From positions 6,050,822-6,114,821 of the forward strand of contig NW_003314261.1 of NCBI RefSeq assembly GCF_000143415.4: a stretch of 64,000 nt of DNA. Direction: 5' to 3'. The notes below the pieces were generated by a model. It was not told the DNA's origin and made no database searches. It saw nothing but the letters and a program-made list of their open reading frames with translations. Position numbers and translations under genes: made by a program. How positions within the stretch are numbered: the stretch's first letter is position 1; the number at the start of each line of letters is the position of its first letter. Positions 1-64,000 of the stretch are shown one piece after another. This stretch comes from Selaginella moellendorffii (taxonomy: Eukaryota > Plantae > Lycopodiophyta).

Positions 1-1491
1 TTGAAAGGAGGTGAAACAAGTAGTAGGAGAATAGAAGCTAGGGCACTAGCAATATTTTCAACTCTAGGTTCATTGCTTCTAGCTTAGGCTTAAACTTGCA
101 ATTCTCCAATAGCTCATGCAGTTGCACAAGCTTCTTCACCAACTCAAGTGACAAATTAGAGAAAAGTTGCAAATATCAATTTCAAGGCTATAACAATAGT
201 GTTGAAAAAACAAGTGTAAGTTTATTCATCTCTTTTTCTATTTAAGCCTTTGAATTGTTACACATTTTAGGTTTCACTTTGTTTTCTAGCAAAGTGTTAT
301 AATGAACTTGAATGAATAGAATGAAGTTGTGTAATAGCTTTTGTACCATAGCAATCATTTTTTGTTTATATTGTATAATATATGTTCATGAACAGCTGAC
401 CAAACCTGCCTCTGGCAGGTTTTGGCTACCAAAACGTGCCAGTCTCAAAGTTAAGTATGTATTATTAACGATAAAAATTTTTTAGGTATTAAACAATATA
501 AAAATTTCATTTACCCTTTGAAATTCACCCTTAGCACGCACCATGAAGAAAACTTGGTTGCATTTTACATTTCAAGTACGGAATTAATTTGCAACCAAGA
601 TGTAATGAGGAGAAAACAACTATTCTTTGCCTAAAAAAGAAGAAAACTTAAGAAATCTTTAAAATTCAAGTATAACATTTAGAATTTTACAACTGAACAC
701 ACTCATCTTTGCTTCTAAAATCTCTCTAGCACTAATGCCATCACCACAATGTGGATCTTTTAAGAATTCCCTAAAACCCCAAGAAAACAAGACTAAAAAG
801 TAAAGAACAAAGGGGAGGATTGTTTAGCAAGCAATCCTCCCAAAGAGAGTTGCCAAATGAGGGGAGCCTCTCAACATGGGGAGAATATATTGAAATCTAT
901 CATCACTTAAATTAAGCTCAATTTCTTCCATGAACTCTTTTAAATCTTAGCAATGGGGGAGAAAGGGGTCATCACTCATCAAAAGTGATGACCATACAGC
1001 CGAGATGCATTTGCTACAGCCTGAATTGACAAGGAAATAAAAAATCTATTACTTAGAGAAGATTATAGGTTTCGATGAGATAGAAAAATCTAAGACCAAA
1101 CAAAAGGTACTAAAGATTAGGGAAGAACTTAAAGATGCATGGGAGTTGAACAGGCTTTTCTTTAGAGAAAAAATACATAGTTGGCTATAGAAAAATAGAT
1201 GGTATTAGGTAAAAATGGAAGCTGAGATGGCAAATACAATTACTATAACAAACTGAGGCTGAGCAAGGAACAAGATAGCCAATTATCCTTTTGAAGGTGA
1301 TGTTGCAGTAATGGAAATGGAACAAATTTTATTTGCTGAATTGTCCACCAAACTATTTTACACATAGGCTTGTGGAGAAGCAAAAAGTTAATCAAGCTTT
1401 ATAATTGAAATTACACCAAGCTTTTGAGTTTGTTAAAGATGCAAAGTATAAGATGGAGGCTTTAATTGATGCAACCTCAAATCTATTGAAA

Positions 1492-1686
<195 letters not shown>

Positions 1687-2427
1687 AATGTGCTACTTCT
1701 TTAGGTACTTTGACATTTTAGCAAATCCAAGATGCCTTATGACATTTTATCAACTTTTCCAATCTAGTGAAATTGATTAATGGCATTGTGATCAATACAA
1801 CAAAATCCAATGAGTTTTGTTTTAGAAAAAAAAAGACTAACATTGTGATAATTCTTTAGATATGTGCTTCTATGCATTCTAGCGAGGCTTTTTATTGTGA
1901 GTCATACATACCTCACAAGTGCACAGTAAGTTTTTCAACTCTAAGACTGCTTCAATATCACCATATGCTCCTGTCCCTTCACTCATTAAATTGTATGCTC
2001 AGGAGTTGTTCGGTGCTCCAATTTTTTATGCTCTTTAGCTATATGCTTAGGAGTTTAGCTCCATATCTTTGTTCAATGGCTTAAAGCTTTGAATTCAAGT
2101 TCCATTATGCTGCCCTTGGCCATATGTTCAAGAGTTATAGTTCCACTCTATGCTTTTTCTATGGTAAATCACCATAGGGTAAAAAGTGAAAATTATGTGT
2201 GCTACAGATTGTAATTGTTCATTTTTAAGGTTTAATAGCTAGGGTTTTAGAAAGGATGTGTAGCAAGAGAAACACACATTAATCATAATATACACTTCAA
2301 TTGCTAGTGATCTAGATAGAAAAAGATAATCAAGATATATCCTAAACTTCTTCTCAATCCCCCCATTTACTACTTCTCTATCTCCCCATTTTTTTGTGGC
2401 TTGTGGCTAGAAACTCATGGCTACTTG

Positions 2428-2795
2428 GTGGTTCGGTGGTGAACCATTCTTTCTAGTGCATCACTTTCTATTGGTTTTTTTTTCCTTTTTTCCTTGAGCC
2501 TTTTTTCAATCTTGAGCTAATAACTCATGTCTTGCAGCAACTTAATACTAAAAAGATCAGTCAGGCAGTGAACTAATCTTTCCAGCACATCACTTTTTGC
2601 TATTTTTTTGTTTTTATTCTTTATTTGGCATTAGAAAGATTGGTTTGGCAGCGAACCAATCTTCCCAGTGCATCATTGGTTTAGCAGCGAATTGATCTTT
2701 CCAACATATCACTTTCTACTCTTCTTTTCATTTTCTTCTCTCTTTTTTTTTCTGATGTTGTTGCTGGAAAGATTGGTTCGTGAGTAAACAGATCT
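2428..2795. repeat. Degenerate dispersed repeats of a palindromic unit (AAGATTGGTT..GCAGCG..AACCAATCTTTCCAG.CATCACTTT), about 5 copies
   Basis: Related units near 2430, 2555, 2635, 2677 and 2765. The best copy has a 10-bp stem, aagattggtt/aaccaatctt. Confidence 0.6.
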
Positions 2796-5372
2796 TTTAT
2801 TTTTGGCTTCTTTATTGTTTTGTTTGTTCTTCAACATTTTTTAAACATTTAGTCAAGAGTTCTTATCTTTTTCATGCAGATACATATATCATGCCACAAC
2901 ATAAGAAGCATGCCAATCAACCTTAATAAACTGTTCTCTAGAAAAATGATTACATTGTTGTGCTAGATTCCCTAGAGAGATTTCACAAGTTCAAGGAGTT
3001 GTTTTGGAAGACGACCATGGTGGGAGTAGTGGTATCTATATCCAGGCAATGCTTAATCTTGATCCAAGTGTAGGCACCCAAGAGCCAAATGTTCATATTA
3101 ACATTGAAGATCCACTTGCTACTATTGGTTCTGGTGAGAGTGTGGAAATGAAGAACTTATTTGTAGCACAAAAGAGCTAGTGATGAGGTATCTAGTGCCA
3201 TAGGTAGTAGAGAGGATGAGGAAGCCGATCTTGATAGAGGAAATGGCAGACATGCTATAAGTGCCAAAGGTAGTAAAAATGACATATGCTAAAGGCTAAT
3301 ATAATCTTGAATGAGTGGATACATAAAACTTGTCCAAGCTTAAGAATGAACTATCAATAGGGTGTTAGGTAAAATGGCTTGGATCTGTAGATTCCACTTT
3401 GCTATCTTTGGGTGCACTCAGCCTATGACTTCAACATGGCTATTTATACCTTTTTCACAAGTTAGATTTAGACACACCACTAGATAATTTATTATGGTAC
3501 GATTTCTTGGAACCAATTGCATAGACATAGTTATTTGAGAGATCAAGAAGACTTGGGATCAAATATAACAAAGGAAATCCAAGGAGTTCAATACTTTGAT
3601 GGCATGCCACAAGAAAACACAAGCCTTTGTAGGCTGGATGTTTTGCATTATGGATGGAAACCACTAGTGGCTAGTGTTTTAGAGATGTATCCAAGAAAAG
3701 TTTCAAGACAACAATAAACAACACATTTGTGTTCTAATGACATTGTAGAATCAAAGGATTGAAATCAAGCTATGAGGCTCAATTTAGCATGTTACAAAAT
3801 TAATATGTAAGAATTCCTTACTAGTTGCTTTTGATCTCACTAACTATATTATAGGCTTAACTAGTTTGCATTTTTAGCACATACCCTAGTCTATGATATC
3901 AAGCATCTTCTATATGTTGGCATCCTCTCTCTTGAGGAAATCTAGATGTGAGCTCCTCAACACTTGACATTGTAATAATGATAAAAGGCTTGAGAACAAG
4001 CTTGAGAATGTGATGAAGGAGAAGTTTTATATCACATAGAGTATTGCAACTGTTCAGGAGTTACTTTGAGCACAGGATACATAATTCTTTACCAATGTAT
4101 ACACTTTCCAAATACATCCAAGCTTCCCTTCAAGAGATTGGGGATGAATGACTTTCTAATGGCAATTTAAGCATCAAGAACTAACAAAGTTAACTATTTT
4201 TCTCACACCATATGATGTATATATATATTGTAAGGTTTTAACTTTTTAATTTAATCATGGCTCCTTTATAAGTATTTGAATAGTTGCTTAGGTGCTTTGG
4301 TGTACATAACAAGTGTTTTTCTCAAGCTCTTAACTGGTAAGAAGAAGCTTGGGATATATAAGCTAAAGTTCCATTGTCCCATTGTATAAGAGTGAGAGTT
4401 TTGTCTATGGTACTTGGAGTTGTGGGGGCAAATGTCATTGTTACCTTTTGGGCTCGATCTCTACCTCAAGTATCATCTAGGTTTGATGAGTAAAACTTTC
4501 TAACACTAATTATTTTTATTATCACCTATTGTGAATTGTCCTAAGAACACCTTGAAATGCACTCTCCTTCTCCAATGCAAAAAACGCACAGCCAATCTCT
4601 TTAATTGCTAATATTATTAAACCAAAACCCTCTATAACATCAAGCACATTCCCTTAGGACAAAACAATTGTAGGAGGATTTGCATGGCCTTTAGTAAATA
4701 GTGTTGATAGCTAAGGACTTTGGGCGAATGTCCTTATTGATGATATTTGGGATGATGTCTGTTAAGCTATTATATCCTGGCAATGCTAAATTTGCACACT
4801 TATCAACTCATGTACTGCTATGATGGCAAGAGTAGTGGCAAAGAACATAGTAGTTCCATACTAAAACCTACAATGAAAACAAAGAAGTAATTAATTTAAA
4901 ATATGAGAAATAAAGAAAAGCAATCCTTTTGGATTTAGCCACTAGCACCTTTTATTTCGACTAGGATGTTTGAGAGTAGGCAACCTAATACAACCTCAAC
5001 CAATCTAGAATCATCATTCTCCATAAGAAAACCTCCCTAGAATAAAGAATGGGGAAGAATGACCAGCATGATGCCCTTGTATTGTAATATTTTGGATGCC
5101 ACATCCATTTTTTAAGAAATATAGTTCAATTGAAGGAAGTTTTAGGTGTGAGACACAAATCCTTGAGCCCCAAAGTGGAGCCGAAAGAGTGCCACATGGT
5201 AGTGGCTAAAGCAAAAGCCAAACAAGTATAACACGTTTGGATTAAAAACTCTGACTTGAAAAGTCAAGAGCAGGAATAGAACTCCTAATGGAGTGCTCAA
5301 GGAACGAACACGAGGCAAGAGTCTCTAGAAAAGGGACATTAGAGGACCAATACGTGACACATGGAGGAGTCT

Positions 5373-5818
5373 AAGATGGACTTGAGATGGAGTCTGAGAT
5401 GGACTTGAGATGGAGTCCAAGATGGACTAAGATGGACTTGACATGAAGTTCAAGATAGAGTTTGAGATGGACCTGAGGTGGACCCGAGATGAAGTCCGAG
5501 ATGGACTCGAGATGGACCCAAGATGGAGTCCAAGATGGACCCGAGATGGAGTCCGAGATGGACCGAGATGGAGTCTGAGAGGGATCTGAGATGGAATCTG
5601 AGATGGATCCGAGATGGACCTAAGATGGAGTCCGAGATGGATCCGAGATGGAATCCGAGATGAGACCGAGACCGAGACCGAGACCGAGACTGAGACCGAG
5701 ACCGAGACCGAGTTCGAGTTTAAGACTGAGACTAAGATTGAGTTCAAGTTCAAGACTGAGACCGAGTCCGAGTCCAAGTCTAAGGCAAAGTTCAAGTCTT
5801 AGTTCAAGTCCGAGTCCA
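5373..5818. repeat. Tandem array of about 10-11 bp units (GAGATGGACCC/GAGATGGAGTCC) grading into GAGACC/GAGTTC hexamers
   Basis: Periodic sequence directly visible next to an assembly gap. Confidence 0.9.
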
Positions 5819-5953
5819 AATACTAATACAGGCTATTGGGGAAAGCCCAAAGCAATTGTCCTTCGGGGGGGGGAGGACGGGGGTTGCAGGGGGTTCCAAA
5901 AGTATAGTAAGGAGAGTGTTGGGGTTGGACTCTAGTGGAACCAGTTTGGCTAG

Positions 5954-6925
5954 NNNNNNNNNNNNNNNNNNNNNNNNNNNNNNNNNNNNNNNNNNNNNNN
6001 NNNNNNNNNNNNNNNNNNNNNNNNNNNNNNNNNNNNNNNNNNNNNNNNNNNNNNNNNNNNNNNNNNNNNNNNNNNNNNNNNNNNNNNNNNNNNNNNNNNN
6101 NNNNNNNNNNNNNNNNNNNNNNNNNNNNNNNNNNNNNNNNNNNNNNNNNNNNNNNNNNNNNNNNNNNNNNNNNNNNNNNNNNNNNNNNNNNNNNNNNNNN
6201 NNNNNNNNNNNNNNNNNNNNNNNNNNNNNNNNNNNNNNNNNNNNNNNNNNNNNNNNNNNNNNNNNNNNNNNNNNNNNNNNNNNNNNNNNNNNNNNNNNNN
6301 NNNNNNNNNNNNNNNNNNNNNNNNNNNNNNNNNNNNNNNNNNNNNNNNNNNNNNNNNNNNNNNNNNNNNNNNNNNNNNNNNNNNNNNNNNNNNNNNNNNN
6401 NNNNNNNNNNNNNNNNNNNNNNNNNNNNNNNNNNNNNNNNNNNNNNNNNNNNNNNNNNNNNNNNNNNNNNNNNNNNNNNNNNNNNNNNNNNNNNNNNNNN
6501 NNNNNNNNNNNNNNNNNNNNNNNNNNNNNNNNNNNNNNNNNNNNNNNNNNNNNNNNNNNNNNNNNNNNNNNNNNNNNNNNNNNNNNNNNNNNNNNNNNNN
6601 NNNNNNNNNNNNNNNNNNNNNNNNNNNNNNNNNNNNNNNNNNNNNNNNNNNNNNNNNNNNNNNNNNNNNNNNNNNNNNNNNNNNNNNNNNNNNNNNNNNN
6701 NNNNNNNNNNNNNNNNNNNNNNNNNNNNNNNNNNNNNNNNNNNNNNNNNNNNNNNNNNNNNNNNNNNNNNNNNNNNNNNNNNNNNNNNNNNNNNNNNNNN
6801 NNNNNNNNNNNNNNNNNNNNNNNNNNNNNNNNNNNNNNNNNNNNNNNNNNNNNNNNNNNNNNNNNNNNNNNNNNNNNNNNNNNNNNNNNNNNNNNNNNNN
6901 NNNNNNNNNNNNNNNNNNNNNNNNN
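5954..6925. other. Assembly gap (N run)
   Basis: Ns. Confidence 1.
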
Positions 6926-9900
6926 ATGAGCCATTTCTAGCTCCCCTGAGAGATCAAATGGTAGATGCTCCCAATCCAAATGTGAGTAACACTACCTACT
7001 TGGATACCTAGTGTGGCTTATTAAAACCTCACTCTAGCCACCTGACTAGGGCACCCAAAGGCAGATGGTGGGAAGAGTACCCATAAGGCTCGCTTAGGGC
7101 TACAATATTTTGAAATGTTGTCCCAAAGTCCCAGACTAAGGAAATGAGGAGGAATAGTCCTTTTGTGTGGGGACCAAGGACCAAGGATACGGTCATGTGG
7201 CAAGGAAGTCCCAAAGGCCAGTGGGGCATAATGGTCGGGCCTGTGAACCTCGACCCAGTGGCAATATTGATGAACATGGCTGTGGATGAAAAGGGACTTG
7301 GTGGGGACCGAAAAAGGGATATTAGAGAAGGTTATTCCCCATGTTTACGAGCATCCTGAGGATGCTAAGGAGTGGATTTAGGATGATCATTCATGGACGG
7401 ATGGCCTAATTTTTGACAAAAGTGAATGGGTATAGCTTTAGTGTAATAGGCTGATTTATCAATGGGACCTTTGGGTATCAGTCATGGGATCAAACATGTG
7501 GAACATTTGGATCAAGTGCAATGGTTGAGTGGCATAGATGCCATTCTTGGGGCTAGTAAGTTCCTTTCGGAATAGAACTTATAGAGGTTATAAGTGAGAC
7601 TTCTCTAAGTGGTTGGAAGTGTGGTTAAGTGACTAAAGTAGAATGGAAAATTTAGTCGCTTACATTATGATGGAGTGTGTTGTAGAGGTGGCAACTTGTC
7701 GAGTAAATTTAAGAATATAAAGTCAACGTTAAAGGTAATGGTGAAGAACCTAATTCCTAACTTGCATCCATCTATAGAATATAAAAGACTTCTAACTTAC
7801 ATCATTGCAAAGCTAAAAGTAATCCAATAACTATTTCTACATTGCCAATACTTGAGGGGATCAATCACATAGTAGCAAGGAGAGGACTTCCAGGCAGCAA
7901 CAACATCACCATTACTAGAGATTGCACATTCCTCCTCAATTCACCACACTATGGGATCCAAGACAATACATCTCTAGAGGCTTTTTATATCTTTGGGAAA
8001 CTGTAGGCACTATACAAATGGAGATCAAGGGTGGTGTACCTCCACTAATCTCACAATCGACACAAGTTCTTCACATTGCAATCACATGGGAGAGATGAGG
8101 TTGGGGATCATGGATAAGGCGCAAAGTTCACCACCATTATGGATAGGGAGCATGTGTTTATGGGGTGAGTGGCACGAATCTAGGTTGCACAGAACCAAAC
8201 TCTAGTTCCTTGGTCTGATTTGCATAGAACCAAACTCTAGTTCCAGGGATCCCCCCTTCATCACCACCCCCCCCCCCATATGCTCTTTTCCGGTTTAGAG
8301 CATGTCGAAATTGGACCTCTATGGTTTTTAAGAGGATAAATATGAAAAACCCCATTAGACATTGCCAACACTTTTTGTTGGCAAAAAAAACTAAAAAATA
8401 TTTGATAATGCATGTTTTTTTTTCATATCTATTTATGTGAAGCTGACAAAGATAGCTCTTGGAGTTCATCCTTTATAACAATGGGGAGGGATGGAAAGAA
8501 TGCATTTATATATTAGTGTATAGAGTGTTGGTTGGTTTCTCCAACTTCTACATTTGAATTACAATATTATAATTACAATTTATTTCTCTTCGGTCTACTT
8601 AATAGGACCTTTGTAGCACATATGGTTTTTACCTTTTATCTTATGGTGATTTATCATAGGATAACCACAAAGCGGAACCTAAACCACTATGTGCCATATA
8701 TCATATGCCACATGCCATGTGTTGAAGGATAATGGAGCAAAACCCAAATTTCAAGGCCTTGGGCCACTGAATGAAGGTATGAAGCCAAACTCCCAAGCTT
8801 GTAGCCAGGGAGTGAAAGAACTAGAGCATGGAGCAACTCTTAAGCATTTAGCCCAAAGAGTGAAGGGACATGAGTATGAAGTGACGTAAGAATAATTCTA
8901 AAGCATTCAGTATGCCAATGCTAGGATTAGCATGCAAACAAAGCCAAATAGAGCCTAGTGCTATTTCAACATATTGGTGGCCTAACGCAAGGATATGGGT
9001 ATTCCACCAGTTAACATGGTATGAAACCTAGGATTAGACTTAAGCCGAATGCAAAACAAAAATAGGCACACAAGCATGAGTTAGACTATGCCTCAGATTG
9101 GTCAGCTATATCTAACCTACCCACTATCCCTATTATATATTTGGAACCCCCCACATATTGTATTCAAGACAATCTTTACATTCCTCCACATTAGAAAATT
9201 TAAACACTTTCCATAAATAATAATTGGGTCCGAATAGGACTAACATAAAGGGTATGATAGCAAAAGTGTTTGGTAGACATAATAAGTTATCATCTAGCAA
9301 ATATTGAAGGACCAATCTCAACATCTCAAAGGTTTTTACCAAGCTAGTGTAGGACAAAGCAAAAGAGAACTAACAAGTCAGGCCAAGTATGCTTGGCTAA
9401 ATAGACACTTAGGAATTCCTTCTTTATGTTCGTTTGGCCAAATACAGATGCTAAGTCAAGTTTATTAACACTTGAACAAAAGGGACTGATAAAGAGTCTA
9501 ACAATACCAACCTCCTGTCGTTGTGGCAGTAAGGAAAAAATATTTGAAAGGATTAGCTGACAAGTAACTTTTAATACTTATAATCACATTTGCGACAAAC
9601 TTATTCAATATGAATCTCCTCTTTGTCTTGAGGCATCTGTCCAGAAGTGCCTTTACAATAAAGTAAAAACATGTGTGTATATTAAGTGGATTGATGATAT
9701 GGGCTATAACTTGCCATGCTATGTAGAAGCAATTGCACTCATATACAACAAGAGCCTATAGTGATAGAGTATTATATTATAAGAACTTTGTAAGCAATTA
9801 AAGAAAACGGCTTGAGAAATAATCCATAAGGTAACTCATATACAAAGGGAAAAAGCTTATAAACAAGAGTGCAATCAGTTAAAGGTTTTGGGATAGTTAA

Positions 9901-12853
9901 GGTTAAATGTCCATAGGTTTGAATATTATTAAGCTAGGAAGTCTAAATTCAAGAGCTTACAAACTCCTCCTTTAGATGTGGATTATGAGGAAGATTAAAT
10001 TTAGTTCTTTTTTCCTACTCAATTTTTATAGTGAATTTCTTCTTTAACTTATGATATTTAGTTTCTTATTGGATTTATATTATTTAATTTCTTCTTGGAT
10101 TGAAGATAAGTCTTAAATTTTGAATGGAATTGTTGGTTTATCCCAAACCAATCATTTGAACATCAAATTTTGTATTTGGTGAACTATAGTGACATCTATT
10201 AACTTGAGCTCAGCTTGTGAGCTAAGCTCAAAAACTACCCAGCCCCTCCAACAAACAACCATTGAAAGATCACCTACCCTTTGATGCAGCTTGAACCCAT
10301 GGCATACAAGTTCAAAAAGAATGGCTAGATCTTGAATATAAATAATGGATGATGAAAATTGAGATGATAGAAAGAAATGGAAAATGGAAAGAGATATAAG
10401 AATGAAGTATAAAGTTTTAAAACATGCTGAAAAAACTAATAAGGGGAAAACTGTAGGGTTAAATCAAAATTTAGAACCAAGAAAATGAAGAACAAAAGAG
10501 ATAAAAAAGTTAAAGAAAATAAGTAAGCTAAGGAAGAGAGTCTTAAACCTAGATCCCAGCCTCAGAATATGTATAATGGTAAATACTTTTATATCCCAAA
10601 ATCAACTCAAAGTTCAAGTGGAAGAGAAGAGAAACAGAGAGAATCTGTTGCTTGAGAATGTGAGTGGATGAATGGATGGTGGGAGAAAAACTATTATTTG
10701 GTCAATTGCTAGAACCTTTGAGGAGTCTCTAGAGATAACCAACTACATATCTCGTATTGATGATAGAATTGGTCTAGCAACTCAAGTTTTGGTCATAACA
10801 CTCACTTCAGAGGTGGTACAAAACTAAAACCAAAGACTAAAATCTATGCTAACGCCATCACAAGTTATAGAACAGCCAAGAGCTGATACCCCCTCTACCA
10901 CAAAAATGTGCCTCTAAGTAGTATGTAGAGCATATTGTCAACATATGTCCAGCCTACACTTCACTTGGTGAGTCTATGTATATTCCTGGATATATTCAGA
11001 GATTATTCCATATGTTTAGAGCAGATTAATTATTGAAATACACATTTTCCAATGTGTTTCTGATGGAATCTTGAATGTGCAACAAGGTTGCAAAATCCCT
11101 TACAATTGATCCAACCATGGTAGAATATCTCACTTTCATGTGAGGCATTATATGGAGTATAGTACAAATCAAAAGATCCATGGTAATTTCAAGTTAAGTA
11201 TTTCCTCTTTAGCCTTTGATCTTGTATTTTTTAGATCTTTTTTTTTTTAATTCCAACAATTATTAGATCAGGCTTTTTGGTTGCATGAATCCTAGATTTA
11301 ATTAATTCTAGAACTTTTGACTATCTTTTACTTGTTTTTATGTGAGAGATGCAATTTAATCTTTTCTTATAATCCAGTTAAGAGTTGAGGCAAAGAAGTA
11401 TAATGACTATTGACAACCTCTTATTTGCTTTAGATTTACCATTAGTTTTCCCCGAAATGATCATCTTTAACATATCAATGCCACCCTAACGTGCCATCAT
11501 TTTTTACTCTGAGACCATTTTTCCACTCCAATCATCTTTCACAAAAAAATTCCATCTTCATGTATCCCATCCCATTCCCCTCTTACCACATTTATGTTTA
11601 CCACCTTTTTCAATAATCCTTTTTCTAAGAACTCTTCAAATCACAATACTAGAAAATCCATTTTTTAAGGTTTTAGGTCTTAGTTGAAGCTAAGTATCAT
11701 GGCAAATTACAATATCATCAACAATCTAACTGGACAAGGTTTTTGGAATAATTCTCTATGTTGACTCAATTTTTCAAAACTTAGTGAAGGTCAACCAATC
11801 AGAAGTTACAATTGAAAGTCTATAAATGTTTGATGTCAAGGAGTTCATGTTTACTAGGCAAAATGCATTTGGCTCTTTGGCATATGGTGAGGTGGAAAAG
11901 TCTTTCTTTCAGCCAACTTTAACTTTTAGAGGAGATGTATTCTCTTGTCTATTAACTTGTCATTTTCAGGAATCTTTTTCTTCTTTAGCATCAATAGCAA
12001 TATTTTTGCCAATGGTTTTAGTACCAAACGTTCATGGTGTCTTTTAGAAGACTCCTTTACACATTTTTCACCTACTAGCTAAGATATTAAATTGTAAGCA
12101 ACCAACTTGAAAAACAAAACTTAATTTCCTATTGGGGTTTAAATATAAAAGAAAAAGACATATGAATAAAAATGCATTCTTTTTCCAATTCATTAAGTGT
12201 ATTAAAATATTTGAGGTTAAGCATATCTAATCTTGGAATAGTATTGGCTACATGATTTTCTTGGGAAGTCTAAATTCAAAATTTTACATTTGGTTTTAAA
12301 GAAATCTCAAGTCTGATTATTATGACACTATAGTTGGGTTAAACATTTTTTCAATATTCAATTTACTCATTTAGATGGTTCTTTAAAGTTTTAGCTAAAA
12401 TTCATTATCATTTAGAAGTTATAGCTACAACTAAATTAGCCCAATTAGTTTAGTTGGCATCCAGGTCCTTTTTATAGAGCTCTTAGCAAATAATAGCTTT
12501 TTGTGTTGCTAATCTGCTGAATTTTATAATCTATCTACATTGCTTCATACACTACTTATCATCAACTTAAATGGTCTACAACAAGTATAAATTGGCTCAC
12601 TGTGAATTTTGTTGCATCCTAAACTTCAGAACACCACAGTCATGCCTCTTACTTCCAGATACAATACAAATGGGACTTTAATTTATATTTATACTATAGA
12701 TGGTACTAAGGACCAGAGTGAATGAGGTGAATCCCATGCTTCTTACAACAAACCTATATATCTCAAACTGCCCGGTTGGGTAAATTGTATATGCTAAACT
12801 GTTGATTTATTTTAGATTGGATTTAGATTTTTATATTACAAACAACCACATTA

Positions 12854-15800
12854 TTATTTGGGGCCAAACTGGACGGACTCCCATGTGAAAGGCGAGATGA
12901 AGCGCACTTCCACGGGGCTCTTGAGCAGCAGGCACACGCACACGCACACCGCCGCTATCGCCACCATGGACAGGATGAAGGGCCTGTACATGGGACCCCG
13001 AATGCCCGCAAAGTTTTGCCGGACAGGATGCTGCCCAGCTGCTGCTGCGACGCATTCGCTCCCGCAAGAAGCTGGAAGCAGCACCTTGGATCCTCCTGGA
13101 GTTTGAGTCGACGACGACGGCCATGGCGGCAGCTCGATGCTCAACGCGTTTTGGATCCAGTTAGTGGCTTGAGATGGAATAGACTTGCCTCTGGACGCCG
13201 CGATCTTGCTCCATACCAGCTGAATGTACGTGAAGTTCCCGTGAGACAGTGCACAGTCGAATGGAGACTGGCCGTTAATGTCTCGAGCGGAGTTCCAAGA
13301 TTGCAAGCCAACCTAAGGAACGAAAAACACAAAGTCATGGAAAGAAAAAGAAGACCAAGTTACCTGTGAAGCGTCACTCGTCAAGGCGGAAACGACTCGA
13401 TCCGCTCCTATCATGCACGCTGCGACGTGCAAAGCCGTCAGTCCCGCAGGCCCAGCCGTAGCGGCCGAGAATACGTAGCTCTCTTTTCTCTTCGCCACCG
13501 GGCTTTGATACGTCAAGAGGAACTCTACCATAGTGATGCTGTTCCGGCTTGTTGCCCTGTGGAGAAGGTTGACACTTTCTAATACGTCCGCAACGTCCTC
13601 CACCTTCCCGGTGCTCTGGAAGCTGTAGAGCGTGTCCAGGAGTGCCTTCACCACTGCACACCACTCGCGCTCCACCGCGAACATCAGCAGCCACTTCATC
13701 GTTGAGCTGCGGAGATCGCAATGATCTTGTTTCTTCATCAACTGCCAGTGTTGCTTCTGGAACACCCATCCCAGTTCATGCAAGAACCTGGACGTCTCGT
13801 GTTCTACAGCCAGCTCCACCAGATCAACGAAAGCCACAGAGTACTCCTCTGGGAACGCACAACTGTCTGCCATGGCCCCTGCTCTTGACGAAGCAATCTC
13901 TATATCCTCTTCCAAGCTTCGCACTTCGTCACAAATTGCATTGTCTGCAACCAAAACGGGTGCAAAGCTGCTGCCGCCATTGCGCTCCACCTGGAAAGCC
14001 CATCATGTCAAACGATGGATTACCATTTGTCATACGTTTGTACCTCAATGAAGCACCGGCCGATAGACTCGCACGGAGTGTGTGTGAAACACAAACTGCC
14101 TTCAGCATCCTCTTCGTTTGCGTCAATTTCGCTCCATGATTGAAGATTATATTCATCATGGAACGCACAGTAAATTCTACAACAGAAAATACTCTGTTAA
14201 CATCCCAAAAGACGTATGATCTTTTACCTCGTATCTGCACCAGCGAGGTCAACACCGTGCACCAAAAATCTTGTTTCCTCGTTTCTTACAGCTGCAAGAG
14301 GTCTAACAGCCAAAATTTCGGGAAAATCTCTTGATTTTAGGCTGACAGCTTGCACCTTCCCTACGTAAAATATAAAGAACAGGTTAAGAAGACACAAAAG
14401 CAGAACGCATACCATCGACTACATATGCAGATTGATCGCAAACTTGCACAAGTATCCGGCCTTTGTTCCAAAAGTCGGTAGGAGACGAATCAATTAGCCG
14501 CTTAAGATTCCCAAGTAGGTCATTGCAGAGCTGAGTTGAGCACAAAATGACAATAGAAATAAGATCCAAAAAACAAAGACAGCACACCTTTTGCCATGCA
14601 GAATTTGGCATAGATAAAAAGATAGCCAGTACAACGCAGCCAGGTCGAATGTAGCTTTCCATGTCGGAGGGAACATGTGAGAGCCATTCAAGAATCTAGC
14701 CAAAGCGAAAACTGGATTAGAATCAATAGCCTGTCTCCTTACCTGTGCTCGTAAGAGCTGCGGAAAATCACCAGGATTCCTGTCAAACAGCTTAAAAGAT
14801 ATCCTTCCCGTTCGCTCCTGTAAGAAGTCGCGTTAAAATCCTTCTAAGAAATAAACTCTTCGTTACCTGCCAATCAGCGTAGGAACTATCAGGCGATTGC
14901 TCGGAGCCCGATTGGGATTCACTTGACTGTTGAGAATGTCCAGCCTGAATAAACGATGTTGGAGGTACGGCAGGACTGGGAGGTCTATCGCGTGCTCCCA
15001 GAAGTCCAAGCAGTGATGGCCTGACTGCGTCTCTCGAGTCGGGAGCAACAGCAGCCTTATTGACAGCAGCAGCCACGGGCGATTGGAAAGGAAAAGGTTT
15101 ATGTCCTGACGGACCATCGACCTCAATTACGGAATGTGCCGGCCTTGACGTTGGTGGTGGCGGAGCATGACTTCCTCTTGGCAAGTAGTCGGTTCCGTTT
15201 TGCAGAGGTTGAGACACCACTGGCGCTGGTAGTTCCTTTGCCTGAGCTTTCAAGTTGTTCTGGAGCAAGACGGAGAACGCATCCAGCAAAGGTAAGCCCG
15301 GTAGGGCCGAGAGAACCTGAGCATCGTACGGTGACTTCACTTCAGGCTTTTGGCCGAAGCCATTGCCTTCCTTGCTACAGTCCCCCAGGGCAGTTGACAC
15401 GGACACGGCTCTTCTGAGATACTCGAGGGCCAGATCACGCTCCTGGACAGCGTTTGCTTTTTCAAGAGCGCTGGCTGCTGCAGGCAACTAACAGATTAAC
15501 ATCAAGATTCCCATCAAAATCTTGTGTACCTTGTAGTTGTGATAGAACTTGCAGCAGCTTCAGCAGCCCGGCACTTTTGCCAGCTACATCGTCTTCTGAC
15601 AGCAGGAAAGCTTGAGCTGCTGCGGCATCAGGCTGTGTCTTCCTCCTCCGCCTGTTGTGCCCGGCAAGTCTCCGTCGGCAGCTCCTTTTTCCTTCATCAA
15701 ACTCCTGAAGTGGATGAAATCTGAAAGGCAACACTTTCAATCCGAAAATCCATCAATAGAAACAAGTTTACCGGCTACATTGCTGGCAGAACCGCTGCAT

Positions 15801-16442
15801 GTTTCGTGACACGAGAGCCTTCGCGGCCTTGGAATGCATCTCGCAGACTTTATGGCGCCTGTGATAGTCCTTCGCATTGCTCAAGTCCGCCTTGCAATCG
15901 TCAACTTGACACATTGGATACTGCTGCTGCTGCGATTGTTGCTGTTGCTGCTGTGGCTGCTGTGGCTGCTGGCAGCTAGAACCAGGAGACGTCGACCTCT
16001 GCCGTTTCCCATTCCTAGCGGACTCGTCCGTAGACGAGTACGTACGACCACCCAACTTGAGCGTCAGGCACTCGGCATCGTCCTCGTCAGTGGATGATGC
16101 ATCCAATACGATTGTCTTGGTCGCATTCATTGGCGACGAGGCCAGCCATTCCTGATCGCGCTTTAAGCTGAGCCCAGTGGCAGGAGTAGCAGCATGGTGG
16201 TGGTGGTGGTCAAGTTGCGTGTTGGAACCAGCTTTGTCTGCCGACGAGGGCTGTGCCAGGAAGAGCAGGCTGTCCCAATTCCAGGCCTTGACATCCCAGT
16301 CATTCCTCTCAGGCCCCCGAGTCTCCACATAGCGCCCCCATTTCACCTCACCCGGGTCGGGCGCGAGGCTAAGATCCCCCCCTGGAAAGAACTGGTGCTG
16401 GTAGTAGCTCGTCCCCAAAGTCACGCCGGGCTCGCTCTCCAT
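12854..16442 (-). CDS. SPL: SQUAMOSA promoter-binding-like transcription factor, long SPL1/12/14-type (SBP domain, IRPGC motif, ankyrin region, C-terminal TM); multi-exon
   Basis: SBP domain [29 protein letters not shown]...RFCQQCSR|[27 protein letters not shown]. Also [21 protein letters not shown], ankyrin-like [12 protein letters not shown] and C-terminal [40 protein letters not shown] introns. Confidence 0.95.
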
Positions 16443-16915
16443 GGCCACGCCCAATTCGCCTCAATCCAAGCTCAAATTCTCGCCCCCAAGCTCATCGATC
16501 CCCCACCGACGACCGACAAGGACGGAAGAAACCCCAACTCCAAGCCTAGCGGGAGCTCGCCGCGGCAAAATTACGGGAGTATCCGCGGGCTATGGCAGCG
16601 CATTCTCGATCCCGGCCGCCGCGCCGGTGGAATCTGTCAAGAACACTACCTGTTGGCCGCGAGATCTAGCGCTTGGCGCCGCGCTCCGCCGCTCGTCGAT
16701 CCAGCAAAGCAAGTGGAGGAATGGAGAGACCTAAACCTAGCGCGAAACAGCCATGGTGGTACGAGAGAGGCTGTCAAGTCTGCCAGAGGTAGCAGCAACA
16801 AAGCGGACTAACACGCTATTGGTGGGCCTCGTTGGTACTGCACGGTAAAAGAAAAAAAAAACGTTCTAACCTAAAACCCTGCAGACCATTTTTTAGGGTT
16901 CCTCCGGGCGCGGTG
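16443..16915. promoter_or_regulatory. Short divergent promoter region between SPL and RPB3, with site II-like (TGGGCC) and telo-box-like (TTAGGGTT) motifs
   Basis: About 470 bp between divergent ATGs. TGGGCC near 16823 and ttagggtt near 16893. Confidence 0.5.
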
Positions 16916-18075
16916 ATGGAGGCTTCGTATCAGCGCTTCCCCACCGTCCGGATTCGCGACCTCAAGGATGATTTCCTCAAGTTCGAGCTGCGCGATACCG
17001 ACGCCAGCATTGCTAATGCGCTGCGCCGTGTGATCATTGCCGAGGTTCCGACCCTGGCGATCGACCTGGTGGAGATTGAGGCGAACTCGTCGGTCCTCAA
17101 TGACGAGTTCATCGCGCATCGTCTAGGTTTGATTCCTCTCACCAGCGACAAGGCCATGGAGATGCGCTACTCGCGGGACTGCGACGAATGCGACGGCGAT
17201 GGAAGGTATAGCTAAGCCTTTCTCTTCCATTTTTTTTGCTATCATCACACATGGCTCTAACCATTTTTTATTTTTTTGCAGGTGTGACTACTGCTCGATC
17301 GAGTTCACGCTGTCCGTGAAATGCACATCCGAGGAAACGCTGGATGTTACCAGCCATGATCTTCAAAGCTCGGATTCACAAGTTGTGCCAGTGGACTCGA
17401 TTGGACACGACCCGGACATCGAAAACTTCAACCAGAAAAAGTTGGTTGCGATTCTCTTTCCTTTTCATGCTTTTTCACTGACTTTGCTGCTTTGCACCTC
17501 AGGGGCATTCTCATTGTAAAACTCCGGAAAGGACAGGAGCTCAAGCTTCGTGCCATTGCCAGGAAAGGCATTGCCAAAGATCACGCCAAATGGTCGCCAG
17601 CGGCAACCGTGACGTTTCAGTATGAGCCTGACATCCACATCAATGAGAATCTCATGGAGACGCTGAGCGTGGAGGAGAAAAGAGAATGGGTCGATAGCAG
17701 CCCAACCAAAGTCTTTGAGATCAATCCAGAGACGCAGCAGGTCAGCCAGTCGAGCTTAGAGTTTGATAAGAAACTAAAGCTCAAAGCTTTGTTCCATAGG
17801 TGGAAGTGATCGACCCAGAGGCATACACTTATGATGACGAAGTGATCAAGAAAGCCGAAGCCATGGGAAAGCCTGGCCTTGTGGAGATCTATGGCAAGGA
17901 GGACAGCTTCATCTTCACAGTGGAATCCACCGGAGCGATCAAGGCTGCTCAAATGTTCCTGAATGCCATTGAGATCCTCCGCAGCAAGCTCGATGCGGTC
18001 AAGCTCAACTTTGGAAGCGACGAGGCAGACGAGCAATTTGGAGATCTTGGAGCACACATGCGTGGCGGCTTCTAA
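16916..18075 (+). CDS. RPB3: DNA-directed RNA polymerase II (IV/V) subunit 3
   Basis: [14 protein letters not shown]...[23 protein letters not shown]...[14 protein letters not shown]; Zn motif [14 protein letters not shown]; [31 protein letters not shown]; FIFTVESTG. Four exons. Confidence 0.96.
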
Positions 18076-19299
18076 AGTTGAGCTCGATAGGTTTGTAAAT
18101 TTTCTGAGGTAGAGATTTTCTAGTGGTTTACTGGTAGCTAGGAAGTATGCTCCTTTCTTTGCAGTTTGAAAAGAGAGACAATTGCTGGGCACATTCCTAT
18201 GGGAGACATGCAGAGATCGCGAAACAAAAAGAAACGAGATACTCCAGCTGCTGAGAACACGACTGTGTCTGAAGCTTTTTCTCTAGTTCCGGAGCATGTT
18301 GCTCTAAGCTTTTTCTCCGGAGTCTCAGCACGAATCTATTTCTCTAGATCACGTTGGTTGCTTAGCCAAGTAAGACATTACATTTGGTTTTAGACACTGG
18401 ATTATCGCTACCTGCAACGACGTGGTGGGAGTGAGAATGAGAAAAAAAAGAAGAAAAAAAAAGAGCGAAAGCGCTGTCGCTCGAGCTAGTTGTCACATTC
18501 ACTTTTGCTGTCTGCTACTCGAGCTATACGTAGGAAGCACATTCGGCTGGCCAGTTGTTCTGTTTTGCAGCGTTAATCCGTGCGTCAAGCAGCAACCCCA
18601 TTCACCAAAACGCACTCCATACCTCCCCTGTCAAATCCACGAACGAAGCGTCAGCTCTTAGAAGAACAAATCTGCTGCCGTTTTCGCCGCTCAAAGACCA
18701 GGAGTGGTGTCTCTACTGATTCTTCAAAGTAAATCCCATCTCTACCTGCAATCTTGCCGTGGCAAGGACCTTCGGTCGGGAGGAAATGCGGTACTTTCTG
18801 GTAGCCTTTCACAAGATGTACGATTGATTGAGATATTTTCCTTTAATTTCTTGCTGGAAGAATCTTGCTTCAACTCAGACAAGATCGCATCCAGGGCGTG
18901 GACAAGCCTGAGTTTACAGCAGAAGTCGAAACTGACCACGCAAAGATCCACAAGCTCCTCTTGACGAGATCTGCCTGATTGTGATGATACTCTAATTGTG
19001 GTGATGCTGAGGTTGCTCCAAAGCTAACTGCTTACCAAGTTCGCCACCTTGGAATGAAGAGAGAAGGAACTAGAGCAATTCCTTGAATTGATTTTTGATA
19101 CCAAAATCTTGGATGCACAAGCAAAACACAAATGCAATTTGAGGGAGAGAGACCAAATATTGAGGTTAATTTTTTAAAAAAAAATTGATAAGAAAAGCAA
19201 AAATATATATTGAAAGGTTAATTATATGGATTTTTTTCTTTCTTTTTTTGCATTCTAAATCTGGAATATTTTACACCAATCCATACCATCTTGATTAAA

Positions 19300-21100
19300 A
19301 ACATTCGTGAATATCATTATTAACACCTTCAATATCTCTAAAGTAAGTCCATTTTTAATTTCATTCTTTATATCATTTTGTTTAGAAAATCTTCTTTCGC
19401 ATGAAATAATATTAACTAAAATTGTCATACAAAGTTGCTATAGCCTCATAAAATCTGAGAATGCAAACGTGAAAATTGAATTTAAACATTTTTTTTTTTT
19501 TTGAAATATACTCTACCAAAGCTCCTTATATCTATAATCATGTCAAATATTATTCAAAGTTTTTCCTTCAGCTGATTTCAGCATTTTAATAAAATCATTT
19601 AACTTTTACATAACTTATATATCAATGATAATTTGATTATAATTGATTTTGTTGAAAAGATTTTCTAGTTGAAATCGAATTTATTTTCTCCTCTCTATTA
19701 AATCATCTAAAATTGAACAAGGATGAAAAATCTTCAGACTATTGAAGAATGAGAAATTTTCAAAACATCAGTTAAAACCATTAACCACTTCTTAAATGTA
19801 CTACTTTTCAATACTTTTTCAACCTTTAAGTGATTCTCTTCATATATCTAATATTGCATTCAAATCCAAAACTCTAGCTTTACAAAAGATTTCCTTATAT
19901 TTAAAACATGAGAAATAATATATCCATTTACCTAGTACTTTAGCTTTCTAGATTTAACAGCAGATAAAGAACTAGATAATAAAGTTGAATTTGTCCAGCA
20001 ATTTAACAAATACCTCTTCGAAATTTTTTGGATTGTTAAATCTAAAAAATTACTGATCATCACTAATGATGTCCTCTCATGTTGGAACGTTAGATTGAAT
20101 TTATTCAACTCTGTGAATATGTTAGCTAGGAAATGAGTAAGAAACTATACCTATAATAAATATATAAAAAAATTATTAAAAAATAGTTATAATAAAAAAA
20201 GGTTACAAGTATATTTGAAAGATTCTCAAAGTGTCATACCATTTGGGCAATTTAAATTGCCAAAGCTAGAAAATCACTAACAAAACTTTTATAAACTGTT
20301 TCATAATTTGCCCTTATGACAACTATTGCACCTTATGAATTTGTAACAAAGTTAATGGCTTATGATCATACCTTTCAAACAACTTCTCTCTTATAATAGA
20401 CCCTAGCATAGTGCTACATCCATCTATTGTCAAAACTACAAGTTTGTTCAAGTCTAGATTTAACCTCTCTACTACTTGAATTATGTTATTATAGACTGAT
20501 TTAGCTGTACTATCGTAAAAAGGTAACAATTGAATGAACCTTACAATTGGAACACCCCTTCCTTTGTCTATGAGATAACTTGTATAAAGAATTAGGTGTC
20601 GTTTAAATTGATTATTTATACTCTTCTGGGCTAGTCCACATGGCAGTTTTAAGCAGTCTATATGACAATTTATCAAGTTAAAAATAGGGCTTCCTTGCAA
20701 CTTTAAAAAAAAATCCTCTTTAATAGCATTTTTTATTGCAAGAACTTGAACCCTAAAGATTTGATGTTATAATGGTCAAACTATTTCCCTTTTTGAAATT
20801 GGATTCATATAAAAACTATATTTACACCACTTCAGAAATATAAAGTATCAGTTTTCTTGTAGCTCTAACAAAGCCTCTCAAATTTATATAATGGTATATT
20901 TAGAACAATAGAAGTATAACTCATTTTCATAACTTAATATAATTTTCCTTTCCTTCTGTGAAACCAAATTACCTACTAATTCCTCTATTCTCCCTTATTT
21001 ATCCTTTTCAAGTCTTCATTTGTAATCTCTATCCCTTTTTACAACTACATGACTACTAAAATTATCATGACCCTTCAAACCTTTAATTGAATAGTAGTAA
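19300..21100 (-). mobile_element. Degenerate hAT-superfamily transposase remnant
   Basis: Minus strand reads FIQLL...LDLNKLVVLTIDGCSTMLG (hAT core D motif, about 20400-20550) and SCERRFSKQNDIKNEIKNGLTLEILKVLIMI (hAT C-terminal dimerisation motif, about 19310-19405). Many stops, very AT-rich; TIRs not identified. Confidence 0.75.
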
Positions 21101-21885
21101 ATTCCACTCCATTAAAGACATTTATTTTCCTAATTTAGATACACCAAGCATAAAAAATTTGTAAACCCCTATGTAAAAGAATTGAGAACAGAAAAAGTTT
21201 AAATATATTATACCTTTATTGCCAATCTTAATAAAAACCTAATCAATTGGTTGAGAATTTTCAAAGTGGTTATTACTTCTTTGATATATGATCTTTTTCT
21301 TTTTGTGTTTCTTATATTAATGCTTCAATTACTTCTTCTTCCAAGGTTGTTTAGGCTTTTTTAAGCCAATTCAACAATAGGCCACACTTTTTCCTAAAAT
21401 TTATAAATTAAATGCATGAAAAGAGAAAACATTAAATGTATAATATGCATACCTTCTAAAACTAGATGATGACTCTTGTTGCCCCTTTATTTCTTCTTTG
21501 TAAAACTATACTTTAAACAAGATAATAATGGCATGCAATTTAAATTCCAATTGATTGAGAGAAAATGTCATTAAGAGTAATTTGGAATATTCATTATTCA
21601 TTAAAACAGGGAAAGAATATTTTAAAAGAATGTTTTACTCTTTGAAGAACAAGGGCTACCTTGAATGTTTTTTTTGGTAATTTCTACCCAATATTTAAAG
21701 GGTATTTTGAAAAAAACACCCATTTTTGCAAGGTAAAATGGCTCAAAAAAGGGCCAGAAGGGCATCAAGTTTTTGCCCCAATCAATGGAGAGAAGAATTG
21801 TCAAATGGAAAACTAATCTTTTTATTCTTTTCATATCATATTTCAATTTCAACTTTATTAGTCTTTAATTTAAAAATAAAGATCC

Positions 21886-22112
21886 TGAATCTGAAAGGCT
21901 TTAGTTGCAAAACTAGCAAGTTTCATGACATATGAACCTTTGGGGCCTTGGAATGCATCTTATAAACTATATGATGCCTGTGATAATTATTTGCATTGCT
22001 CAAGTCTACCTTGCTATTGTCAACTTAACACATTGAATACTGTTATTGTGCATTAACAGCTAAAACCAGTACATAACGACCTCTACTACTTCCCATTCCT
22101 GGTAGAGTCGTT
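21886..22112 (-). pseudogene. Mutated copy of the SBP-domain part of SPL exon 1
   Basis: Collinear with about 15800-16030 (ggccttggaatgcatct..gcctgtgata..gcattgctcaagtc..tcaactt.acacattg). Differences are mostly C>T/G>A; the poly-Q tract is absent. Confidence 0.85.
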
Positions 22113-23191
22113 AATAATAGCATGTGTTTATTCCAAGTCTCTTGTCAATTGGCTTCAACATTTATACCAAGTTGATTGTATGTGAAGCACCATTCACACT
22201 TCCCATACTCACTAAAATGCATTTACTTTTAATACTTCTGATGTGAAAATGTAGTACTTTCTGGAAATATCCCTTTTTTTAGAGCTCAAACTAGAACAAA
22301 GACATTGTGTGCCAAAGTAATAAGCTTTAGCATTCTTGTTTATGTGTGGCTTGATATGATCAAAAGCTTTTCCTCCAGCTAATACCATATTTTGGGAAGT
22401 GCCACAAAATTTAGAGTATGTGTTGCTCATGATCATGATGACAAAATACTAGGTGATTGTTCCAAAGAGGTATTAGTGAGGAAGAAGTTTCAATCTTGTC
22501 AAAACTTAGCACAAAAAAGATTATCTTGTACTCCTTTTGGGTGGTCTTATTGTGTATTGGGCACTTTTCCATTTTCCATTTTGTGACTGATTCACTAAAT
22601 GCATTTTATTCTTTTTATTTGTAACATGTTCTTTCTTGAACATCCCTTTTTGTGAACAGTAAATGGATGGGATGGTGAACATATTTTCCAAGCATCTTAA
22701 GGATCTAGCAGTTGGCTCACACTTCAGTTAATTTTTTAAAAATCAAATTATATTTTTCAGAATAAATGACCAGATGAAAAATTGATACTTGATTAAGAAA
22801 TGTTTTTATATCAACAAAAGCAGCCTTCTATAAATTATATCTCTAGAACATTAATATATTAGTTAAATATTGCTATATTTTTTAAGTTCCACCCCATAAT
22901 ACATTAGCTTCAGGAAAATTAAACATCCAGATAAAAATTTATTAATAGAAATTATAAAATATTTTAAATATGCTTTTAGCTAGTTTCTTTTTGCTTTCAA
23001 TATTAAACTTACTCTGAAGACTGATATTATGTTTAAAATAATAATTCCTAAAAAATTTATAGTTCTAAGTGAGCGTCTGCTTGTGGGAATTGAACCGGAT
23101 TTTTTCTGTAGCTCTAATCCTAAATAAGCTACGCTTACAACAGTTTGTTCTTGAAATTTAAAACGTTCCTGGAATTTAGAACGTTTTGTTC

Positions 23192-23589
23192 CTACGAGGA
23201 CGAAGCCATTGCCTGCTTCTGCGCCAAAGGGACCAGCCTTCTTCTCTTGCGTGGAGAAGTCGCAGCGGCTTGGAGTTCCTGGGCTCGGCTCTTCATCCCT
23301 TCTGCCGCACAATCTCTCGTTCCCTTCGCACTATCGCTGGAGTTGCCAAAGACTCGCGATCAACATCAAAAATCTTGCCTCACCTGTACCTGAATGGTGC
23401 GCTCACCCAGTACTCCTTGACCTTCAACGGCGCGTTCTCCAAATTCTCGGCCACCTCCCAGGACGCCGTTTCCACTGGCCAATCCCTCCAAAGCACCCTA
23501 TACTCTCGCTTGTTGCAGGCGTTGATCCTCGAGTCGATCACCTTTTCAACTTCCCATTCGGGGAACCCATTCACGAGAACGCACGCCAT
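23192..23589 (-). CDS. Small stand-alone chromodomain protein (about 115 aa, 2 exons) with basic NLS-like motif
   Basis: EWEVEKVIDSR...EYRVLWRDWPVETASWEVAENLENA is a canonical chromo pattern. A 47-nt GT-AG intron joins it in frame to SDSAKG...SPRKRRRLVPLAQKQAMASSS*. Confidence 0.7.
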
Positions 23590-23760
23590 TGCTCTACAAA
23601 CCCTTAGACCCTTTTTATAGTTTAGTTCGAATCAAAAGGCATATAAACCATTAAAGAACGCATATCCCCGTGCACATTCCTGGCATATGCCTAAAGGGCA
23701 CTTCGCGTTTTAAAAGAGGGGAAAGCGGTTCCCTTGGCAGCATAGGGTTTCGAAGGGACG

Positions 23761-24755
23761 ATGTCCCCAATGGCTGCCACCGATCGCGATGAATGCCCCG
23801 GGAGCCCATCCAAGGCGCGGCGATTGCTCCAGAAGGCCTACAATCTGGTGGACTACCACGCGCTCCCCGATTATCTCCGCGACAACGAGTACATCCTCAA
23901 GCACTACAGGGTGAATTGGCCGCTCAAGCAGACGATCCTCAGCATGTTCTCCATCCACAACGAGACACTGAACTTCTGGACGTAAGTATCGCGATCCCTT
24001 TCCCCCTTTTTCCATCGCGCGACTGACGGCACCCCTTTTCTTGCTCCAGGCACTGCGTGGGATTCCTCCTCTTCGTCTTCCTCACCATCAACGTGATCCT
24101 GACGGTGGAAATCCCCACCCTGGTGGCCGAGCTCCTCCACGCACCGACCGCGCGCTGGCCGATCTACACATTCCTGGGCGGTGCCATGTTTTGCCTCTTC
24201 TCCAGCAGCGTCGCCCACCTCCTGGGCTGCCACTCGGAGAGGGCCTCGTATTTGCTCCTCCGCCTCGACTACGCAGGGATCGCATCGCTCATCTCCACCT
24301 CCTTTTATCCGCCGGTCTACTACTCGTTCATGTGCTCGCCGCTGTGGAGAAACCTCTACCTGGCGGTGATAACGCTCTTGGGCGTTCTCGCCATACTGGT
24401 ATCGCTGCTGCCGGTGTTCCAGACGGCCGCCTACCGCCCCGTTAGGGCGGCGCTGTTTGTGGCCATGGGCGTGTCGGGCGTGGCGCCGGTGGTCCACAAG
24501 ATTTTCCTCCATGGCAACCAGCCGGTCATAGTGTTGACCACCGTCTATGAGCTTTTTATGGGGCTGTTCTACGGCATGGGCGCGCTCGTTTACGTGACTA
24601 GGGTTCCTGAGAGGTGGAAGCCCGGGAGGTTTGATATCGCCGGCCATAGCCACCAGCTTTTCCACGTGTTGGTGGTGGCCGGGGCGTACACTCACTACCG
24701 TGCGGGATTGCTCTATCTCCAGTGGAGGCACTCCAATGGATGTGGCATGGTGTGA
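23761..24755 (+). CDS. HHP: Heptahelical transmembrane protein (PAQR/AdipoR/hemolysin-III family), 2 exons
   Basis: LPDYLRDNEYILKHYR, SIHNETLNFWTH, SSVAHLLGCHS, RLDYAGI, PERWKPGRFDIAGHSHQLFHVLVV. Intron at about 23982-24049. Confidence 0.93.
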
Positions 24756-25337
24756 TTGGTCCTAATTCTTCTCTCAGCTTGAGAAGATTTTAGGTTGATG
24801 GAAAGTTTAGAACAACTATGTTTTCTCATGCTGAGATGCTAGTTTTTAAAAACCATGTCTTCTGAGCATTGTAAGGGCATTTTTGCTAGTATCTAGCAAC
24901 TTGGCTAGCTGCAAAATGTAGAGATGTTTTGATTATATGGAGAACATGAGCATTCTAAAAGTTGTAAGTACTGAGATGTTGTACTGAAACATTGTTTTCC
25001 ATGGTTCCAATTTGGACAAGCAAGCTGTGATAGCACGGACACGATTTCCAATACAGTGTACGCGACCCCTTTGACCTTTCCGTTTGATCATTTCCAGGGG
25101 GTCTCCTTGCAAATTGTCAAGGCGATCGTGGCCTCGCACGCCGTGCATGATCGTTCGTTACAAGTATGCCATGTTTTGTGGCCCCGGAAGCCAGACGTCT
25201 CCGCGGGTGTGGTGTATATAAACTCCACACGCAATGCATCGAAACAGCAAAGGCTTTCTCGTTTCCTCGCAGGATCTACCAATTCTCTGGCAGGATCTAT
25301 CGAGTTTCTCGCAGGATCTATCAATCCGGAAGAACCA

Positions 25338-25763
25338 ATGGCGGGATCGAGGCCAATGCTGATGGGATTCCTCGCGATTCTCCTCCTCTCGTCCTTGATC
25401 TCGTCCTCTCTCGCCAGCACCACCAAGTCTCCATCTCCGCCACCTAGCAAAGAGGAGGAATGGTCCCGTCCAAGCAAGGACGAGTGGTTCTGGGGTGGAA
25501 GACGTCCGGCGACTTGCGATAGGAAGCCCGCGATTTGCTTGGATGGGAGGTACAATCCCGCCGGGCCTACGTGTTGCAACAGGCAGTGCGTGGATATTCT
25601 CACCAATAGAAACTACTGTGGGAGCTGCTGGAATAGATGCCCCTGGGGATATTCCTGTTGCAGAGGTCGCTGCGTCAATCTCCTTCGCGACAGTCGCAAC
25701 TGCGGCAAATGTGGCCGCGTGTGTAAGAACAAGCGCTGCGACTATGGCTTGTGTGGCTACTAG
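25338..25763 (+). CDS. STIG1-family secreted cysteine-rich protein
   Basis: Signal peptide MAGSRPMLMGFLAILLLSSLISSSLA, then CC..CVDILTNRNYCGSCWNRC..SCCRGRCVNL..DSRNCGKCGRVC..CDYGLCGY. TATA-like TATATAAA near 25216. Confidence 0.88.
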   Translation: MAGSRPMLMGFLAILLLSSLISSSLASTTKSPSPPPSKEEEWSRPSKDEWFWGGRRPATCDRKPAICLDGRYNPAGPTCCNRQCVDILTNRNYCGSCWNRCPWGYSCCRGRCVNLLRDSRNCGKCGRVCKNKRCDYGLCGY

Positions 25764-25918
25764 CGGGGAGAATTTACCGATCTTCTTGGCAGCTAGTTTT
25801 ACTATCTACTCGTGTTAATAGCAATTCTTTCTCTTACCCCGAGTCTCTGCAAATGCAATGGAAATAAATATTTTGTGCTCTTGTGCCGCGGGGTCTAGGG
25901 TTTTGATTCTCCGCGAGG

Positions 25919-38787: not shown

Positions 38788-39283
38788 TCGTGAGCTTGGG
38801 AGAACTTGCAAGACCTTGCGAGAGTTTGGAGTGACTCCCTGGAAAGAGATTATACTAGAGGATGGAAGAACTTCTTAGAACCATGGCGATCAAAGATTGC
38901 TCATGTTCTACGTATATTTTAATTCTTAAACATTGTCTTTTATTTCGTGGGCTGTATTGACTAGGTTTGATCGTTGACTCAAATATATTTTTAAAAGAAT
39001 TGGTCTTTGGTCGTTGACTAATGTCTGACTAGATCCACTTCCATCTCTTCAGCCATTGGGAAGATCAATGCCGACCAAGATCAATACGTAAAGAGAGGTA
39101 GAAAGTAAAAATCAATGCTCCTTGGGCAATAGCCAGGGCCATAAGCGTCCATGCAAGGTCGCAACTCTTATTCAATTCCTTTTCTTCGTTGGTTTTTAGG
39201 CTTGTTTTGTTTTGGTCCAAGGGTTGGAAAGTGAGAGGGGAGAGAGAGGGGGACGATCTTAGGGACGCCATCGCCAAATCGCC

Positions 39284-41155
39284 ATGGCAGCAGCGAGCTT
39301 GGCTCCGGCGGCGGCGGCAGCGGCGCTGCTCTCCTCCAAATCCGCCTCATTGCGCCTCTACAGCGCCAAGCCGTGCCTCTCCTTCTCCTCCTCCGGCGAT
39401 CGGGCGTTTGGCGGATTATCGCTCCACCGGAGCCTCTACCTCCAGCAGCCGCTGCTCGCGAAGGATTCCAGCTCGACCTGGGAGAGCAAGCGTCCTCGCA
39501 TCGTCGCTTCCGCTGCCGCTGCCTCGGATGCCGAGTAAGTCGAATCGAAATTTTAGAGATTTTCCTTCCTTTTCTAGATGGGAGGAGCTTTGCTCGTTAC
39601 TTTACCTTTACCTGGAATGCGGTGCTTTGGACAGCTCCGGCGATGCAAAGATTGTCGAGGCGTCTGGTTTTGCGGAGAAATACCCGGCTCTCGTCACTGG
39701 ATTCTTCTTCTTTATGTGGTAGGCATGCTTTTTCTTCCTTCCTTTTTTGCTTTTCCACTGTTCTCTCTTGCAAATGAGATCTTCCTTCTTGCAGGTATTT
39801 TCTCAATGTGATCTTCAACATCCTTAACAAGAAGATCTACAATTATTTTCCTTATCCATAGTAAGCTACCTCAGCTGACAAGGTTTTTATCATCTCCTGA
39901 CATGGAATCGTTCTTAGTTTTGTGTCAGTGGTCCATCTTATCGTTGGTGTTGCTTATTGCTTGGTTTCCTGGGCCGTGGGAGCTCCAAAACGAGCGGTAG
40001 GTTTTTCTCTCTTCGTGTCTTTCGTGTGGCTCACTTGAACTTCTTTGTGGTGCAGCCGATTGATGGACAACTTCTGGGATTGCTGACTCCAGTTTCGTTT
40101 TGCCACGCGCTTGGACATGTCATGACGAATGTGTCTTTCGCTGCTGTCGCTGTTTCGTTCACGCACACCATTAAAGGTTGGCACGATATAGTTTTGTCGT
40201 GGATGTCCTAAGAACTCCTTGTTTCTTCTTTGTATAGCACTGGAGCCATTCTTTAGCGCAGCCGCTTCGCAGTTTATACTGGGGCAGCAAATTTCTCTGC
40301 CGCTTTGGCTCTCTCTCACGCCCGTTGTCCTTGGTAAGTGTTGATTCCAATGGTTGCAAGAGTAATAAACTGGGCCCGCTTTCAGGTGTGTCAATGGCAT
40401 CGCTTACTGAGCTCTCGTTCAACTGGACGGGATTCGTGAGTGCCATGATATCCAACATTGCATTTACGTACAGAAACATCTACTCGAAGAAAGCCATGGT
40501 AACTCATGTCAAAGTTGCATTGGATTCTAGACTTTCTCGTGTTGCTACAGACCGGAATGGACAGTACAAACGTTTATGCCTACATTTCAATCCTGTCTCT
40601 GCTCTTCTGCATTCCTCCAGCAGTGGTGGTAAGTCTTCCCCTTGTTTATAAGCTAAGCGTCGTAAACGATTTAAAAAATTGCCTCTCACACAGATGGAGG
40701 GTCCCAAGCTATTGCAACACGGGTTTGCAGATGCCATTGCCAAAGTTGGAATGGTGAAGTTTCTGAGCGATCTCTTCTGGGTTGGAATGTTTTATCATTT
40801 GTATAACCAGGTAAGACTTTAGTTCTTTTGCATCAAAGGCGGCTTGTCAATGTTCTCCCAGATTGCTAACAACACTTTGGAGCGAGTGGCCCCTCTAACG
40901 CATGCTGTCGGCAACGTTCTAAAGAGAGTGTTCGTCATTGGTTTCTCTATCGTTATTTTTGGTAAGCTCTTGGCTTCCTTCTCTTCTCTTCTCTTAGTCC
41001 TCCTCGAGTCTAACTCGCGAGTTTTTCTAGGAAACAAAATCTCCACCCAAACGGGGATTGGAACCGGCATTGCCATTGCTGGGGTGACTATATACTCACT
41101 GATCAAGGCCAAAATGGAAGAAGAGAAGAGAAAGGGAGCTGCACCCAAGGTATAA
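39284..41155 (+). CDS. TPT: Chloroplast triose phosphate/phosphate translocator, multi-exon
   Basis: [14 protein letters not shown]|[72 protein letters not shown]. Confidence 0.96.
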
Positions 41156-42451
41156 GCCAGCGGATTTTATCCATTTACCCAGTTTTGTATTTATGCAAAA
41201 ATCAATTATAATAAAATAATAAAATGTGTTTAAAATCATACTTCTTGGCCATGGATTCAAGAAAGAAAATTCAAGGCATGTAAACGCTTTTGTACAAAAG
41301 CCTTTGCATGCCCTTTCCTGCAATTTAAAACAATAAAAAGACATGTCATTTTATTGTTTTAAACGTAAACACCCATTTGGCAATACAACGTGTTTGCCAG
41401 CACACAAAGAGCCTCCCGAGTCGTTCCCAGTCGTTCTCTTGCAAAAGCTACTGAAACCTCGTTAACCAAAACATGTTAAAGTTATACGTTATCTTTCGCA
41501 CAGCACGGACAAGAACTGCACGGAGAAATAAGTAAATTGTCTTAGAACTATTTTCTCGACTGTGTTTGTAGTCACCATACCACCCGTTAGAGCATTGGGA
41601 CGTTTTTTGTTTATGAAAATGCGATGCAAAGCGAGCCAACAGGCTGAAGTGTTGATTTGCTGGTGTTGTTCGCCATTTTTCATTTTGGTGGGAGCGTTTT
41701 ATGAATAATTTACAAAAATAATCTTAAGCCGTCTATTAAATTAGCTAGCGTATCTTGTTGTACTAAGTGTAAACTGTGCAGAACCATCACCTGATATTAT
41801 TCTCTCACATATTCACCGAATCCTTTCGTAAACACAAGTGTGAGGAAGGACAATTTGATGAGAAATCCCTTGTGTGTTTGTTCCTCTACCGAGCTTGTTG
41901 TCACTCGCTTTTTCTCTCCACCATCTTTCCTTCCACAATCGTTTGCTAGAAGCTACTAGCTTCTTTTTCTTGGAAAGATCGAGTTGGGAAACAACAGGGT
42001 GCGTGGTTTTCTTCCTGGAGAAAAAAAAACACCATTTGATCTCTCTTTGCTTTTTTTTCCAGGCGAAAGCTCCTTTTGATCCACAGGTCCACTAGCTTGT
42101 AGCTTCTTTTCCTCTCGAAGTTCTCTACTAAATGCTTGTGTTTGATCCACAGGTCTGCAATGCTGATTAAGTTTCTGGAAGAGCTGGGCTTTGACATCAG
42201 GCATCCCAGAATCTCCACAAAAAATGAAATATACTACTGGCATCGAAAATTCCCACTGCTTTTCACGACAGTTCAATCCTAGATGTGATGCAAGAGGTTA
42301 CATCGCTCGCGCAAAACGATACTTTGACGTGGAGATGCCCGCGTACAAGGAAAAGAACAACATCGCAGACTGCGAATCAGACGATGATGCTGGCCTTGAG
42401 TAAAGTTTCCATCTCATTGCTTAGAGGGTCGTTTGATGCATTCTTTCTTGA

Positions 42452-43085
42452 ACTTCTTTGCTAGAAACGGGCTTTGCGCTTTCTTCCAGTGTATTTTGGT
42501 GTCTCTGGGAACTTCATGCCCGGCTTTTATTTCTTGCGGAGAATCCAGTCGAATCCTTTCTTGTTCTTCTCGAGCTTACTTCTCTTTGCGGGAATTTCAC
42601 CTGCTGGAAGTTTAGTCTCTATGATGTTTTAGCGTACCGTTCTTGCATTGTCATCCTCGATGTCTTCGATTTCACTTCCTCCGTCCTCGCCTTTGGCTTT
42701 TGGAAGTACACTGGGAGGCCCAGATACCAGGCAGAGAAAATACTTCTTCGCGCGAGAGCTGGAACAAACTTTCAGAGCTTACTAATCCACCACAAGACAC
42801 AAGACCGCTCGAGAAGTCACAGCTAGCTGCGGAACTCAAGCTGCGCAGTGTTCTCAGGATAGATCTGGATCAGCATTTCTGCTGTCCAGGTAGAGTCTCC
42901 TCTCGCTGTTTCCTTCTTTATTTCTCTTTATTTCATGCCGGACCTGATCTTCCACTAGGTGACCAGAGCGATAAGTCGTGTCCGGGGCTGAGTAAGTTAC
43001 AAGTCATTCGTCGCTGCATATGGTATGGTTGTTTTAGATGTTTCTTTACGGCGTTATTCAATCGTCTAGCAAGAGGTGCCAGAGC
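42452..43085. pseudogene. BUD23 fragments: inverted 3' part (about 42452-42868) joined to a direct-orientation middle part (about 42868-43085)
   Basis: Matches about 30545-30008 (reverse) and 29758-30003 (forward). Introns retained; many micro-deletions. Confidence 0.9.
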
Positions 43086-43109
43086 TCCATCAAACACTCC
43101 TGGCTGCAA

Positions 43110-44560
43110 GAGTTTTAGGTAACTACAACAGACGACATGCCGGTTGCAGAGAGGGTCCTCCAGTCGGCAAACTAAGATGGATCAACGCATCACCGTCACT
43201 GGCGTTTGAATCTTCGTGTCCTGCTCGGTTCGTTGCTCTTGCTCGTGCTGCTGCTCGATCTTATCTTGAATTTGCAGACGTTTGCGTCTAAACTCACTCG
43301 AATCTACTGAGGATTGTGTTCTTGGCGCCCTCGACCAACTTAATAAATTCTTCTCCCTGGAAGAAAAGAAGCTCTTGTCAGAATCCTAGTCGATACTTAC
43401 AACATCCTGATCTGGCGCTGGAGTAGAAACGCTCCAAAGACCGCCATCGCTGCCATTCCAATTGGGAGGGCCACCACCGCCGTCCGGAATTTCTCGTCCG
43501 ACACTGAGAAATGCTAATCCAGGTGTAGTTACCTGTAAAACTATAACATTTACTGAAAGAACCACAAAAAGAGCAACTTACTTTCAAGTTGGAGTACGAG
43601 CGCTCTGTGATGAACACTGGACGTTTTAAAAACTCCACAATGGAAACATCATCTGTGACCTCTAATCCATCCCTGCCTCAAAACCAAGTTCTTCTCACAG
43701 CCAACAAAAGAACTGTATCACCTCTCAACAAGTCCGAATCCTTTCCGAATTAGTGATGGTTCTATAGCCTGCAAGTTAAAGCTAATAAGTGAGATGGAAA
43801 GCTTCATCGACTATTACCTGCATTTCCCACAAGTTCTATCTGTTCAATGTCTTTTTCACGAACTGATCGCTTCCTGCCTGTGGTCAAATTTACTATCAAA
43901 CCAGAACATGATCTGCGTACCTCTTTGATAGTGGCCTTAACACGTACTCCAAGAACGGCAGCTCCATGCACCCAGGCATCTCTGAAAACCACGCGAACAG
44001 TTTGAGTATTTGAAAGACGAGTAAGCAACGCATACACCCTGTGTTTGTCATGGCCGAGGACAAGAGGTCGCGCAGAATCATGGATACAAGCTAGCTTCGA
44101 GTCATCACTGATGGCCTGAAACAACCGAGAAAACACTAGTTCGATCAGACATGCAAATTTCACCTTCAAACAGATGCTTGTATGATGGGTCACAAACCAC
44201 CAGGCATGTTAGCAAATGTATAAAAACTGAACGCGCTAGCATCAACAAAACGAAGATCAAGTTGTTCCGCACTAACCTGTCTAGCGCAATACTGTCCTAG
44301 AAGAGGCAAATATTGTTTTGGCATATCAGCCTGCAAGAATAGCAACGATTAGAAGCTCGAAACTAAGGGTAAGCACTTTAGGAGCTGATTTGCTTGATTC
44401 CTTGCAGACTTTTAAGGTGGTTCCAGAGCACTCGGTATCTGTGATCTTGCTTGCTGGTGGCGTAGGGACGCGGATGGGGGTAGGAAACCATCCTTCACCA
44501 AGCTGGATGCACATAGAGCTGCTGCATTGGCCTTTACTAGCAATCTTGGAACTGCAAGGA
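43110..44560. pseudogene. ispD and unknown-gene fragments in alternating orientation
   Basis: Approximate matches: 43110-43505 forward to 28455-28980; 43520-44350 reverse to 28470-27430; 44372-44482 forward to 27281-27392; 44488-44560 reverse to 27252-27185. Confidence 0.9.
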
Positions 44561-44589
44561 AAAAACGAATATGGGGAGGTTGATGCAAC

Positions 44590-45235
44590 TCACTTGTCAT
44601 TCTGTCAACAGCCAACAGCAAGTTTGTCCTTCCATTTCTTATCTTGGAAAGCGACTCCATTGGAGATTACCAAGACCTCAATCATCACCCATATCTGCAC
44701 GAAGCAAGGAACACACAATCGACGCAAATATAGAGGAAGGATACCATACCATCATCGCAAAGATGAAAAGCTTGAAGTAACTTGAAGTGATTGCGGAAAA
44801 CTCCCGTTAAACTCCCGTTCGTCGAGCTGGAACGGTCAACATCTCTATCCTCATCATGGAATGTAAGCTCATGCTCAAATCACCTTAGCTGATCGATACG
44901 AGATGGCAGCGGCCCTCTCAGCACTAAAATAGTCGTATAGACATGCTTCCAAAACAACAAAGTAAAGAGCTGCCGTCACAACGACCTGCTTTCAAACGTC
45001 AAAATCAGCTCCGCTCTGAGAGAATCGAAAGAGCGAAACACTTACTTTCGAACTTAGAACTTTGCTGCTGAAGAACAAATGACGGTAAGTGCAAGACAAT
45101 ATCAACGAAAACAATCTGGAAAACACGATCCATCATCAAAAGAAGAAATATAGAAGATCATCGATCGGAATGACAGGCTTACAATCGGCTCGCACTCCAC
45201 ATATACATCAGCGACGATCCACTTTTTGGCTGAGA
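44590..45235 (-). pseudogene. Inverted ARV1 fragment
   Basis: Reverse match to about 26830-26060 with deletions. Confidence 0.88.
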
Positions 45236-45264
45236 GCAACTCACACTGTCCATGATCTTCAAAA

Positions 45265-45920
45265 CGTAGGCCGTGTCGTCTATTGTTCTGGATGGGGAGG
45301 AAAGTGTCAAGAAAGAAGTAGAATCCTCAAGAATCTAGCCAGTTTGATTTGTTACCACCAGCACGAAAACCTCTTCCCTGGCGAATCAATCAGTTAGAAA
45401 GAACACAAAACGAAAGAGATGAAAAACACTTTTTGCAAAGAGAGAATGGTGTTACCTAGACATCGGCAAAGATTGTTAAAACCCAACCAGAGAGGATCGC
45501 CGGGAGGCAATCCAGCCTGGAGCACAAATTCACGTTTTCCAGTTAGAGATCAACAGCAGAAACGAGAAAAACTACAGACCTCCTTCAGCAGGCTTGCACA
45601 AAAGAGAGCACTCAAGGGAGTTGCTCGCGGGGCCGATCTTCAAGAAAAACATGATGAGCGGGAAGTTCCATGGGAGCTCGAGCAAAGTGTACGCGTGGTA
45701 AGGGCCGTCAATTTTGGTCTTGCCACAGATTTGGTCAACGAAGCCTGTACAAGGTCCTCAGGCACTTCATTATTTGATCCTACCTGAACGAAGGAGCCGA
45801 AGGGACATCGGCAAGTCCAATGGCTTTCCATTGTCCAGAGTCTCGAGAGCTGCAAGCTCGTCAAGGTGATGCTCCAGCAAATCAGCAAACTTGAGAAGCA
45901 TTCGCCCCCTGGTCTGCGAC
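45265..45920 (-). pseudogene. Internally deleted ALDH2 fragment
   Basis: Same-orientation match to pieces of about 62295-63800, e.g. agacctccttcagcaggcttgcacaaaagagagcactcaagggagt. Confidence 0.88.
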
Positions 45921-45969
45921 AAACCAGTGATTACCGCAGTCAGAGCATATGAAAGCCGGATTTTTTTTT

Positions 45970-46530
45970 TCTTTTACGTACCGCATCAACGAAGCACTTT
46001 GTACAATGACAAGTCCTCTAACAGACTGAGCAAGAAATAAACACGTTTAGTTCCACGCGCTATGCTAACGGAAAACAAAACTTACCACATCGTCATGCAT
46101 GACTGGCTCGTAAGTTTTCTCCAGGTGTTTCTGAACCGTCTTATAATCGTCACTTTCCTTGTCCACGCAAGTCATAGAGCTCTTGAGCTTGGCGTAACGA
46201 TCGGATAAAGGATCGTTCAATGTGTCCCCACTCCTATCACCTAGGATATGCAGAGATTTCAGTACACTTGCGCCCTGGAGACAATATTAGATATCATCAA
46301 TCTCGATTTGCAAAAGTACCAGTTGAGATGAAGGAACCAGCGAAAACCACTTACTACTAAAATCCAGGCACATTTGGTCGTGTTTCTTGCTGTCAGAGTC
46401 TGCGAACTCACTCCCGCCTGCCAATGCAGTTTGTTAACTCATAACCTCCTGAAACACGAGCTTACATTGCTTGAAGTGAAAGAGGCAGCTCGGGCGAGTT
46501 GATTCCCATCTCAAACATTGCATCCCTGCT
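45970..46530 (-). pseudogene. Inverted PARP3 fragment
   Basis: Reverse match to about 36545-35830 with deletions. Confidence 0.88.
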
Positions 46531-46534
46531 AATA

Positions 46535-48420
46535 CCATATCCACTACCAACTGACAAAATTTCCTAACGAGGGCGACATGGAGAAGTCCATTGTCTTCAA
46601 GAATCTTTCTGCTGCAGCAGACAACTCCGCCTGAAAAGTTGGAAAGCGCGTAAGTTCCTATGTGAGCCCATATAAAACAAACATAATGACATTTTACCGT
46701 CTCGTTTATCACAAGCTCTTTGAGTAAAAAATGCACCTGGCAAACAAAGTACAAAATGCTCTTCAACTCAGAAGTATAACAAACCAAATCTTACAGCATC
46801 TACAGCCACCTCTCAAATAGCTGGCCGAGACTTCAATAAGTCACCGATAAGCTTGCTCTGGAGCAATCAAATGGCGCTGATAGCCATCAGCTTCTGCGAT
46901 AACTTTCCGACCGTCTGTATGGAAAGATGTCTGTCGAACGGCAGCTTCAGGAAGCAGGTGATCAAACACGTTATGGATTCGATCTCCTCCAGGACATATG
47001 ACACGATACTCAAAAGTAAGTCAATTAAAAGCTTCCTCATACAAAAAAATTTACCCTCCATCAAAATACGCCTTGAAAACATGGTCAAACGCCCTGCAAA
47101 GCTCTAACACGGTATACAGTTGCCCCTAAAAATGCAAGTACTTCAGCTCCAGATATAAGGAAGCCAGCTAGTCCTTTATCTTACCCCTGCGTCCGATGCA
47201 ATAGGTCTCCCAAGTCGGTCAAGTTCTGCTTCTAGTTCGGTGATGGTTTTGTTTATAAGCGACTGAATACTCGGAATTCGTGCCTTTATCACTGCTTCCA
47301 AATGCTGCAAAAGAGATTTTTCAGAGCGGCCACAAAATGTATCACAATCACCTTCGAAAGAACTCTTCCAAGATATTCAGAGCCCATGCGGCTTGCCAAA
47401 TGCCTGTAATCTGGACTTGAAGCGAAAAACTCACGTTCCCTTCGTCTGGCGACGATCATGTCGACACTTTTATTTATGTCTGCTTGTGATCGATTGACAA
47501 CACCGATCCAGGGGCGTTGCAATCGATAGGAATGACCCTCCAACACCTGTAGAAAATCAGATTCAATCTAAACTGAAGAGTTTAGTAAACATAAAGATAC
47601 TTGCATCAATAGCTCCCTTATCCATCAACTGTGTGAGAACTCCAAACGTTCGGTCGCCTAACTCAAACGTTCTAATTCATTAGAACATTGCCATGAAAAC
47701 AATATAATCTCACCGATCGACTTCGCGTGCAAGTTTAATTGCGTCTGATGTTGCTATATCTTGATTGGCAGGAGAGATGGCCAGAATGATCGTATTTTCC
47801 TGAAGGTACAAGATGTTAAGCACCGCAAAGGTTGAATAATAACCAGAAACCAACCTTTTCAACATAATACCTGACCATGTTTTCAATCTCAGCTTTCAGG
47901 CTGCCCGTCTGCAAAGCAAAAGGAAAAGAAAAAGCTAAAACATTTGTCATGAAAATTCTTACCAACAGCAATTTTCGTTAAGCCCGCAAGGTCTATCATA
48001 GTCAAATTCACGACTGCCACTAAACACAAGAAGTTAAAACTCGTCGTGGAAACAATCAACCATGAAACAAACCATTTCGAGAGTAAATGCTGAGATGGAT
48101 AGGAACCGGCGAGATTTGTTTGCTACGTCCAGTGCTAAGACAAATAGAAAGCGCAAGAGCTAAGTCCGCCAGAAGAAGTTTCTTACCAAAGTCCGTAAGT
48201 TTCTTCTTAGGTAGATGCAAAAACTCCGCCCTCTGTCCTGATCACAATTCCTTCAAACAGAAGCCGTTATCACCAGAAGCCAAGTAAAAAGAGAAGCACC
48301 GACGATTTCCCGGAACAATCCCAACCAAGCCCGAGGAATAAATCTCATTCTCCACTAAAGAAAATGCGAGACACTCACCTGGCCTCCCACCACACCCCAG
48401 CACCGTGCAAGCTCGCTGCA
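46535..48420 (-). pseudogene. Inverted DRP1 pseudogene copy
   Basis: Reverse match to about 33060-30920. ORF 47289-47546 is nearly identical to 32019-32276; frameshifting deletions elsewhere. Confidence 0.92.
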
Positions 48421-48514
48421 TACTTATTTTAGTCGCGTTCGCAGAGAAAGAAGACATCTTTCGCACGAAGCAAAATAAAACCCTCGTCACAGCTTGGAAA
48501 CCCTAGCGAAGTTG

Positions 48515-50487
48515 ATGGGCTCCCTGGTAAGATTCTTTGCTCGTTTTCGTTGCCCCGGTGATAGCACCATTTTGTGTGAAGGGCGAGCATTGGCCGAATG
48601 CTGCGATACGCCGGGTCGATGCTTCGGCGATAAAGGAATACGCTCAGGCAAACAAGCATGGATTTCAGTTGGAGAAGAAGCCGATCAATCCAAGTCGGCA
48701 ATGCTTCGCAGGAAAAATCTATGGCTTGAGGCTCATAGTGGCGCTCCATGCCCCAGCAGGTGAGCTCAGTTTCCGTAGATGCTTTAGTGAGTTCCATGCC
48801 TCGCAGGTGATTTCTACAGCTTCATCGGATGCTTCAGCGAGTTCCACCATGTCTTCGTAGAGAAAGCTCTTCCGGCGCACCTCGGTATCAAAGATTACGC
48901 CCGGATTCTCGGCGAGGAGCTTGCGACGTTCGCTGAGACGTATCACAGTCTCCTGCCACCACCCCGCAAAATGGAATCCATGCATGATGCTCTTGAGGTT
49001 CTGGAGGAAATCCGGCAGGATGCACGCGATTGGGAGAACGACGTCGCCAAGCTCTATCCAGTTTTGGTTCTTCTCCCGGTGGACTTTTTGCCTGGGAACG
49101 ATGGCACGTTTGGCAACTGCAGCGGCCTCACTGACGACACCGAGGAGCCCGATGGTGTTCCCATGGACGAGCTGTGTGCGGAGCTGATTGATCCAACTAA
49201 ACTACCGATCTTCACTGTCACTTGGGACGTGAGCTCGCGCAGTGACAAGGAGAAGTTTATGAGGCTGTCCGAGTATGAGAAGAGAGGCCATCTTGTGCTC
49301 ACCGTGAGACCTCCAAGCTTCCATCTTCCAACCGCTTGTCCGAGGAGCCTTTCCACGTACCTCTACCTGTGCCTGGCAAAGAAGCCATTCCTTGTCGAGC
49401 ACTCCAATGCCGGTGAGCTTTCCTTTCTTTCTTTTGTATGGCAGATGCTCACGGTTTTTTTCAGACCTCAACTTACCTTTGGTGGACTGGAACCTCCACA
49501 CTGTGTTTGGCAGCGGCGTGGACGACTTTTTGCGATCTACGGTGATGTGCGACTTGGATGTTGGGCTCAATGAGGGTGAAGCTGCGAAGGTTGAGTCCTT
49601 GAGGCCGCTGTTTATGGATCTGGACGATGCTCTCGACTTGGAGTTGTGGACGAAACGTCAGTGCAGGAAGAAAAGTGGCTGGTTTTCTCTCGATGCAGCT
49701 GGAGGGGACATCGAGACTTCACACTTGCCGTGGCCGATCAACAAGCTGGTGGCATGGACAAGGAGAGCCAGAGCAATGACCAGGCTTGGCATCAACTGGA
49801 AGAACTCAGAAGCCAGACAAAAAGAGGTAACAGTGAGAGCTTTCGAGGCTTTTATTTCTTTCTTTATGGCTTAAGATTGATTTCATTTCAGATCTATGGT
49901 CGAGCGTTGCGCGCTTACAAGGATCTCTCCTCTGTAAAGCAACTGAACAAAGATTCAAAGTACTTGTGTGGCATGTAAGTTATAGTGTAGCCTTTCATGT
50001 TTTTCTGAAATCTTCTTTTGTTCTAGGCGGCCCACGAGCCTCGATGCAATGCTCCTCGCTCACATTCTATTTGTGAAGCGCATCTCTCTTGTAAGTACCA
50101 AAAGCATATGATTTTTCTCTATGATTCATGTTGTTGTGTCATTGCTCTTAGGAGAACTCCATTCTTCGAGCTGCGCTTGAGTTGGAGCATCCGGAGCTCA
50201 TCGAGTACTCAGACCTTGGAATTCTTCTTATCGCCTGGCAGTGTGTCTGTGGATTGGGGACGGGATCCGCCGAGGTGCAAGGCAAGCAGACCATGGATGA
50301 CGGGAAGCAGCTCAAGAAGCAAAAGGCTGGCGGTGGTGGCGACGCCAAGAGCCGTGAGCAGGACGGTAAGAACTTCCACGAGTTTGTGGACAAGCTCAAG
50401 AGCAATGTGTCGGACGAGGAGGTGAGGCCGATTCTTTTCGAGAACGCTCAGGAGATGGATGCTTCCAGTTCCGTTCATCAGCATTGA
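48515..50487 (+). CDS. Chimeric METAXIN-like protein (546 aa): unknown N-terminal region, metaxin GST-like core, PARP3 exon-1-derived tail; 7 exons
   Basis: Exons 48515-48526, 48582-48759, 48807-49412, 49465-49826, 49892-49974, 50027-50090 and 50152-50487 splice at GT-AG into one open frame. Metaxin-like motifs VRPPSFHLPTACPRSLSTYLYL, LDDALDLELW, LPWPINKL, RLGIN..NSEARQKEIYGRA, RPTSLDAMLLAHILF. Confidence 0.65.
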
Positions 50488-51475
50488 TGGCGAATGGTTT
50501 TCCTTCTTTCGGTTGGTCTTTTCTAGCTTTTCTCTTGTCGCTTGCATTTTTAGTGCTCATCAAATTATGTACGGTCCGCTAGAGCCCTGTGGCGGTGCGC
50601 TGAAGTTCTATCCTGTGGACATTTTGTGTTGCTCGTCGTAAATCATGCAATTCTTCTAGGATGTTGTGTGCGACGCGTGGGTGGAATCTTTCAAAGCAAT
50701 ATCACGTCTCATAGGTGAAATGAGTGGGGACACATTGGACGATCCTTTATTGGATCGTTGCCCCAAGCTCGGCGATTATAAGATATACCTGGAGAAAACT
50801 TACGAGCCGGTATGTTTTCCGTTAGCACAGCGCGTGTAACTAAACTTTTGCTCAGTCTGTTAGTATCATTGCTGAAAGCCGTGCACCATCCTTCGAAGAA
50901 ATTGACACGCTAAACAACGAAGTGCTTCTTTGGTGGGGTACGTAAAAGATTCTTTTTCCTGCTCTGACTGCGGTATTTTAGGAACAAGCGCCTGCAATCT
51001 TATCAAGGGAATGCAGCCAGCAATCTACAACGCTCCTGTTCCTGGCTACATGGTATTAGAGTTGTCCAAATTTGTGCGAGGTAACCTCTCATTTACTTTT
51101 CTAGTTTGGCAAGGGTCTCTACTGCACCGGCGCGTCGTGCAAAGCAGTTAGCTACGCCTTCAGTGGAGTGGACGGACCAGTTATACTGGCCTTGGGCGAT
51201 GACATGCTCGTGTTTCCAAAGGCAGGAGAGGTAAGACTCTCACCTCAAGAAAGCAGCGTTCTCATCTTAATGCCATCCATTCACAGGCAATCAAGGCCTT
51301 CGGAAATAAGCTTCCGGATTCATCTGAGTAGAACAACACCACGGCACTGGTCGGGACGATTGCATACTCGAGTACAACGAGTATGAGACAATGTGATTTG
51401 TTTTCTAGGTGAAGTTGCAGTTCATAGTCCAAGTAGAGAAATGAGAGGACTTTGTTTGCTAGAAAGAATCTCAAA
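50255..51475 (+). pseudogene. Direct-orientation, heavily deleted PARP3 copy (its first exon forms the tail of the chimeric ORF)
   Basis: Matches about 33970-34335, then jumps to 35580 through a shared AAGTTC and continues in pieces to about 37250. Confidence 0.9.
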
Positions 51476-51936
51476 AAAAGAAAAGAACCTTGAGCCCGGC
51501 GCTTACCGAGTTTTCCAGCTTGAGCATATTCCCATCTTAGAAAAAGAATTTATGACGTAAATAGCTTTAGATAAAAGCACAAATGAAGAACAAGCTATGG
51601 TTTCTTCTTCCTGTTTCTTTCAGAGTAGGAAACATATATTTAAGAGTTAGCCTGAGTTTCATATACCAGTTCTAGCATTGACTAAGTAAATTATTAATTA
51701 ATACACAACTTGTAATTTGGATTGCAAGATGATCTTAGTTGTTAGATTGCAATCCAAACACACACTGCCAGGTGATCAGAGTAATTCCAAGGTTTGCATA
51801 GTTGATGAGCCAGAACTCATCAACTATGACTTAGATGCTCTAAGTCAAGTAGGAGCTTTAGGTTTTTGTAGTAGTTTATATTTGTCTAACAGAAGCTCTA
51901 GATGTTTCATAGTTATCACATTTTCTAGAAGGGAGG

Positions 51937-51940
<4 letters not shown>

Positions 51941-51984
<44 letters not shown>
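51941..51984. repeat. (TA)n microsatellite
   Basis: Directly visible. Confidence 0.97.
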
Positions 51985-51985
<1 letters not shown>

Positions 51986-52353
51986 CCCTAACTAGGTAAT
52001 ATTAATTATAGTACTTTAGCATATAAATTGTTTATTTAAATTCAATCTATCCATTTTTGTATATGGGTTTAAACCTCAATTAATACTACTATAGAAAACC
52101 AGGATCAAATTGTCACCTTAAGTTCTCAACTAAACTTTTGAGAAAGTAAAACGTGTTAAGAACTGTAAAATCTGTTTTATTGGCTTCTGCAACACACTAC
52201 AAAATTATAACTTGTCATTCTATGACTAGTTGTTTTTTAAGGTCTTGAAGGCCATGATCTAATGCAATGGGATAAGGAATTGATATGTTGCACAATACAA
52301 AGAGCAAGGATGACTAAAGCAATGGGATGGAGCTATTTCCAAAGGCAGGAGGA

Positions 52354-52874
52354 CTATCCGTACACTTTAGCGCCTCGTGCAATAGCATCTTGGATCCTTG
52401 CATTTATTTCATCCTGGGTCTCCTTCCAACACCACCGGGCTTTACGCCAATCTGGTTTCACCTCCCAATCTGTAGATTCAAGCACCTCACCATCCTTAGA
52501 GACCTAGAACAAGAAGAAACATAAGTTGAATCCTCTTGTGCCCAACTGAAAAACATACACCAAGAGTGCTCTTGGTGTAAAAGAATGGATCAATGGCATA
52601 CCTTCTGCACATTGGAAAACATATACTGGTTCCTCTCAGCATCCTCAGCATCATCAAGTATTACTGCAGTGCAACGCACGCCCTCTTCATCTGCGGGGTA
52701 AAATCTCCCCCCAGTCATGGTAAATCCATCGCCAAAATCCTTAAGACTCATGATCAGCGGGAAATAATCCCTCTCTGTGACCGGATCATGGACCATACTC
52801 TCCCCAAATGTGAAATCCACCACGTATTCCTGGCCTATGCGCCTCAGCATCCCACGCACAACCTCCGCGTCCAT
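52354..52874 (-). CDS. Orphan acidic protein of about 140 aa, 2 exons
   Basis: Exon 52874-52602 (MDAEVVRG...FSNVQK) joins in frame through a GT-AG intron to exon 52503-52354 (VSKDGEVLESTDWEVKPDWRKARWCWKETQDEINARIQDAIARGAKVYG*). Telo-box-like repeat just upstream. Confidence 0.55.
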
Positions 52875-55085
52875 GCTCACTAGCCCTAACCCTAAGTCAC
52901 AAATTTAGAACACGATCCATGTCCCATGGATGAGCAAGATCCTTGAAGAGGCCCAGTCTGTCCTTGTGGGCGCTGAAGATCACAACAATTGAGAACGGTA
53001 GAAAAACGGGAATGGCTGGCGCTGGAACGGCATCATAGTCGTGGGATTCAGCCATCGAAGAGAACGTGGCGTTTTCCTCCAGTAGTGCATGTCGAACTTT
53101 CTTTCTCGCCCCTGGTCCGTGTCATCTCTTGCCTGTAAATCTCCACCTCCCTCCTCGCATCCGCTGTTGTGCATCTGCAGCTTCTTGTAACCCAGGATCC
53201 ATGGCTGGGCAATGGAAGGAGCGATCCCAAGGCAAGTTCTTGCTAATTGTCGCAAGCGGAGAATGCAAACTTAAGGTCATTCTTCGATGCAAGGAAGACG
53301 GTTTCTGGCTTTGACAATCATGCTGGTATCAGCTTGTCTTATTAGTTTTCAACTATTTTCATTCTTTCAATATAGTTACCATGGATTGACGTCACTAGGC
53401 TAACGAGAGTTTTGCTGCTCTGCAGAGAACAAATCCTGTAATCGGCTCTATAGCCGATGCATAATACTCGAGGTGTGATAACCAACAGAGGTGTTTTGGC
53501 GACTGCTCACGTTCTGAACTTTGTTGCAGGTTATTGTCTTGTATTTGCGCTCGAAAAGAAAAGCTTTGGAGGACACTGAATCACGCCAGATGACGGTGAA
53601 ATAGACTACGTATTAAGCTCACTTAATCGAGCTCTTCTAGCAGATGAACGAGTCCTTGGATGGTATCCTCTTCCTCCTGGCTTTCATGCATGGTGTTAAG
53701 CGTTCTTTCTCTCGATCAAGTTAATACATTTGCAACGCAAGGCTGTGCTCTTAAGAGCAAACACTGCATAATACCTCGACAGTTGGCATTTTCCTGTAAT
53801 ACCTATAGCTTGTGTGACATGTTCAAGTCAGATGCCCTCAAAGAATGATGTGGGATGATAACGAAGACGATAGACTCGTGATCGAGCAGGACATCGCAAA
53901 GGTTCTTTTGCGAGCGGTGGGTGATGGGAGTCCTCTGAACTGCGTTCTCTAACTGCATGCCACTCACTCGCTCTCTCAGCTTTCTCACGCTTCGCTGCGA
54001 ATCATGATAAGTTTAATTCCACGGCGACTGCATTTTGAAGCCGCCTTCGAACCTTGCGGGCGGACTTCTCTTCCAGCAAGAGTCCTACAGGCAGCTGATT
54101 TGTCCGTCTCAATTGCTACTGGTAGTTCCGTCACTTAGCCTGAACCAGAAAGCTCAACAGGATCTGGCGGTGAGAAGCAAGATGGTAGGAACTCGTCCTC
54201 AGTGCTCCCTCGTCGGAGGCATTTTGACCCAGACTTGCAGTGAGCGGCTTAGCACTTTGAAGCTCAATCTGCACATTATAGACCCATCGCCTAAACAGAT
54301 ACTCAGCAGCATAAAACAAAATGCAGGCGGCGTTTCAAAACTTAGTTTCGTGAATGAGCTCAAGCACAGTTCTCCTTCTCCTCGTAATTCCAGACCCTGT
54401 TCACGACCCAGACGGACATATCGAGCTTAGACAGCCAGCAATTCTGGCCGAGTGTCGGGGGTACAGGTTTTCGGAGGTGGTAGCGCGAGAGACCAGCTCT
54501 CGATAATACTATGGTGAAGCGGATCGGCTTACTTGCTATCAGCGACGTAAATGGGGTCAAATGGGTGAAGGACAACTCCTCTCGTACAATGGTCTGATTG
54601 TCCATCCCAACCTAGCTTGGTTATCCAACACAATTAGCACGGCTAAAAGCGAAAACACGAAAAATGAATAGCCTACATAAATGCTGGCACTTTGAAATCC
54701 CGTCGGACTGCTTTCTTCTCGCGCGCTAATCTCAACGCAGCAGCGTCATCGTCTTCGTCCTGAGTTGGCTCAAGCAGTGCGGAGGAGGCATGTATTGCTG
54801 GGAAGTTTGGTTCGTAGGAGAGAGGATGGAAAATCCTGCCATGGAGTGGACCTTGGGAACTGTGAGAGTCAGGCCGCTGCTTGCTTCCCCCGGAATACGC
54901 GATGAAGGAGTCCAGATATACGAGTCCTTGGGTGTCGTCCAGGTTTTCGTGCACAGTATCACTCTCGAACTAGATCGTCAGGAGCTGCACAGGTTCAGCT
55001 GTTCAGTACAAGTAGTTTGTCATTGAGGATGTAGAGGCAAGAAAGCCAGAATTAACATCTGTTGTATTTCAACAAGCCTGTGTCT

Positions 55086-55868
55086 CTATTCTCGACGAGC
55101 CTGAACTGACCACTCGCGCACGAACACCAATTCTAGATCGACTTTCAGTCGCTCCTCGTTTCTCCGCTTATACTGGTGGGAGAAGTTAACCTTCATCAAT
55201 CGTCGCATAGCCTTGAGGAATCTTCTCTTCTTGGCGAGTACACTCTTGCTCGCATCAACCAGAAGCATCTCTCCACCACAAAATCTGTCTCTGCTGCAGG
55301 CCTCCGCAATGCCATCCAGTCCTAGATCGATGACCTCCTCCAATGTTGTACCTCTCTGCCCCTCCACCGGGTTCTCCAGAATCCTCCTGGCTGGTACACT
55401 CCCACTCCCTATAGCAAGGATGGGATTCTCACTGCTCAATTTGTAAACTTGAAATCCTGCGCCAAGATCACGCACCATGAAAAGCTCCGAGTCGTTGTAT
55501 ATGAAGAAAGATGCCAGGTATCCTGTGATGACGCTTTGGGCAACATCCGCTTGGCACTTCAAAAATTCTGCTGCTTCCTCCAGCCCAAATTCTTCTTCTT
55601 TTGCCTTGATCTTCAAAAGCTTCGCCATGATGTCGCGCTCCTTGACGTTCCCTGCCGCGCCCAGCATGAGCCTTGGATTTTCACAGATCTCCACTATCTT
55701 GAAACCCCGTGATTCTCTCCATACTTCCTCATCTTCACACTCTGTCGTCGTCAAGCTATCGAAAAACACGACAAACCCAGAAGGATCCTCGCACTTCATG
55801 GCAATGCCTATAGTCCCTCTCTCGATTGGCTTGCGACTACAAAAGGACCTTGCCAGCCCTGGCAGCAT
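55086..55868 (-). CDS. Highly divergent proteasome beta-subunit-like (Ntn-hydrolase/threonine protease) protein, intronless; 5' end abuts a gap
   Basis: G|TIGIA..GFVVFFDS..FKIVEI..LGAAG..AA.FL..AIGSGS..A..ILE..T.EE.I.L..I.EA..RDRFCGG follows the proteasome beta motif order. Confidence 0.65.
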   Translation of the reverse strand: MLPGLARSFCSRKPIERGTIGIAMKCEDPSGFVVFFDSLTTTECEDEEVWRESRGFKIVEICENPRLMLGAAGNVKERDIMAKLLKIKAKEEEFGLEEAAEFLKCQADVAQSVITGYLASFFIYNDSELFMVRDLGAGFQVYKLSSENPILAIGSGSVPARRILENPVEGQRGTTLEEVIDLGLDGIAEACSRDRFCGGEMLLVDASKSVLAKKRRFLKAMRRLMKVNFSHQYKRRNEERLKVDLELVFVREWSVQARRE

Positions 55869-55909
55869 CGTGGCGACAAGCTCCTTCGACTTGGGAGGTG
55901 CTGACCGCC

Positions 55910-56318
55910 NNNNNNNNNNNNNNNNNNNNNNNNNNNNNNNNNNNNNNNNNNNNNNNNNNNNNNNNNNNNNNNNNNNNNNNNNNNNNNNNNNNNNNNNNNN
56001 NNNNNNNNNNNNNNNNNNNNNNNNNNNNNNNNNNNNNNNNNNNNNNNNNNNNNNNNNNNNNNNNNNNNNNNNNNNNNNNNNNNNNNNNNNNNNNNNNNNN
56101 NNNNNNNNNNNNNNNNNNNNNNNNNNNNNNNNNNNNNNNNNNNNNNNNNNNNNNNNNNNNNNNNNNNNNNNNNNNNNNNNNNNNNNNNNNNNNNNNNNNN
56201 NNNNNNNNNNNNNNNNNNNNNNNNNNNNNNNNNNNNNNNNNNNNNNNNNNNNNNNNNNNNNNNNNNNNNNNNNNNNNNNNNNNNNNNNNNNNNNNNNNNN
56301 NNNNNNNNNNNNNNNNNN
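55910..56318. other. Assembly gap (N run)
   Basis: Ns. Confidence 1.
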
Positions 56319-56994
56319 CCGCGCACAGAGATTGCCGTGCCCATGCCGCTACCACGAGCTCACACAAGATCCTTCGCATCGTGCTAGCTCTCGGGGCAAG
56401 CATCTTTCTAGTAAATTAAGAACCCTAACCCTATTCATTTTGTATATGTTAAGCTCAAATTTTTGGGTTTTCCTGTCAGATTTTTCTATAGTTTTTTGGT
56501 TTGATTAAAAAAATTAGTGAATATATTTAAAATATGATTAAATATTCTAGGATATCTTACCATTTAATGGAAATCTTGTATTTATAATTTATAAACATAT
56601 ATAAACTTCACTTATTTATAACTTATTTATAACTTATAAATGTATAAATATATAATGTATATATATATTTATAACTTATAAACATATAAGTGTTTTTCTT
56701 AAACACTTTCTAGTGTATTCCTTTTTATTCTACCATGTAATGGTTGATATGCAATAAGATTAATCTTGTGTTTATAGATTATTAGCATGTTTATAATTAT
56801 AGACATTTATTTGATCAATTGGATTAATAAGTAATAATAACATTACTATTGAGCAAACCAAGCATTACTATAGAAAATTATTTAATATATTTAGGAAATA
56901 TTACTGTAGCACACCCATAATATAATTATTTTACATTAGTTTTAATAACTCATATAGATTAGCATGTGGTTATTAAATATTTTAAGAAAATTAT

Positions 56995-57135
56995 TACATA
57001 ACCATTTATATAGTGAAACATGGTTATATAAACATGGTTATAACCATGTATGTTATAACCATGTTTATGTCACTATATACACATGTATATAGTGAAACAT
57101 GGTTATATAAACATGGTTATATAGTGAAACATTTT
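56995..57135. repeat. Short tandem/inverted repeat cluster (ATATAGTGAAACATGGTTATATAAACATGGTTA)
   Basis: Unit repeated near 57008, 57087 and 57119, with an inverted copy between, in AT-rich DNA. Confidence 0.7.
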
Positions 57136-57609
57136 CCTATATAATTTTTTCATATTGGAAGTTCTCACATTATAGTTTAATATAGTTAAAATCTGGAGAA
57201 TCACATAAAAAACTTATTGCTAATAAAACATTAAATGATCCTGTAATAAAATTTTATCCATAATGAAATGGTACAATTAAGATGTTAACATATTTAAATT
57301 TAAAAATTATTTATTACATATTCTTCTTTATTTGCATATACGAATTATTTCAGATCTTATTATAACTACGCTTTTTTTGAAATATTTTTGTAACTGAATA
57401 ATTTCTAAATTTTAAATTTGGATTTGCATAAATCTTAATGGTTTGGGAATAAGACATATGATGCAAGAATTCAAGAAAGCTATTATGTATACTAAAGTTG
57501 TGAGGGCCAAGTGTATTAAAAGAATCCATCATATATTACACCAAAGTGAGAAAAATTAATTAGAAAATTGTAGATAGATAATTAATATTCTATAATGCGT
57601 GTTATAAGG

Positions 57610-57952
<343 letters not shown>

Positions 57953-60059
57953 TTATATGCATGTATGTATAAGGTAATATGCTAATTATAGTACTATAAC
58001 ATATTGACTATTCATTTGGAATTGAATTTGGTCCATCTATTATTATATATAAACAGGGTCTAAACCTCCATTACTATACTTATTTCCATATCATAAACAC
58101 TCACATTAATGGAGATAATGGGTATTGTAATCTGTCCCTGGAGGGTAAAGTATTTTTGAAAGTGCTTTACTTCAGTATTTGGGATTGTATTTTTGTTTCT
58201 ATTCCTTTCTTTCTTTACTACATTTAGATTTATATTAGCTTTTTGCCAAATCTAAAATTCTAGCTATTATTGTGCTTAGATTTATTTTTCCTTCTGATCT
58301 TTATTACATTCTTTTTTTCCACTATGCCACGTCACACTTGAGGTTATTAATATTGCTTTGTTGAATTAAGCTTTTAGTGTTATAGGGTGTGATTATATTG
58401 GTGTGATACTTGTTCTTAGAATATTGTGATCTCTAGCTTTCATGAGATGTGATTACATAGCTTTTTCTATTCTTGGTGTTTTGTTATATGATATAGAATG
58501 TGATTATGATATCAATTAAAGAGATATAAATGATATAATTTGGTTATTGGAGAATGTTCAAAGATTGAATTTATATGATTGAATGGATTTTGGATTGTGA
58601 TAAGAAAATTTATTATTATGGAGATAACTTTGGAAAAAATTAAAGATTTTGCAAGGTAAGTATCAACCCTTTAATCTACCATCTAATCCTTTGCCTTTAC
58701 CTTTTACTCTTTCTTAACTTTTTTTTTATTTCTTAGCTTGAGCTATTTTCTTATATTCCTAGTGTTCTTTCCTCATCTATAGTGTTTTCTTCTCCACTTT
58801 TATGATTATCATTCTCAATCTAGTGTTGAGTTAAATGTTTTTTGTCTTCCTTATACTAATTTAAATGTTAAGCATATGCGTGTAGTTGAGAATCTTGATT
58901 TTGTTTTGTTAGTAAAGTCTTTGATCAGTTTTAGTGTTTTAAAGATTGAGTCACTTTGGCTAGAGTTTCGAGTTGAGTGCATATCCCCATTTGTGAGTCC
59001 CATTGAGAGCTTATACTTTATCATTTTTGCTGAAGAACTTATGTGTTCACTTGAGAGTGTGGATATTTTTATTGATTTTCTTATTTCAAATGTTGAATTG
59101 TGTGTTAATGTGAATCTTTTGATTATATTATGGTGACTAAAGCATTTTATGACAAGAAGTCTTTTATTTTCTAAATTTTAAACACAATAGTAGAATTGAT
59201 TGGTACCTGAGAGGAAAGTGTGAGCTTGCCATACCTTGCTCGGCAAATTGAAAATGTTGTGAGCAAATTTATAGTGATGTGGAACTTGATATAAAGGAAT
59301 TCCTTTATGCTTTTTTTGTTATGCCAAAACGTAATCTCATCTCCTAAACACACCTCATCACAGTGCTTGCCCAACACAGGCATTTAGATCAAGCAAGGCT
59401 TATCTTTAATTGAATCCTATAGTAGGATCTTTGCTCCTATTGGCTAGCATTTGCCAATAATATATAGTTTAGTGATATTTTTCAGCCGGAGCTAAGGCCA
59501 AGTATATATACAGGTAATTTTTAACTTTTATTACTAATGTTCTTCTTTTTATTTCCCCATTTTTGCATTAACAACTATTAAAAATTCTTCTTCATCCACT
59601 TTTCTTTCTTTTACTTCTTTAATTTTTTTCACTTTCTATTATTTACTTAAATGCTTGAAACTTTTTTTTCTTCGAAAGAGAGGATGGATGGGAGTCCAAT
59701 CCTAACGATGGAGTGAGGATGAACAAATACAATAATGAAGTGATGATAAATAATATAAATTGTGGAGTGAGAATGAATATAACTAAGTCCTAATAGAATA
59801 TACAACCTTATGTAGTAAACCTAAACAAATATGATAGTGGAGTGAAGTTCAATATAAATGGCAGAGTAAAGATTAATATAATAAATCCAACTAAAACTAA
59901 TGCTTTAAAACTTTTTTCTTTTTCAAGAAGAGGGGATAAAAAGGATATGAAAAATAAATAGAGTGAATTTAACCTCCCATGTATGGTGCTATAGGAAAAT
60001 GAGGGTTCTGAGTCTGGGTCTTGAATATTAACTGAAGGAAAGACCCAGAGTGCAGCACG

Positions 60060-61590
60060 TAAAATAGAGTTCTCCTGAGAGCATGAAACGCAATAGGAAT
60101 CATAGAGAAAAATCATATGCTTTTAGTACTTACAAGAGAAATGCACTTCACAAATAGAATGTGAGTGATGAGCATTGCATCAAGGCTTGTCAGCCACCTA
60201 GAAACCAAGGAAAGATCTTAGAAAAAGAATGAAAGCCTACATTGTAACTTATAGGATCCTTGTTCACTTGTATTACCAAGGAAATATCCTTGTAAGCACG
60301 CAATGCTCGACCATAGATCTGAAATGACACATGGTGATTTCAAAATTTCAATTATAAAGAACTCTTGTTACCTTTGTTTGTCTGGCTTGAGAGTTCCCCC
60401 AGTTGATACCACTCATTGTTTTGGCTTTCCTTGTCCATGCCACTAGCTTGTTGATCGGCCATGACAAGTGTGAAGTTTAGATTTCTCCTCCAACTACATC
60501 AGAAGAAAACCAAGAACTCTTTCTCTTGGATTGGCATTTGGTCCATAGCTCCAAGTCAAGAGCATCATCAAGATCCATGAACAGTGGCCTCAAGGACTGA
60601 AACTTAGCAGCCTCAGCCTCACTGAGCCCAACATCCAAGTCGCACATCACTGTTGATTGCAAAAACTTATCTACGTCATTGCCAAACGCAGTTAATAGGT
60701 TCCAGTCGATTATAGGGAAGTGGAGGTTGTCTAGAAAAAAACCATTAATGATAATCCTACAGAAAGAAAAGAAGGAAATACCAGCATTGGAGTGCTCGAC
60801 GATGAATGGCTTCTTGGCGAGGCATAGATATAGGTATGTGGAAAGGCACCTTGGACAAGAAGTTGGAAGATGGAAGCTTGGAGGTCTCACGATGAGCACA
60901 AGATGGCCTCTCTTCTCATACTCGGACAGCCTCACAAATTTCTCCTTGTCGCTGCGCAAGCTCACGTCCCAAGTGACAGTGAAGATTGGAAGTTTAGTTG
61001 GATCAATCAGCTCCGCACACAGCTCGTCCATGGGAACACCATCGGGCTCCTCGGTGTCGTCAATGATGCCACTGCAGTTGCCAAGCGTGCCATCGTTCCC
61101 AGGCAAAAAGTTCACCGGGAGAAGAACAAAAACTGGATAGAGCTTGGCGACGTCGCTCTCCCAATCGCGTGCATCCTGCCGGATTTCCTCCAGAACCTCG
61201 AGAGCATCATGCATGGATTCCATCTTGCGGGGTGGTGGCAGGAGACGGTGATACGTCTCAGCGAACGTCGCAAGCTCCTCACCGAGAATCCGGGCGTAAT
61301 CTTTGATACCGAGGTGCGCCGGAAGAGCTTTCTCCACGAAGACATGGTGGAACTCGCTGAAGCATCCGATGAAGCTGTAGAAATCACCTGCGAGGCATGG
61401 AACTCACTAAAGCATCTATGAAAACTGAGCTCACCTGCTGGGGCATGGACCGCCACTATGAGCCTCAAGCCATAGATTTTTCCTGCAAAGCATTGCCGGC
61501 TTGGATTGATCGGCTTCATGGACTGCTTCTCCAACTGAAATCCATGCTTGTTTGTTATTCCTCTAACCCATGAGCTCGCTAGGGTTTCCT
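60060..61590 (-). pseudogene. Inverted paralog of the METAXIN-like gene; 5' half near-identical, 3' half disrupted
   Basis: Matches about 48495-50175. In-frame stop at 60477, deletions at about 60240-60420 and near the 5' end. Confidence 0.8.
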
Positions 61591-62066
61591 ATAACCCTTT
61601 CATGAGCATAGGCAGTACAGTGTAAACCCTAATTTGCAATATGAGAGTAGATATTTTACGACGACGATATTTTTGAGAATTTCATTCAGTCTATGATCAT
61701 TGCCACCGTGCGTTGGACGACGATTTTTCGTTTGAGTGGACATCTATGGTTTTTATGCAAGATCCACTTTCTCCGCTCCTCGCTCGCTTGATTCCGCTCA
61801 AACGACAATAAGTTTCCTACAAATTTTTTCCTCATTACTATATCTTTACATGGGCTTCACACTCCTCCCTTTTGGAGATACTTCTTTAAATGACCCCATG
61901 CATTCCTGGCTTGCACGAATGCGGGCACGGTAGGTAGCGTGCGCTATCGTTCCCGCAACGCAATCTCTGGATCATACGATTAGAGCCTTCCCTCCCCCAA
62001 GGAAAAGAAAGAAAAAAAACTCAGGAACTAGTACCACTTTCATAGCGACGAAGAGGTGCCAAAGAT

Positions 62067-64000
62067 CTACAGCCATGGCGACTCCACCGGAGTCACAACC
62101 GACTTAACCTGGGAGTATTGGTACAAGACCTGCTTGCCATTTTCTCGTCCAATCCCACTCATCTTGTAGCCACCGAATGGAAGTGCCGGGTCGAAGACGT
62201 GGTAGCAATTGATCCACACCGTCCCGGCTCTCAAGGACCGCGTCAATCGGTTGGCCGAGTTGAGGTCCTTGGTTACTATCCCTGCCGCGAGACCATAGGC
62301 TGTGTCGTTGGCTCGTTGGATCACCTCGTCTATTGTTCTGGAAGGCGAGAAAAGTGTAAAGAAAGAAGTAGAATTCTCGAGAAAATCTAGTAAGTTTGAT
62401 TTGCTACCTGAATTTGAGTACCGACATCACCGGCCCGAAAATCTCTTCCCTGGCGATTCTCATGTAATCCTGCCGAGGCAATCAATCAGTTAGAAAGAAC
62501 ACCAAAAAAAAGAGGTGATAAAAGATCTCTTTTGCAAAGAGAGAATTGTGTTACCTCGACATCGGCAAAGATTGTTGGCTCGATGTAAAAACCGCGAGAA
62601 CCAATGCGGCACCCGCCAGTAACCAGCCTCGCTCCCTCGCGCTTTCCAATCTCCACGTAGCCAAGCACTCTGTCAAACTGTTGCTGGTCAACCTGTGCAA
62701 TCCACCGTGCTTAGTTTTCTTGCTATGAGCTCGCATTATAAATCTTTCGTACCACAGGCCCGTGATCGACGCCACTTTGGAAGGAGTCACCTGTCACCCG
62801 TCTCTTTGCACGGTCTGCAGCCTTTCTCAAAAACTCGTCGTAGATACCTTCCTGGACAAATACACGAGACCCCGCCACGCAGCACTGGCCCTGAAATTCC
62901 CGCTTGTAAATCCAAAGGCACCGACGAAAGGCCCGACGAAAGAACCGACGAAAGAACTGTTGACGATAACTTACCACATTAAAGAAGAGCGCTAAATGTG
63001 CTAGCTCGACAGCTACATCAACATCTGCATCGTCCAGTACTATCATGGGGGACTTCCCTCCCAGTTCCAGACTGACGGCCTTGAGGTTGCTCTTCGCAGC
63101 TGCCTCCATGACAAGTTTTCCCACGTCCGTCGAGCCGGTGAATGCAATCTGCAACACGATATCCTTGTGAGCGCCCGAGAGAAACCCGAAGTTTCCATTC
63201 GTTACCTTGTCCACATCGTTGTGACTAGAGATAGCAGCTCCCGCCGTTGGGCCGAAGCCAGAGAGGATGTTCAGGACGCCGGGAGGCAATCCAGCCTGCA
63301 GCACAGATTCACGAACTCCAGTAAGAGATCAACAGCACAAACGAGAAAATCTACAGACCTCCTTCAGCAGGCTTGCACAAAAGAGAGCACTCAAGGGAGT
63401 CTGCTCGGCAGTCTTCAAGACAATTGTGTTGCCAGCAGCAAGCGCGGGGCTGATTTTCAAGAAAAACATGATGAGCGGGAAGTTCCATGGGATGATCTGG
63501 CCCACGACACCAATCGGCTCGAGAAGAGTGTACGCGTGGTAAGGCCCATCGATTTTCACGGTCTTGCCACAGATTTTGTCAGCGAAACCTGTACAAGGAG
63601 CTCAGGCTCTTTACCGTTTAGAGTGTAGCATTCTACCTGCGAACGAACGAAGAAGCCGAAGGGCCATTGGCAAGTCCACATACTTCACCAGGTCCAATGG
63701 CTTTCCATTGTCCAGAGTCTCGAGTGCTGCGAGCTCGTCAAAATGATGCTCCAACAAATCCGCAAACTTGAGAAGGATTCGCCCCCTGGCCTGAGACAAA
63801 GCGAAGCGAGAATACCCATCAGACAACATAGACTAAACATTCTACTCACATATCCAGACAGTCTGGGCCAGGGCCCATGATCAAAAGCTTTTCGAGCGGC
63901 CTTCACGGCGACATCAACATCCTGCTTATCTGCCTCGGCTACTTTCGAGATCACTTCTCCATTCCGGGGATCCAAAGTTTCGAAAGTCCTTCCTGTAAAG
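62067..64000 (-). CDS. ALDH2: Aldehyde dehydrogenase family 2, multi-exon, 5' end outside the window
   Basis: [45 protein letters not shown] (catalytic Glu), GQCCVAGS (catalytic Cys), EEIFGPV-like motif, [17 protein letters not shown]. Confidence 0.95.

Follow-up and report, generated by a model that had tools for sequence, protein, structure and literature searches.

A 9-kb mosaic stitched from eight neighbouring genes in Selaginella moellendorffii, whose order suggests an old, patched chromosome break

Plants reportedly carry out synthesis-dependent filler DNA repair, the subject, it is said, of 'Patching gaps in plant genomes' (Wicker et al. 2010). L1 twin priming, for its part, gives a two-arm geometry with the 3' parts outer and the 5' parts inner. 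Cases of plant chromoanagenesis are formally documented in the wake of haploid-induction crosses (PMC4461816) and of irradiation (PMC8423247), and three reports (PMC8195485, PMC12065846, PMC5059474) demonstrate RNA-templated break repair experimentally. In Drosophila, 'tinkering loci' assemble fragments from distant sites through ectopic recombination at transposons (bioRxiv 10.64898/2026.08.09.743762). Unlike the mosaic described here, the documented plant chromoanagenesis does not concern old, fixed inserts of kilobase scale and, in contrast to the tinkering loci, our mosaic is made of neighbour-derived fragments with no transposon sequence recognised by eye at its junctions.

Extent and composition of the mosaic

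The host DNA is from Selaginella moellendorffii and all coordinates are positions in the window, i.e. the whole 64,000-nt stretch that was analysed. When 42452-51475 was compared with the remainder of the window, BLASTN gave 24 alignments (E ~6e-06 to 0), and a self-comparison of the window flagged 22 of 29 repeat pairs on the patch; a further pair (30004-30545 versus 42872-42441) reaches it just left of 42452, where the initial annotation had begun it. Short-word searches and junction inspection then set the edges at 42441 (left) and ~51472 (right) and raised the count to at least 27 pieces. Together these searches bear out the proposed patchwork of neighbouring genes and confirm that the 9-kb mosaic stitched from eight of them is real: pieces of ARV1, ispD, a LOC112351060-like gene, BUD23, DRP1, PARP3 (twice), ALDH2 and a metaxin-like gene account for ~96% of 42441-51475, while ~330 nt are without a donor match in the rest of the 64-kb window. 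All cargo originates within ~16 kb. To its left, the TPT gene has its 3' end ~1.3 kb before the start of the insertion (9.03 kb); to its right, ~230 nt separate the insertion from the metaxin-like gene, again at a 3' end.

Gene names are supported by Pfam matches on single open frames (Arv1, IspD, Aldedh; WBS_methylT plus methyltransferase for BUD23; Dynamin_M/GED for DRP1; PADR1/WGR/PARP_reg/PARP for PARP3; GST_N_4/GST_C_6 for the metaxin-like gene). The initial annotation had counted at least 11 segments, which was low as to pieces, although many of these segments are one collinear copy cut by later deletions; the genes that it named all hold, with the metaxin-like gene missing from its list unless meant by 'the unknown gene'.

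The mosaic consists of two divergent arms in which nearly all pieces have the sense strand of their gene facing outward (the strand rule). Its features and donors are as follows.

26063-37254, plus strand: left donor block with ARV1, ispD, the LOC112351060-like gene (minus), BUD23, DRP1 and PARP3
42441-42872, minus strand: outer end of the left arm, copied from the 3' part of BUD23 (donor 30545 to 30004, its end past the stop codon at 30523-30525 adjoining A-rich donor sequence)
42868-43085, plus strand: in-place flip of a BUD23 segment (donor 29758-30001), which makes it one of the two exceptions to the strand rule; both junctions lose at most 3 nt, each with 2-nt microhomology
43086-43110, minus strand: BUD23 piece (donor 29755 to 29716), ending 7 nt upstream of a 3' splice site
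43111-43506, minus strand: copy of the LOC112351060-like gene (donor 28440-28977), intron present, in direct orientation because the parent is a minus-strand gene; tblastn with protein P0002 matches 43507-43185 on the minus strand
43507-43521, no strand: 15-nt filler, 13 bases of which compare with donor 29775-29763 and agree at 12 positions; this source adjoins another breakpoint (chance ~0.004, hand-estimated post hoc)
43522-44371, minus strand: ispD copy (donor 28471 to 27776, then 27644 to 27408) with an internal loss of 145 nt
44372-44482, plus strand: ispD piece flipped in place (donor 27280-27392), stopping at the 5' splice site of the modelled ispD intron 27390-27451
44491-44595, minus strand: ispD copy (donor 27255 to ~27121), its initial 71 nt 100% identical to the parent and the remainder decayed; filler in it compared with ispD exon 1/intron 1 gives p=0.025
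44596-45233, minus strand: ARV1 copy (donor 26829 to 26063), starting 1 nt beyond the stop codon and ending 4 nt upstream of the intron 1 3' splice site
45276-45923, minus strand: ALDH2 copy (donor 62326-62576 and 63273-63800, direct), ending 10 nt upstream of a 3' splice site
45932-46537, minus strand: copy of the PARP3 middle (donor 36580 to 35816), starting at a 3' splice site or close to it and ending 12 nt upstream of another
46535-48470, minus strand: DRP1 copy (donor 33055 to ~30860; ATG at 30891) with a 1-kb low-divergence tract; inner end of the left arm
48471-48648, no strand: centre, where the arms meet, with a 14-nt match upstream of the metaxin-like gene (48496-48509 = 61589-61576), a 59-nt piece across DRP1 intron 2 (48524-48582 = 31139-31197) and ~105 nt without a donor match
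48649-50256, plus strand: copy of the metaxin-like gene (donor 61554 to 60049, then 51810 to 51750), splice sites preserved and exon frames open
50255-51472, plus strand: PARP3 copy in three collinear pieces (donor 33971-34334, 35580-35665 and ~36180-37254; ATG at 34009, stop codon at 37220-37222); outer end of the right arm
51473-51489, plus strand: A-rich tract (A7 G A4 G AA) that follows the PARP3 3'UTR copy without a gap, not in the parent there; it could be part of the original target
51704-51860, minus strand: detached last-exon piece of the metaxin-like gene, ~230 nt right of the patch (P0001 tblastn 51809-51704)
60049-63800, minus strand: right donor block with the metaxin-like parent and ALDH2

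Order, junctions and decay of the pieces

The regularities in strand, gene ends and splice sites come from a single locus and each was spotted after inspection, with transcript starts and poly(A) sites taken from start and stop codons, i.e. from coding sequence only. Of the non-collinear blocks, 13 of 15 follow the strand rule (binomial 0.0037, uncorrected). In the left arm, ~5,640 nt obey it versus 329 nt that do not, minus-strand parents (LOC112351060-like, ALDH2) being copied direct and plus-strand parents inverted; in the right arm all 2,905 nt obey. Two flips and the 59-nt central piece violate or complicate it. Moreover, the arms stop at gene ends: their outer ends overshoot the stop codons of BUD23 and PARP3 by 20 and 32 nt respectively, and their inner ends lie 26-36 nt before the DRP1 ATG and 38 nt before the PARP3 ATG, an outcome that would arise by chance with a probability of ~2e-7 for all four (40-nt window). 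Six of the nine gene-level pieces begin within ~105 nt of a stop codon (p ~1e-4), none of the ARV1-ispD, BUD23-DRP1 and DRP1-PARP3 spacers was copied into the mosaic, and, of the 7 jumps that the left arm makes from one gene to another, 4 are placed 4-12 nt upstream of a 3' splice site (p 2.6e-4, post hoc). Chromosomal order is kept among the ARV1 to BUD23 pieces and among those from DRP1 to PARP3. Pieces this orderly suggest an old chromosome break that was patched by copying active nearby genes, and the word 'scrambled', under which the locus had been introduced, is misleading.

Several finer claims of the initial annotation hold up. The left half does walk backwards through 30545-26063 with local flips (29758-30001, 28440-28977 and 27280-27392), donors lie on both sides in mixed orientations, and microhomology is seen at several junctions: AAGTTC joins 34334 to 35580 at 50603, and AGGT/ACCT unites two ispD 5' splice sites near 44160. 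Overall, junctions carry 0-6 nt of microhomology (blunt joins included) or fillers of 8-66 nt, one of which, a 13-nt insertion, is templated from another breakpoint. Introns are retained, as the proposed DNA-based copying predicts, with 0 of the ~30 predicted introns inside copied pieces precisely removed, and CpG persists as claimed: its observed/expected ratio is 0.84 in the patch and 0.82-0.90 in the parent genes, unlike the AT-rich repeat regions (0.14-0.32).

The insert is old and has shrunk through small deletions. Its copies differ from their parents by 8.5% substitutions and more than 150 indels; deleted outnumber inserted bases 11:1 and the 118 deletions have a mode of 8-12 nt. Within continuous pieces, divergence swings from 0-3% to 14-24% (p 2e-9, 1e-19) and therefore calls for gene conversion or several ages. 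We read the 71-nt identical ispD tract as a probable case of recent gene conversion, while the PARP3 triplet (two copies and the parent) is star-like, with 18, 26 and 19 private changes, which argues that at least two blocks may be of equal age. Given the uneven divergence, a single age for the whole insert is an assumption rescued via gene conversion.

Most of the insert is now dead sequence. Its right arm carries an open reading frame, a metaxin-PARP3 chimera, and the metaxin-like parent is broken by an in-frame TAA, a 17-nt exon deletion and a cut at 60049; at least one further metaxin-like copy, found from P0001, lies on another scaffold. Judged from its sequence, the chimeric frame is a candidate gene that may have outlived its broken metaxin-like parent.

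Possible origins

To our minds, the chances are about even that sense-strand copying of nearby transcription units, in multiple jumps, mended a break starting from either end. A chromosome break at the site would have been healed via DNA synthesis off both broken ends, each of which would have copied sense strands from the 3' side of a gene to its 5' side and hopped between genes: the left end along BUD23, the LOC112351060-like gene, ispD, ARV1, ALDH2, PARP3 and DRP1, the right end from PARP3 to the metaxin-like gene. The two extended ends would then have been united mid-insert with short fillers. Later on, the insert decayed by small deletions, underwent two or three small flips on the spot and was probably overwritten in patches by gene conversion from the parents. 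As template, either the R-loop-displaced DNA strand of active genes or unspliced nascent RNA may be envisaged. An RNA template would require more than 30 introns in nine transcripts to be all unspliced, which is hard to accept; a displaced-DNA template would require R-loops 1-2 kb long. As for break repair itself, an eroded and split inverted duplication of 10.5 kb predicts the retained chromosomal order too, and the strongly uneven divergence as well as the failure to find a target-site duplication (flanking direct repeats being limited to one non-adjacent 7-mer) also count against it.

A fuller version of the break-repair reading would see in the mosaic a natural, fixed footprint of transcription-associated repair of one break, with both ends extended for kilobases, at least nine active units copied, a preference for jumping at points a little upstream of 3' splice sites and a metaxin-PARP3 chimeric gene outliving its parent. 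This is a tentative proposal that we hold for possible rather than probable. If it is true, and the same strand and gene-end rules are found in other gene-fragment mosaics of this genome, it would point to a general, transposon-free route to co-oriented mosaics.

Multi-gene collinearity in 30545-26063 and 36580-30860, a strong deletion bias able to create many apparent 'segments' and uneven divergence are what one would also expect from a stepwise, transcription-independent origin: an inverted duplication of ~26-36.6 kb plus separate ALDH2, metaxin-like and PARP3 copies, made one or several times and followed by deletions, small inversions and a transposition, with the regularity of strands and gene ends put down to chance. 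We consider this rather unlikely, since intergenic spacers must coincide exactly with both of the biggest losses from the first block as well as with the block boundary, one in-place flip must match the sole opposite-strand gene, both outer ends must land within 32 nt of stop codons, and the star-like PARP3 triplet puts at least two blocks at the same age. A capture by transposons (Helitron, Pack-MULE or Pack-CACTA type, with eroded ends or as two head-to-head elements) is improbable. Co-oriented, intron-bearing fragments in each arm do resemble Helitron cargo; yet the search for Helitron or MULE ends that the initial annotation had proposed found no Helitron hairpin with CTRR in 41-53 kb on either strand and no inverted repeat pairing the two mosaic edges, the edges themselves are BUD23 and PARP3 3'UTR copies, the cargo is all local and CpG is undepleted, unlike in the transposon regions of the window.

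LINE-type retroposition, combining twin priming with template jumps among cellular RNAs, would match the two arms, in which 3' parts face the edges and 5' parts the centre, the A-rich tract after the PARP3 3'UTR copy and the T-rich start at the left edge. Full intron retention comes close to refuting it, its templates are all cis-neighbours rather than abundant mRNAs, and the expected target-site duplication was not found, all of which makes this origin very improbable. Nor do we think it at all probable that the patch is maintained as a regulatory locus whose antisense or small RNAs act on the neighbouring genes, along the lines of the sense and antisense RNA that the initial annotation had envisaged: going by geometry, read-through from flanking genes into either arm would yield antisense to nine gene pieces, and a PARP3 inverted repeat (arms of ~300 nt, 4.5 kb apart) lies inside the patch, but substitutions and deletions have accumulated as in unconstrained DNA and CpG is normal in patch and parents, which therefore bear no footprint of long-term RNA-directed methylation. 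Finally, an assembly artefact is scarcely credible. Scaffold N runs do occur at 5954-6925 and 55910-56318, but the patch is without N, at least 27 junctions would all need to be chimeric, and copies this divergent from their parents are therefore not misplaced parental reads.

Comparison with known systems

Like the tinkering loci, the mosaic is a kilobase-scale locus rich in duplicated pieces of genes, which were copied as DNA together with adjoining non-coding sequence, and a possible source of composite genes. Helitron and Pack-type mosaics share its co-oriented, intron-containing fragments of several genes and the potential for chimeric transcripts; our locus differs in having no termini, no sign of mobility and cargo from immediate neighbours only. 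L1 twin priming and chimeric retrocopies likewise show two arms that diverge, A-rich sequence at one of the outer ends and jumps from one transcript template to another, whereas the mosaic retains all introns, draws on local templates only and has no target-site duplication that we could see.

FoSTeS/MMBIR, chromoanasynthesis and plant filler-DNA repair have in common with the mosaic intact donors, many nearby templates, both orientations and junctions that carry either microhomology (0-6 nt) or short fillers, which here include a templated one. Thus, the template-switching family named by the initial annotation fits, but a single event or chromoanasynthesis is more than can be demonstrated where divergence is so uneven. 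The mosaic also departs from this family in that strand is set by the direction of the gene rather than of the chromosome, and in that its breakpoints sit at the ends of genes and close to 3' splice sites, with spacers skipped.

This brings us to RNA-templated or transcript-associated double-strand break repair. In the published cases (PMC8195485, PMC12065846, PMC5059474) it is the broken gene that regains sequence, from a few to tens of nucleotides, whereas the mosaic took 9 kb from nine other units with all introns present. A role for RNA would be conjectural. What the two nevertheless appear to share is that templates are confined to transcription units near the break, with strand set by the gene (in 13 of the 15 blocks, spacers being absent and gene ends inferred from coding sequence), and that the new strand is antisense to the gene, as laid down by synthesis running 3' to 5' along the transcript.

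Extent and composition of the patch

The patch, a mosaic at positions 42441-51475 of pieces from eight neighbouring genes, had been taken in the initial annotation for a patchwork of neighbouring-gene copies, and 24 BLASTN alignments between it and the rest of the window bear this out. In a whole-window self-comparison, nearly all repeats involve the patch. Combining BLASTN with short-word searches and a reading of each junction, we assign about 96% of 42441-51472 to at least 27 pieces, each a copy of part of a parent gene that keeps its own position in the window; extending BUD23 homology to the left of 42441 gave nothing significant.

Gene order and annotation of the window
25919-26828, plus strand: ARV1
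26997-28515, plus strand: ispD
29140-28545, minus strand: the unknown gene (uncharacterised, LOC112351060-like)
29195-30525, plus strand: BUD23
30891-33555, plus strand: DRP1
34009-37222, plus strand: PARP3
37367-37438, minus strand: tRNA gene (Rfam, 67 bits), between PARP3 and GT17
37681-38787, plus strand: GT17
to about 41152, plus strand: TPT
42441-51475: the patch
51704-51860, minus strand: detached metaxin-like last exon
between the detached last exon and the metaxin-like body: about 8 kb with other genes, an N run and AT-rich repeats
60049 to about 61600, minus strand: metaxin-like gene body
from 62067, minus strand: ALDH2

Single open frames of the window gave plant-type Pfam matches to STIG1, GT17, TPT, IspD and PARP with PADR1. 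The sole models returned by protein word searches, SELMODRAFT_422696 and LOC112351060, are both from Selaginella moellendorffii and both sited on one 1,296,709-nt scaffold, which most likely is the other haplotype; the two exons of LOC112351060 match the window at 100% and 97.6%. The tRNA gene, GT17 and TPT are the nearest left neighbours of the patch, and none gave any piece to it. The unannotated 1.3 kb from TPT to the patch has two copies of the motif TTGATCCACAGGTC with a spacing of 65 nt (42078-42156), and an open frame at 42191-42403, ending 37 nt before the patch, is without homologue in the protein word search.

Patch and parents differ by 710 substitutions in 8,321 aligned columns (8.5%), so the copies cannot be misplaced parental reads. 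The copies also carry 118 deletions (1,021 nt) versus 35 insertions (91 nt), with a secondary mode of deletion sizes at 8-12 nt. As initially annotated, CpGs persist, the observed/expected ratio being 0.84 in the patch and 0.82-0.90 in the parent genes versus 0.14-0.32 in the AT-rich repeat regions (1-13000, 19000-23000, 56319-60000), which presumably are methylated transposon DNA. RIP-like mutation can be dismissed because transitions are not dominant (386/714) and CpG is kept.

Copying with introns retained, another early claim, is likewise upheld: none of the roughly 30 introns inside copied pieces has been precisely removed. Introns were modelled by a simple dynamic programme and by mapping of the LOC112351060 protein, and the models, which are approximate (in-frame introns are missed, and DRP1 introns 1-2 were set by eye), served for coordinates only; exons were searched singly by reference, and spliced models were joined for no search. 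The sole candidate for precise intron loss, at 31372-31411, is really a 40-nt exon deletion flanked by CACTGG.

Order of the pieces in the two arms

Our main new result is the ordered build of what had been called scrambled: the patch follows gene direction and gene ends, in two divergent arms that meet at its centre. The left arm (42441 to about 48470) holds, in sequence, BUD23, the unknown gene, ispD, ARV1, ALDH2, PARP3 and DRP1, with gene pieces all sense on the minus strand apart from two small flips (29758-30001 and 27280-27392, together 329 nt), the only exceptions to the strand rule. Here, minus-strand parents (the unknown gene, ALDH2) were copied directly and plus-strand parents inverted, so the strand of a piece follows the gene and not the chromosome. 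The right arm (48496-51472) consists of the metaxin-like gene, a 59-nt DRP1 piece spanning intron 2, and PARP3, all sense on the plus strand. In both arms, genes are traversed 3' to 5' on the way from the outer edge to the centre.

With gene and transcript ends inferred from coding sequence, the outer edges of the patch overrun the stop codons of BUD23 and PARP3 by 20 and 32 nt, and the inner ends precede the start codons (ATG) of DRP1 and PARP3 by 26-36 and 38 nt, respectively. An A-rich tract that the parent lacks follows the PARP3 edge. None of the spacers ARV1-ispD, BUD23-DRP1 and DRP1-PARP3 was copied into the patch. For these rules, noticed post hoc at one locus and hence to be discounted accordingly, the probabilities are 0.0037 (uncorrected) for strand, which is kept in 13 of 15 non-collinear blocks, about 2e-7 for the four gene-end coincidences in a 40-nt window, about 1e-4 for the 6 of 9 gene-level pieces that begin no more than about 105 nt from a stop codon, and 2.6e-4 for the 4 of 7 left-arm gene-to-gene jumps that lie 4-12 nt upstream of a 3' splice site.

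Jump ends adjacent to 3' splice sites
29716: BUD23
26063: ARV1
63800: ALDH2
35816: PARP3

A fifth such jump, in ispD, was withdrawn when its apparent filler was recognised as decayed sequence of ispD exon 1 and intron 1. Nor does a stop at lariat branch points account for the clustering, since the copies stop 4-12 nt upstream of the splice site, closer than the likely branch points picked by eye in the introns, at 18-28 nt.

The initial annotation had envisaged that the locus, if transcribed, could make sense and antisense RNA. Given this geometry, read-through from the flanks would yield RNA antisense to all pieces, and outward transcription from the centre would yield sense RNA. That CpG is normal in patch and parents alike speaks against RNA-directed methylation over a long time.

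Junctions, age and the metaxin-like pair

True rearrangement junctions come in three patterns: overlaps of 0-3 nt (GA and GC at the clean flip of 29758-30001), the 4-6 nt microhomologies already recognised in the initial annotation (ACCT between two 5' splice sites, AAGTTC in PARP3), and fillers, 8-66 nt long. Among the latter is a 15-nt filler with 12 of 13 nt identical to sequence adjoining another breakpoint (29775-29763); exact-word searches with fillers gave mostly noise, a metaxin-upstream 14-mer and a weak DRP1-upstream match alone being useful. At small deletions, mean microhomology is barely higher than at random placements (1.09 versus 0.75). Two fillers, 44562-44595 and 45234-45275, have the 9-mer GCAACTCAC in common, and on the sense strand both carry GTGAGT-like 5' splice-site motifs just upstream of retained 3' splice sites, where short hybrid introns could form.

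As for transposon ends, a scan for inverted repeats pairing the patch edges showed only internal PARP3 arms and a (TA)n run, and a strict scan of 41-53 kb found no hairpin followed by the CTRR of a Helitron end. The edge sequences are BUD23 and PARP3 3'UTR copies, which also explain the edge repeat TTTGCTAGAAA once considered a target duplication.

The two PARP3 copies and their parent form a star-like triplet (18, 26 and 19 private substitutions in 263 columns), so both PARP3 blocks are of about the same age, roughly 7-10% per lineage. Within continuous pieces, divergence steps from 10.2% to 2.7% in the DRP1 block (p 2e-9) and from 3.4% to 18.6% in the metaxin-like block (p 1e-19), and in ispD a 71-nt tract 100% identical to the parent adjoins a decayed stretch. 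We take such stretches of low divergence to reflect gene conversion by parental sequence; they may also be later additions to the patch.

The metaxin-like parent is a pseudogene in this haplotype. Its body (60049-61554 in alignment) is interrupted by an in-frame TAA (GAG in the patch copy), lacks 17 nt of exon sequence through a deletion, and is cut at 60049 with loss of the last exon, the missing piece lying 8.2 kb off at 51704-51860. Other genes, an N run and AT-rich repeats fill the intervening 51860-60049; in the protein sequence of SELMODRAFT_422696, on the other scaffold, the last exon is continuous with the rest. In the patch copy, exon frames are open and splice sites kept, and it is in frame with the PARP3 5' region, whose PADR1_N match is still there. 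The parental defects and the open copy together place the copying before the break-up of the parent, and, judging from sequence, the copy may have replaced it.

Differing sites of the pair are asymmetric, AT in the parent and GC in the patch at 106 versus 44 (p 4e-7), a bias absent from every other block. The open chimeric metaxin-PARP3 frames of the right arm (48791-50487) contain a conserved GT-AG mini-intron at about 49414-49466; their divergence from the parental sequence differs widely between exons, from 3% in exon 1 to about 19% in exon 2. A perfect palindrome with 10-nt stems (51800-51826: AGTTGATGAG, a 6-nt loop, CTCATCAACT) lies within the detached last exon, at the position where that exon ceases to match the patch copy.

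Proposed break repair and comparison with known systems

Gene-fragment mosaics are usually ascribed to transposons or to random duplication debris. At this locus, with every donor visible, the assembly rules are plain to see: gene direction sets the strand, pieces stop at gene ends, spacers are skipped and introns kept. These rules fit two-ended break repair from nearby transcription units. A break in the spacer that now holds the patch would have been followed by synthesis from both broken ends, each copying the sense strand of nearby transcription units with several jumps, and the two extended ends would then have been joined in the middle. The template may have been the displaced DNA strand of R-loops; this would explain why introns persist and donors are local, but the R-loops must have been long. 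Alternatively, it may have been nascent RNA; this would explain the A-rich tract and why piece ends coincide with transcript ends, but more than 30 introns must then have stayed unspliced. Experiments have demonstrated break repair templated by RNA, for short patches only (PMC8195485, PMC12065846, PMC5059474). The main alternative is a stepwise history purely at the DNA level. If the rules are chance, the patch would still be a well-resolved local duplication followed by deletion-driven pseudogene decay.

If the rules that suggest two-ended repair applied across the genome, they would link break repair with local transcription, explain co-oriented mosaics without transposons and provide a natural case bearing on transcript or R-loop templating of repair in vivo. 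The locus is also an example of gene turnover, in which the chimeric copy has kept its frames open and the parent has suffered a stop, a deletion and a split. As a type of locus, its nearest published analogue is the Drosophila 'tinkering locus' (bioRxiv 10.64898/2026.08.09.743762), which, unlike the patch, draws distant fragments by transposon-mediated ectopic recombination.

Follow-up and report, generated by a model that had tools for sequence, protein, structure and literature searches.

A transcribed metaxin-PARP3 chimeric gene in the lycophyte Selaginella moellendorffii

Within a 64-kb stretch of Selaginella moellendorffii DNA (hereafter the window, which denotes the whole of the DNA that was analysed), a gene on the + strand at positions 48515-50487, referred to as copy A, joins a metaxin-like body to the first exon of a PARP3-type gene. 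The features by which a chimeric gene is recognized were all observed: two parents have been identified, the junction between them is in frame, and a transcript extends across it. Copy A gives rise to RNA with the predicted splicing, and both haplotypes preserve it intact even as its sister copy falls into decay; on these grounds, it is probably a real, functional protein-coding gene that has been kept by selection. It is a chimeric gene of a known kind and does not represent a new category of biology; a literature search found no paper on a metaxin-PARP3 chimera of S. moellendorffii.

Gene model and transcription

The original prediction described seven exons with canonical splice sites that encode an uninterrupted ORF of 546 aa, and this structure was rebuilt as claimed; the introns are 47-65 nt in length and GT..AG throughout, and the TGA stop codon at 50485-50487 (+ strand) is common to both haplotypes. 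The telo-box that had been placed just upstream of the ATG was also found (AAACCCTAG; 48498-48506, + strand), 8 nt 5' of the predicted start. The 8-mer AAACCCTA occurs seven times in the 64-kb window compared to an expected 1.8, and it is present twice upstream of the sister gene, copy B (61580-61587 and 61624-61631). Predicted exon 1 (48515-48526, + strand) comprises only four codons, beginning with the ATG at 48515, and derives from the ORF model without RNA support. Predicted intron 1 (48527-48581, + strand) is a captured copy of an intron of a dynamin-like gene (31139-31197), with which it shares 88% identity, both splice sites included.

Exon 2 (48582-48759, + strand) lies within an N-terminal extension of orphan sequence. 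An in-frame ATG found in A2, B1, and B2, the other allele of copy A and the two alleles of copy B, has been lost from this haplotype through a 9-bp deletion after 48676. Exon 3 (48807-49412, + strand; RNA joints on both sides) contains the remainder of the extension, to approximately 49258, beyond which the GST-like metaxin core begins. It includes an ATG in strong context at 48971 and another at 49259 that is found in this haplotype only. Several short upstream ORFs precede the ATG at 48971 in this haplotype, unless predicted exon 1 is used. The central part of the metaxin core is encoded by exon 4 (49465-49826, + strand) and continues through exon 5 (49892-49974, + strand), both having RNA joints and an intron position in common with the canonical metaxin gene, and exon 6 (50027-50090, + strand), which also has RNA joints, covers the GST_C region and includes 15 residues identical to canonical metaxin. 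Exon 7 is composite. Its metaxin-like part (50152-50256, + strand), recognized by its match to copy B, ends in a hydrophobic stretch, and is followed by the PARP3-derived tail of 76 codons (50257-50484, + strand), carrying both a K-rich motif and a shortened form of PADR1_N, as identified by the parent match, Pfam and RNA. The 3' UTR (50488-50690, + strand), delimited by RNA depth and with no joint further downstream, consists of PARP3 intron 1 sequence.

Five of the six introns were confirmed by RNA from three studies, two of which supplied transcript contigs and the other stranded raw reads, with joints at 48760-48806, 49413-49464, 49827-49891, 49975-50026, and 50091-50151. The exception among the six junctions for which RNA had been proposed as a check is intron 1, which together with exon 1 lacks such support; in the transcript data examined, no read or contig covers 48515-48620, and the RNA contigs start at 48696. 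One contig (49611-50564) spans both the metaxin-PARP3 junction and the stop codon with 0 mismatches, and this is the spliced transcript on which the original prediction had staked the existence of the gene. The RNA maps to the + strand and carries the letters of both haplotypes. Transcripts end at about 50565-50690 (the contig reaches 50564, and read depth is 0 beyond 50686), and no splice joint was found in the RNA data downstream of the copy A stop. Expression is low, estimated at approximately 1 read per kb per million (depth 1-2, 12% sampling).

Public v1 gene models at the locus comprise 679 aa on GL377565.1 and 681 aa on GL377622.1 (GST_C_6 + PARP), and they share with copy A its position, strand and metaxin-like exons; hence, a GST_C_6/PARP composite is in the annotation already, classed as a hypothetical protein. 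However, these models run beyond 50487 into degenerate PARP fragments and are wrong at their 3' ends, where the PARP parts lack support. The 679-aa fusion of metaxin with a PARP catalytic domain that they imply was considered and rejected: the RNA continues straight past the stop, and the reads downstream are cross-mapped, since those on 50981-51274 match the intact PARP3 parent letter for letter where the two differ.

The metaxin-like body and the PARP3-derived tail

Canonical plant METAXIN (At2g19080; SELMODRAFT_405344 / 447229 in S. moellendorffii, 330 aa) is a mitochondrial import protein, located in the outer membrane as part of the SAM complex. Its gene in S. moellendorffii, located on a different scaffold from copy A, was listed as the sole metaxin of this species (Carrie et al., 2010; PMC3095331 supplement). 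The two proteins have the GST-like core in common, with 44% identity over 240 aligned residues and the segments PTSLDAMLLAHILFV and SHLPWPIN identical, and introns 3-6 of copy A occupy the positions of four introns of the canonical gene. A core profile built without the short exons 6 and 7, which were misplaced by MAFFT, matched the canonical metaxin of S. moellendorffii at E 2.2e-25, in addition to metaxins of mosses, ferns, lycophytes, and palms at E 1e-17 to 1e-10. Pfam searches with single exons of copy A returned PADR1_N in the tail as the sole match, with no metaxin domain, while the recorded domains of the public models for both A alleles and for B2 include GST_C_6. On these comparisons, the body of copy A is an old, fast-diverged, Selaginella-specific paralog of metaxin that did not arise recently from either the canonical gene or copy B (dS about 0.5 to the latter). 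The proposal of a metaxin-like core was correct for the core, with the qualification of its age and divergence, but it does not extend to the N-terminus of some 215 aa.

This orphan N-terminus is additional to canonical METAXIN, as is a 10-aa insertion in the core. Using the extension, an atlas feature search gave a best score of 0.75, below the useful level, and when the canonical metaxin locus and the remainder of the window were searched with blastn and tblastx, the dynamin intron piece alone was recovered. Modelling exon 3 with AlphaFold from its single sequence was uninformative (mean pLDDT 37.6). Word searches with exon 3, P0001, and exon 7, in a length range that does not take in the 679/681-aa models of copy A, had the two copy B models as their sole matches.

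At the other end, canonical METAXIN possesses a Ser/Pro-rich linker, a basic region with a membrane anchor, and an acidic C-terminus, all of which are missing from copy A; canonical residues ~237-330 have no counterpart in the alignment. Copy A terminates instead with a weak hydrophobic stretch of 15 aa and the 76 residues derived from PARP3. The best 19-residue Kyte-Doolittle mean of copy A is 1.55 compared to 2.2-2.3 in canonical metaxins, and lacking a good anchor, the predicted protein is probably soluble or peripherally attached and no standard metaxin of the SAM complex. The fusion had been thought to account for both the loss of the normal metaxin C-terminus and the appearance of the hydrophobic stretch. 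Neither attribution held. The stretch, LGILLIAWQCVCGLG, is also present in copy B (P0001, LGITLITWQCVFGLQ), with 50196-50256 matching 51810-51750, and so only about 13 codons were replaced by the fusion. Likewise, judging from the aligned sequences, the linker, anchor and acidic C-terminus typical of canonical metaxin had already gone in the common ancestor of copies A and B, before the fusion occurred.

The parent of the tail is an intact PARP3-type gene that runs from 33961 to about 37300 of the window, with its exon 1 at 33961-34203 (+ strand), and encodes PADR1_N, Zn_ribbon_PADR1, WGR, PARP_reg and PARP catalytic domains. The segment at 50255-50608 matches 33971-34334 of this parent, covering exon 1 and continuing into intron 1. 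The junction, at 50255/50256, is in frame with 1-2 nt of microhomology, and the tail is read in the frame of the parent and contains KQLKKQK, in agreement with the original prediction. Pfam detected a partial PADR1_N in the last exon (E 4e-6) that covers 42 of 60 profile positions and is without the zinc ribbon; the full PARP3 domain set is absent from the copy A ORF, the stop at 50485 preceding everything beyond this partial domain. The conversion of the PARP3 splice donor into a stop was also borne out: the parent reads CATTG/GTATGA and copy A CATTGATGG, from which it follows that the stop was created when the two bases of the donor GT were deleted. Relative to the parent, which is itself constrained, the tail has a dS of 0.23 and an omega of 0.36, with 13 of its 76 residues different. 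A minimal NLS pattern gave one match, located in the tail of copy A.

Constraint on copy A and decay of its sister

The second haplotype, on scaffold GL377622.1, carries the same fusion and the same stop within an open ORF of 550 aa (A2). No disabling mutations, which had been named as evidence that would count against the gene, were found in the A2 copy. Between the two alleles, 10 synonymous and 11 non-synonymous changes were observed for an omega of about 0.31; with counts this small (21 changes), the binomial p is 0.009, or 0.07 with a conservative site fraction. Variable sites in exon 3 fall at codon positions 1/2/3 in the numbers 6/5/15. The exons, 1641 nt in total, differ by one in-frame indel compared to approximately 10-11 indel events in ~1600 nt of flanks, a depletion with p of about 3e-4. 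Against this, the introns of copy A are also unusually conserved.

Comparison with copy B, the paralog at 60-61.6 kb against which a dN/dS analysis had been suggested, gave a dS of 0.50-0.57 and an omega of 0.25-0.28 outside of a conversion tract. Neutral simulations involving substitutions only left the whole ORF open in 0.5% of runs at half of the tail-parent distance and in 0.5-4% at the age of the fusion, while the 228-nt tail remained open by chance in 45-65%. The tail differs between haplotypes by two synonymous and two non-synonymous changes and presents no separable signal of selection. Taken from the sequences, the evidence favours maintenance of the ORF by selection for the gene as a whole, and not for the tail alone. 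A relative-rate test of A and B polarised with canonical metaxin (10 vs 4, p 0.18) gave only a trend.

Copy B was tried as the intact parent of copy A and rejected, it being the broken one of the pair. In the window, it is represented by the pseudogene B1 (60049-61554, - strand; annotated as SELMODRAFT_403024), which has an in-frame TAA and a 17-nt deletion, and by a detached 3' end (51750-51810, - strand) that is contiguous with the remainder of B in the other haplotype. Its last exon is interrupted by an 8.2-kb insertion, around which no transposon hallmarks were found, only (TA)n microsatellites. Over the homologous 1.5 kb in the same haplotype pair, copy B has accumulated 61 substitutions, 14 mostly frame-breaking indels and the TAA, with an omega of 0.65. 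Copy B was disrupted independently in each haplotype, while the ORF of copy A is intact in both; the frame integrity that first hinted at selection is thus supported by the dN/dS, the depletion of indels and the decay of the sister.

Origin, alternatives and significance

The metaxin paralog was produced by DNA-level duplication, kept its GST-like core and acquired its N-terminal extension. A local rearrangement strewed pieces of neighbouring genes around copy A and severed its last ~13 codons and 3' UTR, and at the break PARP3 exon 1, from close by, became attached with the frame preserved. Subsequent deletion of the two donor nucleotides abolished splicing at this site, so that the ORF closes here and the transcript finishes within what had been an intron. 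Selection is proposed to act chiefly on the metaxin-like body, with the PARP3 piece a tolerated passenger whose main contribution is to end the protein in a new, hydrophilic sequence and to supply the stop and the terminator.

The Drosophila gene jingwei is a chimeric gene that arose by the shuffling of gene fragments. Chimeras generated by Pack-MULE, Helitron or CACTA captures are documented in rice, maize, and soybean (PMC1947982, PMC3288121). Copy A has in common with shuffling chimeras the in-frame exons of two unrelated parents and the transcription of new exon combinations, and possibly also the reuse of a captured intron. Unlike transposon captures, its donor genes all lie within about 35 kb with pieces in both orientations, and unlike most of them, its ORF bears signs of constraint. 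Terminal inverted repeats were not found at the edges of the patchwork, the only inverted pairs being internal gene fragments. Given local donors, both orientations and the lack of such repeats, template switching during local replication or repair would appear to fit better than transposon capture.

Copy A could instead be a transcribed chimera devoid of function, a by-product of rearrangement with a promoter that is still active and an ORF open through recency and luck. Its low expression is consistent with this notion, as are an orphan extension without relatives or a confident fold, the in-frame ATG lost from this haplotype, a tail without independent constraint, and a location amid a patchwork of dead fragments. 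The possibility is nonetheless unlikely, considering that exon indels are depleted relative to both the flanks and copy B, that the omega values are about 0.3 for the haplotype pair and about 0.25 for the comparison with B, that neutral simulation leaves so few ORFs open, and that both haplotypes are intact where B broke independently in each. An artefact of assembly or annotation that joined unrelated sequences can scarcely be credited: the window does contain N gaps (5954-6925 and 55910-56318) and the public models are over-extended here, but the junction is present on two independently assembled scaffolds and without mismatch in an RNA contig of an unrelated study, and the nearest N gap is >5 kb from the gene. 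It is also very improbable that the functional product is RNA, with the inverted A/B pair and inverted PARP3 fragments yielding dsRNA or small RNAs and the ORF being incidental. Inverted arms do surround the gene (45970-46246 vs 50709-50949, and A vs B), and identity to the parents is high enough for cross-mapping of reads; however, stranded reads across the gene come from a single strand, and third-codon-position enrichment with avoidance of indels denotes constraint at the level of protein.

The remaining alternative concerns the tail, which would be the innovation itself if its KKQK motif and partial PADR1_N conferred new partners or a new localisation, for instance nuclear, and selection acted on the fusion. 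In its favour, the PARP3 frame was kept, with the 76 codons free of indels where an estimated 2.6-5 are expected from neighbouring pieces; PARP3 fragments nearby are heavily deleted; and the tail, with its single NLS match, has lasted since a dS of about 0.23. Yet its PADR1_N is incomplete and without zinc ribbon, its 13 altered residues and omega are compatible with relaxed evolution, and a tail of this length stays open in 45-65% of the neutral simulations, making this proposal rather improbable on the available sequences. Slightly more doubtful is its extension, in which the tail would re-aim an anchor-less metaxin-like protein to the nucleus or to PARP3-related complexes, a takeover that made B dispensable. 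If true, copy A would encode a lycophyte-specific protein with a new function, and the decay of B would have begun independently in both haplotypes thereafter.

Copy A is a well-documented instance of a gene remodelled by the capture of an exon, and it comes from the lycophytes, where examples of this kind are few. It comes with a good internal control, in that a sister copy 10 kb away decays while the fused copy is intact and expressed in the same haplotype pair. The deletion at the PARP3 donor illustrates that the loss of 2 bp can put a clean stop codon and terminator in the place of harmful read-through. Beside the single metaxin listed for it in surveys of plant import machinery, S. moellendorffii possesses another metaxin-like lineage, which has no anchor and carries an orphan domain at its N-terminus.

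Structure and transcription of the fused gene

The locus joining a metaxin-like core to a PARP3-derived tail (A1, the window copy of gene A; 48515-50487, plus strand) produces a spliced, terminally stopped plus-strand mRNA encoding that core together with PARP3 exon 1. Rebuilding the gene model from the window sequence reproduced the seven exons and canonical splice sites of the original prediction: a predicted exon 1 (48515-48526), followed on the same strand by exons 2 (48582-48759), 3 (48807-49412), 4 (49465-49826), 5 (49892-49974), 6 (50027-50090) and 7 (50152-50487). The six introns are all GT..AG, with lengths of 47-65 nt, as is usual for the S. moellendorffii genome, and the ORF of 546 aa closes with a TGA at 50485-50487. 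The telo-box AAACCCTAG noted near the ATG was recovered at 48498-48506 (+), 5' of the predicted start; the 8-mer AAACCCTA occurs seven times in the window against 1.8 expected, and is present upstream of B, the sister copy, as well.

Raw reads of two stranded RNA runs were mapped to 47600-52000, together with two transcript contig sets from other studies. The contigs have joints exactly at introns 2-6, three of which are reproduced by raw reads; intron 1, the sixth junction for which RNA had been sought, is uncovered, with zero reads or contigs over 48515-48620, and exon 1 and intron 1 are prediction only. Contig X1 record 3 spans 49611-50564 (exons 4-7), and thus carries the anticipated passage across the metaxin-PARP3 junction (50255/50256) and the stop, with 0 mismatches in the last exon. 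Letters of A2, the copy in the other haplotype (48947C, 48948A, 48994C, 50286A, 50310A), occur in further contigs, which shows expression from both alleles, and first mates map to the minus strand, placing the RNA on the plus strand. Since no joint leaves the last exon and read depth falls to zero beyond about 50686, the stop lies in a terminal exon and the former PARP3 intron serves as 3' UTR. The gene is expressed at a low level, with a depth of 1-2 at 12% of each run. Contig starts at 48696 adjoin a heterozygous site at 48694, and hence do not mark the transcription start.

All reads at 47600-48190 match the intact dynamin-like parent (31.2-32 kb) letter for letter at the distinguishing sites, and all those at 50981-51274 match the intact PARP3 parent (36.5-36.9 kb) in the same way. 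Being cross-mapped, they leave these patchwork pieces with no expression signal of their own. Public GST_C_6 + PARP models of the locus (L002, 20076-21340, 679 aa; L001, 11416-14475, 681 aa) extend past the 50487 stop into degenerate PARP fragments. Given the cross-mapped downstream reads and the lack of a joint from the last exon, these 3' ends are unsupported by RNA and were rejected. Run X8, labelled with a different organism code (organism B), contains 35% of the sampled 31-mers of the stretch; either the sample was mislabelled or it comes from a very close relative that has the gene.

Metaxin kinship, start codon and PARP3 junction

A profile built on the core of A matched the canonical metaxin of S. 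moellendorffii (E 2e-25) and, with weaker scores, those of other land plants. The canonical protein (SELMODRAFT_405344 / 447229; 330 aa) is encoded on scaffolds other than that of A, and SELMODRAFT_405344 is the sole S. moellendorffii metaxin listed in the supplement of Carrie et al., 2010 (PMC3095331). Identity of the core is 44% to this protein and 31-35% to metaxins of other plants, and introns 3-6 coincide with the positions of four canonical introns; A and B therefore derive from a DNA-level duplication within the Selaginella lineage followed by strong divergence. Unlike the canonical metaxin, A and B have a 10-aa insertion inside the core and about 215 additional N-terminal residues, and they lack a counterpart of residues about 237-330 (linker, basic region, membrane anchor and acidic tail). 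Judged by sequence and gene structure, A is thus a member of the metaxin family, yet one without the anchor, and the proposed metaxin likeness holds for the core but not for the first 215 or so residues. For this extension, a Pfam hit, relatives, similarity to the canonical locus and a confident fold were sought and none was found; its variable sites among the four copies are distributed 6/5/15 over codon positions 1/2/3 (p 0.03), which argues for its translation.

An in-frame ATG lies within a 9-bp segment present in A2, B1 and B2 (the window and L001 copies of B), and A1 has lost it through a deletion at 48676/48677. As read from its sequence, the A1 ORF would require either the ATG at 48515 with splicing of intron 1 or the ATG at 48971. 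Predicted intron 1 (48527-48581) is a sense-orientation copy of an entire intron from the dynamin-like gene (31139-31197), donor and acceptor included; the ATG at 48971 has a strong AAAATGG context, but several short ORFs would lie upstream of it. A further ATG, gained by A1 alone at 49259 just 5' of the core (the remaining copies read GTG), would as a start yield a metaxin of canonical length.

Homology between A and B stops at 50256, the exact start of PARP3 exon 1 homology (33971-34334), with an overlap of 1-2 nt between the two sides. Because B runs on for 13 codons beyond this point to its own stop (public model P0001), what the fusion replaced was about 13 codons together with the 3' UTR, not the canonical metaxin C-terminus as had been supposed. 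Nor was the hydrophobic stretch preceding the junction acquired as a replacement, as it is common to A and B; with a 19-residue hydropathy of 1.55, it would be a weak membrane segment at best. The PARP3 piece begins 10 nt past the first ATG of the parent and keeps its frame for 76 codons, in agreement with the predicted tail of about 75 aa with a basic motif; it includes a K-rich motif, one minimal NLS-pattern match and 42/60 PADR1_N positions. The stop arose, as proposed, by deletion of the PARP3 donor GT, and A2 has the same change. The parent combines PADR1_N and a Zn ribbon with WGR, regulatory and catalytic domains, and a coding sequence for N-terminal zinc fingers was not detected 5' of them; this classes it as PARP3-type, and A itself is not a PARP.

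PARP3 fragments in opposite orientation (45970-46537, minus; 50603-51434, plus) flank the chimera and a dynamin piece, forming inverted arms about 4.5 kb apart (e.g., 46185-46246 vs 50709-50770). As a chimeric gene formed by exon capture, A resembles Pack-MULE, Helitron and CACTA captures and animal examples. It differs from transposon captures in that every donor is located within about 35 kb and the pieces occur in both orientations; a search of the patchwork edges for inverted repeats found no transposon ends. Together, these features point to an origin through local template switching or repair. That A is a mere patchwork copy of B was rejected, as the two are more diverged than any other patchwork piece is from its parent (3-14% substitutions).

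Constraint on A and decay of the sister copy

Two public models of B were retrieved, SELMODRAFT_422696 (P0001) by an exon 3 word search and SELMODRAFT_403024 (P0002) by a second search. P0002 represents the window's own 60-61.5 kb copy (scaffold GL377565.1), and P0001 maps to scaffold GL377622.1 (locus L001), which is reverse collinear with the window at about 95-98% identity and hence represents the other haplotype of a two-haplotype assembly. B is a pseudogene in both: B1 (60049-61554 + 51750-51810, minus strand) carries a TAA near 60480 and a 17-nt deletion and is split in its last exon, and B2 (L001, 9480-11160) has deletions of 1, 5, 11 and 14 nt and has lost one donor. As every disabling lesion is haplotype-specific, constraint was lost recently, around the time of haplotype divergence. 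The last exon of B1 is split by an 8.2-kb block (51810-60049), missing from the other haplotype, that holds a proteasome-beta-like ORF, long (TA)n arrays and an N gap; LTRs or terminal repeats of this block were looked for and none was found.

The ORF of A is conserved in both haplotypes while B decays. The exons of A1 and A2 differ by 21 substitutions (10 synonymous, 11 non-synonymous), giving an omega of 0.31 (binomial p 0.009; 0.07 at a conservative synonymous fraction), and by one in-frame indel of 9 bp in 1641 nt, compared with 10-11 events in about 1600 nt of flank (Poisson probability about 3e-4 by our own arithmetic). Over the homologous stretch, B1 and B2 differ by 61 substitutions (4.1% vs 1.2% in A; omega 0.65), 14 mostly frame-breaking indels and a TAA. 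These comparisons favour the suggestion that frame integrity reflects selection, and the second haplotype of A has no disabling mutation. With a dS of 0.23 between tail and PARP3 parent as a proxy for fusion age, neutral simulations run to half this distance kept the complete ORF open 0.5% of the time, and core and tail together 2% of the time, indels uncounted. The tail differs between haplotypes by 2 synonymous and 2 non-synonymous changes, too few to judge it alone; its omega of 0.36 is measured against a parent that is itself constrained, and it would stay open by chance under neutrality in 45-65% of cases.

Between A and B, dS is 0.50-0.57 over 49331-50256 (dN 0.14, omega 0.25-0.28), and the low omega across this long distance means that purifying selection acted on both copies for most of their history. 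Over 48690-49330, dS is just 0.06-0.09, so this 5' part was homogenized by gene conversion between the inverted copies (tract 48649-49330 vs 61554-60870, 3' boundary near 49260-49333). The direction was probably from A to B, because B2 keeps remnants of the dynamin-intron piece belonging to the patchwork of A. Differences polarized by the canonical metaxin (10 vs 4, p 0.18) show a trend only, with A as the conservative copy.

Proposed working of the gene

Existing annotation records the locus as a hypothetical GST_C_6/PARP protein; a literature search found no paper describing the chimera. The unit under constraint would be the N-terminal extension and the GST-like body. Rearrangement may have cost the gene its original end, with the donor-deleted PARP3 fragment then supplying a new and benign C-terminus as well as a stop and a terminator. 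A change of localization driven by the PARP3 tail is possible. Lacking the canonical anchor, the encoded protein would probably be soluble or peripheral rather than a standard metaxin of the SAM complex.

What the first reader, a model, noticed from the sequence alone, without database searches (positions are those of the whole stretch)
55086..55868. Highly divergent intronless proteasome-beta-like threonine protease candidate
Plant 20S beta subunits are very conserved, but this ORF keeps only the motif skeleton. Residues equivalent to Gly-1/Thr1 (RG|TIGI), Asp17 (DS), Lys33 (FKI), Ser129 (GSGS) and Asp166 (RD..CGG) are present. It has a basic C-terminal extension, and the leader MLPGLARSFCSR resembles a mitochondrial presequence. 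It could be a lineage-specific variant subunit or a stand-alone HslV/Anbu-like organellar Ntn protease, possibly retroposed or of foreign origin (inference). The frame stays open into the gap, so the true start is uncertain.
Basis: partly seen in the sequence, partly recalled or inferred. Interest (0 to 1): 0.7.

Follow-up and report, generated by a model that had tools for sequence, protein, structure and literature searches.

The report
Spikemoss-only proteasome-like protease gene
This spikemoss (Selaginella moellendorffii) gene is real, transcribed and conserved, and it encodes a very distant relative of the proteasome's cutting subunit with the catalytic residues intact; it belongs to a small gene family found so far only in this plant, whose job is untested.

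Summary

Exhaustive searches of billions of proteins found relatives only in this plant: its other-haplotype allele and three to four paralogous loci at 36-41% identity, plus decayed copies. All intact copies keep Gly-1/Thr1, Asp17, Lys33, the Gly47 region, Ser129-Gly130 and a Cys-Gly-Gly motif. They also share a new C-terminal motif, NFSxQYxRR.

RNA reads cover the ORF on the right strand without any splice, and both alleles are read. The alleles differ by 4 synonymous and 2 non-synonymous changes (omega 0.14) with no indels, while the flank is 3.6 times more divergent and full of indels.

The annotated downstream exons are not part of the gene. No donor for a foreign origin was found.

Best reading: an undescribed, lineage-specific, probably active stand-alone Ntn threonine hydrolase. 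The scan had already noted this domain family on other DNA of the same genome.

The parts
55086..55868 (-). The real coding region probably starts further upstream, inside the gap.
55815..55868 (-). Leader or propeptide as far as it is readable in the window (residues 1-18, ending in invariant Gly18, which is Gly-1). Poorly conserved among paralogs.
55257..55814 (-). Proteasome-type Ntn domain (residues 19-204). Holds Thr19 (Thr1, 55812-55814), Asp37 (Asp17, 55758-55760), Lys57 (Lys33, 55698-55700), Gly70/Gly73 (Gly47 region), Ser155-Gly156 (Ser129-Gly130, 55401-55406), Asp194 (Asp166-like, 55287-55289) and Cys197-Gly198-Gly199 (the Ser169-Gly170 position, 55272-55280).
55089..55256 (-). Basic, predicted helical C-terminal extension (residues 205-260). 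It contains the family-specific motif N228-F-S-x-Q-Y-x-R-R236 (55161-55187). The JGI model splices out of the ORF at K226 (55191) and so loses this motif.
54870..55085 (-). 3' untranslated region, as covered without a difference by the 1,177-nt contig of run X1. Raw-read depth falls to about zero at 54953-55039.
55869..56318 (-). 5' part of the transcript, probably holding the real start codon. It is hidden by the assembly gap (N run 55910-56318), and 55894-55909 looks mis-assembled. The allele (L002 5977-6237) has this stretch as open frame.
54360..54964 (-). NOT part of the gene: the two downstream 'exons' of model SELMODRAFT_403023. The reads here are 95-99% alike, fit only in part and carry fixed differences, so they come from a related expressed gene elsewhere. 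No read joins this stretch to the ORF.

Best explanation
The ORF is a functional single-exon gene of Selaginella moellendorffii. It encodes a very divergent member of the proteasome-beta/HslV superfamily of N-terminal-nucleophile hydrolases (Pfam PF00227; MEROPS family T1 by my own knowledge). It belongs to a small multigene family seen only in this species, which evolves by duplication, fusion to other gene pieces, and decay. Shown: the homology, the fold, the invariance of the catalytic skeleton, transcription of both alleles, the lack of splicing, and allelic and long-term purifying selection. Inferred mechanism: the precursor cleaves itself between Gly18 and Thr19. The freed Thr then acts as the nucleophile, with Lys57 (Lys33) and Asp37 (Asp17) as the rest of the triad, as in 20S beta subunits. 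So the mature protein would be an active threonine hydrolase. Because it is only 12-21% identical to any 20S subunit, it most likely works outside the 20S particle as a stand-alone enzyme. The conserved basic C-terminal helix (NFSxQYxRR) would then be a family-specific assembly or partner-binding element. Substrate, oligomeric state and compartment are unknown.
Against: No biochemical evidence exists for self-cleavage or activity. The Asp166-equivalent is Asn in two paralogs and Ser169 is Cys in all of them, so the active-site surroundings differ from 20S beta. The structure model is only of medium confidence (mean pLDDT 56.6), and the C-terminal third is below 50. The allelic selection test rests on six substitutions. 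Expression in the 2026 runs is low (depth 1-5), and the kind of run X1 is a guess by the tool. I infer RNA from its island-like coverage. RefSeq appears to have no protein model for this locus, since only the JGI models were found. Other family copies are decaying: there are pseudogenes in L003, and the P0003 alleles give omega about 1. The homodimer prediction gave no verdict.
Confidence: 0.55

Rival explanations
1. It is a self-processing module rather than a general protease. The Gly|Thr cleavage mainly serves to cut the domain away from whatever lies upstream, or the enzyme is a specific ligase or transpeptidase like archaeal connectase. The family spreads by exon shuffling onto other genes, and this window holds a free-standing copy.
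For: In the P0003- and P0004-type paralogs a short phase-1 intron sits exactly inside the Gly-1 codon, so the domain starts at an exon boundary. The upstream parts are unrelated between paralogs: a repeat-rich region in P0004/P0006, a PPR-like fragment in P0005 and a short leader here. The scan's unchecked notes report similar divergent proteasome-like domains fused behind fumarase, a TOM2A-like protein and an ATP/ADP carrier in this genome. Connectase shows that proteasome homologues can be monomeric, specific ligases (PMC7980362, listed).
Against: I could not reach the reported fusion sequences, and none appeared in my searches with this protein or with P0004's domain. Their kinship with this family is therefore untested here. 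This copy has no recognisable partner upstream. Long-term conservation of Ser129-Gly130 and the Gly47 region fits a working active site after cleavage as well.
Confidence: 0.15
2. It is an organellar HslV/Anbu-like stand-alone protease, imported by an N-terminal presequence.
For: The best Foldseek E-values and TM-by-target scores are for HslV/ClpQ. Two paralogs hit the HslV models of NCBIfam at E 2e-6. The readable leader has 4 K+R against 1 D+E. A scan note reports a nuclear HslU gene in this genome (unchecked).
Confidence: 0.1
3. It is a lineage-specific alternative beta subunit that is built into the 20S proteasome.
For: It has the beta-type catalytic residues and a propeptide ending in Gly, and a C-terminal extension as some beta subunits have.
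Against: It is only 12-21% identical to any 20S subunit and has no preferred similarity to one of beta1-beta7. Each ring position of the eukaryotic 20S needs specific neighbour contacts (established knowledge). The family has several very different paralogs with fused foreign N-terminal parts.
Confidence: 0.05
4. It is a transcribed but functionless relic: an old duplicate drifting towards a pseudogene.
For: Expression is low in three runs. Sister copies are clearly decaying, and the P0003 alleles give omega about 1. No RefSeq model was found. No orthologues are known.
Against: A 260-codon frame is intact in both haplotypes, with 0 indels against 27 gap columns in the flank, omega 0.14, and a substitution density 3.6 times lower than the flank. 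All catalytic residues are kept although synonymous divergence from the paralogs is saturated.
Confidence: 0.08
5. The family was acquired horizontally from a prokaryote, phage or giant virus and then expanded. This concerns origin only and is compatible with the functional readings.
For: The best sequence models are archaeal beta and HslV rather than plant subunits. The profile scores almost as well on alpha as on beta. Fuchs et al. 2021 read that pattern as a sign of deep branches.
Against: No relative was found outside this plant in 1.84 billion representatives, in a profile search of 5.8 billion proteins, or in motif scans of GTDB genomes and JGI metagenomes. Viral structure matches are weaker than cellular ones. 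The paralogs have spliceosomal introns and the neighbours are ordinary plant genes. Weak best hits to archaeal models are expected for any very divergent member, because archaeal sequences lie at the centre of the superfamily.
Confidence: 0.1

Closest known systems
20S proteasome beta subunits (archaeal PsmB; eukaryotic beta1/2/5), Pfam PF00227
   Different: Identity is 12-21%. Thr2 is replaced by Ile (GTIG), Ser169 by Cys, and Asp166 is Asn in two paralogs. There are small insertions in the S1-S2 hairpin and before Lys33. It has a conserved basic C-terminal helix with NFSxQYxRR. It scores far below the archaeal-beta equivalog cut-off (22.6 against 224 bits). There is no orthology to any of beta1-beta7, and it is restricted to one plant species.
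HslV (ClpQ), the bacterial and organellar proteasome homologue
   Same: Best Foldseek E-value and TM-by-target (0.64-0.66). It would likewise be a stand-alone enzyme outside the 20S. Two paralogs weakly hit HslV models.
   Different: HslV has no propeptide and no C-terminal extension, and is about 175 aa (my knowledge). The window's protein does not hit the HslV models. No HslU link was tested.
Anbu, BPH, connectase and the 22 proteasome-like families of Fuchs, Alva and Lupas 2021 (PMC8665760)
   Different: [quoted passage not shown] A direct profile comparison with those families could not be run because their alignments are not available here.

Membership tests
Proteasome subunit superfamily (Pfam PF00227; MEROPS T1) | Sequence match to the family model above the curated threshold | tested here: met
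   28.4 bits against a cut-off of 22.4, E 1.5e-6, covering residues 16-200 and model positions 2-183 of 189. All 5 family members match.
Proteasome subunit superfamily (Pfam PF00227; MEROPS T1) | Ntn alpha-beta-beta-alpha sandwich fold of proteasome type | tested here: met
Catalytically active beta-type subunit | Gly-1/Thr1, Asp/Glu17 and Lys33 present and conserved | tested here: met
   G18, T19, D37 and K57 are invariant in all members. Gly-Thr is in register with archaeal beta.
Catalytically active beta-type subunit | Ser129, Asp166 and Ser169 support residues | tested here: inconclusive
   S155-G156 is invariant. The Asp166 position is D here but N in two paralogs. The Ser169 position is an invariant Cys.
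Catalytically active beta-type subunit | Autocatalytic propeptide removal and threonine-dependent hydrolysis | not testable with these tools
   Needs protein chemistry.
Eukaryotic 20S beta1-beta7 orthologue groups | Clear orthology to one of the seven plant beta subunits | tested here: not met
   phmmer against PDB gives beta5 at E 0.6-1.4 only. The profile scores 17-20 bits on eukaryotic beta subunits, no better than on archaeal alpha or HslV. An exhaustive search found no plant beta subunit at E<=0.001.
Archaeal proteasome beta (NCBIfam TIGR03634, equivalog) | Score above the curated cut-off | tested here: not met
   22.6 bits against a cut-off of 224.
HslV (NCBIfam TIGR03692 / PRK05456) | Score above the curated cut-off; Thr directly after the initiator Met; about 175 aa | tested here: not met
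   No hit for the window's protein. Two paralogs hit weakly at E 2e-6 to 9e-6. A leader of at least 18 residues and a 56-residue C-terminal extension are present.
Anbu / BPH | Specific sequence similarity and a conserved operon or ring architecture | tested here: inconclusive

The most novel reading that the evidence does not exclude
A eukaryotic, lineage-specific branch of the proteasome superfamily acts as a self-cleaving, exon-shuffled module. It is free-standing at this locus, and elsewhere in the genome it is attached behind unrelated proteins (PPR fragments here; fumarase, a TOM2A-like protein and an ATP/ADP carrier according to unchecked scan notes). After Gly|Thr autocleavage it would release its partner and become a new kind of stand-alone plant threonine hydrolase or ligase. 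That would be the first proteasome homologue outside the 20S and HslV described from a eukaryotic nuclear genome.
Probability: 0.2. Interest if true: 0.8.

Novelty: new variant of a known kind. Interest (0 to 1): 0.6.

Why it matters
Apart from the 20S subunits and organellar HslV, every known proteasome homologue is prokaryotic or from phages. This covers Anbu, BPH, connectase and the 22 families described in 2021 (PMC8665760). An expressed, selectively constrained plant family with an intact threonine active site but no place in the 20S would extend that catalogue to eukaryotes. It would also offer a compact test case for how an Ntn protease domain is re-used. The questions it opens are self-cleavage at a site that coincides with an exon boundary in paralogs, repeated fusion to other genes, and birth-and-death evolution. 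Practically, the report also corrects the public gene model: the true gene is the unspliced ORF plus an upstream start, and the two downstream 'exons' belong to a dead fragment of another gene.

Tried and rejected
1. Single-sequence AF2 gave pLDDT 34 and was unusable.
2. The homodimer prediction for residues 19-226 gave 'no answer' (score 0.01). This is no evidence either way.
3. A profile search of the 5.8-billion-protein collection with the family alignment found nothing beyond the family. It cannot see proteins outside 143-455 aa.
4. A search with the long paralog P0004, scoring only its domain so that long fusion proteins became candidates, found only further alleles (P0009, P0010, P0011) and no fumarase, TOM2A or carrier fusions.
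5. Motif-seeded scans of GTDB genomes and JGI metagenomes matched 167 and 600 stretches, but none was confirmed.
6. The viral structure library gave only weaker phage HslV-like matches.
8. The loci for P0003, P0004 and P0009 could not be fetched by exact look-up. P0006, P0010 and P0011 served instead.
9. dN/dS between the window copy and its paralogs is not estimable, because pS exceeds 0.75.
10. The source gene of the reads at 54344-54952 is not in the window and has no Pfam match.
11. No paper names any of the gene identifiers.
Spliced proteins were used only as the tools returned them, and the L003 intron is described from the DNA alone.

Full report
OBSERVATION. The window is Selaginella moellendorffii scaffold GL377565.1. 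A 260-codon ORF lies on the minus strand at exactly 55086..55868. Codon coordinates were checked: G18/T19 at 55812-55817, D37 at 55758-55760, K57 at 55698-55700, S155-G156 at 55401-55406, and D194 and C197-G198-G199 at 55272-55289. The C-terminal 56 residues are basic (17 K+R against 7 D+E). The frame is open into the assembly gap, which spans 55910-56318.

HOMOLOGY AND FOLD. Pfam's Proteasome model PF00227 matches above its curated cut-off (28.4 against 22.4 bits, E 1.5e-6) over residues 16-200, covering nearly the whole model. The best solved relatives by sequence are archaeal beta subunits at E 2e-3. NCBIfam's archaeal-beta equivalog scores 22.6 bits, far below its cut-off of 224. A language-model search independently gives 87 of 100 nearest clusters as proteasome subunits.

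A FAMILY RESTRICTED TO THIS PLANT. An exhaustive phmmer search of 1.84 billion representative proteins found only five proteins at E<=0.001, all from S. moellendorffii:
- the JGI model of this locus (P0001);
- the model of the other haplotype (P0002, SELMODRAFT_422680);
- LOC112344941 (P0003, 41% identity);
- LOC9635678 (P0004, 40%);
- SELMODRAFT_404515 (P0005, 41%).

A further search added alleles P0009, P0010 and P0011. A profile search of 5.8 billion proteins found nothing else. Motif-seeded scans of 185,579 prokaryotic species genomes and of JGI metagenomes also found nothing.

In the alignment G18, T19, D37, K57, G70, G73, S155, G156, C197, G198 and G199 are invariant although overall identity is 36-41%. 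In the paralogs that lack the two-residue hairpin insertion, the Asp is exactly residue 17 counted from the Thr (translations). A motif in the C-terminal extension, N-F/V-S-x-Q-Y-x-R/K-R, is also conserved and has no counterpart in the known families that I matched. All five members pass PF00227 on their own.

The family profile scores 22 bits on archaeal beta, 19.8 on archaeal alpha, 19.7 on human beta5 and 18.7 on HslV. Among the NCBIfam models, archaeal beta is hit by four members and HslV by two, all far below the cut-offs. The family is thus about equally far from every known branch.

The survey of Fuchs, Alva and Lupas (PMC8665760) describes 22 new proteasome-like families. [quoted passage not shown] No paper names any of the Selaginella gene identifiers.

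GENE STRUCTURE. The JGI model SELMODRAFT_403023 uses residues 1-226 of the ORF and then splices to two downstream exons at about 54676-54964 and 54360-54605. Three things speak against that:
1. The conserved NFSxQYxRR motif lies after residue 226, in the part of the ORF that the model discards.
2. Raw stranded RNA reads of three runs show no joint anywhere in 54953-55909. A 1,177-nt contig of run X1 (depth 23.5) runs unspliced from 54870 through the stop codon and the whole ORF to 55893 without a single difference.
3. The abundant reads over 54344-54952 are only 95-99% alike, mostly fit in part, carry fixed differences and give 'joints' with non-canonical ends and replaced letters. They therefore come from a related gene elsewhere, and this stretch is a dead fragment of it. 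It has no Pfam match and no second copy in the window.

Run X1 is labelled RNA only by guess. I infer that it is RNA because it covers just two islands of the 2.6-kb stretch.

START CODON. Beyond 55893 the X1 contig continues for 153 nt with sequence that matches the other haplotype (L002), not the window's last 16 bases. Those bases differ by three indels and look like a gap-edge error. It has in-frame ATGs at L002 5977, 6001 and 6127, and the last of these (MDSNV..., context GTCATGG) lies inside the stretch covered by the contig. Further upstream the window and L002 differ by a frameshifting indel, so that part is probably not coding.

The precursor probably carries a leader of about 55 residues rather than 18. 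Its N-terminus holds acidic residues, which weakens the proposed mitochondrial presequence. No targeting predictor was available.

EXPRESSION AND SELECTION. In the three stranded runs the ORF has depth 1-5 with all first mates on the plus strand, which in the usual protocols means RNA from the minus strand. The neighbouring stretch 53822-54169 shows the opposite orientation, so the libraries are stranded. At 55458, a synonymous allelic site, 3 of 6 reads in X12 show the other allele, so both haplotypes are transcribed.

The two alleles differ at six sites in 783 nt. Four are synonymous and two are not (A212T, R259Q). This gives omega 0.14, with binomial P 0.024 for four or more synonymous changes out of six under neutrality. 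There are no indels. The 580 nt of 3' flank have 16 substitutions and 27 gap columns (Fisher P 0.0045 for substitutions).

Between the P0003-type and P0004-type paralogs dS is about 1.0, dN 0.19 and omega 0.19. Between the window copy and those paralogs synonymous sites are saturated, so the split is old.

Not all copies are healthy:
- the P0003 alleles differ by 2 synonymous and 7 non-synonymous changes, including the Tyr of the C-terminal motif;
- L003 holds a copy cut by a stop after FFDSLITK, a copy with Thr1 changed to Met, and a C-terminal fragment;
- L004 holds fragments and a head-to-head pair.

The family therefore evolves by birth and death, and the window's copy is among the best preserved.

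INTRONS AND FUSIONS IN PARALOGS. In the P0004-like copy of L004 the exon ends '...CAT G|gtgagc' and resumes '...tgtgtag|GA ACT ATT GGG'. This is a phase-1 intron inside the Gly-1 codon. The RefSeq model of P0003 maps with the same break (residues 1-17 at L004 11077-11127, residues 17-253 at 11177-11887).

In L003 the frame change between 9005 and 9053 is bridged by a canonical GT..AG interval at 8977-9032 (56 nt, phase 1). Using it keeps the conserved 'ILRDPRPG' stretch, which the JGI model drops by using a donor 24 nt upstream.

The parts upstream of Gly-Thr are unrelated between paralogs: a repeat-rich 285 residues in P0004, a PPR-like fragment in P0005 (Pfam PPR 18.7 bits, below cut-off), and the short leader here. 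The scan's own notes say that similar divergent proteasome-like domains sit behind fumarase, a TOM2A-like protein and an ATP/ADP carrier elsewhere in this genome. They also say that earlier agents had already recognised 'a small family found only in this plant'. These notes are unchecked. I could not reach those sequences, and they did not appear in my searches, so their kinship with this family is open.

MECHANISM. Shown: membership of the proteasome superfamily, the fold, the invariant catalytic skeleton, transcription and constraint. Inferred from the established chemistry of 20S beta subunits: the precursor cleaves itself between Gly18 and Thr19. The free amino-terminal Thr, with Lys57 and Asp37, then hydrolyses peptide or other amide bonds.

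At 12-21% identity to 20S subunits, and with several very different paralogs, incorporation into the 20S ring is unlikely, so a stand-alone enzyme is the better guess. The invariant Cys at the Ser169 position, the Asn at the Asp166 position in two paralogs, and the conserved basic C-terminal helix are the main departures. What they do is unknown. A homodimer prediction gave no verdict.

The main rivals are:
- a self-cleaving or ligase-like module spread by exon shuffling (0.15);
- an organellar HslV-like protease (0.10);
- a horizontally acquired origin (0.10, no donor found);
- a drifting relic (0.08);
- a variant 20S subunit (0.05).

VERDICT. Its side proposals are not supported (mitochondrial leader, retroposition, foreign origin, variant 20S subunit). 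The proteins are in public databases as 'hypothetical', with at most a weak Proteasome domain hit. No paper describes them, and the standard survey knows no such eukaryotic family. I rate this a new variant of a known kind, with interest 0.6. The scan had already met this domain family on other DNA of the same genome.

Noticed in passing
window 54344-54952 (minus strand): Stretch used as downstream exons by model SELMODRAFT_403023. RNA reads reach depth 90 here but are only 95-99% alike, fit partly, and carry fixed differences and replaced segments. It is a degenerate copy of an expressed gene located elsewhere. It has no Pfam match and no second copy in the window.
   Followed up: partly
window 55894-55909: The last 16 bases before the assembly gap differ by three indels from both an RNA-derived contig of the same haplotype and the other allele. 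This is probably a gap-edge assembly error.
   Followed up: partly
window 53822-54169 (plus-strand RNA): Reads of the opposite orientation at depth 10-19, with a 96-nt skip between 53937 and 54034 that has non-canonical ends. This is either an unannotated transcript or more reads from a paralogous locus.
   Followed up: no
window 56420-56440 and 51984-51992: Telobox-like AACCCTAA(CCCT) motifs. The first lies just upstream of the gene's open upstream frame (as AGGGTTAGGGTT in gene orientation, also present in allele L002 around 5946-5957), so it may be a promoter element. The second sits next to a (TA)n run.
   Followed up: no
window 50000-50133 and 60091-60224: Inverted repeat of 134 nt, 84% complementary, about 10 kb apart, bracketing the gene. 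It fits an inverted duplication of the metaxin-like genes: ORF 60480-61337 has a weak GST_N_4 hit, and scan notes describe a metaxin-PARP3 chimera at 48515-50487.
   Followed up: partly
L003 8977-9032: In paralog SELMODRAFT_404515 a 56-nt GT..AG interval restores the frame and keeps a conserved segment that the JGI model drops. An earlier scan note, possibly about this copy, calls it a frameshift. Splicing is untested.
   Followed up: partly
L003 5726-5944, 7025-7387, 11503-12129; L004 7962-8563: Decayed copies and fragments of the same family next to the intact paralogs: a stop after FFDSLITK, Thr1 changed to Met, and a lone C-terminal NFSYQYGRR piece. This indicates local birth-and-death evolution.
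   Followed up: partly
L004 5116-5184 and about 11128-11176: In the P0003- and P0004-type paralogs a short phase-1 intron lies exactly inside the Gly-1 codon, so the Ntn domain begins at an exon boundary.
   Followed up: partly
window 57650-57970: Long (TA)n / (TG)n microsatellite forming a perfect hairpin-like inverted repeat. It accounts for the spurious ORFs there.
   Followed up: no
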